63,012 bases of DNA from Coleofasciculus sp. B1-GNL1-01. Its GTDB lineage: Bacteria > Cyanobacteriota > Cyanobacteriia > Cyanobacteriales > Coleofasciculaceae. Position numbers and translations under genes: made by a program. Under the pieces are notes generated by a model that saw only the letters and a program-made list of their open reading frames with translations, ran no database searches and was not told the DNA's origin. The stretch lies in NCBI GenBank assembly GCA_040220235.1, contig JAVJTO010000143.1; one strand, given 5' to 3'. This document shows, one piece after another, positions 1 through 63,012 of this stretch. Within the stretch, counting starts at the first letter, position 1, and the number at the start of each line of letters is the position of its first letter.

Positions 1-297
1 ATTGAACTGTTAAATACCCGCCGTTCGCTTTTTTCGGCTCAAGACTTAGGGGAGTTGGCACAGTTAATTCAACCGTTACCGGATAAAATAGAAACGCTGT
101 CTGATGCGATCGCACAATGGTGTAAGCAGGATGTCCATTCCTCAAAGCATCAGGCTTGGCGGGATTGTCTGTCTGGTAAGGTGGCGGCGACGGTGGAGGA
201 ATGGTTGACTCGAAATCTGGAAACATTGGAAACTTGGGAACCTTCGGTGAATAAAGCTATCCTACAGCAGGGGATTTCAACAGAGAATTCTAATTAG
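1..297 (+). CDS. 3' part of a hypothetical protein (5'-truncated by window edge)
   Basis: Frame of ORF 55..297 is open back to base 1 (IELLNTRRSLFSAQDLGELAQLIQPLPDKIETLSDAIAQWC...); no recognisable domain. Confidence 0.6.
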   Translation: MELLNTRRSLFSAQDLGELAQLIQPLPDKIETLSDAIAQWCKQDVHSSKHQAWRDCLSGKVAATVEEWLTRNLETLETWEPSVNKAILQQGISTENSN

Positions 298-450
298 CGA
301 TCGCCTGTTGGTTCGGGATGATTCACAAACTGTTCATTTTGTCAATACAGTGACTGTAGGAATTTTCGGCTTCTGGGGTGGCACAGTATCAGATGTCAAC
401 TCTGTGCTGGAGGTCACTAGAAATAACCATCGGTTAGGACACATCATTTA

Positions 451-729
451 TGTAGAGACGTTCCATGGAACGTCTCTACAATGGCGCCGAAAGTCCTAAT
501 TGATGTGTCTATTGCTATAATCAATGTCTCAGCAATTTGATACCCGTTGGCAAAATTTTGACGGCTGAAAGCGGGGGCGAAAAACCGGGTCAGCCGTCAA
601 AATCGCTAGAATGTTGATATAGTAAGAGTTCTAGCGTTTTAAGATTTTGATTAATTGCGAGTAGAGACGTTGCATGCAACGTCTCTACAATGGTGCCGAA
701 AGTCCTAATCGATGTGTCTACTGCTATAA
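451..729. repeat. Two direct copies (451-520, 661-729) of a ~70-bp REP/MITE-like unit with GTAGAGACGTT...AACGTCTCTAC palindrome
   Basis: tgtagagacgttccatggaacgtctctacaatggcgccgaaagtcctaat... vs gtagagacgttgcatgcaacgtctctacaatggtgccgaaagtcctaat... Confidence 0.85.
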
Positions 730-990
730 ATAGCAACCATTCCCCTCTTGCTACTCACTAAGAGGGGATTCAATTCATCGAAACCTTAAGGGCACAGCAA
801 TACCGTACCCCTACCTATCCACAAAAAACCGCTATTCATCCCCCTTCATCCAACCCCCCTCAAACCCTCTCCCCAACCGGGATTCACCCCCACTCCAAAA
901 ACTCCCATTAATCCCCTTTAATTCCTAGCCTCACATCCCGAAGAATTGCTAGAGTACAGTCTAGACACCTAAACCCAAAGGAAATCCGCC

Positions 991-2733
991 GTGTCTGACT
1001 ACACCGCCGCCAGTTTTGCCCCCGTACAAGGCTTTATCGAAAAATCCCGCAAACTGCGAGACTTGTATGGCTCATCGCTAATCTTATCCTTTTTAAGTTC
1101 TAAACTGGTGCAAAAGGCAGACTCTTTAGGACTCCTGGTTATCTCCCCCGGATTACCCGATGTCGCTAAAGGAATGCCGAATCGGATTCTGGTACAAGGG
1201 AAATTTGACCGCAATTTAGTTAAAACGACTCTACTCACTGAATGGCAAAGGATACTCACCATTTGCCGAGAGTGGATCGAAGCTAACCTAGGTATCCCCA
1301 AAAATCAGTATTGTTGGTCACAAACTGAAGCCGATCAAGGACATCAGAAAGGAGAATGGGAACGCTGGGGAAGTTATACCTGGGAAATCTTTTGGGGTTA
1401 TGGTGACTCCGTACAAGCCGCCATGGATGACTTGGAACGGCGCAAACTTAAGCGTGATTGGATTGCGATTAACTGGATGGGGGAAAGTTCTAGTTTAACC
1501 GGAACTGATGCGATCGCGTGGCATCAATTGGGTAAGTTTAACCCTAATCCGGGGCGTTCTCTTAGCCAAGGGGAACTAGAGGAGATGGAACTGTTTTATC
1601 GGCGCTTGTCTTGGCTACTGGATAACCCGGATTATCGGGTGGGACAAGAGAGTCTGTCTCTGGATGAGTTGAGAGAAAAGCAAGCCAATCCTGATCAAAT
1701 TGGTCGCTATATTGCCCCCAATGAACGGTTAAGTATTCCAGAATTGGTCAAGCGTTTAGTCACCTACGATAAACTCGCCGATAAAATTGGACTGGATAAA
1801 CTCAAAGCCAAACCCGATGACCCCGAATTTAAGGATATTATTCGCGAACCCGGATATTGGACGGGTTGGTTTATGGGGGATGGTGACAAGGTGGGCGATA
1901 AGTTAAAACTTCTGGCAAGTCGCCCTGATGAACCTCGTAGAGACGGGACTGTGGAAGATCTCCCGCCTACAGCAACGAATCTCAAAAAATTTACCCAGTT
2001 AATTCGAGAATGGGGACAAGAGTTTCAGAAAAACTCTGACCTATTTCCCCAGGGAAAAGGACGAGTGATTTATGCGGGAGGCGATGACTTTCTCGGTGTT
2101 TTATATAGCCCAGAATCCGACCCTCCCACGCCACCGGACAAGGTTAAACCGATTGAAGCGTTGCAGTGGTTATTAACCTTAGAACAGCATTGGCAAGACC
2201 AACAACAAAAGATTAAACATCAGTTAAATCTAGACTTTACCTATAGTGTTGGCTTCGTTTGGGCAGGACATCAAGTTCCCCAACGAGACATTTTACAACA
2301 TTGTCGAGAAGCCGAACAACGGGCAAAAAATCAAGGACGCGATCGCGTGACGATTCGGGTGGTTTTTAATAGCGGTCAATCTGTCCAATGGACTTGTCCC
2401 TGGGACTATTTACACGTCCTCACCCAGTATCGCGATCGCGATGGCAAATCCTGGGGAGAGGAACCGAATTGGAACCATGTTTATAGCGATTGGGCGCAGT
2501 TAAAAGCCCGTCATGGAATTCGCTTAAAGGAAATGGAGGGAATGCCGATTCGGAAAGATGTCGCCTTGGCGATTTTTGACCTGTATTTTAATCAGGCGGG
2601 AGAAAGGTTCAGTCAGGAGAATAAATGGAGTGATATTGCTGGCGATAACACCAATATCGTGATTGTAAATTGGATTAACGACTTGATTCAAGTAGGGTGG
2701 CAATTATGTCGAACAACGGCTTCAAATACTTAA
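991..2733 (+). CDS. cas10: Type III-B CRISPR Cas10/Cmr2, lacking the HD nuclease domain
   Basis: N-terminal PVQGFIEKSRKLRDLYGSSLILS Cmr2 motif, MPNR, FMGDGD and intact IYAGGDD palm motif; only 580 aa with no N-terminal HD domain. Confidence 0.95.
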   Translation: MSDYTAASFAPVQGFIEKSRKLRDLYGSSLILSFLSSKLVQKADSLGLLVISPGLPDVAKGMPNRILVQGKFDRNLVKTTLLTEWQRILTICREWIEANLGIPKNQYCWSQTEADQGHQKGEWERWGSYTWEIFWGYGDSVQAAMDDLERRKLKRDWIAINWMGESSSLTGTDAIAWHQLGKFNPNPGRSLSQGELEEMELFYRRLSWLLDNPDYRVGQESLSLDELREKQANPDQIGRYIAPNERLSIPELVKRLVTYDKLADKIGLDKLKAKPDDPEFKDIIREPGYWTGWFMGDGDKVGDKLKLLASRPDEPRRDGTVEDLPPTATNLKKFTQLIREWGQEFQKNSDLFPQGKGRVIYAGGDDFLGVLYSPESDPPTPPDKVKPIEALQWLLTLEQHWQDQQQKIKHQLNLDFTYSVGFVWAGHQVPQRDILQHCREAEQRAKNQGRDRVTIRVVFNSGQSVQWTCPWDYLHVLTQYRDRDGKSWGEEPNWNHVYSDWAQLKARHGIRLKEMEGMPIRKDVALAIFDLYFNQAGERFSQENKWSDIAGDNTNIVIVNWINDLIQVGWQLCRTTASNT

Positions 2734-3839
2734 TCGCCGTCAAGCCATTAGGCTTCATGTATGGTAGTGCTGGTGCTTTTTTATCCCCAGAAAACCTGGT
2801 CGGGCGATCGGGGACAAAATTCCCACCGGATGCGGCGACAATGGCGGGATTATTTTTTCATGCTAATCAGGAACATCAGTTTTCCAATCATAAAGAGTTA
2901 AGCCATAATCTGGTTGTCGCGGGGGCGTTTTGGGCAGAACGGGATGACCCCAAACACTTTTATGTACCGATTCCTTGGCATAAAGTTATCGCCGAAAAAG
3001 AGGAGGATGAATGGTATTTTGTCAAGAAAAAAGTTGCCCCCTCAGCAGCCAGTGACAGCGATGAAACCAACTGGATTCTGGGTCAGTATCGATGGCATCG
3101 GGATAACAAAGACCTCAATCCCGATTATACCTGGCAATCGATTTATAGCTGGACTTTACCCACCGCCGAACTGAGAAAAGGTAAAGAGGTTGAGACAGCC
3201 CCCTGGGAGTTTATCCCGTTTTTACATCCGCAACTGAAACAGCAGGAACGTCATGTGGTTAACCAAGATGGACTCTTCTTAGAAAATGCCGTACAACTGA
3301 ATCAAGACTATTGCTTAGTCTACCTAGCCAACTATGAACTCCCTAGCGGCTGGTATCGGTTTGGCGGGGAAGGACATTTAGTCGATATTCAGACGCATCC
3401 TCTCTTAGAAACCCACCCCATTAATAAACTCTTGCGCCAAAAGATTCACCATGCTTTTGCCCTAATTACCCCCGGCGTTTGGGGGTCAAATAAACTCTCC
3501 TATCGCTATCCTCACCATCCCAGCTTTCCCCATCAGGGACTAAAAATGCTCACCGATAGACCGATTCCTTACCGTTATCGTATCGGTGAATCTAAACCGG
3601 AAGACGCCGAAAAACAGGACTATGATCCCAGGAAAACGGGACGCTTAAGTCGGGGACGCTACGCCGTTCCCCCTGGAAGCGTTTACGTGTTCAAACATCC
3701 CTTAAATCTGACGTGGTGGGATTTTCCCGATGCATGGTTTCCCCAAGAAGGATTCCCCCTCAAGCATTTAGGATGTGGCTTATGTTTACCCATTGATATC
3801 AAAGGATTACCCCCATGTACCACCAAGGCTACGGCATAA
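2706..3839 (+). CDS. cmr3: Type III-B CRISPR RAMP Cmr3 (Cas5 group)
   Basis: Follows cas10; motifs FPP, YRFGGEGH, ALITPGVWGS, RYAVPPGSVY, LGCGL; ATG at 2706 preferred to GTG at 2697. Confidence 0.9.
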   Translation: MSNNGFKYLIAVKPLGFMYGSAGAFLSPENLVGRSGTKFPPDAATMAGLFFHANQEHQFSNHKELSHNLVVAGAFWAERDDPKHFYVPIPWHKVIAEKEEDEWYFVKKKVAPSAASDSDETNWILGQYRWHRDNKDLNPDYTWQSIYSWTLPTAELRKGKEVETAPWEFIPFLHPQLKQQERHVVNQDGLFLENAVQLNQDYCLVYLANYELPSGWYRFGGEGHLVDIQTHPLLETHPINKLLRQKIHHAFALITPGVWGSNKLSYRYPHHPSFPHQGLKMLTDRPIPYRYRIGESKPEDAEKQDYDPRKTGRLSRGRYAVPPGSVYVFKHPLNLTWWDFPDAWFPQEGFPLKHLGCGLCLPIDIKGLPPCTTKATA

Positions 3840-4810
3840 TTAAAACCCTCGCCCCCCTTTATGTCGGCGCAACCGCTGGCGAAGAAACGGGGAATTTGAA
3901 TCTAATTTTTCGGGATAAAATTACCCAAACGGGAATCATTCCCGGAAGTTCGATTCGGGGACGATTTCGGGCAGATATGCGACTTAAACGTCAAGATTGG
4001 TTAGAGTTAAACCTCAAGGCGGCGAAGGTGGAGATTCCCGATGCAGAGGTGTCAGAGATTGAAGTCGAAAGTAAGGGTACTACCCAAACCATTCCGCGAT
4101 TAGTCTGGTTAGAACAACAGGCGCAAAGAAACAACCTGACGGTTCCGAAGGCGATTAATGATAATTACTGGTATGGGCAAACTGTACAGGGAGGAGACGA
4201 TAATAGTACGACTGAAGCCTTAGTTAAATTTGAATACGCCTCCCTCCTCTGGTTACCTGTATTTTGTCCCGGTCAACCTGTAGTTTGGGTAACTTGTCCC
4301 TGGTTACTCAGACGATATCAAGACATCGCCAAGATTGACGCCGATGTTCCCAAGCCCTACACCGCCGGGAAAGGACTAAAAGGGAGACAAATAGCAGGGC
4401 GCGGTCAAGTTCTCTTCTTTAATTTAGGCTTCGTTGAAGTAGAAGAGGACGAGGACGAGGATTTATCACCTTGGATTCCACCGGGAAGCCAGTTAGAACA
4501 AAACAAATTAGTTGTTCTCAGCGATAACGATATTGCCATGGTGCATGATATGGCATTATATCGTCAAAGTCGGGTCAAACTCTTAGATGAGATGAAGAAA
4601 GTCGAGAATTTTTTCAATGTAGAAGCCTTACCCGAAGCCAGCGTCCTAGTCTTTCCCATCGCCCAGAAGAGAACCGGGTGGAAACCCTTTCAGGAGAAAG
4701 CCTCATTAGAATTATATTTTGGCGGATTAGAATCAATTGGATTTGGTCGCTGTCGGGTATTCATTCAATATCAAACCCCTGACAAAAAACCAATGACGAA
4801 TGACCAATGA
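3815..4810 (+). CDS. cmr4: Type III-B CRISPR RAMP Cmr4 (Cas7 group backbone)
   Basis: IIPGSSIRG, LLWLPV, VWVTCPWLL, E-ALPE and C-terminal G-rich loop FGGLESIGFG. Confidence 0.92.
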   Translation: MYHQGYGIIKTLAPLYVGATAGEETGNLNLIFRDKITQTGIIPGSSIRGRFRADMRLKRQDWLELNLKAAKVEIPDAEVSEIEVESKGTTQTIPRLVWLEQQAQRNNLTVPKAINDNYWYGQTVQGGDDNSTTEALVKFEYASLLWLPVFCPGQPVVWVTCPWLLRRYQDIAKIDADVPKPYTAGKGLKGRQIAGRGQVLFFNLGFVEVEEDEDEDLSPWIPPGSQLEQNKLVVLSDNDIAMVHDMALYRQSRVKLLDEMKKVENFFNVEALPEASVLVFPIAQKRTGWKPFQEKASLELYFGGLESIGFGRCRVFIQYQTPDKKPMTNDQ

Positions 4811-4834
4811 CCAATGACAAAGGACAAATCAACC

Positions 4835-5233
4835 ATGGCTTGGCAATCTTACGAACTCGATCACATCGCCCAAAAATTAGTTCTAGACGCCCGCAGACGC
4901 GACTCTGAATCCCTCAAGCAATCCCACAAAATGCGGTTAGCGGTAGCCTATGGACTAGAACGATTTTGGGGTGAACATTTGCGACTGCAAGGGAAAGAAG
5001 ACAGCAAATCCCACTATTGGAAAGACACCTGGGATGCATTACACAAGCTGATGGAAAAAGCCGGAGTAATCATTCCCAATGATCCGGTAAATCCTAACCA
5101 AGTAGATGAAATTGAAGCCATGTCTGAGAAATTATGGCAACTCTCTATAGAGGATCAACGAGTCGCGATCGCGGTTTTAACTCAACTCTGTGATTGCATT
5201 GTTTGGTGGACACAACGATACAAAGTTAAGTAG
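4835..5233 (+). CDS. cmr5: Type III-B small subunit Cmr5 (Cas11)
   Basis: Small helical protein between cmr4 and cmr6; KMRLAVAYGLERF and W-R-Y C-terminus; ATG at 4835 preferred because the ATG at 4814 lies in a heptamer repeat. Confidence 0.75.
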   Translation: MAWQSYELDHIAQKLVLDARRRDSESLKQSHKMRLAVAYGLERFWGEHLRLQGKEDSKSHYWKDTWDALHKLMEKAGVIIPNDPVNPNQVDEIEAMSEKLWQLSIEDQRVAIAVLTQLCDCIVWWTQRYKVK

Positions 5234-5631
5234 GTGGACATAATTAACGTGAACGGTGAAGATCGTCATTCGTCATTCGTCATTTGTCCTTTGTAAGGGT
5301 TTAAGTCAATCGTAGGGTGCGTTAGCGAAGCGTAACGCACCATGGATAACCACATTTTTACACATCATTTATCGGTGTCAATGTTAGCAATATTCCCCCT
5401 CACCCCCAACCCCTCTCCCACCCTGGGGAGAGGGGAGTCAGAAAAGATAACCAGCTATATTTTTAAGCATGAATCATTCCGGTTCCCCTTCTCCCTTGAT
5501 GGGAGAAGGGGTTAGGGGAAGAGGGTGAACCAATGTTAGTTTAGGATAGAATCAACCGCGCATTTTTAGGGCGCACGTCGGTGCGCCCCTACGATTTCCC
5601 CCCATCATCTAAAACGCCACTGAACCGAATC

Positions 5632-7359
5632 ATGAAACCCATACCCAACGCCTACAAAAAAGTCCCAATGATGTTCCGCGCCCAAATCCTGGGACGCAGC
5701 CAACTCCACTATATTGACCCCCAGAAAAAGAAAGACGGGGAAAAACAAGATGTCCAATATTGGGCAGAAGAATGGATGGAAAAAGCCGAATTTATTCCCC
5801 TCACCCATTCAGACGACAGTCAAAACCCAACCGACCAAACCAAAACCTATCAAATTCGCTGGCGATTCGTTACCAATGGCGGACAAGATGATGGGATGAT
5901 TCGTCCGGTTATTGGGGGTTATGGTATTCCCTTTTATCCCGGTAGTAGTATGAAAGGCGCATTCCGCCAAGCCTGTGAACAAGCCGAACAAGCCGGAATT
6001 ATTCCCCCAAATCGCTGTAATCTGTACTGTGGCGATGAAACCAATTTCACCCCAGGACTTCTCCGCTTTCACGGCGCTTATCCGATTAATGATTGGACTA
6101 AAAATTTAGTTGATTTAGTCCATCCCCAGCAAGGATGGCAAGTGAAAACCCAGAATACAAGAGGGAAGAATCAATTAAGTGGAGAAAGTGCTTATGCGTT
6201 AGTCTCGCTGGTGCAACCGACCTTACGATTTGGTATATCTAGTCGTAAACCTTTATCGACCGAACAATGGCAAGAAATTTGGCAGATTTGGCAATACGCG
6301 ATCGCGACGGGTTTAGGAACCCGAGTCAGTGCCGGATATGGGCAGGTTGAGACAGATTCTCGTTCAATTTTATATCAGGTTCGGGTCAAGGGACAAGGAC
6401 AAGCCGCTAAGTTAATTGATGGGACGGGAGAATTTCGTCCGAATATCTTTCGCGCCAGTTTACGGGGTCATGCGTTACGCTTATTTGGCGGCTTAACCAA
6501 TGCCAAAACAGCGGAAGCCTTGGTGGAACAATTGTTTGGTGGCGTGGAAGGAAATGGAAGCGTAGGACTCTTAAAGCTAGGGTTTCAAACGGAGGAGTTA
6601 CGGTTAGGGACGTTTGGTCGAAATGAGTATGAACAGCCCACCTATAATGTAGAAGGAGATATAATTTGGTCATTAACTCGCCCCCTCCCCGATGATCAAC
6701 ACGCCGCCTTACAAAACCTCGTCACCGATTTAATCTGGTTTGCTATGGTGTTTGGCGGATTTGGCAAGTCTTGGCGACGGGCGGATCATCGCTTATTTTA
6801 TGATGATGATGAGTATGAAAAGTTAATTGGTTGTCATTGGCAATGGGCGGGAAAAATTGACCAAAAAAATGCCTTTCGCGTCCGGAGTCCTAAAACAATC
6901 GGCAAGTTTATTAATTCGGTCTTAGACACAGCGAAAACCTGGATGAAATTACAAGGAAAAATCCCCAATCCCAATCATCCTGCCAATTGGCGCGAATCCT
7001 GGCATCCCTCTCGCGTCCAAGTCTGGGGACGATTGGCAAAAAATCGGGATGAATGTGTGGCGATTTATTGGTTACATAAACGCTATCAAGAAGGCATTCG
7101 TCGCGGCGAAACTGACAAAAGTATTAAACGGACATCGGTAACCGGAGAACTGGGTCAAATTGGTCGCTTGTGGCATCGAATGTATCCACCGAAACTCTTC
7201 TGGATTAAGAAAGAGGGAAAACTTGAACCGAAATCAATGAATCGGTTTATTGAGTTATTAACTCTGTTTCCGGATGAGTCACCGGAATGTAAGAAGTTTG
7301 TCGCATTTCTTCAGCAAAAACCAAAGGGATTTGAATTATTGTGGGGAGGAAAGGAATAA
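5632..7359 (+). CDS. cmr6: Cmr6-Cmr1 fusion RAMP protein
   Basis: N-terminal Cmr6 RAMP (GIPFYPGSSMKGAFR, GLGTRVSAGYG) followed by a second Cmr1-like RAMP (FRASLRGHALRLFGG, FGGFGKSWRR); ATG at 5632 preferred. Confidence 0.85.
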   Translation: MKPIPNAYKKVPMMFRAQILGRSQLHYIDPQKKKDGEKQDVQYWAEEWMEKAEFIPLTHSDDSQNPTDQTKTYQIRWRFVTNGGQDDGMIRPVIGGYGIPFYPGSSMKGAFRQACEQAEQAGIIPPNRCNLYCGDETNFTPGLLRFHGAYPINDWTKNLVDLVHPQQGWQVKTQNTRGKNQLSGESAYALVSLVQPTLRFGISSRKPLSTEQWQEIWQIWQYAIATGLGTRVSAGYGQVETDSRSILYQVRVKGQGQAAKLIDGTGEFRPNIFRASLRGHALRLFGGLTNAKTAEALVEQLFGGVEGNGSVGLLKLGFQTEELRLGTFGRNEYEQPTYNVEGDIIWSLTRPLPDDQHAALQNLVTDLIWFAMVFGGFGKSWRRADHRLFYDDDEYEKLIGCHWQWAGKIDQKNAFRVRSPKTIGKFINSVLDTAKTWMKLQGKIPNPNHPANWRESWHPSRVQVWGRLAKNRDECVAIYWLHKRYQEGIRRGETDKSIKRTSVTGELGQIGRLWHRMYPPKLFWIKKEGKLEPKSMNRFIELLTLFPDESPECKKFVAFLQQKPKGFELLWGGKE

Positions 7360-9053
7360 TGGCAATTTGGATTGTAACCATTGGCAGTAGTGATGTGCAA
7401 TTAGACAGTGACAAAATTAGTAAGAAAAAGGGACGAAGGGAAAAGCAGCGCAGTGATAAGATGTGGACTAATTGGTATAAGGATGAGATTCTGGGCGAAT
7501 TCCACAATATTAAATTTGAACTCAAGCAAATCGATAACCATGTCACTCAACCTTATCGGATTGAACCCAGGGTATTGGGAACGGTTTATCAGTATCATTC
7601 CCCCCAGATACAGGAACAGATTTGGTCGTATTTAAATTTTCCCCTGTTGGATACATTTGTAAACCGATTAAAAGCAGAAACCGATCAGTTAGATCAAATT
7701 ATCGTCCTGTTAACCGATCAATCCCAGATTTTCTCCGATTACCAAACCCAGCACCAAATTACCTGTCCCTATTGGCAAGATACCCATCCATTACAGCCTA
7801 TTTTAGCCCGATATTTTCAGGGGGAGGATAAGTTTCCAAAAACCCCCTGTGAATGGATTTACCTAGCGCCGAACTCTAATGATCCAGGATTAGATGAATG
7901 GGATTATGTTCTCGATTTAGTCCGAAAGGAATTAGATTCTCTCCCTTTTACCGCCAACCCTAATCCGGCGACGAGTCAAACCGTTTATGTTAGTCATCAA
8001 GCCAGCACTCCAGCCATTTCTTCAGCGGTTCAGTTTATGAGTCTCGCCCGATTTGGCAAGCGGGTACAATTTTTAGTCAGTAATGAATATCACCTAGAAC
8101 GTCCAGCGAATATTATTAGCAATTCCCAATATCTGCGGGGAATTCAGGTACAACAGGCGAAGGGATTAATTCAATCCGGAACTCCGGGTGCGGCGTTACA
8201 CTTGTTAGAATTAGCAGAACTTAAGGGAAGTTTAGAGGCGTCGGTGGTGGCTGAGTTGGAAAAACTGGTGGATTTTTTCAATCTGAATCGTTCCCTGGCG
8301 GATAAGTCAAGTGAATTTGACCTTAAAGCAGCGACGGCGCGAATTGTTGATGGGATTGCCTTGATTGAACGATTATTTGAGCAAGAGAATTATCTGCCTG
8401 GAATTGCGCTATTGGCGGCGGCGCAAGAGACGTTTTTGCGGTGTGCGATTATGACGGAAATTCAGGGACGTTCAGTTTCGTTATCGATTAATGGAACTCA
8501 GCAACGTTTTCCGGCGGAGGATTTAATTCAATGGCTAAGGAGAGGGTTACAGTTTGTTTCTACGGATGATTTGAAGCATTATTGGTCTGTATCGGGTTCG
8601 AGTAAGGAAGAAGTGAATAAAACGATTAAGACGCTGAAGCTAGAGACATTAAAGCAATTACAGTTTCCCATTGATGACAACCGATTCAAGCGTCAACCCA
8701 ACCAAATCGGCAAGAATGAATTTATGCTCAAATGGCTGTGTCATCTCCGGTCAGATTTCCAGCCGTGGAAGGTATTGCACTGGTCATGTATTCAGAAGAA
8801 CGAAGCGGGAGAACATGATGATGATATCCGCAACCAATTGATGCATAATTTGCAAGGCATGAAGCCGGAGGATGTGGTCAAGTATTTATTAGGGAATCAA
8901 GAGAGAGATATATCGGTTATTCAGGCGTATCAGACTGAAGTGAAACCGCAATTTATGGCGGCGATTCGTCTGTGTGGTTTGCCATTTACTGAGCCGAAGT
9001 TAACAGAGAGGCTGCAAGGTGTGGCAGATGCGATGCGGATTAAATTATCTTAG
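7359..9053 (+). CDS. Csm6-like CARF-HEPN ancillary ribonuclease (putative cOA-activated effector)
   Basis: Start overlaps cmr6 stop (TAATG); N-terminal WIVTIGSSDV, WQDT and VSHQASTPAISSA resemble Csm6-type CARF motifs; C-terminal RNQLMH fits the HEPN R-X4-H motif. Confidence 0.7.
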   Translation: MAIWIVTIGSSDVQLDSDKISKKKGRREKQRSDKMWTNWYKDEILGEFHNIKFELKQIDNHVTQPYRIEPRVLGTVYQYHSPQIQEQIWSYLNFPLLDTFVNRLKAETDQLDQIIVLLTDQSQIFSDYQTQHQITCPYWQDTHPLQPILARYFQGEDKFPKTPCEWIYLAPNSNDPGLDEWDYVLDLVRKELDSLPFTANPNPATSQTVYVSHQASTPAISSAVQFMSLARFGKRVQFLVSNEYHLERPANIISNSQYLRGIQVQQAKGLIQSGTPGAALHLLELAELKGSLEASVVAELEKLVDFFNLNRSLADKSSEFDLKAATARIVDGIALIERLFEQENYLPGIALLAAAQETFLRCAIMTEIQGRSVSLSINGTQQRFPAEDLIQWLRRGLQFVSTDDLKHYWSVSGSSKEEVNKTIKTLKLETLKQLQFPIDDNRFKRQPNQIGKNEFMLKWLCHLRSDFQPWKVLHWSCIQKNEAGEHDDDIRNQLMHNLQGMKPEDVVKYLLGNQERDISVIQAYQTEVKPQFMAAIRLCGLPFTEPKLTERLQGVADAMRIKLS

Positions 9054-9087
9054 CATTTACTCAAGGCGAACCCACACAAAAAACGTC

Positions 9088-9476
9088 GGGGCGCACCGAT
9101 GTGTATTGCGGTCAACTTAAGGTTAACCCCTCACCCCCAGTCCCTCTCCCAGCCCTCACCCCCAGCCCCTCTCCCAGCCCTCACCCCCAGCCCCTCTCCC
9201 AAGCTTGGGAGAGGGGAGTAAGAGGGGAGTAAGAGGGGAGTAAGAGGGGAGTAAGAGGGGAGCAAGAGGGGAGCAAGAAAATCCGGTTCCCCTTCTCCCA
9301 CCCCCCTCGTTCCCCCCTACAAGAGGGGGGAGGACAGAGGATGCTATCGCTTTTGTTTCAAGGGAGAAGGGGTTAGGGGATGAGGGGGAAATGTCGAGGA
9401 GTAGATAGACACAGCTTAAAATATTACCAGCATTAGTTTTTCACATTAAGTTGACACGGATGACCGACGTGCGCCC
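9088..9476. mobile_element. MITE-like element with GTCAACTTAA...TTAAGTTGAC terminal inverted repeats and internal tandem repeats
   Basis: TIRs at 9111-9120 and 9446-9455 inside a GGGCGCAC...GTGCGCCC REP; homologous in inverted orientation to 15616-15949. Confidence 0.65.
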
Positions 9477-9626
9477 GATTTAATCAAGTCAGCAGATGCT
9501 TCGCTTTTTGCCACAGAAGGGAAAGAATTCAAAGCCTCTCTCCCCATTCCCCCCTTTCAAAGGGGGGTTAGGGGGGATGGAGAGAGGTTTTCCAGATTCC
9601 GACCAAAAGTCAGCAAAATTACCCGC

Positions 9627-9901
9627 TTTTCTCAGGCTGGCGATTAATGATATAATCTCGATCAAACGCTAATTTAACTGAACCTTGAAACGTGAATAAG
9701 ATAGCGGCGAAATCGACCAATCGACACACCTCGCCCAATCGCTGAAACCCTATGTTTTTCGTTGAGGTGTGTCGATGCCTTACAGGGAGCGGGTTTGAGG
9801 GCTGTGTCTGGCTCAATTTAGGCAGGATATGTTAGAGTTTTAGCGAGGTGTGTCGATTCGGGCGCTGAAACCCAGTCTCCGTAAGGCGTCCTCAGCGAAC
9901 T
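9627..9901 (+). promoter_or_regulatory. CRISPR leader 1 with extended -10 (TGATATAAT 9648-9656) and boxA-like GAACCTTGAAAC (9680-9691)
   Basis: Directly precedes the first repeat; near-identical to 12082-12356. Confidence 0.85.
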
Positions 9902-10591
9902 CTTCCCACTCGCTGGGAAAACAAGTTGAATGGAAACGAAGGTGTAATCTGTCGCAAAAAACAGTTTCTCAAAGGGCTTCCCACTCGCTGGGAAAACAAG
10001 TTGAATGGAAACTTGCCTCAGGATTGTACTTGAAGTTGAATTTAACCTCAAGCTTCCCACTCGCTGGGAAAACAAGTTGAATGGAAACGTTGAACGCCGT
10101 TGTTGCACAACGGATTGGAGCATACTTCCCACTCGCTGGGAAAACAAGTTGAATGGAAACTTATCGCTAGAGCTGCTAATAGCAAACTCGGAAGTCTTCC
10201 CACTCGCTGGGAAAACAAGTTGAATGGAAACACTAGCTAAAAAGCTACTACTCCATCCCTACTGGCCTTCCCACTCGCTGGGAAAACAAGTTGAATGGAA
10301 ACTCACAGTCACTTGGATACAATATTTGTACCCAAACTTCCCACTCGCTGGGAAAACAAGTTGAATGGAAACGTAAATGTAACTCCTGTGGCTTGGTCTA
10401 CAATTAGCTTCCCACTCGCTGGGAAAACAAGTTGAATGGAAACCTTCGTGCTAGTAAAGTTTCTCCGGAAAATTTCAAGATTATCTTCCCACTCGCTGGG
10501 AAAACAAGTTGAATGGAAACTGTTTTCTCCTTCTTGTTAACTTTAGGATCGTAAAACCTTCCCACTCGCTGGGAAAACAAGTTGAATAAAC
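9902..10591 (+). CRISPR. CRISPR array 1: 10 repeats (last degenerate), 9 spacers of 34-41 nt; repeat CTTCCCACTCGCTGGGAAAACAAGTTGAATGGAAAC
   Basis: Repeats start at 9902, 9977, 10053, 10125, 10196, 10267, 10337, 10408, 10485, 10558 (last lacks GG). Orientation from leader side, 3' GAAAC end, degenerate distal repeat and terminator. Repeat stem TTCCCA/TGGGAA. Confidence 0.99.
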
Positions 10592-10595
10592 AAAA

Positions 10596-10625
10596 AAACC
10601 CTGGCAAGACCAGGGTTTATTATTA
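10596..10625 (+). terminator. Probable intrinsic terminator of array 1
   Basis: AAACCCTGG-caaga-CCAGGGTTT hairpin followed by an AT-rich tract right after the last repeat. Confidence 0.65.
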
Positions 10626-10658
10626 TGTAGGGATAAAACCAACCTTGGACAGTCGCCC

Positions 10659-11882
10659 ATGCCCAAGAAACCCCAACCCCACCGTTACATCGATCGCACT
10701 TCCTTCGAGAGACTCTTAATCCTCATCGCTACGCTGATCCAGCATCCCGGCGTCGGGAGTCGCCAACCCTTAGAACACACCCCAAACCGCACTCACCACA
10801 ACGCCTTAACCCCCCTCCAAAGCCAAATTCGCCAGGTGGCTAAATCCCTGGGTATTTCATATCCCGATCGCTACCCATCAATCGGTACCCTCCGCAAAGA
10901 CTTAGAAACCCTGCGAAATTACGGCATACTAGACCACAGAAAATATCGCTGGGGATACTACCTAGGAACCGGAGTCATGAATCGAGATGAACTCAAAGTC
11001 GCCTTCAACGCCCTCCACTCCCAAGCCATGTATCAAGGCGATCCCCAAATCCGCAAGATCTACTACACCCTAGAAAAGCGACTACGGGGATTAGAACTAG
11101 ACGGAAACACCGATATATCCTATCCTGTCCGCGCCTATATGAATCGCCCGATTATCCAAACTGACCCCGAAGTCATGGCGGAAAAAGGCACAACTCGCCA
11201 CACCTTGTTTCACTGCTTAGACAGGATTGAGGACGCGATCGCCACAGGTCAATTAATCGAACTTTATCGCCTCCGAGAACCGTACCACAACAACATCGGA
11301 TACTTACAGATTTACCCTCTACAATTGTTCTATCATGACATTGCTTGGTATTTACTTTACGAAACCGCCAGCAATCCGAATTTATACCAACCCGACGAAA
11401 TCCAGCACCTAGAAGTCGAACGACTTGATCGGTTAAAAAATTACTGTAAAATCCTTGATTCCCCCGGACGAGGACAAAACGCCCAATTCGAGAGTCTCAA
11501 ACTCGCCCAGAAACTCTTTAAAACCGGATGGGGAATAAATCTGGGAACCCCAGAGGAACAATACAACGAGCGAAAAAACCAGGAATCCTTTGAACGAATC
11601 ACCGTGCGATTCTTCCCCCCATGCACTCAATTTATCCGAGAAGGCGAATGTCGCCATAACAACCAAAAAATTACATCCAAAAAAGACCAAGATGGACAAG
11701 AGTACATCGACTATAGTATCAAACTGCCCCGTCGTTCACTCCCGGAATTCTGCCGTTGGGTTTACCGTCATATTGGATGCAGCCAATTTATCTCACCCCC
11801 CGAATTAGTGGAAAAACACCGAAACGCTATTCAAGCCGCCGCTAACCGTTATAGCGCTACGCGAAGCGGGAATAAGGAATAG
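10659..11882 (+). CDS. HTH-WYL-WCX domain transcriptional regulator, CRISPR-associated
   Basis: N-terminal wHTH (TLRKDLETLRNYGIL), WYL signature YPLQLFYHDIAWYLL...ERLDRL, C-terminal WCX-like region (ISPPELVE). Confidence 0.92.
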   Translation: MPKKPQPHRYIDRTSFERLLILIATLIQHPGVGSRQPLEHTPNRTHHNALTPLQSQIRQVAKSLGISYPDRYPSIGTLRKDLETLRNYGILDHRKYRWGYYLGTGVMNRDELKVAFNALHSQAMYQGDPQIRKIYYTLEKRLRGLELDGNTDISYPVRAYMNRPIIQTDPEVMAEKGTTRHTLFHCLDRIEDAIATGQLIELYRLREPYHNNIGYLQIYPLQLFYHDIAWYLLYETASNPNLYQPDEIQHLEVERLDRLKNYCKILDSPGRGQNAQFESLKLAQKLFKTGWGINLGTPEEQYNERKNQESFERITVRFFPPCTQFIREGECRHNNQKITSKKDQDGQEYIDYSIKLPRRSLPEFCRWVYRHIGCSQFISPPELVEKHRNAIQAAANRYSATRSGNKE

Positions 11883-12081
11883 GGAAACGGAATATATTTC
11901 TTATTTGGAGGGGCTTTGATGCTCCCCCTTCCGTGCAATAAAAGCGAAGCATCCTCTGTCCTCCCTCCTCGCAGGGGGGAATGAGGGGGGTTGGGAAGGG
12001 GGCTGGGGGGTTAGGTTTTTCCAATTCACCATTGGTATCAGCCATAAATTGTCCTCGATGTTCAATAACGGGATGATCCGG

Positions 12082-12356
12082 TTTTCTCAGGCTGGCAATT
12101 AATGATATAATCTCGATGAAACGCTAATTTAACTGAACCTTGAAAAGCGAATAAAATAGCGGCGAAATCGACCAATCGACACACCTCGGCAAATCGCTGA
12201 AACCCTATATTTTTCGTTGAGGTGTGTCGATGCCTTACAGGGAGAGGGTTTGAGGGGTGTGTCTGGCTCAATTTAGGCGGGATATGTTAGAGTTTTAGCG
12301 AGGTGTGTCGATTCGGCGGCTGAAACCCAGTCTCCGTAAGGCGTCCTCAGCGAACT
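12082..12356 (+). promoter_or_regulatory. CRISPR leader 2 with extended -10 (TGATATAAT 12103-12111) and boxA GAACCTTGAAAA (12135-12146)
   Basis: 275-bp near-identical copy of leader 1 directly before array 2. Confidence 0.85.
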
Positions 12357-13126
12357 CTTCCCACTCGCTGGGAAAACAAGTTGAATGGAAACAAAAACAT
12401 TGTCTTCCTGAGCTTCATCATTTTTCTCATCTTCCCACTCGCTGGGAAAACAAGTTGAATGGAAACCAGGTAGAGAAAACAACCAACGATTAATTTTGTC
12501 GGCTTCCCACTCGCTGGGAAAACAAGTTGAATGGAAACACTAAAGCCTCAAGCTGGGCTTTATTCAGAGCAACTTCCCACTCGCTGGGAAAACAAGTTGA
12601 ATGGAAACTATTTCCATGTATATTGGAACCATCTCCAGGGTGGAGACTGACTTCCCACTCGCTGGGAAAACAAGTTGAATGGAAACTCAGTGTCAGTTCA
12701 CACTGAATTTTAGGACTACTTCCCACTCGCTGGGAAAACAAGTTGAATGGAAACGGATTAGTCCGTAGGAAATCTACAGACTCTTGGGCTTGCTTCCCAC
12801 TCGCTGGGAAAACAAGTTGAATGGAAACTCTAATCCAAGAGGTTTGAGCTCAGTTAGTACTGAGCTTCCCACTCGCTGGGAAAACAAGTTGAATGGAAAC
12901 AAGCGACATTCTAGAGACCTTGTGCGCGAAGCCACAGACTCTTCCCACTCGCTGGGAAAACAAGTTGAATGGAAACCAGTCGGTTGTAACCGCTGCCCGT
13001 TTACATCGTAGACTTCCCACTCGCTGGGAAAACAAGTTGAATGGAAACGAGGCCGTCGATTCTTCTTGCTCGTGAGTCTCGTGAGTCAGACTTCCCACTC
13101 GCTGGGAAAACAAGTTGAATGGAAAC
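12357..13126 (+). CRISPR. CRISPR array 2: 11 identical repeats, 10 spacers of 32-42 nt; same repeat as array 1
   Basis: Repeats start at 12357, 12431, 12503, 12573, 12651, 12719, 12793, 12865, 12941, 13013, 13091; no spacer shared with array 1. Confidence 0.99.
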
Positions 13127-13361
13127 AGGGTACACACCCTGTAACCTAAAAATCAGACAAAAAAAAGGGCACGGCATTGCCGTGCCCCTACCTTTCTCTA
13201 TCAAATCAACCTATTGAATTTTGCGATATCCTCCACCCAACCTGCTTAAACCTTAATATCAGCACTGAATAAATATAAAGCTAAAGTTCCTCAACTACGA
13301 ACTAAGGCTAAAATTCCCCAACTACGAACGACAAACAACCCACCCAACGATATAATAGACA

Positions 13362-13490
13362 CAACGCTAAAGTCGTCAGGACAACCTGGGGACAAACAGC
13401 AAAACCCGCGAAACTAATCGCGCTGGAGGTAGCATTGTTAAAGATTCGTCAGGACAACCTGGGGAAATTAACCAACAATGCTACCGTCTC
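13362..13490 (+). ncRNA. Candidate structured small RNA (three hairpins, duplicated TCGTCAGGACAACCTGGGGA motif)
   Basis: TATAAT at 13351-13356; exact 20-nt repeats at 13373-13392 and 13446-13465; 12-bp stem 13428-13439/13474-13485; no family recognised. Confidence 0.45.
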
Positions 13491-14730
13491 AACTCTGCCC
13501 CAGAATTTGCATCTTATCCTTCAACCGTTGGGTAATATCATCATCAAACTCAGCCTTCGTCCAACTCGGATTCCTAGCAATACTCTCCAGCGTCAAATCA
13601 TCAAATACCGCCCCTTGAAACTTCGCCCGTTGTAAATCCGCCTCAGCAAAGTCCACCCGTTCCAAAATTGCCCCCTTAAAAAACGCCGTATTCAGATTCC
13701 CCCGCACAAAAGAAACCCCCCTCAAAATCGCCCCATCCAGATGAATTTCCTGTAACCTTGCCCCCTGAAACGTCGTATTCTCTACCGTAGACCGTTTCAA
13801 TTGCACCGATATCAAATTTGCCTGATTCAAACTCGAATTAATAATTAGAGTTTTAGGATCAGACTTACTCCGGTTGTGATAATCACTAAACACCGCCTCC
13901 TTCAGATTCGCCTGATCCAAATTCACATTATCCAGATAACTATAGGTCAAATTCGCCTTTTGCAGCCTCGCCCCGATTAATTGCGTCTGTCGCAATACCG
14001 CCCGTTCCAGGTGCGCCTCACTCAAATTGGCTGGAATTAAACTTAAATTCGCCAAGGTAATCCCATTAATATAACACCCCGATAAATCCAATTGAAACTT
14101 CCGTTCCGTTTCCGTCAGCCTCGTCAACTCTGGCTTTAAATAAATATCAATCACCTGTTCAAACACTTGCACCAGCAACCGATTAATCGTCGCATCTTGA
14201 TTATCCAACTTTAAATTCGCCAGAACAATTAAATACACCTGTTCCCAGTATTTTTCATACCCCGGTTCCAGAAACGTCAACAGAGAAACCGTGGCACTTG
14301 CCTTCAGTTCCGACTGTTCACTCCCCAACCGTTCCACAATCGACGTAAACCGTTGATCCAGTTGTTGGTTTTTCTCCCGGCGAATTTCCGTCAACTGTCT
14401 CCCAATCGTCACAAAAGCACCAACAATTGCCACAATTGCCGTCACCGCATTTGCCAGGGATGCAATTGTCGTCACCAAAGCAGAATTTTCCTCCCAAAAA
14501 TTCTGATCCAGATTCGCCGCTTCTTTTTCAATTTTGACCGTTTCCTGTTCCAGTTTCTCGATTTCCTGTTTCAGCTTTTGATTCTCTAACTGTTCCCTTT
14601 CCGCCGCGAGTTGTGGGGAGGAAGGAGAAGGCGTGGCTGTCTGCGTCAATCCCGGTAACGGCTGAAACAAAACCAAGGAAATCAGGACGTTAGCCAATAA
14701 AACGGAACGGTGAAAATAGTCATTGGTCAT
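13489..14730 (-). CDS. Pentapeptide repeat protein with N-terminal signal/TM and coiled-coil
   Basis: Many A(D/N)LXX repeats in the C-terminal half; hydrophobic N-terminus and second TM segment. Confidence 0.9.
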   Translation of the reverse strand: MTNDYFHRSVLLANVLISLVLFQPLPGLTQTATPSPSSPQLAAEREQLENQKLKQEIEKLEQETVKIEKEAANLDQNFWEENSALVTTIASLANAVTAIVAIVGAFVTIGRQLTEIRREKNQQLDQRFTSIVERLGSEQSELKASATVSLLTFLEPGYEKYWEQVYLIVLANLKLDNQDATINRLLVQVFEQVIDIYLKPELTRLTETERKFQLDLSGCYINGITLANLSLIPANLSEAHLERAVLRQTQLIGARLQKANLTYSYLDNVNLDQANLKEAVFSDYHNRSKSDPKTLIINSSLNQANLISVQLKRSTVENTTFQGARLQEIHLDGAILRGVSFVRGNLNTAFFKGAILERVDFAEADLQRAKFQGAVFDDLTLESIARNPSWTKAEFDDDITQRLKDKMQILGQS

Positions 14731-14802
14731 TGGTCAGGATTCTCACCTCTAGACAAAACCCACCTTAGGTTAACTATTTATTATAAAACCGTTAGATAAT
14801 TG

Positions 14803-15510
14803 TAGGGGCGGGTTTAGGGATTTAATTTTGGCATCCACCGATAACCTATCAACAAAACCCGCCCTGGATTAAGGGTTAATGATAGAATCTTTTGCGTTGC
14901 AGATATTCAACAGCAAATTGATACCGCACTTTGCTCTGCTATGCGGTACATTGTCGATCCCCCTAAATCCCATAAGCAAAAAAAGCGAAGCATCCTTTGG
15001 TCTCCCCCATGAAACAAAAAGCGAAGCATCCTTAGTCCTCCCCCCTCTTGTAGGGGGGAATGAGGGGGGTAGGGGGACGGAAGGGGGATCTAAAAAGGGA
15101 AGAGGGGGATCTGAAGGGGGACTTTGATCTACTGTACTTTATTACAGCGCAAAGCTCTGTAAATAATCATTCACTTGTCGGGGCGGTTTTAGGGATTTAA
15201 TTTTGGCATTTACCAATAACCTATAAACAAAACCCGCCCTGGATTAAGGGTTAATAATAGAATCCTTTTCATTGCAGATATTCAACAGCAAATTAATAAA
15301 TAATCATTCACTTGTCGGGGCGGGTTTAGGAATTTAATTTTGGCATTTACCGATAACCTATAAACAAAACCCGCCCTGGGTTAACGGTTAATGATAGAAT
15401 CTTTTTCGTTGCAGATTGTCGAGAAGTAACCTCCTTTGTTGCTCAAGGGCGGGTTTTGTTGGGAACTTATTCCTAGATAATTCAATTAAACGGCTAAACC
15501 CGCCCCTACA
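14803..15510. repeat. Three tandem ~120-140-bp REP units (GGGCGGGTTTAG...CAAAACCCGCCC) plus a related inverted copy, interrupted by another repeat element
   Basis: Copies begin near 14803, 15178 and 15316; same family at ~35810, ~36913 and ~39146. Confidence 0.85.
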
Positions 15511-15615
15511 ATGAACTTATAAATTCTTTTGACCCAGCTAAAATGGTGGACTAGATTTGACATTTAACCCTGAATTTCGACAAGCTCAATTGCCGCGAAG
15601 TCGAAGGGTTAAACC

Positions 15616-15949
15616 GGGCGCACATCGGTCATTGGTGTCAACTTAAGGTAGAAAACCAATGCTGGCAAGGTTTTAAACCGTGTCTATCTATAGCGCTTCG
15701 CGCTGGTCTAGTTACACTTTGTTTGTACGAACATCCCATCTGGACTCAGTTTCAGGTAAGGGAGTTGTAAATACACCAGAGCGATTTGCTATACTTCTCA
15801 ACATTTCCCCCTCATCCCCTAACCCCTTCTCCCACCGTGGGGAGAAGGGGGATCGGATGCTCTTGCTCCCCTCTCCCCGGCGTGGGAGAGGGGCTGGGGG
15901 AGAGGGGTTGAGCTTAAGTTGACACGGGCGCACATCGGTGCGCCCCTAC
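15616..15949. mobile_element. MITE-like element (GTCAACTTAA TIRs) with a nested ~100-bp insertion
   Basis: TIRs at 15637-15646 and 15914-15923; inverted homologue of 9088-9476. Confidence 0.65.
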
Positions 15950-15953
15950 TGGT

Positions 15954-16817
15954 TTATTCCACCGCTTCAACAGACATAGATACAGGCGATACGTCTGGCA
16001 GATAGGTTTTTTCCACAACTGGAGTACACCCCAACCACTGTACCGATAACTTCGCAAACTGCTGCGGACAACCACTGACACAAAATCGCGTCGGTAGCGG
16101 TGGTGAACTATTTTTTAATCCCATTAAATCCAGTTCTTGCGCCGCCGCCGCTACCACATGTTCAGCCGGATCAATTAATTGGACAGATGCAGGTAAAATT
16201 TGTCGCAGTACAGGCGCCAACAAGGGATAATGAGTACACCCATAAATCAACGTATCAATTCGCTGCTGAAGTAATGGCGTCAGATACTGCAAAGCAACTT
16301 CCGAGGTATAGGGTTCATATAACCGATTTTGCTCCACCAAGGGGACAAACTCTGGACAACTGACTTGCCAAACTTGAACCGTGGATTCCACTTCTAACAA
16401 AGCGCGTCGATAGGCATTACTCGCCGCCGTCGCCGGGGTAGCAATCACGCCAATCCGACGCCCTGCTTGTACCGCCGCACGAGATCCAGGCAAAATTAAT
16501 CCCAAAATCGGCAGTTGAAACTCACGCCGTAATGTTTCTAGGGCTAAGGCGTCACTGGTGTTACACGCCAGCACCACCATTTTCACATCTTGCTCAACCA
16601 TCCAGGTGAGAATCTCGCGCCCAAATTGGACGATTTCCCTGGCTGAACGAGTGCCATAAGGGAGTCGTGCGGTATCGGCAAAATAAAGAATCGATTCATG
16701 GGGAAGTTGTCGGTAGAGTTCCCTGAGAACCGTAAGTCCGCCAACACCACTGTCGAATACGCCAATCCGACGGTGTTGTGCTTCTCCCCTTAAGGTCAAA
16801 ATCGGGTCATTTGTCAT
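15954..16817 (-). CDS. murI: Glutamate racemase
   Basis: IGVFDSGVGGLTV, ACNT and GCTHYP catalytic motifs. Confidence 0.97.
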   Translation of the reverse strand: MTNDPILTLRGEAQHRRIGVFDSGVGGLTVLRELYRQLPHESILYFADTARLPYGTRSAREIVQFGREILTWMVEQDVKMVVLACNTSDALALETLRREFQLPILGLILPGSRAAVQAGRRIGVIATPATAASNAYRRALLEVESTVQVWQVSCPEFVPLVEQNRLYEPYTSEVALQYLTPLLQQRIDTLIYGCTHYPLLAPVLRQILPASVQLIDPAEHVVAAAAQELDLMGLKNSSPPLPTRFCVSGCPQQFAKLSVQWLGCTPVVEKTYLPDVSPVSMSVEAVE

Positions 16818-16857
16818 TCGTCATTCGTCATTCGTCATTCGTCATTCGTCATTTGTC
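16811..16857. repeat. Heptamer STRR (TCATTCG)n
   Basis: ttgtcattcgtcattcgtcattcgtcattcgtcattcgtcatttgtc; related (CAAATGA)n at 43546-43583. Confidence 0.9.
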
Positions 16858-16912
16858 AAAGAATTTTCCCACTTGGTAAAGGGGACTATTGAGAACCCCG
16901 ATAACACTCGTG

Positions 16913-18796
16913 TTAAAAATTCTGCTGAATGTACTGAAGGATACCACGAGCGATCGCCTGTGCCGTTTGGCTACGGTGATTTGGATCATTGAGTTTTACC
17001 GAATCATCTCGACCCGTGACAAACCCCACTTCCACCAACACCGCTGGCATTGAGGTTTTCCTCAGCACATAAAACCGGGCGCGTCGGACACCCCGATCCT
17101 GTATGGGAACCGTCTGTAAAATGTTATTGTGAATCGTCTGGGCAAGTCGTTGCCCACTGGCGAAATAATAGGTTTCCAATCCATTGACATCTGGGCGGCT
17201 GAGACTAATGGCATTCGCATGAATGCTGACAAATAGATTAGCATTGACTCGCTCCGCCATGGTCACACGGGGCGCTAAATCCACAAAATAATCACTATTG
17301 CGGGTTAATACGGCTTGCACACCCTGCTTTTCTAATAATGCTGCCACTTCTTGGGCAATGGGTAAAATAACATCCTTTTCCCGTAATCCGCCAATACCCA
17401 CAGCGCCGGGATCTTTACCGCCATGTCCCGGATCAACCATCACCACAATTCGACTATTGGGAACCGTGGGAAATGAGGTTGGGGGTGTGGGGGAAGGGTT
17501 TGGCGGCGGTACTGGAATCGATTCACGGGGCGGTAATGTGGCGCGTCGGGTTTGTATGGGTAGCGCCAATAGGCGATCGCTAATTTGATTAAGGCTACCA
17601 ATCTGAGTTCCGGAACTCGGCTGCACCAAAATTACCACGGTGTTAGAGTCTTGCTGGCGCAGCAATACCCGTGATAAAGGACTATTAGCAGTCAGTTGAG
17701 GTCCTTTAACCTGATCCGCTAATTGAGCATTGGGGATAGTAATCCGGTACGCCCTCTCTTTAGCATCCCAACGACTGGTGGCTTGGACACTGCGATCGGC
17801 TTCAATCAATAGTTGAGTCTGATTATTTCCCAGTTCAACCGATTGAATTGTTGCTTGTTGATTAATGCTGACTGGTCGATTCGAGGTTTGCGATCGCGAA
17901 GGATAAGAGACTAAGACATTACCCGAACCATTAGAACGACTCTCTAAACTGGATGCTGAGGTTCCTCTGGGGATAATCACCAACCCGCCAACATCGCTGT
18001 ATAATGCCTGCCAATCGGGACTATCTCGGTCAACATTTAAGGTGATCCGAGTCAAGGGGGGTGAATCTTTCAGCTTTTGGAATTCAATTTGGCTAACGCC
18101 GTAGCGATTCACGTTCAACGTTTGCTCAACCAGACGGCGGGACAGATTTAACCCCTCCACCTCAATCTCAATCTGGCGGCGATCGCGACTCCGCTTCACC
18201 TTAATCTGATCGGGTTCTCCACCATCGGTATGGATAAAAAATCCATTCCGAGTCACCTGGAAACTATCCACTTGTGTCGCCGATGTTTCCACCGTCACCG
18301 TTGGGGGTGAACTCGGTTGGCGAGATTGGCGATCGTTAACCCTGAGCGAAGTCGAAGGGTTAACAGTTCGGACTGAGGGAGGCGGACTGGGTAAACTGGA
18401 TATCCGTTGTGGATCAGGGATATTCACCGTCCACTGCGTCGGCGATAGTCCTCTAAATTGTACCTGTTGGGGGTCGAGGGTATAACCTGGGGCTAATTCC
18501 ACCACAATCCGAGTGGTTTGGTTTTCAAATTGTCCGACTCGGATTTCTTGAATCGCACCGCCCACTTGTTGATTCACCGTCGGGCGTCCCAGTCGAATTC
18601 CGGGCAAATCAATAACCAGCCGAGTCGGATTCGCAATCAGTTGCGCCCTCGGCTGAACACCCTCATCCGTCGTAAAGACTAACTGGTTTTGAGCGCGGTC
18701 AAACCGCCAAAACAGCAGTTGACGCGCTTCGGCGGCGGATGTATAGAGAAAAACACTCAAAAAGCTGGAGAGTAGCAGTAGCCAGCGAAATCTCAC
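16913..18796 (-). CDS. amiC: N-acetylmuramoyl-L-alanine amidase with AMIN domains
   Basis: C-terminal Amidase_3 (DPGHGGKDPGA, FVSIHAN, LVEVGF); N-terminal AMIN (PTRLVIDL); GTG start at 18796 has an AGGAG RBS and a signal peptide. Confidence 0.93.
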   Translation of the reverse strand: MRFRWLLLLSSFLSVFLYTSAAEARQLLFWRFDRAQNQLVFTTDEGVQPRAQLIANPTRLVIDLPGIRLGRPTVNQQVGGAIQEIRVGQFENQTTRIVVELAPGYTLDPQQVQFRGLSPTQWTVNIPDPQRISSLPSPPPSVRTVNPSTSLRVNDRQSRQPSSPPTVTVETSATQVDSFQVTRNGFFIHTDGGEPDQIKVKRSRDRRQIEIEVEGLNLSRRLVEQTLNVNRYGVSQIEFQKLKDSPPLTRITLNVDRDSPDWQALYSDVGGLVIIPRGTSASSLESRSNGSGNVLVSYPSRSQTSNRPVSINQQATIQSVELGNNQTQLLIEADRSVQATSRWDAKERAYRITIPNAQLADQVKGPQLTANSPLSRVLLRQQDSNTVVILVQPSSGTQIGSLNQISDRLLALPIQTRRATLPPRESIPVPPPNPSPTPPTSFPTVPNSRIVVMVDPGHGGKDPGAVGIGGLREKDVILPIAQEVAALLEKQGVQAVLTRNSDYFVDLAPRVTMAERVNANLFVSIHANAISLSRPDVNGLETYYFASGQRLAQTIHNNILQTVPIQDRGVRRARFYVLRKTSMPAVLVEVGFVTGRDDSVKLNDPNHRSQTAQAIARGILQYIQQNF

Positions 18797-19160
18797 AATT
18801 ATTGCTCCTAACTTAAAGCTCGGTGCTGCATACAGCATTTGGGTGGATGGCGTTTCACTTAAGGCAGTTGCTGAGTTCAAAACCGAACTCAGTCAGGTTG
18901 AGCGGGTTCACCCTATATCCCGAAGTCCAACTGCTTGCTTTGGTTTTAACCCTGGCTTAAGCCAATGACTCACCCAAGTTGAGTTGAGTAGCTGTTATAG
19001 ACAGTCCGCTCTCAGGGACGTAGAGTAACGAATTTAAGTTTCAAACAAAATAGTATAGTCCCTTTTCGGATGAACAATCCCAACTGCTCCCAGACGCGCC
19101 ATGGCACGTCTCTACATTGCTCCCCCTGCTTGTACTTCAGGAGAACTGGGGATGATTAAG

Positions 19161-20633
19161 TCATTCGGGTTTAGACTCTGACAGAGTTTCCACTGGCTCT
19201 GATCCGGGGACAGTTTCGGGTTCTTTTAAGACTAATCGCAATAAGGGGGGAGCGATAAATGTGGTTAAAATCACCATCATAATAATCGCCGCCTCAGTTG
19301 CATTAGAAAGCGCCCCACTAGCCGAACCGACGCCAGCAAAAACCAGTCCCACTTCGCCTCGGGGAATCATCCCCACACCAATTGCCAAACGATTAATACC
19401 CGGTTGACCAAAGACCGTAAAGCCTGTGACTACCTTACCGATAATCGCCACCACGATCAGGAACAGTGCCAAAATCAATCCTTCTCGATTGCTGGGAACG
19501 GCTGGATTAAGGACACTTAAATCAGTTTTGGCACCCACCACCACAAAGAAAATTGGGGTAAGGACATCAGCCACAGGTAACACCTGTTCCTCTAATTCGC
19601 GGCGTTTATCGGTTTCCGCCAGAATTAAGCCAGCAGCAAATGCGCCTAAAATAGCTTCAAGTTGAATCGCGGCGGCAATATAAGACAGAATCGCGGCAAA
19701 AATCAGGGCGGTGAGAAGTACCTGACCCCTTGTCTTCATTTCATCCACCAAGGCGACAAAATAGGGACCCAGAAAGCGCCCCACTAAAATCGCACCCACT
19801 AAAAAGACACCCGCACTGATGATTAGATAAATAACATTCGCGATCGCGATTTCCCCGGTTTTGGCTAAACTCGCCACCACGGCTAGCACGATGATGCCTA
19901 ACACGTCGTCTAAAACCGCTGCACCAATGATAATTTGACCTTCTTTGGAACTGAGACTGCCGATTTCAGCTAAAACTTTGGCGGTAATCCCAATACTGGT
20001 AGCGGTGAGCGCCGCCCCTGCAAAAATAGCTGGGACGGCTGGAACGTCGAACAAATAGGTTAACCCAGCGGTTCCGGCGGCAAAGGGGGCAATCACCCCC
20101 ACAATTGCCACAACAGCCGCTTGTGGACCAACTCGGATCAGTTCTTGCAAATCCGATTCCAGTCCAATTTCAAATAGAAGAATTACCACCCCCAGTTCGG
20201 CTAAAACCGAGATCACCTCACTCTGAGTGTCAAACACCGACTCAGCCGCCATTGGACTCAAGCCCGCTGTACGTTCCAGGAAGCTAACAATCATTGAGCT
20301 AGCGGCATCTGCTCCCGCTTCGGGAAAAACAAGTAGATGCAGCGCTGAGACGCCCACAACTACCCCACCAACGAGTTCCCCCAGTACAGGTGGCAAGTTA
20401 ATCCGCGCACAAAGTTCGCCACCTAATTTGCTAGCGAAGTAAATGACGACTAAACTCAGCAATACGCCAGCGAAGATTAATGAACTCTCTTCGGCTTCGC
20501 TGGTGGTGGCTTCACTGGCTGCGGCTATCAGGGAGTGGTGGGTAGATAGCCAGGGGAAGCTAAAGGGGGGAGTTAGGGAACTCACCCAGGTAGTTGCATC
20601 AGCTATAGGTTGAGAAAAAAGCATGGATTCCAT
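19161..20633 (-). CDS. CPA2-family Na+/H+ antiporter (NhaS3-like)
   Basis: Multi-TM; LFEIGLE, ATSIGIT, AVLDDVLG and GMIPRGEV motifs. Confidence 0.92.
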   Translation of the reverse strand: MESMLFSQPIADATTWVSSLTPPFSFPWLSTHHSLIAAASEATTSEAEESSLIFAGVLLSLVVIYFASKLGGELCARINLPPVLGELVGGVVVGVSALHLLVFPEAGADAASSMIVSFLERTAGLSPMAAESVFDTQSEVISVLAELGVVILLFEIGLESDLQELIRVGPQAAVVAIVGVIAPFAAGTAGLTYLFDVPAVPAIFAGAALTATSIGITAKVLAEIGSLSSKEGQIIIGAAVLDDVLGIIVLAVVASLAKTGEIAIANVIYLIISAGVFLVGAILVGRFLGPYFVALVDEMKTRGQVLLTALIFAAILSYIAAAIQLEAILGAFAAGLILAETDKRRELEEQVLPVADVLTPIFFVVVGAKTDLSVLNPAVPSNREGLILALFLIVVAIIGKVVTGFTVFGQPGINRLAIGVGMIPRGEVGLVFAGVGSASGALSNATEAAIIMMVILTTFIAPPLLRLVLKEPETVPGSEPVETLSESKPE

Positions 20634-20837
20634 TCTACAGGGAACAGGGAACGGGGAACAGGGAGCTGGGGGAGCATGTAGAGACGTGCCATGGCACGTC
20701 TGGAAGCTGGGGGAGAGAAAGTTATCTCTTGGTCCATATCAAACCACAGGGTTACAAAAACCGTAACCTCAGAAATGATAATGCTCTAGGGTGGCAAAGT
20801 GAAAGCTTAATCTATCTATATGTGGAGAATCAATACA

Positions 20838-21578
20838 ATGATGTATCTAGGTTCATCTCGTTCTCATTTCCTCAACCAAAAACAGTTACAGGTGATGGCT
20901 GGGGTTGTGGGATTAATCATGCTGGGATTGATCAATCCCGCGATCGCACAGGAACGAATGTTGCGAACGCTCACAGTAACTGGACAAGGCGTAGAACGAA
21001 TTCCCACAACTCTGACGCGAGTCCAGTTAGGGGTTGAGGTAGAGGGAAAAACCGCCCAGGCGGTGCAACAAGAAGTGGCACGTCAGTCAGCGGCGGTGGT
21101 GGAGTTGCTGCGATCGCGTAATGTTGAACAACTCCAAACCACCAGCATCCAACTCAACCCTGTCTATAGCTACGAGGACAATCAGCGACGCCTGATCGGG
21201 TATTCTGCCAGTAACACGGTCAGCTTCCGCCTTCCCACAGAACAAGCAGGAACCCTTTTGGATGATGCTGTGGCTGCTGGTGCAACCCGCATCGATTCCA
21301 TTAGCTTTACCGCCCCAGAAAGTGCGATCGCCACGGCTCAAAAACAAGCGCTACGAGAAGCCACCCAAGATGCCCAACAGCAAGCCGATGCCGTGTTAAA
21401 TGCCTTGAACCTCACCCGTCAAGATATCGTGAACATTCAAATTAATGGTGCCACACCACCGTCTCCACCCATGCCGCTGATGAACAGGGCGGAGTCCTTT
21501 GCCCCAAATGCTCCAACACCAATTATTGGCGGTGAGCAAGAGGTACAGGCATCCGTCACGCTGCAAATTAGCTACTAA
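20838..21578 (+). CDS. SIMPL/DUF541 domain periplasmic protein (start uncertain)
   Basis: Signal peptide, TLTVTGQG, A...A.QDA..QA, GEQEVQASVTLQISY. Confidence 0.88.
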   Translation: MMYLGSSRSHFLNQKQLQVMAGVVGLIMLGLINPAIAQERMLRTLTVTGQGVERIPTTLTRVQLGVEVEGKTAQAVQQEVARQSAAVVELLRSRNVEQLQTTSIQLNPVYSYEDNQRRLIGYSASNTVSFRLPTEQAGTLLDDAVAAGATRIDSISFTAPESAIATAQKQALREATQDAQQQADAVLNALNLTRQDIVNIQINGATPPSPPMPLMNRAESFAPNAPTPIIGGEQEVQASVTLQISY

Positions 21579-21824
21579 TACCAAGTTGCGTTCTATGATG
21601 TCTAGGGAGAGCGAAGCGTGAAGCTTTCGCTATAGCGAGGAACGAGCTTTAGAATCTGGATAGATGCTTCGTGTCACTCTGTTTCACTGCGTTTTGCTCA
21701 GCATGACTGATTCTACTGGCGTGGCACACCTTAGCAAGATGAATTAAAATTGGAGACCCGAAACCGTAGGGGCGCAAAGACTTGCGCCCGATTCAATGGT
21801 CTACCTTAGACGGCAACTTGGTAT
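21578..21824. mobile_element. MITE with ~18-bp imperfect TIRs (ATACCAAGTTGC...GCAACTTGGTAT)
   Basis: ataccaagttgcgttcta at the left end and tagacggcaacttggtat at the right end; partial copy at ~29305-29385. Confidence 0.65.
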
Positions 21825-21829
21825 AACCT

Positions 21830-22192
21830 TTAGAACTCTGTCTCGCCGTAGCGATCAACTGTACTAGGGTCATTATCGCGTTTAGATCCTAATAAATCCA
21901 TTCGATCCACCCGGATAACGGGCTTGTGGTAATTGTGACCATCCCGCGTCGTTAACGGATCAATCTTCAGCGCTCCTTGAATCCCGATCAAACTTCCCTT
22001 CCGCACGTAGTTTGCCGCCACTTCCGCTGTCTTACCCCAAATCTCTATATTGAACCAGTCCGGCTTATCACTGTTGCGGCTGCGACGATCCACCGCTAGT
22101 GTTAACTTACACAAAACACTACCCGACTCGAAATAGCGGACATCGGGATCTGCGCCCACCCGACCCACTAGATTAACCACATTGAGACTCAT
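21830..22192 (-). CDS. ssb: Single-stranded DNA-binding protein
   Basis: MSLNVVNLVGRVG.DP, DWFNIEIWGKTAE, KGSLIGI, acidic C-terminus ending EF; true start at 22192. Confidence 0.95.
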   Translation of the reverse strand: MSLNVVNLVGRVGADPDVRYFESGSVLCKLTLAVDRRSRNSDKPDWFNIEIWGKTAEVAANYVRKGSLIGIQGALKIDPLTTRDGHNYHKPVIRVDRMDLLGSKRDNDPSTVDRYGETEF

Positions 22193-22548
22193 TGTTTTAG
22201 TACCCTTGTACTTATCGCCAACCAGTTTAGCGAATTTATGCCGTCCGCCACAATCCCTTACCCTGGTGCAAAAAGGCAGAAATAACTGAACAGCAAACCT
22301 CTCCCCCAGCTTCCAGACGTAGCATGCTACGTCTCTACATGCACGCCCAGTGGTCAAAAACTTTCTCCGGATCAGCAAATTTCTCGTCTGAATGATACTT
22401 TCAGCTTTGATTTCAAAGATTAATCACGATGACTTTCTCAACTTCACTAGACTCAGCCAAAAAAACGTAATAGAATCCACCTCGGTTACAGTTCAGATAC
22501 ATTGTTTGTTATACATAGAAACATTCGACCTTGGGGGCGTATAAACGA

Positions 22549-23592
22549 GTGGGTATTTTCAATCGCTTTTCCCTATCCCGGGACATGGGTATCGATTTAG
22601 GTACAGCTAATACTTTAGTATATGTATCTGGCAAAGGCATCGTACTCCAGGAGCCTTCTGTCGTCGCCATGGACCAAGATGAAAAAGTGCCATTAGCGGT
22701 GGGAGAGGACGCCAAAAAAATGCTGGGTAGGACGCCCGGTAACGTAATCGCCTTGCGTCCTTTACGCGATGGCGTGATTGCTGACTTCGATACCGCCGAA
22801 CTCATGCTCAAGCATTTTATCCGGCGAGTTCACGAAGGGCGGACTTTAGTGCAACCTCGGATTGTCATTGGCATTCCCAGTGGTGTGACGGGGGTTGAAC
22901 GACGGGCGGTTATGGAAGCCGCCTCTCAAGCGGGTGCCAGAGATGTGTACTTAATCGATGAACCCGTTGCGGCTGCCATTGGTGCGGGGCTGCCAGTGGC
23001 AGAGCCAACCGGTAATATGATTATTGATATCGGTGGTGGTACGACAGAAGTGGCGGTGCTAAGTTTACAAGGTACCGTTTTGAGCGAATCAGTACGGGTC
23101 GCTGGTGATGAACTGAGTGAATCGATCACCCAGTACATGAAAAAAGTGCATAACCTGGTGATTGGGGAACGAACGGCTGAAGAAATTAAAATTCAGATTG
23201 GTTCAGCCTACCCGACTCATGAGGATGACGATTTCTCCATGGAAGTACGCGGCTTACACATGCTATCGGGTTTACCGCGCACCGTGAGTATTAAGGGACC
23301 CGAAATTCGCGAGAGTATGTCCGAACCACTGGCTGTTATTGTTGACGCCGTTAAACGGACATTAGAGCGGACACCACCTGAACTCGCTGCTGATATTATT
23401 GATCGAGGCATCATGTTAGCTGGTGGTGGTGCCTTACTAAAAGGACTAGATACGTTGATTAGTCACGAAACGGGTATTGTGACTCATGTAGCGGCTGATC
23501 CCCTAAGCTGTGTGGTTTTAGGCACAGGTCGTGTTCTAGAGAACTTCAAACAGCTAGAACGGGTGTTTAGTGGGCGCTCTCGCCATATCTAA
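22549..23592 (+). CDS. mreB: Rod shape-determining protein MreB
   Basis: GIDLGTANT, DIGGGTTE and LAGGGALL actin-like motifs. Confidence 0.98.
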   Translation: MGIFNRFSLSRDMGIDLGTANTLVYVSGKGIVLQEPSVVAMDQDEKVPLAVGEDAKKMLGRTPGNVIALRPLRDGVIADFDTAELMLKHFIRRVHEGRTLVQPRIVIGIPSGVTGVERRAVMEAASQAGARDVYLIDEPVAAAIGAGLPVAEPTGNMIIDIGGGTTEVAVLSLQGTVLSESVRVAGDELSESITQYMKKVHNLVIGERTAEEIKIQIGSAYPTHEDDDFSMEVRGLHMLSGLPRTVSIKGPEIRESMSEPLAVIVDAVKRTLERTPPELAADIIDRGIMLAGGGALLKGLDTLISHETGIVTHVAADPLSCVVLGTGRVLENFKQLERVFSGRSRHI

Positions 23593-23706
23593 GGTGATAA
23601 TCTCTTAGAGAGCTACCTTGGTTGGTTCACAAGCTGCATGAGAAGTCAACTGCACTACTGCAACTCTGGCGCATCAGCCGGAAGCTGAACGAATACTGGA
23701 CAGGTT

Positions 23707-24462
23707 ATGTATATATTGCGTCGTTGGTGGGACAAACATGGAGTCGCTGTTGTGCTGGGGGGACTAACTCTAAGCCTTGCTTGGTTCGTTCGCCACACTC
23801 AGGGGGCAGCTCTCTTTGAGGCTTATCAGTTATTGACCCGTCCTTTACAATCAGAACCAACCCAAGAGGAGCGTTTGACCAATGCCAAAGTTTTGGAACT
23901 ACAACAGCGTCTGATTGAACTCGAGAGCCAAAACCAAAAACTCAAAGAGCTACTGAATTATTCTAAAACCCAAGACAAGCAAGGAATTCTTGCTCCCATG
24001 ATCGGGCGTAGTGCAGGTCACTGGTGGCAACATGTAACTTTAGGTCGAGGGAGTCGAGATGGGATTAAGGTGCATTCAATTGTTATGGCACCTGGCGGTT
24101 TAGTGGGTCAGATTGTTAATGTGACCCCGAATACAAGTCGCGTACTACTAATCAGCGACGCTACTAGCCGAGTCGGGGCGGTGATTAGCCGTAGCCGTAG
24201 CATGGGTTTTATTCGAGGACAAGGTTCAAATCGGGCTGTGCTTCAGTTTTTTGACAAAGTACCTGATGTACGTCGGGGTGATGCAGTTTCCACATCACCC
24301 GTGAGCAAACTGTTTCCGGCTGGATTACCGTTAGGACGGGTGGAGTCAGTCAACCTGGATAAAAGTCCAGCCCCCGAAGCTGTCATTGAGTTGACAGCGC
24401 CTCTAGAGGCATTAGAGTGGGTAATTGTTTATCCCCAATCAAAGACAGTTGATACCGAATAG
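23707..24462 (+). CDS. mreC: Rod shape-determining protein MreC
   Basis: TM, coiled coil, GLVGQI, FPAGLPLGRV; downstream of mreB. Confidence 0.95.
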   Translation: MYILRRWWDKHGVAVVLGGLTLSLAWFVRHTQGAALFEAYQLLTRPLQSEPTQEERLTNAKVLELQQRLIELESQNQKLKELLNYSKTQDKQGILAPMIGRSAGHWWQHVTLGRGSRDGIKVHSIVMAPGGLVGQIVNVTPNTSRVLLISDATSRVGAVISRSRSMGFIRGQGSNRAVLQFFDKVPDVRRGDAVSTSPVSKLFPAGLPLGRVESVNLDKSPAPEAVIELTAPLEALEWVIVYPQSKTVDTE

Positions 24463-24738
24463 AGTAAGTAGGTGGACACAATTAAAGTTAACGGTTGAGA
24501 CTAGGGAACAGGGAACAGTAAGGGTTTTAGGGTGATTTACTTGCACTTAATACAGTACCGTTTACTTTTGTCCGACTACTTACAAGGGGATAACCTAAGA
24601 TCCCGATCTCTCACAGGTAAAATCGATTTTCGGGATTTTCGTCAATTTTCGAGTAAGTTTTTATACTTAGGAATTTATCCCGATTAATTTTCCAATCAAC
24701 AATCAACAAAAACCTAGATGTAATACTTGGGCGGTGAA

Positions 24739-25344
24739 ATGGAGGTCAAAAAAAGGCAAAACTCATTGAGGATAGCACAGAAGAAACCCTGGAACAACAT
24801 TTTCAACCTTTCCCAGTTTTCCCCCCAAGTTCGTCAACTGATCAATTGGACGGTAACGGCAGGTTCTGTGCTTTTATGTGTAATGGTTTTACCCACTCGG
24901 TTACCGGGCATGGAATTACTGGGAATTGCCCCGAATTGGTTGTTAATTTGGGTAGTTGCTTGGAGTATCAAACGCACCGCTTTTCAGGGGGCAATGGCAG
25001 GATTAGTACTGGGTTTGATTCAAGATGGGATGACTGCCCCTGAACCCACTCATGTTTTAAGTTTAGTGTTGGTGGGCATTTTAACGGCTCGAATGCAGAA
25101 GCAGCGATATATTCAGGAAGATTTTATTTCCGTGGCGCTAATTGTATTTGGGATGGCGGTTGTCGCGGAGACGGTGACAGCAATTCAGTACAGTTTTATG
25201 GGCGATCGCACTCTAGCAGAAATTTGGACGGATCACCAGCGCATTGCTCTATCCTCAGCGATTCTCAGTAGTTTGTGGGCACCTGTGGTGTATTATCCCT
25301 TAAGTCGTTGGTGGGAACAGATGCATTTGCTGGAACAGTCTTAA
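24739..25344 (+). CDS. mreD: Rod shape-determining protein MreD
   Basis: Hydrophobic; PNWLLIWVVAW, GLIQD; follows mreC. Confidence 0.92.
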   Translation: MEVKKRQNSLRIAQKKPWNNIFNLSQFSPQVRQLINWTVTAGSVLLCVMVLPTRLPGMELLGIAPNWLLIWVVAWSIKRTAFQGAMAGLVLGLIQDGMTAPEPTHVLSLVLVGILTARMQKQRYIQEDFISVALIVFGMAVVAETVTAIQYSFMGDRTLAEIWTDHQRIALSSAILSSLWAPVVYYPLSRWWEQMHLLEQS

Positions 25345-25435
25345 AATAGGGGCTGCTGAATAAGTCTTGTGGTGGGGAGAGGCAACAGGGAACAGACAAC
25401 AGTTTCAACTGCCTGTTGGAACTTCAGGTTAAGGT

Positions 25436-25696
25436 TCAGGGAAGGGCAGATTGACCTATCTTTCTTAAGATTTGAAGCACCGTTGCTAGATCGCCATCAT
25501 TTAAAATATTGAAATGGTTGGATAGCCCATAGACAGCAGTCGGTTGCGACTGTAGCTTGAGGAAGCTGAAACTGTCTCCACTACAAAGTAAGCCGTAGGT
25601 AGGCTGCGTTTGTTCTGGATTAGCCAGCATATAGGCTAATGCCTGCGGAATACCTAAAGATAAGGAAAACGTGGTACGCTTTGCTTCTAAAGGCAA
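25436..25696 (-). pseudogene. 5'-truncated fragment of a cyanobacterial restriction-endonuclease-like (HsdR N-terminal-type) protein
   Basis: Begins directly at EAK...GIPQALAYM...YGLL, a PD-(D/E)XK C-terminal half, with no upstream part. Confidence 0.5.
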
Positions 25697-25752
25697 TCAT
25701 GGTACATTTTTGGTTGAGTTACGCTATCACTAACCCAACCTACTTAGCTGAC

Positions 25753-26550
25753 TTAGTGTTCACGCTTCATCTTTCCCAAAAGATAATCAGCCGCCGCTAG
25801 CAGATCAGAGCAAGTGTGAGTGGGTTGGAATTGCTGGAGATAACTATAGGAACGAATCCCACAGGTTAGCGCCACGGTGGGAATGGACACGGCTTGGGCG
25901 GCGAGGAGATCCGCTTCCGTGTCACCAATCATCCATGCTGATTGCGGCTGAAGAGAAAAACAGACGTGTTCAGTCAAGGCTTGTGCTAAAAGTTGTTGCT
26001 TGAGTTCAATATTATTCCGATAGGCGGCTTGATCGTCGTAAGTTCCATAAATACCGCTAAACAGACGAGTCAACCCGTAATTTCTCAAAATTTGTGTCGC
26101 TTGTTCCTGACAGCGTAACGTCACCAAGACTAGCCGGATACCTTGAGAATGGAGTCTGGCTAATGCCCAGCGCACTCCCGGTTGCAGCTTATCCAGATGT
26201 AACAGTAAGGGTTGATTGACAATTTCTAAGACTCGTGATAAGAAAAACTCAAATTGTTCCCCTTGTACACCTGATCGCAGGGCAATGTCTTCATCCGCCA
26301 CCCGATCCTGTTTCATCTCCCAGAATTGTTGGGCTTCAAGCTGTTGAATCGGTAACGTGATTCCTTGGTCTTGATAAGCCGATCGCGTATCAGCCAGTGC
26401 TAGCTTGTAGGTGGTGTAATAGCGCTTAGAGACATCGACAATCGGTCCATCGAAGTCGCAGAAAACCGTCAGTGGCGCTACAGAGGGACTATTTCTGTGG
26501 GAGCGATCGCACGGCGGTGATTGCCAGTCGTAGGCAGCCACACCACTCAT
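25753..26550 (-). CDS. HAD-family hydrolase/phosphatase
   Basis: FCDFDGPIVD motif I; MIGDTEAD motif IV. Confidence 0.92.
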   Translation of the reverse strand: MSGVAAYDWQSPPCDRSHRNSPSVAPLTVFCDFDGPIVDVSKRYYTTYKLALADTRSAYQDQGITLPIQQLEAQQFWEMKQDRVADEDIALRSGVQGEQFEFFLSRVLEIVNQPLLLHLDKLQPGVRWALARLHSQGIRLVLVTLRCQEQATQILRNYGLTRLFSGIYGTYDDQAAYRNNIELKQQLLAQALTEHVCFSLQPQSAWMIGDTEADLLAAQAVSIPTVALTCGIRSYSYLQQFQPTHTCSDLLAAADYLLGKMKREH

Positions 26551-26706
26551 AAAATATTACTCAATTCAGCTTTTGAAAGAAACAGTTTTTTACATTTTAG
26601 CAGTTTCGATAGAAATTTTAATCGTTCGTCGAGGAATATTCCCCAGCATCCTTATCCGCATCCTAAGATCAGGGAAAGATCCTTCGTGACATGGCTGTAG
26701 CGAGAT

Positions 26707-28737
26707 ATGAGCTACTGTATCAATCCCCGGTGTCCTGAACCCAGTGATCCAGGTAACCTCAATAATCGAATTTGTCGCAATTGTGGCTCATTGTTGCTAA
26801 TCCAAGGGCGCTATCAAGTGATGCGTCTCCTCAGTGATACCAGTGGCTTTGGTATGGTGTATGAAGCCTACCAAGGGGCTAATCCGAAAATCTTAAAAGT
26901 TCTCAAACCTAAGCACAATAACAATCCTAAAGTCATCGAATTATTTCAACAAGAAGCCACCGTATTAAGTCAACTTCATCATCCGGGTATTCCTCACGTT
27001 GAATCCGATGGATATTTTCAGGTTATTCCCCCAGGTGGGGAACCGCTGCATTGCATGATCATGGAAAAAATTGAGGGGCTAAATTTAAAGCAGTGGATGC
27101 GACAACAGGGGAATCATCCCATTTCCGAATCCTTGGCATTGAATTGGCTAAAACAACTGGTTGAAATTTTACATCTGGTTCATGGAAAAAATTATTTTCA
27201 TCGAGACATTAAACCGGAAAATATTATGCTGCGTTCCACCGGACAATTGGTGTTGATTGATTTTGGCACAGCGAGAGAATTGACCTATACCTACTTAGCG
27301 GAAGTGGGTGGTGCGGGGAATGTTACTAAAATTAGTTCGGCAGGGTATACACCACCGGAACAAGAAAAAGGTCATGCGGTTCCCCAGTCGGATTTTTATG
27401 CCTTGGGTCGAACATTGGTCTATTTGTTAACCGCAAAATCGGTAACTGATCCGAGTATGTATGACCCATTAACTGATCGCTGTAATTGGCGCAAACAGGT
27501 TCCGAATATCTCCAAACCATTAGCTGACCTCATTGACAAGTTAATGTCACCAACAGCAGCAACTCGGCATAAGACGACTCAGGAAATTATGGATGAATTG
27601 GCTAATATTTCATCGTCGTCTCTTACCTCTGGGATATCTTCGTTTGTGCCATTACCGAGTCATACAACGATACAAGCAGCAACCCAGCAGCAAGAAGAAA
27701 CGGGGAGAACCTCTCAACGTCAACGTTTCATCTCGCCAAACAAATGGATTTGGTTGGGAACTTTAGCCTTAGTCATTGGTGTGGGTGTTTATCAAGTCAG
27801 GAAAATAGAACCTCAGCTTCCGGCAGACATTGCGACCTATCAATCCATCGAACTGGCTCAAACTATTAATGCTAATGCTAGTTATATTAATTACCTGATA
27901 ATTAGTCCAGATGGAGAGATATTAGTGAGTGGACATGCAGATAAAACCATCCGATTTTGGCAGTTGGACTCAGGTCAAGAAATTCGCCAACTTACAGGAT
28001 ATACCAAGCCTGTTAATTATTTTGCGATTAATTCAGACTGGGATAAACTGGTTACCGGAAGTGGCGATAGGATAATTCAGGTTTGGAATCTGGTTACTCA
28101 GGAAAAAATCAAAACGCTATCAGGACATTCTAGCTTTGTTAATTATTTAGTCATTAGTCCAGATGGGCAGACGTTAGTCAGTGGGAGTGCCGATAAAACG
28201 ATTAAACTTTGGGATTTAGCTACGGGGAAAGAAACTCACACACTAACCGGACATTTGAGTTCAGTCAACACCTTGGCAATTAGTCCGGATGGGAAAACCT
28301 TAGTCAGTGGAGGTGCGGATAAGACGATTAAACGTTGGGATTTAACCACAGGAAAAGAAATGGGTACGCTTTCGGGACATTCAAGTTCAGTCAACGCTCT
28401 AGAAATTAGTCCGGATGGGAAAACCTTAGTCAGTGGAAGTGCAGATAAGACGATTAAACTTTGGGATTTAGCCACAGGGAAAGAAATTCACACCCTGACA
28501 GGACATTCTAGTTTTGTGAATGCGTTAGCCATTAGTCCAGATGGTCAGGTTTTAGCCAGTGGAAGTGCAGATAAGACGATTAAACTTTGGCATCTTGCCA
28601 CAGGACAATTAATTCGCACGCTAAAGGGTCATTTAAGTTCAGTGAATTCTATCGCGATTAGCCCAGATGGAGAAACATTAGTTAGTGGAAGTGCCGATAA
28701 AACCATTAAACTCTGGCGCGTACCGAAATTGGAATAG
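26707..28737 (+). CDS. Ser/Thr protein kinase with C-terminal WD40 repeats
   Basis: YCINP.C zinc ribbon, HRDIKPEN, DFG, TM segment, seven GH...SGSADKTIKLW-type repeats. Confidence 0.96.
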   Translation: MSYCINPRCPEPSDPGNLNNRICRNCGSLLLIQGRYQVMRLLSDTSGFGMVYEAYQGANPKILKVLKPKHNNNPKVIELFQQEATVLSQLHHPGIPHVESDGYFQVIPPGGEPLHCMIMEKIEGLNLKQWMRQQGNHPISESLALNWLKQLVEILHLVHGKNYFHRDIKPENIMLRSTGQLVLIDFGTARELTYTYLAEVGGAGNVTKISSAGYTPPEQEKGHAVPQSDFYALGRTLVYLLTAKSVTDPSMYDPLTDRCNWRKQVPNISKPLADLIDKLMSPTAATRHKTTQEIMDELANISSSSLTSGISSFVPLPSHTTIQAATQQQEETGRTSQRQRFISPNKWIWLGTLALVIGVGVYQVRKIEPQLPADIATYQSIELAQTINANASYINYLIISPDGEILVSGHADKTIRFWQLDSGQEIRQLTGYTKPVNYFAINSDWDKLVTGSGDRIIQVWNLVTQEKIKTLSGHSSFVNYLVISPDGQTLVSGSADKTIKLWDLATGKETHTLTGHLSSVNTLAISPDGKTLVSGGADKTIKRWDLTTGKEMGTLSGHSSSVNALEISPDGKTLVSGSADKTIKLWDLATGKEIHTLTGHSSFVNALAISPDGQVLASGSADKTIKLWHLATGQLIRTLKGHLSSVNSIAISPDGETLVSGSADKTIKLWRVPKLE

Positions 28738-28748
28738 TGTTCCAGACA

Positions 28749-29285
28749 CTATAAATCTAATTTTGAATATCCATCGAATATAAGTAGCCAAACGATAACA
28801 ACAATCCAATGAATTACAACGGGAGACCAGATTGAGCGAGAGTGCCAGTAGGAAATCGTCAAGGTGATTCCTAAAATTAGTGTTGACAACAGAAAACCGG
28901 GATTCGTGAAAACTCCAAATGCTTTTTGGTAAACTAAAGCGGCAAATAGAGGATGACCGATGACATAAAGAACTATGCTGAGAAAAGCCATAGTCAATTG
29001 GATCTTGACTGGATTATTAGGGGTTGGGCTGGGCAGGAGGAGGACGCGAAATAGCAGCTCTTCGGCAAAACAGGGGAAAAAGAAGCGACTCACTAAAATT
29101 TTGACAATACCTAGAAAAGATAAAGGCAAAATTCTAATCTCTAAAAGCCCCGAATAAAATCCTATGGGTAAACAGGTTAAAGCAATAACCAATAACAGAA
29201 AAACCGTCATTAGCCAACTTTCCAGAGTCGGTACAGTGAGTAAAGCCGAGATGACTTTGTGGTAAATTCTGTCCCTAAAATTCAT
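28749..29285 (-). CDS. CPBP/Abi-family intramembrane glutamic protease
   Basis: EELLFR motif, conserved His residues, multi-TM. Confidence 0.88.
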   Translation of the reverse strand: MNFRDRIYHKVISALLTVPTLESWLMTVFLLLVIALTCLPIGFYSGLLEIRILPLSFLGIVKILVSRFFFPCFAEELLFRVLLLPSPTPNNPVKIQLTMAFLSIVLYVIGHPLFAALVYQKAFGVFTNPGFLLSTLILGITLTISYWHSRSIWSPVVIHWIVVIVWLLIFDGYSKLDL

Positions 29286-29379
29286 CTCGGCTTCTCCCGT
29301 ACTTATACCAAGTTGCGTTCTATCATGTCATTCTGAGCGAAGCGAAGAATCTGGACAGATGCTTCGCGTCATTCCGTTA

Positions 29380-29612
29380 CTCAGATCAATATTGCCACCA
29401 ATCGTGCCATCTGATTCAGAGAAGGAACTGAGGTTACTTGTGCTAATACCGCCTTGATTTGTGCTGAGATTGATATCGCCACCGTTACCCCCGGCTGAGG
29501 TGGAGTTGTACGCCCCACTGGTGGTGTCAATCGAGCCGAGACCATTATTGATTGTGGCAGTAATGCTAAGACGAATGGCACGCTTTGGAAGACTGGTGGG
29601 TAATGATTGCAC
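29380..29612 (-). pseudogene. Remnant of a filamentous-haemagglutinin-like gene
   Basis: Isolated GGNGGDINLST...GGNIDLS beta-helix repeats, fused at the 3' end to a partial MITE. Confidence 0.5.
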
Positions 29613-29852
29613 GACAAGGTTCTAAACACTGAACAGCTTAAGCGTTTGATCAAAATTTACATAATTTAATATTAAGATAACTTTATAGGATCGCAGGGAT
29701 TAGTTCAAGCTTGTCAGTAGTGAGACTTGCATTAAAGGTGACGGTTGAGATTCGGAAATAGGGAACAGTAACCATTTGACACTTGTTAATATTTCTTAGT
29801 AATGCTGATTCAGCCAGCCTAGTTATAGTAGTATTTTCACAATCTCCAACCA

Positions 29853-30527
29853 ATGACGCACCATATCTTAGTTGTGGAAGATGAGGCAAAACTCGCCAAG
29901 TTTATCGAACTGGAACTGCAATATGAAGGATATCAAGTCAGCGTAGCGCCGGATGGGTTCGCGGGTTTAGTCAAAGCGCGGGAATCGCAGCCGGATTTGC
30001 TGATTCTCGACTGGATGCTACCGGGAGTATCGGGACTGGAAATTTGTCGCCGTCTGCGGAGTACGGGGGATAAGGTGCCAATACTATTATTAACCGCTAA
30101 GGATGAAGTGAGCGATCGCGTGGCGGGATTGGATGCGGGTGCGGATGACTATGTGGTGAAACCGTTTAGTGTGGAGGAGTTGTTAGCCAGAGTCAGGGCG
30201 CATCTGCGACGGAATCAGGAGGAAGACCCAGATACTCTACAATTTGCTGACTTAAGCTTAAACCATTCCACCCGTGAAGTCTATCGGGGCGATCGCTTAA
30301 TTGAACTCACGGCGAAGGAGTTTGATTTACTCGATTATCTGATCTCTCATCCTCGCCAGGTTCTCACCCGTGACCAAATCCTGGAACGAGTCTGGGGGTA
30401 TGATTTTATGGGGGATTCTAATATTATCGAGGTCTACGTGCGCTATTTGCGCCTGAAACTGGAAGCCAATGGCGAGAAGCGCTTGGTGCAAACGGTTCGG
30501 GGGGTTGGTTATGTGTTACGCGAATAA
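29853..30527 (+). CDS. OmpR-family response regulator (no adjacent kinase)
   Basis: REC (VVEDE, ILDWMLP, KPF) plus wHTH (TVRGVGY). Confidence 0.96.
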
Positions 30528-30529
30528 TC

Positions 30530-30844
30530 TCAAAAGCTAAACCGCCGATGAATCCTCGGATTCAGCTTTTCATCAACTGGTTTCCCTTCTTTCAGGTGTT
30601 GTTCCACAATCCGGCGGACATCGCTGGGTTGAACCCGATAATACCAGGTTTCTTCGGGTACAACGCGCACCGTCGGACCACAACTACATTGTCCTTGGCA
30701 ATCTGTGCCTTTTATCTTAAAGTCTGTATCCTCAGCCGTTTCCTCAAACGCCGCCAAGACATCGGCTGAACCTTCAGCTTGACAGGAACGATGTTGACAA
30801 ACTAAAACTTGCTTGGGTGTATTATTTTGGGAGTCGGTTGCCAC
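30530..30844 (-). CDS. Thioredoxin-like [2Fe-2S] ferredoxin
   Basis: CQHRSC...CQGQCSCGP, WY..V, IVEQHL.EG.PV. Confidence 0.9.
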   Translation of the reverse strand: MATDSQNNTPKQVLVCQHRSCQAEGSADVLAAFEETAEDTDFKIKGTDCQGQCSCGPTVRVVPEETWYYRVQPSDVRRIVEQHLKEGKPVDEKLNPRIHRRFSF

Positions 30845-31133
30845 GGATGATTAAATTGAGTTTTACCTGTTCTTTTTTATTTTATAGCAGTCGCCAGGAT
30901 CATTAGGACATCAGATGAATGCCGCTTATTGCGTCAATGCACGTTTAGTGTCCTAACCGTTGTGGCGGTTGCTATACAAGTATAGCCGGGAAATAAATTT
31001 CCGGCTGAAAGCTCAAGTAAGCTAAAGCTTACTGGGATGGGTAGCTGTAATCAAACTGTATCCCGATTTTTTTTAGAAGCAGTAAGCTACCTTGTCCTGT
31101 AGAATTGCCTGATCAAAAACCAATAAATGATAG

Positions 31134-32816
31134 TTAATGTTTACCATGACCATTACCATCTCGCGGTGGATTAGCCGTTGGTTGTTGATCGAGCCACTTT
31201 GCCAAACTCTGGGATAGTTGTGCCAATGATTCAACTAATTGCGGAGAAATATCGACTGGTAAATTCCCTGAACGAACATGAAGATCCCGTTGCGGGAAGG
31301 GAATTTCCACATCTCGATGGCGGAGAATGACTTCAATCCGAAAATAAAGGTCACTCTTAATTTGGAACTGCTTGCGAGGTTCACTAATCCAAACCAACAA
31401 ATCAAAATCGAGAGAACTATCACCAAATCCCTTAAAAAAGACTCTGGGTATCGGTTGAGGTAGAACATCACTATGTTCTTTTGCCGCATCAATCAAAGCA
31501 CATCTCACCGTCTTTAGGTTTGACCCATACGCCACGCCCACAGGTATCTTTAATCGGGATACTGCACTGTGATGCGACCAGTTAAGCACCTCCGATTCCA
31601 AAAATCTGGAATTGGGAATAATAATCGAAACATCATCTAATGTTTTGATTTCGGTACTGCGAACACTAATATATTCCACCGTTCCCATCAATCCGCCCAC
31701 ATCGACGAAATCGCCAACTTGAATAGGACGTTCAAAGATTAAAACTAAGCCGCTAATAAACTCTTTCGCAATTCCCTGCAATCCTAAGCCAATACCCACC
31801 CCCAACACACCCGCAAATACGGTGAGGGAACTAATATCTAAACCCCATAACTGTAATAAGACAAGGCTGCTGATAAAAATAAAGGCATAATTGAAAATAA
31901 TCGCAATGGTTTCCTGTGCTGCACGACTCAAACCCGTGAACCGTAAAATCCGCGATCGCAACCCTTGTTTGATCACTTTTGCCAGGATAATCAGCCCGAC
32001 AAATAAGCTGATCAGGATTAATAGATTCAACACCGAATAGGAGTTATCTCCTAAAGGAATCATGTCTGAGGTTAAGCTGGCAATTATCGTATCGGTAACG
32101 ATGCGACTTAATTCTCGAGTTTGGCGAAACTGGGTGGTGATATAAATCAGTGCATACACCCAGATAGCACACCGGATGAGTGTCAGGAGAAATTGTCCGG
32201 CGAATTTGGGACTGTTCGCCTGTTTCGTTCCCTCTAGGGAGGCTGACTCCGCCGCCTCTTTATCCAACTGAGGTTTCAGCCAATCAGACCAAAGCTTACC
32301 AAGTAGCCAACTCAATGCGATCGCCAGTAATATGCAACCCATTGAGAGCAGGGTAGCTTGAATCAAATAGATTGGTGTACGCTCATATTGTGCCTTTTGA
32401 ATAACCGTTTGCAGTTTTTTTCGCCAAAATTCAGCCTGTTCTTGAGGACTTCTTCCTTCTGGTGTATCGTCTGACGTTACAGAAACCAAATGCTTCCCAT
32501 CAATCTCAATTACGGGTATTTTCTCTTTAGAAGTGAGTTCGACGCTTATCGGAGTTTCCGCCGTTTCCACCAGTTCTTGGAGAACTTGATTCACATACTC
32601 AGCTCGTTCTTGGGCGCTGTATTGTTCAGATGGAGTCACTTCAAAAATCTTGCGCCCATCCAGCATAATCGGTGCTGTAGAATTAGTTTGACTTGAATTA
32701 GTTTGATTGAAATTGTTTTGAGCTAAACTAGGCAAAACGGCGAGTAAACAACCAACCATAAATGCCACAACTAGCGTCCGGACAATCCGCACCCGGACAA
32801 AAGAAACGAACTTCAT
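31134..32816 (-). CDS. MscS-family mechanosensitive channel
   Basis: GIGLGLQ, ERPIQVGD, IPNS, FGDSSLDF, IPFPQRDLH. Confidence 0.95.
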   Translation of the reverse strand: MKFVSFVRVRIVRTLVVAFMVGCLLAVLPSLAQNNFNQTNSSQTNSTAPIMLDGRKIFEVTPSEQYSAQERAEYVNQVLQELVETAETPISVELTSKEKIPVIEIDGKHLVSVTSDDTPEGRSPQEQAEFWRKKLQTVIQKAQYERTPIYLIQATLLSMGCILLAIALSWLLGKLWSDWLKPQLDKEAAESASLEGTKQANSPKFAGQFLLTLIRCAIWVYALIYITTQFRQTRELSRIVTDTIIASLTSDMIPLGDNSYSVLNLLILISLFVGLIILAKVIKQGLRSRILRFTGLSRAAQETIAIIFNYAFIFISSLVLLQLWGLDISSLTVFAGVLGVGIGLGLQGIAKEFISGLVLIFERPIQVGDFVDVGGLMGTVEYISVRSTEIKTLDDVSIIIPNSRFLESEVLNWSHHSAVSRLKIPVGVAYGSNLKTVRCALIDAAKEHSDVLPQPIPRVFFKGFGDSSLDFDLLVWISEPRKQFQIKSDLYFRIEVILRHRDVEIPFPQRDLHVRSGNLPVDISPQLVESLAQLSQSLAKWLDQQPTANPPRDGNGHGKH

Positions 32817-32860
32817 ATTAATATTAACCTTTCATCGATAGAGTGCTTTGAGTTTCTTCC

Positions 32861-33937
32861 CTAGGATGGTGGTGATACTGCTGCGGCTTGCTGTTCCGCC
32901 AGTCGTTTGGGTTGCAGGTAGAGATTTTCTAACAAGACAGACGCCCCGGCTATCCAAGGGGGAACAATTAACGCCCCAATAATTCCCAACACCTGTGCGC
33001 CACCGACCACCGCCAACAATTGATACAAGGGATGAACTCTTACCGAAGAACCGACTAAAAGGGGATCAAGCAAGTACGTTTCCACATTTTGAATAATCGC
33101 AAACAGGAGAAATACCCATAAAAAAGTCCACCCTCCTTGGGCAATTGCCACAATCAACGCCGGAATCGCCCCCAACACGGGACCAAAAAAAGGAATCAGA
33201 TTGGTTCCTCCAGCAATCACACCTAAACCTAAAGCAAATTCAGTAATCCCCAAAACTTTTAAACCAATGGTAATTGCAACTCCTAAAATCCCGGAAACTA
33301 ACACTCGTCCCTGGATATAATTACCCATGCGCCGACTCACTGGCTTAACCTGCGCCGCCAAGCGCTCATCCCAGGGTTTGGGGAATAAACTCACAATCCC
33401 TTTAATTAAGCGTTCCGCACCGGATAGCATATAGCCCGATAGAAATAACGCTAGAATCACACTGAGAACACCACCCAGAAACCCCCGCGTTACCCCATAA
33501 GATCGGACAACGAGTTGTTGACTGGAACGAATTGCCCAATTGGTGAGGGTTTGGGTATCAAAAATTTGACTAATGACGGGTTCGCTAATACCCAGGCGCA
33601 CTGCCAAACGGTCGATTAAGGTTTCTAACACTTCTAGATAGGAGGGGAGTCGGCGAAACAGGCGCTGGATTTGCTGTGCCACGGTTGGTCCAATTAACAC
33701 CCCAACTCCAACTAAAATGGTCAGTAAACCTAAATAGACCAGGAGAACAGCTAACCAGCGAGGAATTCCCAACTGTTGGGCGCTATTGATAATCGGGGCT
33801 AAGGTGGCGGCAAGAACTACCGCAATCATCAGGATCACCAACAGACTACTGAGTTGCCACAGCAGCAGCAGCAGCAAAACGGTAGCAGTAATGAGCAGGA
33901 TATTTTGAATGGAAATCGCAATCCGCCGTTCAGACAT
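32861..33937 (-). CDS. AI-2E family transporter
   Basis: Multi-TM; NLIPFFGP, IQNVE...P, VHP. Confidence 0.92.
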   Translation of the reverse strand: MSERRIAISIQNILLITATVLLLLLLWQLSSLLVILMIAVVLAATLAPIINSAQQLGIPRWLAVLLVYLGLLTILVGVGVLIGPTVAQQIQRLFRRLPSYLEVLETLIDRLAVRLGISEPVISQIFDTQTLTNWAIRSSQQLVVRSYGVTRGFLGGVLSVILALFLSGYMLSGAERLIKGIVSLFPKPWDERLAAQVKPVSRRMGNYIQGRVLVSGILGVAITIGLKVLGITEFALGLGVIAGGTNLIPFFGPVLGAIPALIVAIAQGGWTFLWVFLLFAIIQNVETYLLDPLLVGSSVRVHPLYQLLAVVGGAQVLGIIGALIVPPWIAGASVLLENLYLQPKRLAEQQAAAVSPPS

Positions 33938-34041
33938 GGCAACGGTTCAGCTTAAAAGACTGTTGACAAACACTAAATATAATAATGTTAAAGCTGATTC
34001 ACCGTGGCTACATCCTCCAATAATAATAAAACCTGGGCTGT

Positions 34042-35640
34042 TCATTTCCCCAACTTTTGACGCAAACGACTCACCAAAATATCCACTTCCGGTAACTTCA
34101 ACCGAGCAACCAAAACCGCAAAAATCCCCAACGCCACCGACATTGCCAAACTCAGTTGTAAGACTTGCAGCAGTAAATTCCCACTCCCCACAACCTCTTG
34201 CCAACCCCAACTCACCCCCCAACTGCCCAATCCCGCCACAACACTACTCCCCGCCAAACCCACCAGCGCTATCCCCCATTCCCCTAACGGTAAACCATGC
34301 AGCCGCCGATTTAACACCCACAACAGCCAACTCATGGAAATAATATTCACACCAATCGTGGCAAAGACTAAACCCGGTGTGGCAAAGGCATTCACCAACA
34401 GATAATCTAGCAGGGCATTAATAAAGATATTGGCAATACTAATCCGAAATGGTGTCTCCCCATCCCCCAAGGCATAAAATACCCGCACCAAAACATCTCG
34501 TGCTAAATAAAAGAACATCCCCAACCCATACGCCATCAATACCGGGGCGACAATCTGAGAAGCCTCTGCACCAAAAGCATAGCGTTCATAAATCACCCGC
34601 ACAATTGGCACCGATAGAGAGATAAAAATCGCCGTCAGGGGTAACATCGTCAACGCCGTCAACAATAATCCCTGACGAATCCGCACTTTCAACTCCGCCC
34701 AATTCTCTGGCGCCGCTAACCGGGAAAACACAGGCAGCATCGGCACCAATATCATATTAGAAATAATTCCTAGAGGCGTCAGCACAATAAAATTGGAATA
34801 GCGCATCGCCGCCGCCGCATTGGGAATAAACGAGGCGAAAAACAGATCCGTATACACATTGATATGTAACATCCCAGAGGATAGCGTCGCGGGTGCCATT
34901 ACCCGCATCACCTCCCTCACCCCTGGAAGCCGCCAATTAAACCGCAACCGTAACCGCCCCATCCCCGATCGCCACTGGGCAATCAGTTGCATCACCCATT
35001 GCCAAATCGCCCCGGCTAGAGTACCCACAGCTAATACAATACTACCCAAGCGGATATACTCCGGGGTATTCACTTGTCCGCTAGAATAGACTGTCAATAT
35101 CCCCAACCCCGCAATCACCGCCAAGCTAGAAAATAATGGGCTAACACTGGGTAACCAATATTGATCCGAAGCATTCAGCGTCCCAAAACCAATCCCAATC
35201 AACCCCGCCAGAACCGCCAACGGTGCCATAATTTGCAACTGTTGCACCGCCAGCGATCGCGCGGGTTCCTCTAATCCGGGGGCGAGGATATCGATAAACG
35301 TGGGCGCAAATAGAATTAAGATAATCGTCACCAGCAACAATATCCCACTCACCAGAGTGGTAACCGTTTCCACCAGGGGGGCGGCTTCCGATTTATCCCG
35401 TTTTGCCAACACACTCACCAAGGCGCTATGAAACGGACCATTAATCCCACCCAGTAAGATCAGCAGAAAGCCCGGAATCACGTAGGCGTAGGCATAAGCA
35501 TTCACCACCGGACCCACACCAAACGCCGCCGCGATCGCTTGTTCACGGACTAAGCCAAAAATTTTACTAATCAGGGTGGCAATTGCCACAATCGAGGCAA
35601 TTCCGGCGAGGGAACGAGACGGTTTAGGCTTGTCAGACAC
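34042..35640 (-). CDS. murJ: Lipid II flippase MurJ (MviN)
   Basis: SKIFGLVRE..IAAAFG, ERYAF, RVFYALGD..TP. Confidence 0.95.
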   Translation of the reverse strand: MSDKPKPSRSLAGIASIVAIATLISKIFGLVREQAIAAAFGVGPVVNAYAYAYVIPGFLLILLGGINGPFHSALVSVLAKRDKSEAAPLVETVTTLVSGILLLVTIILILFAPTFIDILAPGLEEPARSLAVQQLQIMAPLAVLAGLIGIGFGTLNASDQYWLPSVSPLFSSLAVIAGLGILTVYSSGQVNTPEYIRLGSIVLAVGTLAGAIWQWVMQLIAQWRSGMGRLRLRFNWRLPGVREVMRVMAPATLSSGMLHINVYTDLFFASFIPNAAAAMRYSNFIVLTPLGIISNMILVPMLPVFSRLAAPENWAELKVRIRQGLLLTALTMLPLTAIFISLSVPIVRVIYERYAFGAEASQIVAPVLMAYGLGMFFYLARDVLVRVFYALGDGETPFRISIANIFINALLDYLLVNAFATPGLVFATIGVNIISMSWLLWVLNRRLHGLPLGEWGIALVGLAGSSVVAGLGSWGVSWGWQEVVGSGNLLLQVLQLSLAMSVALGIFAVLVARLKLPEVDILVSRLRQKLGK

Positions 35641-35967
35641 GAAAGGTTACTATTTTTGGTGACTTATCCTATTTAATCCTGAATCGGGTCACACGCTTCA
35701 GGTAAATCTCACTAATTATCCACCAAAGCCTGAAACTAGAGTGTAACTCCAGTCATAGCAGTTAGTCGTGGGGAAGAGGTAATCAGTCAGGAGTTCCCTT
35801 TAGTCACTGTAGGGGCGGGTTTAGGAATTTAATTTTGAATCCTATTGATAATGTTTGTGGCAAAACCCGCCCTTTCTGAAGGTTTAATGTATATTTTACG
35901 TTGATAGTTTCGGTGTTGCGATGATAGGCTAAAGCCCTTACTACAAGCGACGCGATCGCACGTTCCT

Positions 35968-36771
35968 CTATTTACCCTGAGGTTGGCGAAACTGATAGAT
36001 ATCCTGGATTACCCGTACCCAACCCGATACCAAAGACTCTAGGATGCGATCGCCTTTTTCTTTGGTGGCGGGTGTGGGATCACCCAATGTCCCACTCTGA
36101 CTCAATTCTCGCGTTAACCAAGCAAAGGGTAACTTTCCCTCCATACTTAATAAACTATCTTCCGGTAACCCTTGAGGGTATTCAGCCACCGCCCGTTCCA
36201 TTTTCACCTGTTCCGGTAATAGGGATAACATCAAACTGGTTTCCGCATCTCCCGCATGAATTCCCAACTCCAACTCCTTAGCTGAAATTAACTCCTTCGC
36301 CACATTGGGAACCCGCCAGGTAAACAGAGGAAACACCAGGAAATCACCATACTTTTGATGAATATCCCGCGCCGCAATTTCCATGATCTGAGGTTGTCCT
36401 CCGTGAGAATTCATCAACACTAACTTCCGAAATCCCGCCCGATAAATACTATCCGCCACCTCCATTAACACCGCCAGCAACGTTTGGGCGCTGAGGGTAA
36501 TCGTACCGGGAAAATGCCAATGTTCATTCGATTTCCCATAAAATAAATTCGGCAACGCATAAGCGGGGATATCCGGTTCCAGTTGGGCGAGGGCTTTACC
36601 CAGAACCCCCACACCAATCGCCGAATCTACAACTAAGGGCAAATGATGACCATGTTGTTCAATCGCGCCAACGGGTTGAATAATCACCACATTTTCCTTA
36701 TCGAGCATAGTTTGGATGTCTGCCCAAGTGAGATAAGGAAAGAAGCGTTCTGGGGGAATAAAACTGTGCAT
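35968..36771 (-). CDS. Creatininase family protein
   Basis: PVGAIEQHGHHLPL.VD, SNEH..FPGT, NSHGG, HAG..ETS; start at 36771. Confidence 0.93.
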   Translation of the reverse strand: MHSFIPPERFFPYLTWADIQTMLDKENVVIIQPVGAIEQHGHHLPLVVDSAIGVGVLGKALAQLEPDIPAYALPNLFYGKSNEHWHFPGTITLSAQTLLAVLMEVADSIYRAGFRKLVLMNSHGGQPQIMEIAARDIHQKYGDFLVFPLFTWRVPNVAKELISAKELELGIHAGDAETSLMLSLLPEQVKMERAVAEYPQGLPEDSLLSMEGKLPFAWLTRELSQSGTLGDPTPATKEKGDRILESLVSGWVRVIQDIYQFRQPQGK

Positions 36772-37122
36772 TTTAGTGTTTGGCTTATAAATTAGTCCAA
36801 TTAAACTATAAGGCAGATGGCAGAAGAAAAGGAATAAGGTTGTAAGAAAGAAGGAAATGCTTCCCGTTTCAACGAAAATAATATAATCCCAATCCATAGA
36901 TATATTTATGTGTAGGGGCGGGTTTAGGGACTAAATTCACCTATTCACCGATAACCTCTCAACAAAACCCGCCCTTATACAGGTAGAAGTAGCCAATGTT
37001 TTAATGGGGAGGATTGTAGGGGCGCACAGACGTGCGCCCGATTTAATCGTAAAATCTATGCCACAATTTTAGCTGTGTCAGTCCAGGAGTAGATGTTCGA
37101 TTATTGAAATTGATAAAAAACT

Positions 37123-38472
37123 CTATTCTCGCTCCTCCCATCCTCGCATCTTACCCGGATTCATCAACCCGTAAGGATCAACCAGTTCCTTAAACTGCAC
37201 CTGTTCCACATCAATTGTTTTACGTCCCCCATCTTCCAGAATATAAGTATGGGGATTGGCAATAAACGCCCCCTGTTCTTCGTGATAGCGAATAATTTCA
37301 TTTAACCGTTCCTCCGTGGTATAGCGAACCAGTTGCAATCCGGCTGGAATCGCTTGACCATTCACCCGCAAAAACTCTAAATGCATCATCACTTCATCAC
37401 CGAAATGATCATACAATTGCTTCACCCGTTCCAACGTAAAAAAGAAGGTTTGCAAATACGTCAGCGTCGGGTCGAGACTCCGAGCATGTAATGTCGTATG
37501 ATTCCAGGTAAACTCAGCTAAACTTGTGCCTTTACTCCCATCTTGGGCAGATTTTTGATAAGTAATTTCCCCGTCATACTCCCGCACTAATTCCTGAAAC
37601 GCTTCTAAACAAGACTCCGCTATCGTTAATAAAGCACAGTGTTTCCCATGGGGTAGGTATGACTTCAATCCACTAAAATAGGTTGGGATAGGATGAGCAT
37701 GAATACTAATCAACTTTTTCACCAACCCATCCGCATCACTTAAAGCCTGACCAAACTGAGCAGCCGTGATAAAGTTATCGAAAATAACAATAACCTCTAC
37801 CCAGGCATAAGCCGGGGCGAGAGGAACCTCTAACTCCGTAATAATCCCATTCGTGCCATAGGCGTGATTCACCTTCTGCACATCATCTCCCCGTAACTCA
37901 ATCACACGGGGGTCTTCCTCCAGTGTAACCACACGCACCGCCAAAAGATTGCCGCGATCGCGCAATTGCCCATAATTAATTGACCCAATTCCCCCACTTC
38001 CACCCCCAATAAAGCCACCAATCGTGGCGCTGCGGTACGTTGAAGGCACCATCCGCCATTCCCAGCCGATTTTCCGCGCCTGTTTATCAAACGCCGCTAA
38101 CTTCACCCCCGATTCCACACAAGCTAAACCCCGTTTAATCCAACGAATCCCATTCATCCGGGTGGTATCCAAAATTACTCCACCGTGCAGGGGAATACAT
38201 TGCCCATAATTTCCGGTTCCCGCACCTCGAATCGTCAGGGGAACTTTGTGCTTGACACAGATTCGCGCCACCTGTAAAACTTCTGCTTCAGTCTGAGGGC
38301 GTACCACCAGATTCCCTCGCTTATCCTCTAACAGGGGTTGCAGAACCGGACTGAAATGGTAATAGTCTAAAGATAACTTAGCCACCTGAGTCGGTTCAGT
38401 AATCGTTTCTATCCCCGCGAATTCCGAGGCTAAGGTATTCCAGTCAAAGGATTGGGCAGGAGTTGAGGTCAT
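37123..38472 (-). CDS. FAD-binding oxidoreductase (VAO/PCMH family)
   Basis: RGAGTGNYGQ, ATIGGF, GTNGIIT, DPYGLMNPGK. Confidence 0.92.
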   Translation of the reverse strand: MTSTPAQSFDWNTLASEFAGIETITEPTQVAKLSLDYYHFSPVLQPLLEDKRGNLVVRPQTEAEVLQVARICVKHKVPLTIRGAGTGNYGQCIPLHGGVILDTTRMNGIRWIKRGLACVESGVKLAAFDKQARKIGWEWRMVPSTYRSATIGGFIGGGSGGIGSINYGQLRDRGNLLAVRVVTLEEDPRVIELRGDDVQKVNHAYGTNGIITELEVPLAPAYAWVEVIVIFDNFITAAQFGQALSDADGLVKKLISIHAHPIPTYFSGLKSYLPHGKHCALLTIAESCLEAFQELVREYDGEITYQKSAQDGSKGTSLAEFTWNHTTLHARSLDPTLTYLQTFFFTLERVKQLYDHFGDEVMMHLEFLRVNGQAIPAGLQLVRYTTEERLNEIIRYHEEQGAFIANPHTYILEDGGRKTIDVEQVQFKELVDPYGLMNPGKMRGWEERE

Positions 38473-38718
38473 TGCTGGTTAAGGATGGGAACAATAACAA
38501 CGATTGATGAACTGCCGCGTTTGGCTTCACGTTAACTTTCTATCTTACTGCATATCCAAACTGGTAATAGTTCTAACTCTGTGGGGAAGCTCAACAGGGA
38601 GGAGTTGCGCGAATCTAGAACTAGAAGCGATTGATACGCTTTTTGACCAATTCATTTTCATAGCACTAACCCAAGTGCTAGAAACACCTTAATTAGCAAC
38701 GAAACAGGAGAACTCACT

Positions 38719-39129
38719 ATGAAAACCTTTAACAAACTGACTCTCGGCGTTCTAACATCCACCTTTTTTATGGGCGCTTTGATGGGCATTAGTTCAGAAG
38801 CCCGCGCTCAAACCTCACCGAATGCCTATTCCGAACCTGACAGTGATATTGTCATGGTTTACGACTCAGACTATATTAGAGCGCTGAATCGAGCCAAAAA
38901 CCTAGCTCGCATGGCAGCCGAAGAAGCCAACGGCGGTTTAGACGATTATCGGGCGGCATCCTACATGCATGGACCCGCCGTAGAAGTTCCATTTGTCGAT
39001 AATGGGCAAAGTTGGACATTCGCCTTTTATGGAACTGAACCCGCCTCAGACGTTCCTGCCTATAAAAGCATCGTCACCGTCAGTAAAGATGGCGAAATGG
39101 TAAGAATGGAATACAACGAAGCCATCTGA
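38719..39129 (+). CDS. Secreted hypothetical protein
   Basis: AGGAG RBS, signal peptide ending ARA, RAKNLAR.AAE.ANGGL motif. Confidence 0.8.
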   Translation: MKTFNKLTLGVLTSTFFMGALMGISSEARAQTSPNAYSEPDSDIVMVYDSDYIRALNRAKNLARMAAEEANGGLDDYRAASYMHGPAVEVPFVDNGQSWTFAFYGTEPASDVPAYKSIVTVSKDGEMVRMEYNEAI

Positions 39130-39555
39130 ACAACTTAAGTGAGGAGGGCGGGTTTTGTTGTTCCGTTATCGGTGAATAAGCTGTTCGGCATTTAAACCAT
39201 AATGTCAAGAATTGCGAAATCCTTGTAGTGCGTTAAGCGAAGCCATGCCGCAGGCTTTGCATCTTGCTCGCTACCCATTCCCAATTTAAATGCGTGACAG
39301 CTTAGCTGAATTTAGTCCCTAAACCCGCCCCTACAATTGTTCCTAAACCCGCCCCTACAATTGTCCCTAAACCCGCCCCTACAAATGCGTAACTTTTGTT
39401 ACATTATGTCCTTCTGCCTTCTTACACTAGTGCAAGAAGGCAGAAATAACTGAACAGCTAATATCTCCCCCAGCTTCCCCAGCTTCCCCAGCTTCCCCAG
39501 CTCCCCCAGCTCCTCCACACCTACAAAGCTGCTCACATATTTCCACCGCGCTGCA

Positions 39556-40440
39556 CTAAGACTTCCGATAAGCGCGAATCATCGCCTGAGTACCCTGTTC
39601 CCCTCCTTTACCACTATCAAACTCTTGAACCATCTTAAATAAACGGTCAGCAAGTTCCACTCCTGGCAATTCCTGAGGTGATGAATTTAAGGTCTCCTGC
39701 ACCAGTCTTAAATCCTTAAGGATATGCTTAATCATAAAACCTGGTTGGAAATCCGACGCCGCAATTTTCGGTCCCAAATTCGACAGCGCCCAAGAACCAG
39801 CCGCCCCCGTACTGCAAACCTCTACAATTAAGTTCGGGTCAATATCCTGCTGCTGTGCCAACTGCATCGCCTCACACAACGCCACCGCATGAACCGCCCC
39901 CAAAACCTGGTTACACAGTTTGACCGCTTGACCACTCCCCATCGGTCCACACAGGCGAATAGTTTTGCCTAAAACCTCTAACAACGGTTTGCTGTCCTCA
40001 AAATCTTTAGCCTCTCCGCCAACCATAATTGTCAGCGTGCCATTTTTTGCCCCAATATCACCCCCAGAAATGGGTGCATCCAAAAAGCGCAAGTTATGCT
40101 GTTGCAATTGCGTCCCTATCTCACGCGCCGCCTCTGGACCAATCGTACTGGTATCAATCACCAGCGTACCTGGACGCGCTGATTCGGCAACCCCTCCCGT
40201 TCCCAGCAGAACCTCTTTGACATCAGGAACATCACTGACACAGGAAAAGACAATATCAGCCGATGCGACAGCCTCACGAATCGAAGGCACCACCGTTACC
40301 CCCGCCTGAGCCGCCATCTCTACACCTGGACGATTAGGGGTTCGATTCCACGCCTTAACCGCGTAACCCTCTCGTGCCAAATTTGCCGCCATAGGTCCGC
40401 CCATGACGCCGAGTCCGATAAAGGCAATCTGTTGATTCAT
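39556..40440 (-). CDS. NAD(P)-dependent 3-hydroxyisobutyrate/2-hydroxy-3-oxopropionate dehydrogenase family protein
   Basis: IAFIGLGVMG, DAPISGG, GSGQAVKLCNQ, KDL. Confidence 0.93.
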   Translation of the reverse strand: MNQQIAFIGLGVMGGPMAANLAREGYAVKAWNRTPNRPGVEMAAQAGVTVVPSIREAVASADIVFSCVSDVPDVKEVLLGTGGVAESARPGTLVIDTSTIGPEAAREIGTQLQQHNLRFLDAPISGGDIGAKNGTLTIMVGGEAKDFEDSKPLLEVLGKTIRLCGPMGSGQAVKLCNQVLGAVHAVALCEAMQLAQQQDIDPNLIVEVCSTGAAGSWALSNLGPKIAASDFQPGFMIKHILKDLRLVQETLNSSPQELPGVELADRLFKMVQEFDSGKGGEQGTQAMIRAYRKS

Positions 40441-40654
40441 ATCTCTTGACTCCATTGTCTGTGTTTCTGATAAGTTGCTAGAGGTGTCATGCCTTTGTCA
40501 TACTAGAATCTCTTGGTAGAAAATCGGGGAGTCTCAGTCTCACGCCAATCATCGAGTTGGTTTGCCAGAAAAGCGACAGTAAATAAGCAGTACCGGATAA
40601 ACCGACGGAATAGAAAATACCTTATAAAAATAACCAGAATACTTTAGAAATACT

Positions 40655-42151
40655 ATGGTAAATCCCAGCGAGATTCAAGAGTCCACTCGTCCCCAGCAGC
40701 AACTCGCGCATCAGCAGGTTGGGAAAATGGCGTTCGCCCTATCCATTGGCATTGGGCTGATTTATCTGGCATTTCTCAAACCGGGGATTTGGGGCTTTGA
40801 TGGCAATGACATGCTGGATGTTTCCCAGTCATTAGTTACCGAATTTGATTTTAGCGTGCCGCCCGGTTCCGGAGCCTTGGGTCGCGATGGGCAATATTAC
40901 TCAATTCGATATCCCTTATTACCGATTATTGCCACACCCTTTGTTGCCGTGGGACTGGTGTTGGGTCACTGGTTCAATATACCGACGAACTATTCATCGG
41001 CGGTTTGTGCCTTAGTGGTATCTGTCTTATTAACGGCTTTAACCACATCGCTGGTGGCTTTGTTGGCATTGCGCTTGGGAAGCAGTCGCACAGGGGCGTA
41101 TTTAGCCGCCTTATGTTTTGCCTTGGGTACGACAGCCTTGGTCTATTCGCGAGAGTTCTTTGCGGAACCCCTCCTCTCTTTTATAACCGCGTCCAGCCTC
41201 TATCTCGCCCTGGGAAAAACCAGTCGTGAACATGCGGGTGCGAGTATTCTTTCCGGCTTAGCCTTGACCGCGAAACCTGCGGGTATTGTGATTGGACCGG
41301 TGTTGTCCGCCTATCTCCTGCTCAAGCGGTATCCTCTGCGGAATGCTCTAGGTCCCCTACTGGGTACAATTATGGGGTTCATGCTGTTTATGGCGTATAA
41401 CTACCTGCGGTTTGGTGGTTTACTATCCAGTGGACAAAATGCCTCGAAATTTACCCTGGATGGAATGCTAGAACGATTCATCGGTTTGATCTTGAGTCCA
41501 GGGGCAGGGGGGGGGTTAATCTGGTACTGTCCGCCAACGATTCTGGCAATTATTGGGTTCCGCAACGCGCTCAAATCTAAACCCCTAGAAGCCTTAGCCA
41601 TTGGGGGTATATTCGGTGGGTATTGGCTACTCCATTCCTTGTGGGAATTTGGCGGCTGGAGTTGGGGACCTCGATTTTTAGTTCCCGCACTTCCAGGATT
41701 GATGGCGCTAGTCGCACTGATTGGGAAAAGGTGGTGGAAGTGGTTAATTGGTTTGACGGTACTGGGGTTCCTTGCCAATGCCCCTACTTTGGTATCGTAT
41801 TTTCAACGCTACTATGCTGAAGCCCTTGATGGAGGATATATTAACCGAGCCAGAGCCTTATGGGATTCACCCAGCTATGCTCCTCTATTTAATGCTTGGG
41901 GTGCCGCCTATCGCCAGGTTAGCAGTGCCTTAAGTACAAACGTTCGAGATGTCCTAGGGCAAGTTGGAGAACCACCGCCCGGTGACCAAATGACCAGCGC
42001 TCAATTGTTACATATTGTGGCGGTATGGTGGTGGGTATTGCCTGCTGTTGGTATCCCGATTTGGGTGGGTGGACTTTTCGCCGTCCTGTTGATTGGAGCA
42101 GGCGTTTGGGTACTGCGTTGGGGCTGGCTACACGCTAGAGCCAAAGCCTAA
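40655..42151 (+). CDS. Polytopic membrane protein, probable GT-C (lipid-carrier-dependent) glycosyltransferase
   Basis: ~12 TMs; acidic first loop (FDGND), YSREFFAEP, WSWGPRFLVP. Confidence 0.7.
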   Translation: MVNPSEIQESTRPQQQLAHQQVGKMAFALSIGIGLIYLAFLKPGIWGFDGNDMLDVSQSLVTEFDFSVPPGSGALGRDGQYYSIRYPLLPIIATPFVAVGLVLGHWFNIPTNYSSAVCALVVSVLLTALTTSLVALLALRLGSSRTGAYLAALCFALGTTALVYSREFFAEPLLSFITASSLYLALGKTSREHAGASILSGLALTAKPAGIVIGPVLSAYLLLKRYPLRNALGPLLGTIMGFMLFMAYNYLRFGGLLSSGQNASKFTLDGMLERFIGLILSPGAGGGLIWYCPPTILAIIGFRNALKSKPLEALAIGGIFGGYWLLHSLWEFGGWSWGPRFLVPALPGLMALVALIGKRWWKWLIGLTVLGFLANAPTLVSYFQRYYAEALDGGYINRARALWDSPSYAPLFNAWGAAYRQVSSALSTNVRDVLGQVGEPPPGDQMTSAQLLHIVAVWWWVLPAVGIPIWVGGLFAVLLIGAGVWVLRWGWLHARAKA

Positions 42152-42350
42152 ACGGAATAGGTGAAACAAGGCAGAAGGCAGAGGTCAGAGGGCAGAATGT
42201 TTCCAGGAAAATACCAAATATACTTCGCACGGTCAAATTTGTCATTCTGAGTCCTGAGCGAAGGGAAGGAACTTTCTTAACTAGGTACTTAGTTGTCAGA
42301 AAGAAGCGGTATTTTAATCTTATGATTCAACTGTTTTGGCGATACGTGCA

Positions 42351-43307
42351 ATGAAATTAATCATCCAAATCCCTTGTTACAACGAAGAAGCAACCCTGGG
42401 ACTAACGCTGTCCGAACTTCCCCGTCAAGTGCCTGGAGTCGATACGGTAGAGTGGCTGATTATCAATGATGGCAGTCTCGACCGGACAGTTGAAGTTGCC
42501 AAAGCCTGTGGCGTTGACCACATTGTTAGCTTTGATCACAATCAGGGTTTAGCCAAGGGGTTTATGGCAGGGATAGAAGCCTGTTTAAAGGCGGGAGCCG
42601 ATATTATCGTAAATACGGATGCCGATAATCAATACTGTGCCGCAGACATCCCCAAACTAATTGAACCTATTTTACAAGGTCAGGCAGAAATTGTCATAGG
42701 TGCTAGACCCATCCAGCAAATTAAGCACTTTTCTCCCGCCAAAAAGTTTTTGCAAAAATTAGGAAGCTGGGTAGTCCGAATTGCGAGTAAAACCAATATC
42801 CCTGACGCTCCTAGTGGCTTCCGCGCCATCAGTCGGAATGCGGCGCTGCAACTGAATGTCTTTAGCCAATATACGTATACCCTAGAAATGATTATTCAGG
42901 CGGGACAGAAAAATATAGCCATTGCTTCGGTGCCAATTAGAACCAATGATTTCCTGCGCCCGTCCCGTTTAGTCAAGAGCATTCGCGCTTATATCCAGCG
43001 CTCCATTCTTACGATTATCCGCATTTTCATGACCTATCAACCTCTCCAGTTCTTCATTGTTCTGGGGACGGTTCCTTTCGGTTTAGGGTTGATTTTGTGC
43101 GTGCGTTGGTTGGTGGTATTTGATCCGGATAGAAGTCGTGCGCCTAGCTTAATTGTAGCCGCCATTTTAATTCTGATTGGCTTTCAACTGTGGATGTTTG
43201 GATTAATTGCGGACTTGATGGCGGTGAACCGTAAGCTGTTAGAGGATATTCAACTGCGGCGGCGATGTGCTGATATTGAAGAATACAGGAAAAATAATAA
43301 ATTATGA
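42351..43307 (+). CDS. GT2 glycosyltransferase, polyprenol-phosphate glycosyltransferase type
   Basis: IPCYNEE, INDGSLDRT, NTDADNQY, DAPSGFR, two C-terminal TMs. Confidence 0.93.
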   Translation: MKLIIQIPCYNEEATLGLTLSELPRQVPGVDTVEWLIINDGSLDRTVEVAKACGVDHIVSFDHNQGLAKGFMAGIEACLKAGADIIVNTDADNQYCAADIPKLIEPILQGQAEIVIGARPIQQIKHFSPAKKFLQKLGSWVVRIASKTNIPDAPSGFRAISRNAALQLNVFSQYTYTLEMIIQAGQKNIAIASVPIRTNDFLRPSRLVKSIRAYIQRSILTIIRIFMTYQPLQFFIVLGTVPFGLGLILCVRWLVVFDPDRSRAPSLIVAAILILIGFQLWMFGLIADLMAVNRKLLEDIQLRRRCADIEEYRKNNKL

Positions 43308-43583
43308 ATCATCAACAAAGGCAGAGAAAAAGGCTCTTACTCAGATATTACAGCATTGAGCATAAATCCCAAGTTACCGTGAGGTGGGCAAGAGAAATCA
43401 ACGAGAATAAAAGCGTTTCCAAGTTGCTCAGTCTTGCCCACCCGACATAAAATCGCCGTATTGAGGCAGTTGCAAGATATAAGTTTGAGGAAACCGAGCA
43501 GATGACGCAAGACGTAGCTTAATTATTGAAAAGCGAGTATAACAAACAAATGACAAATGACAAATGACAAATGACAAATGACA

Positions 43584-45176
43584 ATGAATAAAGACCTATT
43601 TGCCCGCGAAGCCCTTGCCCAAATCCCCAAACTTCTCACCCTGCTAGACCGCAACCCGCACAGTCCAACTTATGGCTGTTTTGACCGCAACTTCTGGCAG
43701 TATAAAATTATTGATTTTCCCAGTGGGATGGCTCAGGAGTTTGTTCTCCCCCTGGCATTGGCGTATAATACTCAATTATCCGATAATCCTTTCTACCAAC
43801 AACCAGCGATTCAAGATTGGGTGGAAGCCGGAATTCTTTATGCGGCTAAAAGCGCTCATCCGGATGGGTCTTGTGATGACTATTTCCCGTTTGAACGGGC
43901 TGGAGGCGCAGCGGCATTTTCCCTACTTGCCTGTATTGATAGTTATCAAGAATTAGGGTTAAATAATCCAGTTGCGTTAAAGTTTTTTGAACAACGAGCC
44001 GATTGGCTAGCCCATCATCAAGAAAGTGGACGCCTGACCAATCACCAAGCGTTAATTGTTTTGTGTCTAGATTTACTGTCTAATCTATTACAAGCAACCC
44101 AATGGGATAGAGCTAGAGTGCAACGTTTAGAACAAGTATTATCTTGGCAAAATCCCGAAGGTTGGTTTATTGAGTACGAAGGTTGTGACCCCGGTTACCA
44201 TACGTTAACGATTTCTTGTTTAGCGCGGATTTATCAACTTAGACCTGATCCTCGGCTTAAAGAAGCATTAGTCAAAGCGGTTGATTTAGCCGCAGAGTTT
44301 GTCCATCCTGATGGCTCTTATGGGGGAGAATATACGAGTCGCAATACATACAATTTCTTTCCCCATGGCTTTGAACTGGTTGGACAGTGGTATCCCCAAG
44401 CCCTAGAAATTAACGATCGCGTCCTGGTAGGACTGGCAAATGGACTGGCTCCTTGCTATGCTGACGATCACATTATTGGTCACCATACCTGGAACTATTT
44501 ACTCACATGGCGCGATTTTGTGTCAACTCGACCTGAACCCACTTCCCGTTCTCCCGGTCGAGTTTGGTTTAAGGACGCACAAGTTTTAATTGACCGTCGC
44601 CAAAATACGGAACTGTATTTAGCCTTAAACAAAGGGGGAGTTTTTAAACTGTTTCAGGACAAGCGTTTAGTCGCCTCTGACACTCAATTTTCATTGCAAG
44701 TCCTAACGGGTAAAAAGATAAAAAATGCTGTCGGTCATTTAGTTGATACCTATCAAGTCAAAGTTGAAGACAATGAAATTATGATTGAAGGAGAGTTGGG
44801 GTGGGCAAAACAGAAACAAATGACCCCCACAAATTTACTAATTTTGCGAGTCGTTATGCTCACAGTGGGTCGCTTTTTTCCCAACTTAATCCGCAAACTC
44901 TTACAAAAAATGCTAATTACAGGCAAGCAAAACGCTCCGTTCCACTTCCGTCGCTTGATCGAGTGGAAAAATGGACAGTGGCATATCACCGATGAGTTGC
45001 AAGCTCAGTCCTGGAAAGACGTGATTGCTGCCGGAATTTGTGGCGATCAAACTTCGATTTATGTGGTTATGAGTCGCACGTTTCAACGGGGACAATTACA
45101 GCCCTGGTTAGATTTAACCAATCAGGTTAAGAAACTAGATGCTTATGAATGGCTGCGATTAGAGCGAAAATTTTAA
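43584..45176 (+). CDS. Hypothetical protein, probable (alpha/alpha)-toroid plus beta-sandwich (lyase/epimerase-like)
   Basis: Repeated helix-loop motifs (HPDGS, QNPEGWFIEYEGCDPGY, HPDGSYGG), TNHQ. Confidence 0.6.
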   Translation: MNKDLFAREALAQIPKLLTLLDRNPHSPTYGCFDRNFWQYKIIDFPSGMAQEFVLPLALAYNTQLSDNPFYQQPAIQDWVEAGILYAAKSAHPDGSCDDYFPFERAGGAAAFSLLACIDSYQELGLNNPVALKFFEQRADWLAHHQESGRLTNHQALIVLCLDLLSNLLQATQWDRARVQRLEQVLSWQNPEGWFIEYEGCDPGYHTLTISCLARIYQLRPDPRLKEALVKAVDLAAEFVHPDGSYGGEYTSRNTYNFFPHGFELVGQWYPQALEINDRVLVGLANGLAPCYADDHIIGHHTWNYLLTWRDFVSTRPEPTSRSPGRVWFKDAQVLIDRRQNTELYLALNKGGVFKLFQDKRLVASDTQFSLQVLTGKKIKNAVGHLVDTYQVKVEDNEIMIEGELGWAKQKQMTPTNLLILRVVMLTVGRFFPNLIRKLLQKMLITGKQNAPFHFRRLIEWKNGQWHITDELQAQSWKDVIAAGICGDQTSIYVVMSRTFQRGQLQPWLDLTNQVKKLDAYEWLRLERKF

Positions 45177-45226
45177 AGGAATAAATCATCAACAATGAAC
45201 CATGAACCATCAACAATGAACAATAA

Positions 45227-46186
45227 ATGATGAAACGACTAATTTCAATCGCTGTCAGCCTAATTATCCTGGCAGTGATTTACTCAAAAATTGATTTTCC
45301 CGAACTCATTGCCGTTTTTCAAAATAGCGATCGCGTCTGGATGCCTGTAAGCTTGGGAATGGTTGTTCCCCTAACCTTATTCACCTCTTGGCGGTTGCAA
45401 CAACTGATGCCCAGTGGCGCTCGCTTGGGCTTTTTTGAGGCTAATCGGTTAATCTTAGCGGCAAGTGTTTTAAATATGGTACTGCCGTCCAAGATGGGGG
45501 ATATTGCCAAAGCCTATTTCATGAAACAGCGCGGTCATTTGAGTGGGACGCTTTCACTATCGCTGGTGATTTTTGAAAAAGCTTGTGATCTGTTATCCCT
45601 GCTGTTGTGGTGTGTTTTTGGTTTATTACTCTATGAACCAAAAGATTGGCTATTTTGGCTGATGACGACGGCGGTGGGCGTGGGGTTGATCTTGGGAATT
45701 TGTCTCTTGGCGTCTCGCAAATTTGCTTATTTTTTCTTTATCGTGGCTCGCAAGATTGCTCCAAAAAAAATGCGTTCCAAATTAGAAACAATGCAAGGGT
45801 CTTGGGGCGACATGCATGACTATTTTTGGCGAGATCAACGTCAGCTTCTCAAAATTACTGGAACGTCGATTTTTATTTGGTTTTTACACTTATTACAAAT
45901 TTGGTTCTTTATCCTAGCGCTGAAAGCGACGACTCCATTTCTAGTCAATCTCGCCTTGTCTCCCCTCGCCATTTTAGCCGGATTATTACCTCTAACCTTT
46001 GCCGGAGTTGGCACACGCGATGCCGCATTAGTATTGTTTTATCAGGACTATCTAGATCCCGCAACTGCCGCCGCCTTGGGATTGCTGTGTACCTCGCGAT
46101 ACTTTTTACCTGCTATTGGCGGATTACCGTTCCTGAGTCAATTTTTAGCAACAGTCCGTACAATCAAGGGCAGTCAAGACACGTAG
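45227..46186 (+). CDS. Lysylphosphatidylglycerol-synthase TM/UPF0104 flippase-like protein
   Basis: NMVLPSKMGD..K, EK..D, LPLTFAGVGTRD. Confidence 0.88.
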   Translation: MMKRLISIAVSLIILAVIYSKIDFPELIAVFQNSDRVWMPVSLGMVVPLTLFTSWRLQQLMPSGARLGFFEANRLILAASVLNMVLPSKMGDIAKAYFMKQRGHLSGTLSLSLVIFEKACDLLSLLLWCVFGLLLYEPKDWLFWLMTTAVGVGLILGICLLASRKFAYFFFIVARKIAPKKMRSKLETMQGSWGDMHDYFWRDQRQLLKITGTSIFIWFLHLLQIWFFILALKATTPFLVNLALSPLAILAGLLPLTFAGVGTRDAALVLFYQDYLDPATAAALGLLCTSRYFLPAIGGLPFLSQFLATVRTIKGSQDT

Positions 46187-46298
46187 CGCTTAACGTGATT
46201 CATATCACTCAATTTAGTGATTGAAATCACAAGTATTGCGGACTACATATCACTGATAGCGTGATCCGAATCCTAGAAGCTAGTAGTAATGCCCAGAT

Positions 46299-47762
46299 AT
46301 GCTTAGCAACACCCCCATGTTACTTCCCAGCAGCGACCGTTTACTCAACAGTCCACCTGATTGGTTGGAGTCAGACAAACCCTTATGTCCTAATTTGGTT
46401 AAGCAAACTCGGCAGTTAGAAGTGTTGAATGAGGAATTAGCGGATCAAATTGCAGAACGTCAAGATATGGAGTTAGCCCTGAGGAAATATCGCAGCATGT
46501 TTGAGGGTGCCGTTGAGGGCATCTTTCAAACCACTCCAGACGGGCATTTTATTGACTGCAATCCAGCGCTAGCAAAGATTTATGGTTATGCATCCCCAGC
46601 TGAACTATTGGAAACGCTAACCAACATTGGACAACAAGTCTATGTCAATCAGAATCGACGCCGGGACTTTATTGAGAAACTGCGATCGCACGATTCAGTT
46701 ACAGACTTTGAATCCCAGGTGTATCGAAAAGATGGGCAGATTATCTGGATTTGTGAGAATGCTAGGGCGGTACGCGATCGCGATGGGAATTTACTCTACT
46801 ATGAAGGATTCGTCACAGATATCACCCAGCGCAAAGTTACCGAAGAATCCTTGCAGCGATCGGAAGCAAAATACAAAGCCCAAGCCGAGCAACTGGAGGA
46901 AACATTAAATCAACTGCGCCAGACGCAACAACAGTTGATCGAAAAAGAACATCTTTCCACCTTAGGCAAATTGCTGGCTGGAGTTGCCCACGAAATTAAT
47001 AATCCGGTTAATTTCTTATGTAACAATTTTCCTCATGCTCAACAGTATACCACAGACTTATTAAAGTTACTCCAACTCTACAGCCAATATAATCCCCAAC
47101 CTGCACCAGAAATTCAACAGGAAGTCGAAGAAATTGATTTAGAGTTTGTAGTTGAAGACTTTCCCAAAACCCTGTCATCTATGCAAATGGGGGCTGAACG
47201 TCTGCGCCAACTTGTTTATTCCCTCAAAACTCTATCTGGAGCAGACGAAGAGCAATCGATAGATATTCACCAAGGGCTAGATAGCACTCTAGTCATGCTC
47301 TACTATCGTTTAAAATCCAAAGGAAACAAGCAAGAAATTAAAGTGTTCAAGGATTATAGCAAACTGCCTTTAGTCACTTGTTATCCTTGTGGGTTAAATC
47401 AGGTATTTATGAATGTGCTGTGCAATGCCATTGATGCCCTAAAAGATATGCGTCCTCAACCCGCTAATGGGGACAGTGAGCAAACTATAACGCCATCCAT
47501 CTGGATTCGCACAGAATTAATTAATAATGGGAAATCTGGGGCGTGTGCGGTTATTCGCATTATCGATAACGGACCGGGAATAGATGACGAACTGAAACAG
47601 CGAATATTTGAGCCTTTTTTTACTACTAAACCTCCGGGGAAAGGTACGGGTTTAGGATTGTCAATTAGCCATCAAATCATTGTTGAAAAACATGGTGGAA
47701 CGTTTACCTGTAATTCCAGACCGGGTCAAGGAACCGAGTTTGTGATTGAAATTCCGATTTAA
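46299..47762 (+). CDS. PAS-domain histidine kinase
   Basis: PAS/PAC (EGIFQTTPDG, YRKDG), AHEINNP, N box, DNGPGI, PFFTTK, GTGLGL. Confidence 0.95.
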   Translation: MLSNTPMLLPSSDRLLNSPPDWLESDKPLCPNLVKQTRQLEVLNEELADQIAERQDMELALRKYRSMFEGAVEGIFQTTPDGHFIDCNPALAKIYGYASPAELLETLTNIGQQVYVNQNRRRDFIEKLRSHDSVTDFESQVYRKDGQIIWICENARAVRDRDGNLLYYEGFVTDITQRKVTEESLQRSEAKYKAQAEQLEETLNQLRQTQQQLIEKEHLSTLGKLLAGVAHEINNPVNFLCNNFPHAQQYTTDLLKLLQLYSQYNPQPAPEIQQEVEEIDLEFVVEDFPKTLSSMQMGAERLRQLVYSLKTLSGADEEQSIDIHQGLDSTLVMLYYRLKSKGNKQEIKVFKDYSKLPLVTCYPCGLNQVFMNVLCNAIDALKDMRPQPANGDSEQTITPSIWIRTELINNGKSGACAVIRIIDNGPGIDDELKQRIFEPFFTTKPPGKGTGLGLSISHQIIVEKHGGTFTCNSRPGQGTEFVIEIPI

Positions 47763-48224
47763 GTTTAGGGTTCATAGTTCATAGGTCATAGTTAATTGGG
47801 TAGCAAGGTTTTCACGCAGGTCTAGATTTCACCTTAGATAAAGGGGCGCGTCCTCGGGTTGTTGTGTTGAAGTGCAAGGCTCTAGGCTTAGGGATTATTT
47901 ACTATAATTCTAGTTGTGTAGAGACGTTATGCCATATCTTTATAGTAACTGTAGGGTGGGCAAGATAAATCAATTTATTTTTGCAGCTTTTCAAGCTGGG
48001 AAATTATTGCGGGTGCATGTCAACGCAAGTAGGTTGGGTTGAGGAACGAAACCCAACTCCCTTAGTTAACTTGAATATTTTGTGCTATCCCTGACATGCT
48101 CCCAATTTTTGCCCACCTTACCTAAAACGGTAAGCTGTTCGGCATTTAAACCTTAATATCAATAACGGCGAAAGCCTTGTAGTGCGAGCATCTTGCTCGC
48201 TACTAATACCCAACTTAAATAACT

Positions 48225-48764
48225 ATGATCACTACTCCTGTTGGACAACAAGTTTTCTCATTGGAAGACTATATGCAAAATCCTCCCGATCGCATGGAGT
48301 GGATTAATGGTAAACTTGTTGAGAAAAATGGCATGACGTTTAAGCACAGTGTCACTCAATCCAGATTAGATTATTACTGGAGGAGTTATAAACTATCCAG
48401 TGAGCAAGGGGGAGAGGTATTGACAGAAGCCCCCTGTCGTACTAAAAAGCAAGGGCGGCGTCCCGATGTTGCTTATATCACTCGCGAATTGCTTGAAGAG
48501 TATGGTGAGTTTGAGGTACTTCCTGTCAGTTTTCCGTTAATTGCTGAAGTGGCTTCTCCGACTGACTTAGTTGAGGATTTTTGGGCAAAGGCGACTGAGT
48601 ATTTGGAGTCAGGTTGTCAGGAAGTTTGGTTAGTCTTACCAGAGAATCGCTTAATATTTGTGCTGACTCAAACTCAAAAGTTATGGTTTGGTAAGGGTGA
48701 GGTGGCAAGGACACAGGAGGTATTACAAGGATTTAGTGTAGCAGTGGATGAATTATTGGATTGA
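48225..48764 (+). CDS. Uma2-family endonuclease
   Basis: EWING.L, RRPDVAY, EVASP, K..EYLESG.QEVW. Confidence 0.92.
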   Translation: MITTPVGQQVFSLEDYMQNPPDRMEWINGKLVEKNGMTFKHSVTQSRLDYYWRSYKLSSEQGGEVLTEAPCRTKKQGRRPDVAYITRELLEEYGEFEVLPVSFPLIAEVASPTDLVEDFWAKATEYLESGCQEVWLVLPENRLIFVLTQTQKLWFGKGEVARTQEVLQGFSVAVDELLD

Positions 48765-49033
48765 TATTACAGCGCTTTTGGTAGTAAGTGAAGTACACAG
48801 ACAGATCCCCGACTTCTTGAAGAAGTCGGGGATCTTGCTTAAGGCTTGACCTCCTCAACCACCAAATCTGCTGTATGTTTGTCTAAACAGTTATTATTTC
48901 TATACTTTGCATCCCTACTCTTTGCCTTCTGCCCTTTGTCTTGTCCCTACCAAAACGGGGGTAGTCGATTTTTCGGCGTTGGTAAGGGCGCACATCTATG
49001 CGCCCCTACTTGTGTCAAAACGTATTTCTGAAT

Positions 49034-49065
49034 AAAAAGGGAGAATCTCCACGAATTCTCCCTTT
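49034..49065 (-). terminator. Probable intrinsic terminator of the glucosidase cluster
   Basis: AAAGGGAGAAT/ATTCTCCCTTT stem with a U-tract on the minus strand, ~25 nt after the stop at 49090. Confidence 0.6.
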
Positions 49066-49089
49066 GTTATCGCTATTGGCAATTAAACC

Positions 49090-50811
49090 CTATTCAGTTT
49101 CCGGCGAATAATTGCCAAAATAAACGCCATAGCCGGGAATTTCTACCACCCCGTTATACCGTCGGTTGGTAAAATCAGACTCATCGGCTCGATAACAGTT
49201 GGGGTAGGGCGATAAATCATAATGCACAGGCATTGGACTCAAATTAAACAGACAAATCAGGTTTTGTTCGTCACATTGGCGAGTAAACCCGAGTAACGGT
49301 TCCTCTGTCTCCAATAGGGTTAAATCCCCCTTGAGTAACGCTGGCTGTTTCTTGCGCCAATGAATCAAACGGCGATATTTATTCAACAGAGACATCCGTT
49401 CGTGATCCTGTTGATCAATCGCTTGGTCGCGATGTTCATCGGGAATGGGTAGCCAGGGTTCTTCTGCTGTGGTAAAGCCAGCATTGGGCGCATCTTTCTG
49501 CCAAGGGAGAGGGGTGCGTGACCCATCTCGACCCACAATTGACGGATACCCCGCTAGTCCAAAGGGGTCTTGCATTTTTTCAAAGGGAATCGTGGCTTGG
49601 GTTAAGCCGAGTTCATCCCCTTGATAAATACAGCACCCTCCCCGCAAGGAAAGCTGGAGCGCGATAAATAGATGATCAAAGACGGCGTGGGTAAATTTAT
49701 CATCAATCAGAAACTTCAGCCAGCGACTTTTCAGTCGGGGAAAATCATGGGTTCCTCCTGTCCAGCAGATGACGCCATCTTGGAAATGGCTTTCTACCTG
49801 CTCAATCATGTCCCGCACTCGCTTATAACTCAACGGTTCATCGTGCATCAAGGCTGAGTTATAGGCTGTATGTAAGCGTTTCTCTCCTTTAACATATTCA
49901 CTGGACGTAACTACCGTATCTTCAGCCGAACTAATTTCAGCTAATGTCATTGTTCCGGGATATTGATCCATCAATTCCCGAATTGGTTCGAGAAATTCTA
50001 AGGTTTCCGGTTGGCAGAAATTATATTTATTCCATTGGGAGAAAAAGGGATCGTGAGCATCTGCCCCGGCTGGACGTTTCCTATTTTTGGGTCGAGGTGG
50101 ATTATCCCGCAGTTGGCGGTCGTGGGTAAAGAAGTTTACCACATCTAGGCGGAAACCATCGACTCCCATATCTAGCCAAAACTTGGCGACATCCAGAATG
50201 GCTTGTCTAACTTCTGGGTTATACCAGTTTAAATCCGGCTGTTCGGCGAGGAAATTGTGCAGGTAATACTGTTCTCGTTGAGGGTCCCATGTCCACGCAC
50301 TTCCGCCAAAGGTGGAAAGCCAGTTGGTGGGGGGTGTCCCATCGGGTTTGGCATCTGCCCAGACATACCAGTCGGCTTTGGGATTGTCGTGACTACTGCG
50401 ACTCTCTAGAAACCAGGGGTGTTCGTTTGAGGTGTGGTTCCAGACTTGATCAATGAGTACCTTTAACCCCAAATCATGTGCCTTATTCAGGAGATTCTGG
50501 AAGTCTTCCATCGTGCCGAACATGGGTTCGATCGCACGATAGTCAGAAATATCATAACCAAAGTCCTTCATCGGGGACTTGAAAAACGGGGAAACCCAAA
50601 CCGCATCAACGCGAAGGGAGGCGATATAGTCTAGTTTTTGCATGATCCCCTTCAGATCACCGATACCGTCGCCGTTACTATCCATGAAGCTGCGGGGATA
50701 GACCTGATAGATAACGGCACTACGCCACCACTCATGGGATTGTTGATGTTGATCGGGTTTTTTAACCGGGTCTGTGGTAGATGTGGGGTTGAGGGTGGAT
50801 TGTTCACTCAT
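49090..50811 (-). CDS. GH13 alpha-glucosidase (copy 1)
   Basis: YQVYPRSF.D, GFRLDVVN, LAEI, THDFPR, RDGSRTP. Confidence 0.95.
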   Translation of the reverse strand: MSEQSTLNPTSTTDPVKKPDQHQQSHEWWRSAVIYQVYPRSFMDSNGDGIGDLKGIMQKLDYIASLRVDAVWVSPFFKSPMKDFGYDISDYRAIEPMFGTMEDFQNLLNKAHDLGLKVLIDQVWNHTSNEHPWFLESRSSHDNPKADWYVWADAKPDGTPPTNWLSTFGGSAWTWDPQREQYYLHNFLAEQPDLNWYNPEVRQAILDVAKFWLDMGVDGFRLDVVNFFTHDRQLRDNPPRPKNRKRPAGADAHDPFFSQWNKYNFCQPETLEFLEPIRELMDQYPGTMTLAEISSAEDTVVTSSEYVKGEKRLHTAYNSALMHDEPLSYKRVRDMIEQVESHFQDGVICWTGGTHDFPRLKSRWLKFLIDDKFTHAVFDHLFIALQLSLRGGCCIYQGDELGLTQATIPFEKMQDPFGLAGYPSIVGRDGSRTPLPWQKDAPNAGFTTAEEPWLPIPDEHRDQAIDQQDHERMSLLNKYRRLIHWRKKQPALLKGDLTLLETEEPLLGFTRQCDEQNLICLFNLSPMPVHYDLSPYPNCYRADESDFTNRRYNGVVEIPGYGVYFGNYSPETE

Positions 50812-50935
50812 ACGCGATTAATTTTATCGTTACCTCTTGTCGCTTTACTCTGTACTTCTGTACTAAGGCTCTAAGTACAGCCTGACATAAATTTTTGGCG
50901 AATGGAGAAATTCTTGACATCCCGCCAACGTTACA

Positions 50936-52615
50936 TTAGATTATCTCTCCAAAAAAGACACCATAAGCAGGAAGTTTGAGGGTATCGCCTTGTCTATCGG
51001 CCGTAAACCCTGAATCTGTGATGTCTTTGACTTGCGGATAATCGGCTAAATCATAGTGAGTGGGTACATCACCCCAATTAAATAGACACAGTAAACACTG
51101 TTGTTCACCGTCGCGGATAAACGCCAAAATTGGTTCCTCTGTCTGTAAAATCTTCGTCTCGCCTTGGATGAGGGCGGGTTGCTGTTTGCGCCAATGCAAC
51201 AGACGCCGCCAGGTATTTAATAAGGAATTGGAGTCTTTGTGTTGAATATCAACAGCATAAGGGATATGCTCCTCTGGTATGGGTAACCACGACTGTTTTG
51301 CCTCAGTGAAGCCTGCATTCGCCGCATCTGCTTGCCAAGGCATGGGGGTGCGGGAGGCATCTCGTCCGGGGATATCGGGGTAAAGGGCTTTGCCAAAGGA
51401 GTCTTTCATCTGTTGGGCGGGGATATCGTCGGGAATCTCGGCATCGGTTAACCCTAATTCATCCCCCTGATACAGACAAAAGGCTCCGGGTAACGAGAGG
51501 AGCATTGCCGCGATCGCATGATAAAATTCCTCTGGATAAGGATTACCCTGGGCATCTTTTCCCGTCCAACGGGATTTCAAGCGACGGTAATCATGATTTC
51601 CGGCTATCCAACAGTTCCCCCCACTGGAGAAATGGTGTTCTATCCGTTCCAAGGTTTCACGCATCTGAGTGGCGCTGAAGGGGTTCTGGAAAAATAGCGA
51701 ACTGTTGTACACCAGATGTAATCGTTCGCTTCCGGTAACATAATCGCTGGAGATCGCGATCGCATCTTCCGACAGTGTAACTTCTCCTAACGTAATCGCC
51801 TCATAACAATCAACATGTTGGCGAATTTGTTGCAGAAGCTGGTAATTTTGGGCATCACATATTTGATTGTGGAACAGTTGCTTGGCTAAGGGATTAGCCG
51901 AGAGGATACCATCCGGGGGTGACGCATCCTCTGGACGCGGCGGGTTATCTTGTAATTTGGGGTCATGAATCAAGAAATTGACCGCATCTAAGCGGAATCC
52001 ATCCACACCCCGTTCTAACCAAAACGTGGCACATTTGAAAATGGCATCTACGACTTGGGGATTGTGTAGATTTAGTTTGGGCTGAAACTCTAAGAAGTCA
52101 TAAAAATAAAATTGTTCTCGCTGAGGTGCCCATACCCAAGCACTTTTTCCCAAAAACACCGATAACCAATTATTCGGTGGAGAACCATCTTCCTGGGGAT
52201 CTGCCCAAACATACCAATCGGCTTTTGGATTATCCCGACTTTGGCGACTTTCTAAGAACCAAGGATGCTGATCTGAGGTATGATTCCACACCTGATCAAT
52301 AATTACTTTTAAGCCTAAATTATGAGCATCTGCCAAAAGCTGATCAAAATCCTCCAAAGTACCAAAATCTGGATCAATGGTATACATATCTGTCACGTCA
52401 TAGCCAAAATCATCCATCGGCGATTCAAATAATGGGCATAACCAGATAGCATCCACACCCAGGGCGGTAATGTAATCCAGATGAGCAATAATTCCTGGAA
52501 TATCACCGATACCATCGCCATTACTATCGTAAAAGCTGCGAGGATAAATCTGATAGATAATGGCATTCCGCCACCAATCAATCAATTGAGGATTTTTACA
52601 GTTGACGTTATTCAT
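50936..52615 (-). CDS. GH13 alpha-glucosidase (copy 2)
   Basis: YQIYPRSF, GFRLDAVN, LGEV, NHDYRR; start at 52615. Confidence 0.95.
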   Translation of the reverse strand: MNNVNCKNPQLIDWWRNAIIYQIYPRSFYDSNGDGIGDIPGIIAHLDYITALGVDAIWLCPLFESPMDDFGYDVTDMYTIDPDFGTLEDFDQLLADAHNLGLKVIIDQVWNHTSDQHPWFLESRQSRDNPKADWYVWADPQEDGSPPNNWLSVFLGKSAWVWAPQREQFYFYDFLEFQPKLNLHNPQVVDAIFKCATFWLERGVDGFRLDAVNFLIHDPKLQDNPPRPEDASPPDGILSANPLAKQLFHNQICDAQNYQLLQQIRQHVDCYEAITLGEVTLSEDAIAISSDYVTGSERLHLVYNSSLFFQNPFSATQMRETLERIEHHFSSGGNCWIAGNHDYRRLKSRWTGKDAQGNPYPEEFYHAIAAMLLSLPGAFCLYQGDELGLTDAEIPDDIPAQQMKDSFGKALYPDIPGRDASRTPMPWQADAANAGFTEAKQSWLPIPEEHIPYAVDIQHKDSNSLLNTWRRLLHWRKQQPALIQGETKILQTEEPILAFIRDGEQQCLLCLFNWGDVPTHYDLADYPQVKDITDSGFTADRQGDTLKLPAYGVFFGEII

Positions 52616-52774
52616 AGGCAATAGGGAACAGGGAGATGAAAGAGATGGGAAATGGGGCAGATAAATGATCAATTAGAAAAGAGTTTTATGTGTAAGGGCG
52701 GGTTTCATTACTATCATTTTTTGCCCACTCTAATGTCACTAAAACCGCCCTGTCTAAATGATATGATAAATTGC

Positions 52775-54454
52775 TTACTCGTCAGCTTCAGATAAGTTCA
52801 ATTCTCCAAAAAAGACACCATAAGCCGGAATCTTTAACATATCACCGGATCGGTCTGCGGTAAACCCAGACCCCTTAACTTCCTGACAGTCTGGATAAGC
52901 CGATAAATCATACTGGACTGGCGTATCACCGAGATTAAACATACACAGTAAACGCTGTTCAGCGGATTCCCGAATAAAAGCAAATAAAGGTTCATCGGTA
53001 TCCAGAACTTTAGCATTCGTCATTCCCCACATTAAAGCGGGTTGCTCTTGACGCCAATGCATCAGCCGCCGCCAGGTATTTAATAGGGAGTTGGGATCAG
53101 GTTCTTGGTCATTGACGGCTTGATTCAAATGAGGCTTGGGAACAGGTAACCAGGCACGTTGGGCGATAGTAAATCCAGCATTGGCGGCATAAGATTTCCA
53201 AGGCATCGGGGTGCGGGAACCGTCGCGTCCAGGGACTTCTGGGTACAGGGCTTTACCAAAGGGATCTTTAATGTCTTCGGGGGGAATATCTTCTGGAATC
53301 TTGGCTTCGGGTAAGCCTAACTCATCGCCCTGATAGAGGCAAAACGTCCCTGGCATAGCCAGTAACATTGCTGCAATTCCATGATAAAATTCATCGGGAT
53401 AGGGATTCCCATTGACATCCTTTCCAGTCCAACAGGATTTGAGACGACCATAATCATGATTCCCGACAATCCAACAATTACCACCGTCGCTGAAATAATG
53501 TTCTACTTTCTTCAGGGTATCGTGCATTAACTTAGCGCTAATGGGTTCATCAACCAGCAAGGCACTGTTATATGCCATATGCAGTTTATCGGGTCCCACA
53601 TGCTGACTCGATAGCACAATTGAGTCTTCACAAAATGTGACTTCAGCTAAGGTGATTACCCCAGGATACTGATCCACCAGTTCCCGAATCGGTTTGAGGG
53701 CTTCAAAGGTTTCTTCACGGCAGAAATTGTACTTAAACAGTTGCCGAACAATGGGATTATCAGGGGCGACACCATCGGGTAAGGGTGCATCATCGGGGCG
53801 AGGCGGATTGTCTCGCAATTGGGGATCATGTAAGAAAAAGTTAGGCGCATCAACCCGAAAACCATCTACACCTAACTCCAGCCAGAATTTTGCCCGTTTC
53901 ATCAAAGCATCAACGACTTCCGGATTATGCCAATTCAAATCCGGTTGACTGGGGAGAAAATTATAGAAGTAAAATTGTTGACGTTCACCAGACCATTGCC
54001 AAGCGCTTTCACCCATAAAAGCAGATAGCCAATTATTCGGAGGTGAACCATCTTCTTTGGGATCTGCCCAGACATACCAATCGGCTTTGGGATTATCCCG
54101 ACTTTTTTTACTTTCCTGGAACCAATGATGCTGATCTGAGGTGTGATTCCAAACTTGATCAAGCATGACTTTCATGCCCAGGGCGTGAGATAAGTTTAGT
54201 AATCGCTCAAAGTCTTTCAGCGTACCAAACATCGGATCAACCTTACGCATGTCAGTAATGTCATACGCTAGATCATTCATCGGGGATTGAAAGATGGGCG
54301 TTAACCAGATGGCATCGACGCCAAGGGCGGCAATATAATCGAGTTTCTCTATAATCCCTTCTAAGTCTCCTTTACCATTTTCTGTGGTGTCTTTGAAACT
54401 CCACGGCGAAATCTGATAAATGACAGCGTTTTTCCACCATTGTTGACGTTGCAT
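52775..54454 (-). CDS. GH13 alpha-glucosidase (copy 3)
   Basis: YQISPWSF, GFRVDAPN, LAEV, NHDYGR; GGAGG RBS. Confidence 0.95.
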   Translation of the reverse strand: MQRQQWWKNAVIYQISPWSFKDTTENGKGDLEGIIEKLDYIAALGVDAIWLTPIFQSPMNDLAYDITDMRKVDPMFGTLKDFERLLNLSHALGMKVMLDQVWNHTSDQHHWFQESKKSRDNPKADWYVWADPKEDGSPPNNWLSAFMGESAWQWSGERQQFYFYNFLPSQPDLNWHNPEVVDALMKRAKFWLELGVDGFRVDAPNFFLHDPQLRDNPPRPDDAPLPDGVAPDNPIVRQLFKYNFCREETFEALKPIRELVDQYPGVITLAEVTFCEDSIVLSSQHVGPDKLHMAYNSALLVDEPISAKLMHDTLKKVEHYFSDGGNCWIVGNHDYGRLKSCWTGKDVNGNPYPDEFYHGIAAMLLAMPGTFCLYQGDELGLPEAKIPEDIPPEDIKDPFGKALYPEVPGRDGSRTPMPWKSYAANAGFTIAQRAWLPVPKPHLNQAVNDQEPDPNSLLNTWRRLMHWRQEQPALMWGMTNAKVLDTDEPLFAFIRESAEQRLLCMFNLGDTPVQYDLSAYPDCQEVKGSGFTADRSGDMLKIPAYGVFFGELNLSEADE

Positions 54455-54994
54455 GAGACCTCCTTTTTTTTAACAGAAACAGCACAACGAATCTCAAGTC
54501 TAATTAACCCGATTGCAGGTGGAATGCCATAGAGTATGGCGTGGTTCTCACTTAGCCTTTCTAGGCGATACGAAGGAGACAATTGCCCCTTACATTTACA
54601 CCGACTAACGGTTTAGCCGCAGCTTTGGGTCATTCCTGCGGCAATAATCTAGGATTTTCTGGTTCACTGGCAGCCACCAATCTACAGGACTATCCTGACA
54701 GGGGGTAGGCTGATGATTCATCCTTCTAGAGTAGGAAGATGGGGGAGAGGGGGTGATGGGGTGATGGGGTGATGGGGTGATGGGGTGATGGGGGAGAGAA
54801 GAATTTTATCGGCGGAACCATGAACAATGAACTATGAACTATGAACCATCAAATCTTGCAGAAAGCTAGGGATATCGCTAGACTCAAAGACGAGCAAAAT
54901 TTGTGGAGTGTTGACCGCGCCATCGGTAAATCTGGATCGGGAACTCTCAAAAGCAGAATAATAATCTAGTTCTTTGTTCAATGAGGAACAGCTT

Positions 54995-56230
54995 ATGTCC
55001 GCAACAGAGTGGGAATTTGAAGCTTTATTAGAGTATCTCAAGTACAGCCGTGGCTGCGATTTTACCGGGTACAAACGTTCTAACTTAGTGCGCCGATTCC
55101 ATGTTCGGATGCGGGAGTTAAAGATTGACAGCTATGCAGACTACTTGCACTATTTGCAGAGCCATTCCCAGGAATATATCCCTCTATTAAATACTGTCTT
55201 AATTAACCTGACCAGCTTTTTTCGCGATCGCGCCTCCTGGGAGTACCTAGCCAACGAACTCATCCCCAAAATCATCGCCAGCAAACAGCCCGATGAACCG
55301 ATTCGAGTGTGGAGTGCCGCCTGTGCGTCTGGGCAGGAACTCTATAGCCTCATTATCCTATTTGCGGAAGTGTTGGGCATCAAATCCTGCTTACAGCGCC
55401 TTCAATTTATTGCCACCGATTGGGATAAGGATGCCCTCTCTCAAGCCCGAAACGCCACATATAAACCAAAAGACGTCAGCGCAATTCCTGCTGATCTGCT
55501 GGAGAAATACTTTGAGCAAACCGAACAAGGCGATTATATCTTTCATCGACAACTTCGCCGCACGATCATCTTCGCTTATCATAACCTGGCAAAACATGCA
55601 CCCATGTCTAAAATCGATTTGCTGGTGTGCCGCAATGCCCTAATGTACTTCAAATCAGACATTCAAATTACCATTCTGATTCGCTTTCATTTTGGACTCA
55701 AAAATAACGGCTTTCTCTTCTTAGGTCAGCCAGAGATGGTCATGACTCGCAGACCAATTTTCACACTTGTTAACTTCAAGCATCGGGTTTATCAGAAAGG
55801 GGTAAAACTGGAGTTAGAGGAACACTTGCAAATCTGTTCGCGATCGCGCAAAAAGCCAGCCATCGATTCTCCAGTTACCGATATCCGCGTCTGGCAAACA
55901 GCCTTTGAGAGAAGTCCCTTCGCCCAGCTAGCTGTAGACAGCAACCGTTGCTTAATCCTGGCGAATGCAAAGGCAAATACTCTATTTGACTTAACCCTCA
56001 ACGATCTGGGGAATTCCCTGGAAAAGCTCACACTTGGGCAGCTTCCGGGTTTATGCCAATCTATCGAAAAAGCCAATCGCGATCGCTATCCCGTCACGCT
56101 GGAAAATGTAGCCTGGAAAACTGACAATGATACAACCTATTTCGATCTTTCTATTACCCCCGTTTTTAATGTGGACGCTCAAGTGATTTGTTTGAGGGAA
56201 GTCTCCCCCCCCCGAACAAATGTACTATAA
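54995..56230 (+). CDS. CheR-type methyltransferase with C-terminal PAS domain
   Basis: DFTGYKR, T.FFRD, RVWSAACASGQE.YS, DLLVCRN.LMYF; PAS after residue ~300. Confidence 0.9.
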   Translation: MSATEWEFEALLEYLKYSRGCDFTGYKRSNLVRRFHVRMRELKIDSYADYLHYLQSHSQEYIPLLNTVLINLTSFFRDRASWEYLANELIPKIIASKQPDEPIRVWSAACASGQELYSLIILFAEVLGIKSCLQRLQFIATDWDKDALSQARNATYKPKDVSAIPADLLEKYFEQTEQGDYIFHRQLRRTIIFAYHNLAKHAPMSKIDLLVCRNALMYFKSDIQITILIRFHFGLKNNGFLFLGQPEMVMTRRPIFTLVNFKHRVYQKGVKLELEEHLQICSRSRKKPAIDSPVTDIRVWQTAFERSPFAQLAVDSNRCLILANAKANTLFDLTLNDLGNSLEKLTLGQLPGLCQSIEKANRDRYPVTLENVAWKTDNDTTYFDLSITPVFNVDAQVICLREVSPPRTNVL

Positions 56231-56323
56231 AAAGGGGTTTGGTGACAAATGGAAAATGATGATTCCTACTGTTAATTTTAATTGTCCTCACCTACTTATG
56301 AAAGGGGTTTGGTGACCAAACCC

Positions 56324-59300
56324 CTACTGTTGCTTTAACACTAATAACGTGATGTCATCAAAAACCTTTTGCTGACCAATATATTGCCGTACATCCTCAA
56401 TGACAATCTGGCGGATTTCTGAGGCTGATTGGTGACGATGGGCTTGTACGATCTCACAGAGTCGTTGGAGTCCATAGTGGGACTGATGGATATTTTCTGC
56501 TTCGGTAATACCATCAGTATAGAGAACGACAACATCACCAGAATTTAACTGGATTCTTGCTTGGGCAATAAATTCAATAATATCAGCATCTAACCCGATA
56601 GGGAAGCCTAAATCAAGGGTATCAATTTTTTCTAACCTGCCATCGGTTCGCACTACAATTATTTCCTCATGTTGACCACTCAGGGTGATAAATCCATCGG
56701 CGTAGTCAATTAAAATTAGGGTCATATTTTTATAACAATCCATCCGCTGTAAATTGGCGTAAAGGGTGCGATTGAGAATATCTAAAAAGCGCACCGGATC
56801 AGTTTCATGACTATTTTGCAACGTCCGAATCGCGGTTTGTGCCATAATCATCAACACACCACTCTCTAAACCATGTCCTGTGACATCACCAATGCCAATT
56901 TTGACCCGTCCCATATCGGTGAGGACATCATAATAGTCTCCCCCCACTTCCTCAGCCGATTCCATAAATCCGGCAATCTCTAACCCTTCAATTCCATCTA
57001 ATTCAGATGCTTTGGGTAAAACCATTTGTTGCATTTTTCGCACTACATCTAACTCCGTCGCTAATCGCAGATTTTCCGCCTGGAGATGTTTGATATTCAG
57101 ATGAGTTTGGATGCGGGCTAAAAGTTCGTCTTTGGAAATTGGTTTACTTAAATAGTCATTCGCACCACTATTTAAACCTGTGACAATATCTTGCACTTGG
57201 TTTTTTGCCGTTAACAGTAGAATCGGGAGTTCTGTGGAATTGAAGCGCTGACGGAGTTTTTCGGTGAGTTCATATCCCGTCATTTTCGGCATCATCACGT
57301 CCAGGAGAATGATATCAGGACGTAAGCCATTTGTAATCAGTTCCAGGGCTTCTTGTCCGTTATTGGCTTGAGTGATGACATAGTTTTGTAGAGAAAGGTT
57401 ATTTCTTAAAACTTGCAGATTGATTGGTTCATCGTCAACGATTAACACATGAATACCTGGGGAATCAGAGAGGGAATCTTGTGGCGTAGTCGGGGGAACA
57501 GAAGCGGGAATTTCTGAACCTATAGTTTCTGCGATCGCCTGACGCGGCGGTTGAGGTTCTGCGGACTGATTGGAAAGGGGTAAAGTAACGCTAAACTGTG
57601 ACCCTTCTCCCAGTTTAGAAGTGACATGAATTGTGCCGCCATGCAGTTCTACCAAATGTTTAGTTACCGCCAATCCTAAACCCGTCCCGCCATATTCTCT
57701 GGCTGTGGTGCCTTCCCCTTGTTCAAATGAGACAAAAATGCGCTCAAGTTTATCTTCTGGGATGCCGATTCCCGTGTCAGAAACCGTAAGGATTATTTGT
57801 CCTGGGTTATCAGGGTTTTGAGTTGAGGAAGGAGGAGGTGAGACAACGGCGGCGGAGACAGTTATCTGTCCAGAAGGGGTAAATTTAATCGCATTTCCCA
57901 CTAAATTATGTAAAATTTGTTGCAGACGATTTTCATCGGCTTGGGCAGCGGGTAGATCGGCGGGAATCGCGTTGATTAGTTTTACATCTTTGTGGGTAAT
58001 TAGGGGTTGACTTAACATCAGTACGATGTCAGTAATTGACCGTAAATCAACGGGTTTTAGTTGCAGGTCTAGGTGTTGATGTCTGAGTTTGGCAAAATCT
58101 AAAATATCATTGACTAAACTGGACAAACGGCGACCACTAGAGACAATCATCGCTAAGTTATTGCGTGTGGTTTCAGGTAAGTCTCCGGTTACCCCATCCA
58201 TCAGAGATTCAGCAATACCAATAATTCCATTCAAAGGCGTGCGGAGTTCGTGAGAGGTGTTGGCTAAAAATTCATCTTTGAGTTGATCCAGGCGTTGCAA
58301 TTCTTCATTTTGCTGCGCCAAGGTTTCAAAGGAACCTTGCAATTGTTTTGCCATCGTATTAAAGGATTTCGCCAACTCCCCCACTTCATCAGACCGTTGT
58401 CCCTCAACGGTTTGATCCCATTCCCCCTGGGCGATGGCTTTAGCGGCGGTATTCAGGCGTAAAATCGGTTGAGTCACCCAACGGGCAAGGAGAATACCGA
58501 CAGCAATGGAGAGAATTAAAGCAGCGATACAGAGTGCGATCGTATTGCGGGTATTGCGGTTAATTTGTGCCATAAAATCGACTTCCGGAATCACCACCAC
58601 AATCAACCAATCCAAACCAAACTCATCCTGATAGGGCGTGACTTGAACGATTTGGCGTTTACCCTCTAGCGTAAAGTCAAGGTGCTGGGGATGAGTAATT
58701 TGGTTAAATTCACTAAATTTATCCTGCAAAAATAATGCCGCTTCTCGGACTAACGGGTTCTGACTTTCAACGGCTTGGAGGCGATTGATTTGTTCATTTT
58801 CCTGAGTAAAGGGCGAGTCCTTGGTTGAGGAGGCGACTAACAAGCCGTTGTGTTCCATAATAAAAATTTGACCCGTTTTGCCAATCTCTAAACTCCGGAG
58901 AAATTCACCAATTGCTGACAAGGATAAATCAACCGCAAATACTGCCGTTAACTCGTCTTGGGCATTATAAATCGGTCGCACAGCCGGGAGTGCTAGATTA
59001 GGATAGGGAGCAGCCCAAACATAGATATCCCCCCAAACTGGAGTTTTGGCATCTTTTGCCGTCAGATACCAAGGACGTTGCTGGAGTTCGTAATTGGGAA
59101 TAACGGATAATAGCTTTTGGCGATTTCCTTGTGCATCCGTTTGATAAGTTTTAAATCCTTTATTGGCAGAGTTTCCCGTCCAGTAGGCGACATGGGGAAG
59201 CTGATTGGGAACTTGTTCAGCCCCACTAAAAACATCCTGGGGAGTTCCTACATAGATATAACTCATTTGCTCAAACAAGCGAAGCTGCTTCCAGAAATGG

Positions 59301-59605
59301 CGTTCTAATCCCGAAATATCCTGTAAATCCAGTTTGCCTAAGTTGACATCTTCAGCATTAATCTGATTAATTAAATGAGGCGTGTCTAAATAATTAGTCA
59401 GGCGTTCCTCAACCCGATTTGTCAGTTCGCGCTGTAATTGCCCAACCAACTCATTTACTGCCTTTTGCCCATTTTTAAACGACAGATAACCCACCAACCC
59501 TACCGCGCCCACAATTTGCAGAACAAAGGGGATAATGAGAACGGTTCTCAGGTTGATTTTTCTAGCACGTTTACGATTGAATAGGGTCAAAAGGCTGAGT
59601 AACAT
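56324..59605 (-). CDS. Hybrid sensor: Cache-HAMP-HisKA-HATPase-REC-SpoIIE (PP2C)
   Basis: SHELRTPL, DTGIGI, GTGLGL, REC LLDVMMP, PP2C motifs VGGDYYD, DVTGHG, LYTDGITEA, DDIT. Confidence 0.93.
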   Translation of the reverse strand: MLLSLLTLFNRKRARKINLRTVLIIPFVLQIVGAVGLVGYLSFKNGQKAVNELVGQLQRELTNRVEERLTNYLDTPHLINQINAEDVNLGKLDLQDISGLERHFWKQLRLFEQMSYIYVGTPQDVFSGAEQVPNQLPHVAYWTGNSANKGFKTYQTDAQGNRQKLLSVIPNYELQQRPWYLTAKDAKTPVWGDIYVWAAPYPNLALPAVRPIYNAQDELTAVFAVDLSLSAIGEFLRSLEIGKTGQIFIMEHNGLLVASSTKDSPFTQENEQINRLQAVESQNPLVREAALFLQDKFSEFNQITHPQHLDFTLEGKRQIVQVTPYQDEFGLDWLIVVVIPEVDFMAQINRNTRNTIALCIAALILSIAVGILLARWVTQPILRLNTAAKAIAQGEWDQTVEGQRSDEVGELAKSFNTMAKQLQGSFETLAQQNEELQRLDQLKDEFLANTSHELRTPLNGIIGIAESLMDGVTGDLPETTRNNLAMIVSSGRRLSSLVNDILDFAKLRHQHLDLQLKPVDLRSITDIVLMLSQPLITHKDVKLINAIPADLPAAQADENRLQQILHNLVGNAIKFTPSGQITVSAAVVSPPPSSTQNPDNPGQIILTVSDTGIGIPEDKLERIFVSFEQGEGTTAREYGGTGLGLAVTKHLVELHGGTIHVTSKLGEGSQFSVTLPLSNQSAEPQPPRQAIAETIGSEIPASVPPTTPQDSLSDSPGIHVLIVDDEPINLQVLRNNLSLQNYVITQANNGQEALELITNGLRPDIILLDVMMPKMTGYELTEKLRQRFNSTELPILLLTAKNQVQDIVTGLNSGANDYLSKPISKDELLARIQTHLNIKHLQAENLRLATELDVVRKMQQMVLPKASELDGIEGLEIAGFMESAEEVGGDYYDVLTDMGRVKIGIGDVTGHGLESGVLMIMAQTAIRTLQNSHETDPVRFLDILNRTLYANLQRMDCYKNMTLILIDYADGFITLSGQHEEIIVVRTDGRLEKIDTLDLGFPIGLDADIIEFIAQARIQLNSGDVVVLYTDGITEAENIHQSHYGLQRLCEIVQAHRHQSASEIRQIVIEDVRQYIGQQKVFDDITLLVLKQQ

Positions 59606-60189
59606 AATGGGGGAAAAGAGTCGATACTGTTCGGTTAAGGGAAGCGGGGGGAGCTGGGGAAGCTGGGGAAGCTGGGGGAGAAAAAATTAAATTAGGGTTT
59701 ATCCGAACAGTATTGACAGGGGAGTAAACTCACGCGCCATGTCATTGAATGAAGCGAAGGAGCAAAACCAGGTTCCCTTGAAGGTCGTGAAGGGTTCTCC
59801 CATCACCTTTTCCCTAATCCCCAATTTGACTATTGTGCATCAGGCGGCTTTTTCTGAGAATCCTCCCAAAAACTGATGAAATTGGATTCGTTTGAACATT
59901 AATGTCGCGCATTCGGAGTCCATAGTTCTTTAAAATTAGCTTGGTAAAGCTCAGTTTTATTCGCCTCACTTCCGTGATATAGAGTTAAACAGCTAGCCAT
60001 TCCATGAGACTTAATTTATAATTATTCTGGGTGTATTCTAGCACACCCCTAAGTATCGGGACATAAATCTTGTCCGCTGTACTAAGAAATATTAACAAGC
60101 CTCAATTCCTTACCATTCCCCGTTGCCTGTTCCTTCCTAATCTCAACCGTTAACTTTAATTGTGTCCATCCACTTAATCCTGACAATCA

Positions 60190-60657
60190 ATGAATTGTAT
60201 TGACTATTTCTGTAAACTTTTAGCTCGTCGAGAATATAGTGTGTTTGAACTCACGCAAAAAGCACAAACGAAAGGCTTTGATGCCCAAGATATTACTGAA
60301 TCTATTGAGAAGCTGAAACGCCTCAATTATCAATCGGATACTCGTTTTGTCGAAAGCATGATCACGTCCTATCGAGGCAAATATGGGAAAATAGTCATTA
60401 AACGCAAATGCCGAGATAAGGGAATTGATTCGGAGTTCTTTGAACAAATCTGGCAGTCTCAAACCGAGGACGAGGAAGACGGGGGAGAACTGGATGGTTT
60501 AAAAGCTAAGGTGATACGAAAGTATAAAATTACTGATTTTCATGATATTGATCCCAAAACCAAGCGGAAGCTATGGAATTACCTTCAGTATCGTGGGTTT
60601 AATCCGGGTGAAGTGTTAACCCAGTGGCAGAGGGAACAAGATGAAGATTTTGCTTAA
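60190..60657 (+). CDS. recX: Regulatory protein RecX
   Basis: LLARREYS..EL, YQSD.RF, L.YRGF. Confidence 0.85.
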   Translation: MNCIDYFCKLLARREYSVFELTQKAQTKGFDAQDITESIEKLKRLNYQSDTRFVESMITSYRGKYGKIVIKRKCRDKGIDSEFFEQIWQSQTEDEEDGGELDGLKAKVIRKYKITDFHDIDPKTKRKLWNYLQYRGFNPGEVLTQWQREQDEDFA

Positions 60658-60708
60658 AATAAACGATTCAATTAATCAATAGTACCATGGCGATCGAGGG
60701 TAAGTTTA

Positions 60709-61347
60709 ATGTTTGCTGTTATCACACCAGAAAAAATCCAGTTGCCTCCCGGAACAGTGGTGCGATTTCCCGGAAGCTGGCAAGACTATCAGATGCTAAG
60801 TCAACAATTGGGCGATCGCTCAATTCCTCGGCTTAAGTATCGATCAGGAGAAATTTTGTTGATGGCACCTTCACCAGAACATGGACGAAAAGTTAGTGTA
60901 ATTGCGGATGTGGTTAAAGTGTTGCTCGATTATCGGGGACAAGACTATGATACATTTACCCCCATTACCATGGAGTTGCCCGACGTAAGTGGCATTGAAC
61001 CAGACTACTGTTTTTATATTGAGAATTGGCAGGCAGTTTCTGGCAAAAATCGGATCAATTGGGGAGTCGAACCCTCGCCGGATTTGGTGATTGAAATAGA
61101 TGTAACGAGCTACACAGATGTGAATGACTATCTGCCGTATCAAGTGCCAGAGATTTGGTTATTTAAAAGCAATCAGCTAAGAATTTATAGTTTGCAAAGA
61201 GGTGAGTTTTATCAGGAGATGACTAACAGCCGCTATTTCCCAAACCTGAATATTAAAGAGATTATCGCTGAGTGTATGCAAGTTGCTTATGAGCGCAATA
61301 CAAGTGCGGCAATTCGCCAGTTACGACAGAAAGTAGCGAGTCTTTAA
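60709..61347 (+). CDS. Uma2-family endonuclease
   Basis: LMAPSPEH, EPDYCFY, PDLVIEID, VPEIW. Confidence 0.92.
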   Translation: MFAVITPEKIQLPPGTVVRFPGSWQDYQMLSQQLGDRSIPRLKYRSGEILLMAPSPEHGRKVSVIADVVKVLLDYRGQDYDTFTPITMELPDVSGIEPDYCFYIENWQAVSGKNRINWGVEPSPDLVIEIDVTSYTDVNDYLPYQVPEIWLFKSNQLRIYSLQRGEFYQEMTNSRYFPNLNIKEIIAECMQVAYERNTSAAIRQLRQKVASL

Positions 61348-61617
61348 ACAATGAACGTAAGTTCTGTACATATTCCTCAAACCCTGACAAAGTACCTGGA
61401 CATAAATTCTGTCCGCACAAATGACGAATGACGATCCTCACTGTTAACTTTAATTTTTCACACCTACTGATAAACTCGTCTCCATTATGTTCAGCGCCAC
61501 TTTTTAAGAGAGCAGCCGCAAATAAGCCATTCTCTAGAGAAGGAAACTGAAATGTGCCTTGGTTGATCGCCCGGTTTACTCTTTATAATTTAATCAGTTG
61601 TTTCCTCAATCGTCATA

Positions 61618-62073
61618 ATGAGCCTCAAAGACCGCATCTCTGAAGATATCAAAGTCGCGATGAAGGCGAAAGATAAAATTTGGCTGGAAACGGTTCGCAG
61701 CATCAAAAAGCTGATTTTGGAAAAAGAGGTCAGCTTGCGCCCTCAAGGACAAGAGACACTCACCGAAACTCAGGAACTTGAACTCTTAGCCCAACTTGCC
61801 AAACAGCGTCGGGATTCAATGGAACAGTATCGTAACGCTGGACGGGAAGACTTGGCGGAACAAGAAGCCAAAGAGTTAGCCATACTTGAAAAGTATCTCC
61901 CTTCTCCCCTATCCGATCAGGAAATTGAAGCGATACTGGATGAAATTATTACCCAAACTGGCGCAAGTTCGATGAAAGACATGGGGAAAGTCATGGGACC
62001 CGCCATGGACAAACTCAAAGGGCGTGCTGAAGGTCGTAAGATTCAAGCTATGGTGAAAGCTAAACTGAGTTGA
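61618..62073 (+). CDS. GatB/YqeY domain protein
   Basis: AMKAKD, KQRRDS.EQY..AGREDLA, KDMGKVMG. Confidence 0.95.
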   Translation: MSLKDRISEDIKVAMKAKDKIWLETVRSIKKLILEKEVSLRPQGQETLTETQELELLAQLAKQRRDSMEQYRNAGREDLAEQEAKELAILEKYLPSPLSDQEIEAILDEIITQTGASSMKDMGKVMGPAMDKLKGRAEGRKIQAMVKAKLS

Positions 62074-62188
62074 TAAGTTGTCATTTGTCATTTGTCATTT
62101 GTCAGAGAACGGGGAACAGGTAAGATAGAGTTTTAAGTTAACTTCCTCATCACTCCATCTCCCCATCTCCCTCCATCGGACTATCACG

Positions 62189-62815
62189 ATGCAAAAAATT
62201 CCAGATTATATTCTATTTGCTCAACACGGCTGGGCGGATACAGAAGTCGCGATCGCGGAAATGGCGCAAACTCTGGCGACTCCCCAAACACTGGTGATTA
62301 CACCCAATCTAGGTTGGTGGAAAACCTGGTGGCGGATTAAGCCGTTAATCAAGCAGGTGGACGGAATTGCTACGGAAATAATTGCCAAGTATCCCCAAAC
62401 CCCGATCCGGATTATTGGTTATTCCCTTGGTGGATTAATCTGGGTAGAACTCCTCAACCAACATCCTGAATGGTGGACTCAGGTGGAGTCGTTTGTTCTC
62501 GTGGCTTCTCCTATTGGGGGGGTGGATTTAGCCCGAAATTTTACGTTCTTGGGAATGGGTGTCGGGATAGCCGGGGCTTTGTTGAACAATCGCCGCCAGA
62601 TGGCGGAATCCATTGCTAAAGTGATTCCCACGTTAGTGATTGCGGGCGATGTTGGTGGCGGAACAGATGGTGCAGTCACTCTAGAAGAAACGAAGGTTCC
62701 CGGTGCGAATTTCTTCTATCTCCCTACCTTATCCCATCCCACCCTAAAAAATCATCCGGCTGTAGCGGAAGTGATTCGCGACTTTTGGCAAAATCCCGTA
62801 ATAATTGATGGTTAA
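62189..62815 (+). CDS. Alpha/beta hydrolase
   Basis: QHGW oxyanion motif, GYSLGG nucleophile elbow, DG.V, terminal His. Confidence 0.88.
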   Translation: MQKIPDYILFAQHGWADTEVAIAEMAQTLATPQTLVITPNLGWWKTWWRIKPLIKQVDGIATEIIAKYPQTPIRIIGYSLGGLIWVELLNQHPEWWTQVESFVLVASPIGGVDLARNFTFLGMGVGIAGALLNNRRQMAESIAKVIPTLVIAGDVGGGTDGAVTLEETKVPGANFFYLPTLSHPTLKNHPAVAEVIRDFWQNPVIIDG

Positions 62816-63012
62816 TTCGTCATTTGTTATTTACATTCTTTAATGGTTAATTAATGATTAGTCAGGAGGAAACTGGACTTTAGACTATGAGGTCTGTGTT
62901 GAGTTTATTAATCAGCCTGGGTGCGCTCGCCGTAACCAAGTATGTGGGAAAGGGAATCAAGTCATATCGGCGAGTGTGCCCAGGCTATTTATTAGAGCTG
63001 CCTATATAGGGC

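Follow-up and report, generated by a model that had tools for sequence, protein, structure and literature searches.

The window, by which we mean the whole stretch of 63,012 nt analysed here from Coleofasciculus sp. B1-GNL1-01, carries a type III-B (Cmr) gene set (cas10/cmr2, cmr3, cmr4, cmr5 and cmr6, assigned by profile searches), csx1 and two CRISPR arrays (Table 1). A motif scan of cas10/cmr2 located a GDD-type palm motif at residue 363 and no HD dipeptide. No Cmr1 match indicating a separate cmr1 was obtained in the seven ORFs scanned. Neither was cas6 found among these ORFs of the locus, the contig ending 990 nt upstream of cas10; cas6-like genes lie elsewhere in the assembly, on contigs C51, C59 and C85. 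The repeat of the window, in which an AU-rich stretch comes after a 5' hairpin, presumably resembles the CRISPR3 repeat of Synechocystis. The absence of cas6 from the locus is a feature shared with subtype III-Bv, and in the available text of PMC12464536 and PMC8682795 it is likewise seen at the Cmr operon of CRISPR3 in Synechocystis PCC 6803. Unlike that system, as described there, the window locus lacks cas1 and cas2 and has leaders of the RT class.

Table 1. Features of the CRISPR-Cas locus in the window
Feature	Position	Strand	Evidence
cas10/cmr2, type III-B variant	991..2733	+	PADLOC Cas10b E=5e-200; Pfam Cmr2_N + palm2
cmr3	2697..3839	+	Pfam/PADLOC profile matches
cmr4	3815..4810	+	profile matches including PADLOC
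cmr5	4814..5233	+	PADLOC E=8e-65
cmr6, long, 592 aa	5581..7359	+	PADLOC Cmr6 E=8e-204
csx1, predicted CARF-HEPN effector nuclease	7341..9053	+	PADLOC E=3e-179
Leader 1, RT+Cas1 array class	9717..9901	+	143.7 bits, profile of RT-array leaders
CRISPR array 1: 10 repeats of 36 nt, last degenerate; 9 spacers	9902..10593	+	
Spacer, target strand forms 9-bp helix with one G-U, z -2.2	10013..10052	-	
Spacer, target strand forms 11-bp helix, z -2.6	10303..10336	-	
Spacer without structure	10373..10407	+	
9-bp hairpin, terminator-like, 3' of array 1	10596..10618	+	
WYL/WCX-domain regulator, between arrays 1 and 2	10659..11882	+	profile matches
Leader 2, RT+Cas1 array class as far as leader-repeat junction	12172..12356	+	160.1 bits
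CRISPR array 2: 11 repeats, 10 spacers	12357..13126	+	
Spacer, perfect 7-bp stem, target z -2.9	12687..12718	.	
Spacer, target strand forms 9-bp helix with one G-U, z -4.1	12755..12792	-	
9-bp hairpin, terminator-like, 3' of array 2	13167..13187	+	

Hairpins in the 19 spacers of the window

The sequence-only reading had pointed out perfect stems in five spacers, and all of them are present at their coordinates (10089-10124, 12539-12572, 12609-12650, 12687-12718 and 12829-12864). It had also described three stems broken by an A-C mismatch (10029-10052, 10303-10336 and 12755-12792), and on the reverse complement these indeed become continuous helices that include G-U, of 9, 11 and 9 bp, respectively. 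Its chance rate of about one stem per 19 spacers was too low, as the computed rate is 1.3-1.8 per 19, and the hairpins that it called "bulged or shorter" (10161, 10232 and 12977) turned out to be ordinary (z -0.75, +0.04 and -0.47). As controls, 1000 dinucleotide shuffles and also genome fragments were used. Perfect stems of at least 6 bp were found in 5/19 spacers versus 1.80 in shuffles (p=0.024) and 1.29 in genome fragments (p=0.014), and stems of at least 7 bp in 3/19 versus 0.42 in shuffles (p=0.008). When G-U pairs were allowed, helices of at least 9 bp occurred in 3/19 spacers on the target strand versus 0.36 in shuffles (p=0.005) and in 0/19 on the crRNA strand versus 0.44; at an 8-bp cut-off the strands were alike (3/19 versus 2/19).

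Compared with shuffles, the folding z of the spacers was -0.83 on the target strand (p=0.019) and -0.38 on the crRNA strand (p=0.09), and the proposed asymmetry in favour of the target strand was not significant in the 19 spacers (Wilcoxon p=0.087). Just four of the 19 had z below -2, and five had positive z. Since the finding had been chosen for its hairpins, the p-values of the window alone overstate the case; the hairpin excess is genuine but modest.

Leader class and folding across related arrays

Both window arrays are hybrids in which a type III-B-variant repeat is joined to the leader of RT+Cas1 arrays. Leader 1 lies inside a 300-nt block whose second copy, at 12073-12372, is 95% identical, and leader 2, compared with the leaders of 12 RT-type arrays, is 76-89% identical to each of them. 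Leaders of the same repeat family that adjoin plain Cas1 scored at most 16 bits versus 144 and 160 for the window leaders, which have the leader-repeat junction in common with RT-array leaders. An initial reading that gave chance 60%, with the repeat family served by plain Cas1, was dropped on this leader test.

In the pooled comparison, from which the window spacers were left out, the mean target z was -0.62 for spacers of RT-type repeats (n=799) and -0.71 for hybrid arrays combining the window-type repeat with an RT leader (n=170), versus -0.18 for the window-type repeat behind other leaders (n=233), -0.07 for type I spacers (n=254) and -0.11 for the host coding baseline (n=500). Hybrid and other-leader arrays of the same repeat differed at p=2e-4. 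In a forward test, the junction alone was used to find arrays, and the 98 new spacers that they yielded had z -0.88 (p=5e-8). Within one relative, G174, the RT arrays had z from -0.43 to -0.80 (327 spacers) versus -0.04 (103) and 0.01 (18) for type I, and on one contig of G009 the RT-leader arrays had z -2.5 (4 spacers) and -1.8 (3) versus -0.37 (7) and -0.24 (22) behind other leaders. The folding excess behind the RT leader is thus class-wide. Counting against an RNA-fed reading, the orthologous arrays at the nearly identical locus of G017 are unstructured (z +0.07, n=21).

The 799 RT-type spacers showed a small strand difference (z -0.62 on the target versus -0.50 on the crRNA strand; paired t p=0.007, Wilcoxon 0.04). 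The G-U asymmetry proposed from the window was weak at this level, with helices of at least 9 bp in 40 versus 33 spacers (discordant 35:28, p=0.45); helices of at least 10 bp numbered 19 versus 4.7 expected on the target strand and 10 versus 5.7 expected on the crRNA strand. The excess was uniform, with no correlation between neighbours (p=0.29) and no difference across 30 arrays (p=0.83), which fits a mechanism rather than epidemics. Several sources of the stems were considered and rejected: infection episodes, as no autocorrelation was seen along arrays; 3'-exonuclease stalling, as the helices are no closer to the 3' end, contrary to the simple expectation; and snap-back synthesis, as the stems are imperfect, fall within open frames and show no tie to one end.

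Probable RNA origin and target searches

No RT-Cas1 was found elsewhere in the genome, where the sequence-only reading had advised looking for it: the only Cas1 belongs to the type I locus on contig C51, and none of the eight RT matches in the assembly (172 contigs) adjoins a cas1. In the family, only 6/18 genomes with the junction had this RT, versus 6/34 without it; like the missing RT-Cas1, this counts against filling by such a module. The RT+Cas1 module is present on a conjugative Nostoc plasmid, and the closest relative, G017, has the module without its RT part.

Adenine at position -3 from the target 3' end had a frequency of 0.46, 0.47 and 0.51 in three RT groups versus 0.33 and 0.24 in controls. 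This RT-leader peak matches the cuts of cyanobacterial RNase E, whose signature is A at -3 according to the available text of PMC8682795; in that of PMC12464536, RNase E is the enzyme of crRNA maturation in subtype III-Bv. Moreover, one G174 spacer is antisense to the host tRNA-Lys and includes the CCA that is missing from the gene, plus four A. Marinomonas RT-Cas1 takes up RNA fragments whose short 3' tails are A-rich and non-coded (10.1101/2023.09.01.555893), and such tails fit the four extra A; that mechanism predicts A at the last positions, not a -3 peak, and the accessible part of that report mentions no structure bias. The tRNA-CCA spacer and A at -3 indicate RNA as the source.

In the window itself, the own-genome search found no spacer among the 19 that could be derived from RNA only. 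A at -3 was seen in 7/19 spacers, and the end score of 0.01 +/- 0.17 falls between the RT and control classes, an unclear signature that speaks against the RNA-fed reading. The target strand looked coding in 13/19 window spacers and 109/163 of the RT class (benchmark 336/500). The suggested combination of RNA origin and structure excess is supported for the class, by the leader scores, the 98 new spacers, the pooled z, A at -3 and the tRNA-CCA spacer, and not by an RT-Cas1 in this genome. Leader class, folding, A at -3 and tRNA-CCA together argue that the RT-leader class is probably RNA-fed and that the window arrays probably belong to it.

Targets had been hoped for in RNA or DNA collections, and none was matched by the window spacers in any collection searched. 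The best spacer match in the own genome was 18 nt, 50,697 phage records gave no spacer match (best E 0.7), matches in plasmids were confined to repeats, leader and WYL gene, and the fetched loci and spacers of relatives held no window-spacer target. In IMG/VR, searched with the cores of 2/19 spacers, one had five matches of 21-25/35 and the other had none; one spacer of the 19 was compared with metagenome contigs, and the best of its 30 matches (28/35, in a tape-measure-like ORF) was judged to be chance. Three G174 motifs gave 0, 0 and 1 match in IMG/VR, the single one being discarded as chance since its flanks differ. No spacer came near the gathering score in Rfam, hammerhead and HDV-motif ribozymes were not in excess among spacers, and levivirus replicase/maturation motifs occurred in 2/799, 0/170, 0/51 and 0/19 spacers versus the 3.4-4.4% expected from MS2 and AP205 windows. 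Single spacer peptides, which may resemble levivirus coat or maturation proteins, were set aside. Six sequencing runs contained just 0.04-0.06 of the words; the four that were aligned gave leaders, repeats and the WYL gene of relatives, with no protospacer contig among those listed. A candidate lead is a contig of one RNA run (X2) that matches up to 10406, within the unstructured spacer at 10373..10407, and continues into an RT-type repeat. The type I array of G174 (103 spacers) likewise had no plasmid or family-genome protospacer, and as this control is also unmatched, the target negatives of the window say little.

A similar situation was described for the RT-Cas1-linked III-B arrays of Arthrospira platensis, whose spacers were untraceable (Silas et al. 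2017, PMC5513706). In both cases a cyanobacterial type III, RT-linked spacer pool is nearly matchless in DNA and RNA viromes. Unlike in Arthrospira, no RT or cas1 lies at the window locus and no RT-Cas1 in the assembly, the link being made via the leader; the folding excess, A at -3 and hybrid arrays are found here and are not part of the Arthrospira account in its available text.

Explanations of the hairpin excess

The reading that we prefer, with a probability of roughly 45%, is that the hybrid arrays were filled in trans from RNA by an RT module since lost, and that the hairpin excess is mainly a bias of capture or survival. The Cmr system next to the arrays, a III-B variant, would have contributed the repeat, and the leader in front of it would have come from a mobile RT+Cas1+Cas2 module; this module, now absent from the assembly, would have filled both arrays. 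The material captured may have been decay fragments of about 35 nt from foreign protein-coding transcripts, many of them cut by RNase E and stored antisense, so that Cmr/Csx1 could act on the transcript. Fragments with an internal hairpin would outlast nucleases or suit the integrase better. Most of the source RNA would have been transcribed from unsampled DNA phages and plasmids, and structured RNAs would account for some of it. What we infer here is that the module acted in trans, that RNase E made the cuts, that survival was biased and what the sources were. In a toy cut-and-survive model, host mRNA gave no excess in run 1 (z -0.03 versus -0.10) and z -0.23 to -0.30 versus +0.04 in run 2; survival bias would therefore explain at most half of the effect. 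The available reports on laboratory RT-Cas1 uptake describe AT-rich or start/stop-codon bias, not hairpins, which also speaks against a bias.

The sequence-only reading had left the choice between a structured RNA replicon and hairpin-biased uptake, and with no target matched the latter fits at least as well. Nevertheless, a structured RNA invader is possible, if doubtful. Widened to the class, this idea holds that the same RT module took up RNA and that the hairpins reflect locally structured, protein-coding RNA replicons of filamentous cyanobacteria, the candidates being RNA viruses or RdRp-less RNA elements. In line with this view, folding in the class (mean z -0.62 on the target and -0.50 on the crRNA strand) is intermediate between that of host mRNA (-0.11) and that of MS2 (-0.95/-0.72) and stronger than that of the dsDNA cyanophage A-4L (z -0.13); the small target-strand advantage and the part of the excess that the toy model leaves agree with it too. 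Furthermore, 1022 RT-leader spacers included 30 related pairs, many being diverged copies of the same hairpin motifs, versus 0/552 in controls; overlapping G174 pairs had mismatches in 7/14 and opposite strands in 4/14, and the single motif checked in the host was found just in the array. A precedent exists in Roseiflexus RS-1, where the spacers of RNA-fed RT-type III-B arrays are directed against RNA parasites, namely partiti-like viruses and a 315-nt circular RNA (10.1101/2022.02.15.480533; 10.1101/2022.07.19.500677); their spacer targets were matched, in contrast to those of the window, and the accessible parts of both studies do not mention cyanobacteria. The levivirus motif, ribozyme, Rfam and IMG/VR results (two window spacers and three G174 motifs) argue against replicons, as does the lack of clustering along arrays and of heterogeneity among them. 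With only 14 overlaps in 53,301 G174 pairs, the source pool must be much larger than a few small genomes could provide, and, as AP205 (z -0.15) and phi6 L (z -0.41) illustrate, an RNA virus cannot be recognised by its folding z. That a mobile RT+Cas1 module lent its leader to other type III arrays and that their spacers record a large unseen family of RNA replicons, cut by RNase E, is put forward tentatively.

It is unlikely that chance produced the window excess, in which case the 19 spacers would be ordinary, DNA-derived and chosen post hoc, and the class pattern would be real but not applicable here. The p-values of 0.005-0.024 on a hairpin-selected finding, the source genome without RT-Cas1, the unstructured G017 locus and the unclear end signature would agree with it, but the choice made on hairpins had no bearing on the leader class, from which folding in the 98 unselected spacers could be predicted, the excess is present in each array separately (mean target-strand z -0.83 in array 1 and -0.79 in array 2), and the window spacers match the RT class (p=0.48) and depart from plain-leader arrays (p=0.008). 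Quite improbable, in our view, is a DNA origin in which type III Cas1-Cas2 favours hairpin-forming single-stranded DNA. Such uptake, at single-strand origins, oriT and attenuators, is described in the available text on Streptococcus thermophilus type III-A (PMC8860593), whose spacers also come from hairpin-forming sequence; long helices are about twofold enriched on both strands with little asymmetry, and many hybrid-array genomes are without an RT of this type. That system uses plain Cas1-Cas2, whereas the excess here is in RT-leader arrays: arrays with the window-type repeat and other leaders, several of them adjoining plain type III Cas1, gave -0.04 (173 spacers) in addition to the pooled value above, and such arrays were low even on the G009 contig shared with RT-leader arrays. 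The tRNA-CCA spacer and A at -3 again indicate RNA. Taking the uptake bias and RNA replicons together, it is likely that the window spacers are RNA-derived.

The origin of RT-linked cyanobacterial spacers has been a standing question since 2017 (PMC5513706), and no cyanobacterium is named as a host in the RNA-virome studies consulted. RNA-fed arrays can be recognised by leader class, folding excess and A at -3, also where the RT gene is absent, and with these three marks about 1000 collected spacers become usable as probes for RNA-only contigs. The hybrid leader-repeat design suggests that one adaptation module serves several type III effectors. If the excess is an uptake bias, as we prefer, RNase E decay would be linked to CRISPR adaptation, which is relevant to RNA-recording tools. 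Should the sources be responsible instead, unknown RNA parasites of cyanobacteria would be indicated, and the "enigmatic" RT-linked spacers would have been drawn from cyanobacterial RNA replicons.

Hybrid anatomy of the window arrays

Downstream (3') of csx1, which closes a cmr operon, the window carries two arrays, each behind a copy of one leader; array 1 has 9 spacers and array 2 has 10, and a WYL gene separates array 1 from the second leader copy. Ordinary DNA uptake was the first reading of these arrays, since no RT was detected beside cas1 of the window's repeat family in the five relatives where the family has its own cas1, and RT+Cas1 loci have other repeats. This reading was set aside after comparison of the leaders. 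Over their last ~185 nt the window leaders share 76-89% identity with those of all 12 RT-type arrays compared. A profile built from 13 RT-array leaders gives them 144 and 160 bits up to the junction; RT-type leaders outside the training set score 77-278 bits (15 for a single incomplete array) and plain-Cas1 leaders of the window's repeat family at most 16. The window arrays are therefore hybrids, in which an RT-class leader precedes the repeat of the Cmr system itself.

The leader-repeat junction recurs in records named Coleofasciculus, Symploca, Allocoleopsis, Microcoleus, Lyngbya and similar. The closest relative, G017, has an equivalent locus at 95-99% identity, yet the two have 0 spacers in common. 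Two further repeat families also follow an RT-class leader, so leader swapping extends beyond the window repeat.

Features of the window, of other contigs (C) of the same assembly (G000; 8.66 Mb, 172 contigs) and of loci (L) in relatives
Location	Feature	Details
Window 991-9053	cmr2-3-4-5-6 and csx1	5' end of window
Window 9127-9286, 14754-15435	Short repeats (tandem; REP-like inverted)	Typical of filamentous cyanobacteria
Window 10373-10407	Spacer	RNA-run X2 contig matches window to 10406
Window 49090-54454	Three paralogous ORFs in tandem	559-578 aa; repeat families D3, D5, D8, D17
C47:113037-113422	Orphan array, two spacers	Leader resembles window's
C51:163856-167388	Divergent 652-aa RT with 424-aa neighbour	Weak RVT_1 match; no CRISPR link; possibly a defence-type RT
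C91:29703-29892	Window-like leader	Merely a partial repeat
C101:12579-22331	Second type III-B operon	One-spacer mini-arrays between genes; plain-type leaders
L097:13894	RT-class leader, further repeat family	z -0.86, n=6
L095:10328	RT-class leader, further repeat family	z -2.5, n=3
L149:12860-12898 (G174)	Spacer antisense to tRNA-Lys	
L175:1462-1533	Host tRNA-Lys	No encoded CCA
L151:10590-16071 (G145)	Tiling of one ~75-nt stretch by four successive spacers	Two differ by a 2-nt indel

Folding excess and leader class

The sequence-only reading held that the window spacers are enriched in hairpins, with G-U pairs on the target strand, and this observation is partly confirmed. All the stems it named are present. 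A perfect stem of 6 bp or more is present in 5/19 spacers against 1.8 in shuffles (p=0.024). Helices that reach 9 bp when G-U pairs are allowed were found in three of the 19 targets against 0.36 (p=0.005) and in 0/19 crRNAs. The mean folding z values against dinucleotide shuffles (target -0.83, crRNA strand -0.38; negative means more structure) do not differ significantly in these 19 spacers (p=0.087). Most of the folding signal lies in four spacers, and five fold less than their own shuffles. The G-U argument is weak, as both strands of RT-class spacers have about twice the expected number of long helices, and the hairpin statistics of the window are weak by themselves, the finding having been chosen for hairpins.

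The excess goes with leader class. In the first set, mean z was -0.57 for the RT-type repeat (163 spacers) and -0.70 for a second RT class (51), against -0.04 for type I-D (119) and -0.13 for the window-type repeat (239). RT-type arrays of other families replicated this (-0.67, n=467, p=6 × 10−19), and a prospective test on hybrids located by junction alone gave -0.88 (98 new spacers, p=5 × 10−8). Pooled with the window excluded, z was -0.62 for the RT-type repeat (799 spacers, 327 of them from the single genome G174, and kin not being independent) and -0.71 for hybrids (170), against -0.18 for the window-type repeat with other leaders (233) and -0.07 for type I (254). Spacers outside 28-50 nt, containing N or duplicated were dropped; the pooled groups also exclude three cut-leader hybrid loci (L240, L241, L245), as well as two arrays that lacked leader data (32 spacers, z +0.36). 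The RT class includes 58 spacers assigned by their RT-type variant repeat, and the RT-type arrays of G177 and G086, where RT+Cas1 of matching type was not found, were retained.

Negative z was seen in 27/27 RT-type arrays with at least five spacers, in four of five further ones and then in 2/2 on a Nostoc plasmid, and the contrast between RT-leader and other arrays persists within single genomes. Exceptions are the orthologous G017 arrays (+0.07, n=21) and a single RT array (0.0, n=13), together with the type I-B spacers of the first set (-0.73, n=14). The window spacers resemble the RT class (p=0.48) and differ from plain-leader arrays (p=0.008).

Signs of RNA uptake and the source of the spacers

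Besides its class-wide folding excess, the RT-leader class shows an end signature and, in a relative, one RNA-only spacer. The latter, in G174, is complementary to the 3' portion of the host tRNA-Lys and runs on with CCA, which the gene lacks, and four A; the match ends at the identical base in 16 of 20 family genomes, those listing it. This spacer is natural evidence of mature-RNA uptake, with a phage tRNA with encoded CCA as a possible alternative source. In G086 and G292 the tRNA-Lys gene shares a contig with an RT-type array. At -3 from the target 3' end the RT groups have adenine frequencies of 0.46, 0.47 and 0.51, a peak against 0.33 and 0.24 in controls (interior ~0.28); the window spacers, with 7/19, are uninformative here. 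For cyanobacterial RNase E, PMC8682795 describes A at -3/-4 together with U at +2, and A-tailing by RT-Cas1 could add to the peak. The G145 tiling spacers point to an uptake burst that drew on a single type of molecule. The X2 contig runs on into an RT-type repeat, which suggests an RT-type array holding an overlapping spacer, a candidate lead.

The spacer targets look protein-coding, the target strand scoring better in 109/163 RT-class spacers, as in 336/500 true coding fragments (window 13/19). In calibration, z was -0.95 for MS2, -0.41 for phi6 L and -0.15 for AP205 among RNA phages, -0.38 for M13, -0.23 for phiX174 and -0.13 for cyanophage A-4L among DNA phages, and -0.11 for host mRNA (n=500; smaller samples +0.04 to -0.30). 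Several spacers in three RT-type arrays of G174 (L149, L150, L270) are diverged copies (78-96% identity) of shared hairpin motifs, some on opposite strands; one such motif, searched in the host, is present solely in the array, and three gave no credible match in IMG/VR.

The magnitude of the excess, the slight lead of the target strand and these motif families would fit a structured RNA invader, whose replicons the hairpins would reflect. We consider this source possible, though less likely than not. The alternative that the excess may be a bias of uptake rather than a property of the source is favoured by the uniformity of 30 arrays, with no clustering and few overlaps, and by the lack of enrichment in levivirus or ribozyme motifs among the spacers. 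A toy bias model yields at most half of the effect, a shortfall that speaks for the replicons. The invader interpretation is supported in part, by the signs of RNA uptake and the class-level excess; the weak G-U argument and the lack of RT-Cas1 in G000 count against it.

The RT module and its possible action in trans

In G000 the sole Cas1 is that of the type I locus on C51, and no cas1 adjoins any of the eight RT matches. The RT module is mobile: it is present on a conjugative Nostoc plasmid and in 12/52 family genomes, among them 3/8 same-genus relatives. It is weakly associated with the hybrid junction, being present in 6/18 family genomes that have the junction and in 6/34 that lack it. 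In G017 the RT part is gone; L106 retains the RT-type cas1 and lacks most of the upstream gene as well. The hybrid arrays of G017 are unstructured, its RT-type arrays structured still (-0.98, -0.90).

Loading of crRNAs and activation of effectors are established biology of type III systems. We propose that the RT module would recognise leader and junction and write RNA fragments, probably supplied by host RNases, into arrays with a foreign repeat; the crRNAs would then be loaded into Cmr and Csx1 activated. The module may subsequently have been lost from G000, or be unassembled. For type VI arrays, uptake in trans has been described. The literature drawn on for the analysis as a whole comprises PMC10715143, PMC8860593, PMC12014289, PMC11662929, PMC13096302, PMC8682795, PMC12464536, PMC13501316, PMC10828431, PMC5513706 and the preprints 10.1101/2023.09.01.555893, 10.1101/2022.07.19.500677 and 10.1101/2022.02.15.480533. 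Among titles and abstract openings, with subscription papers mostly outside coverage, there was no report of natural RT-linked spacers with folding excess or an RNase E signature, nor of RT leaders on foreign repeats. The value of the finding lies in a class-wide signature and in a test of what cyanobacterial RT-CRISPR remembers.
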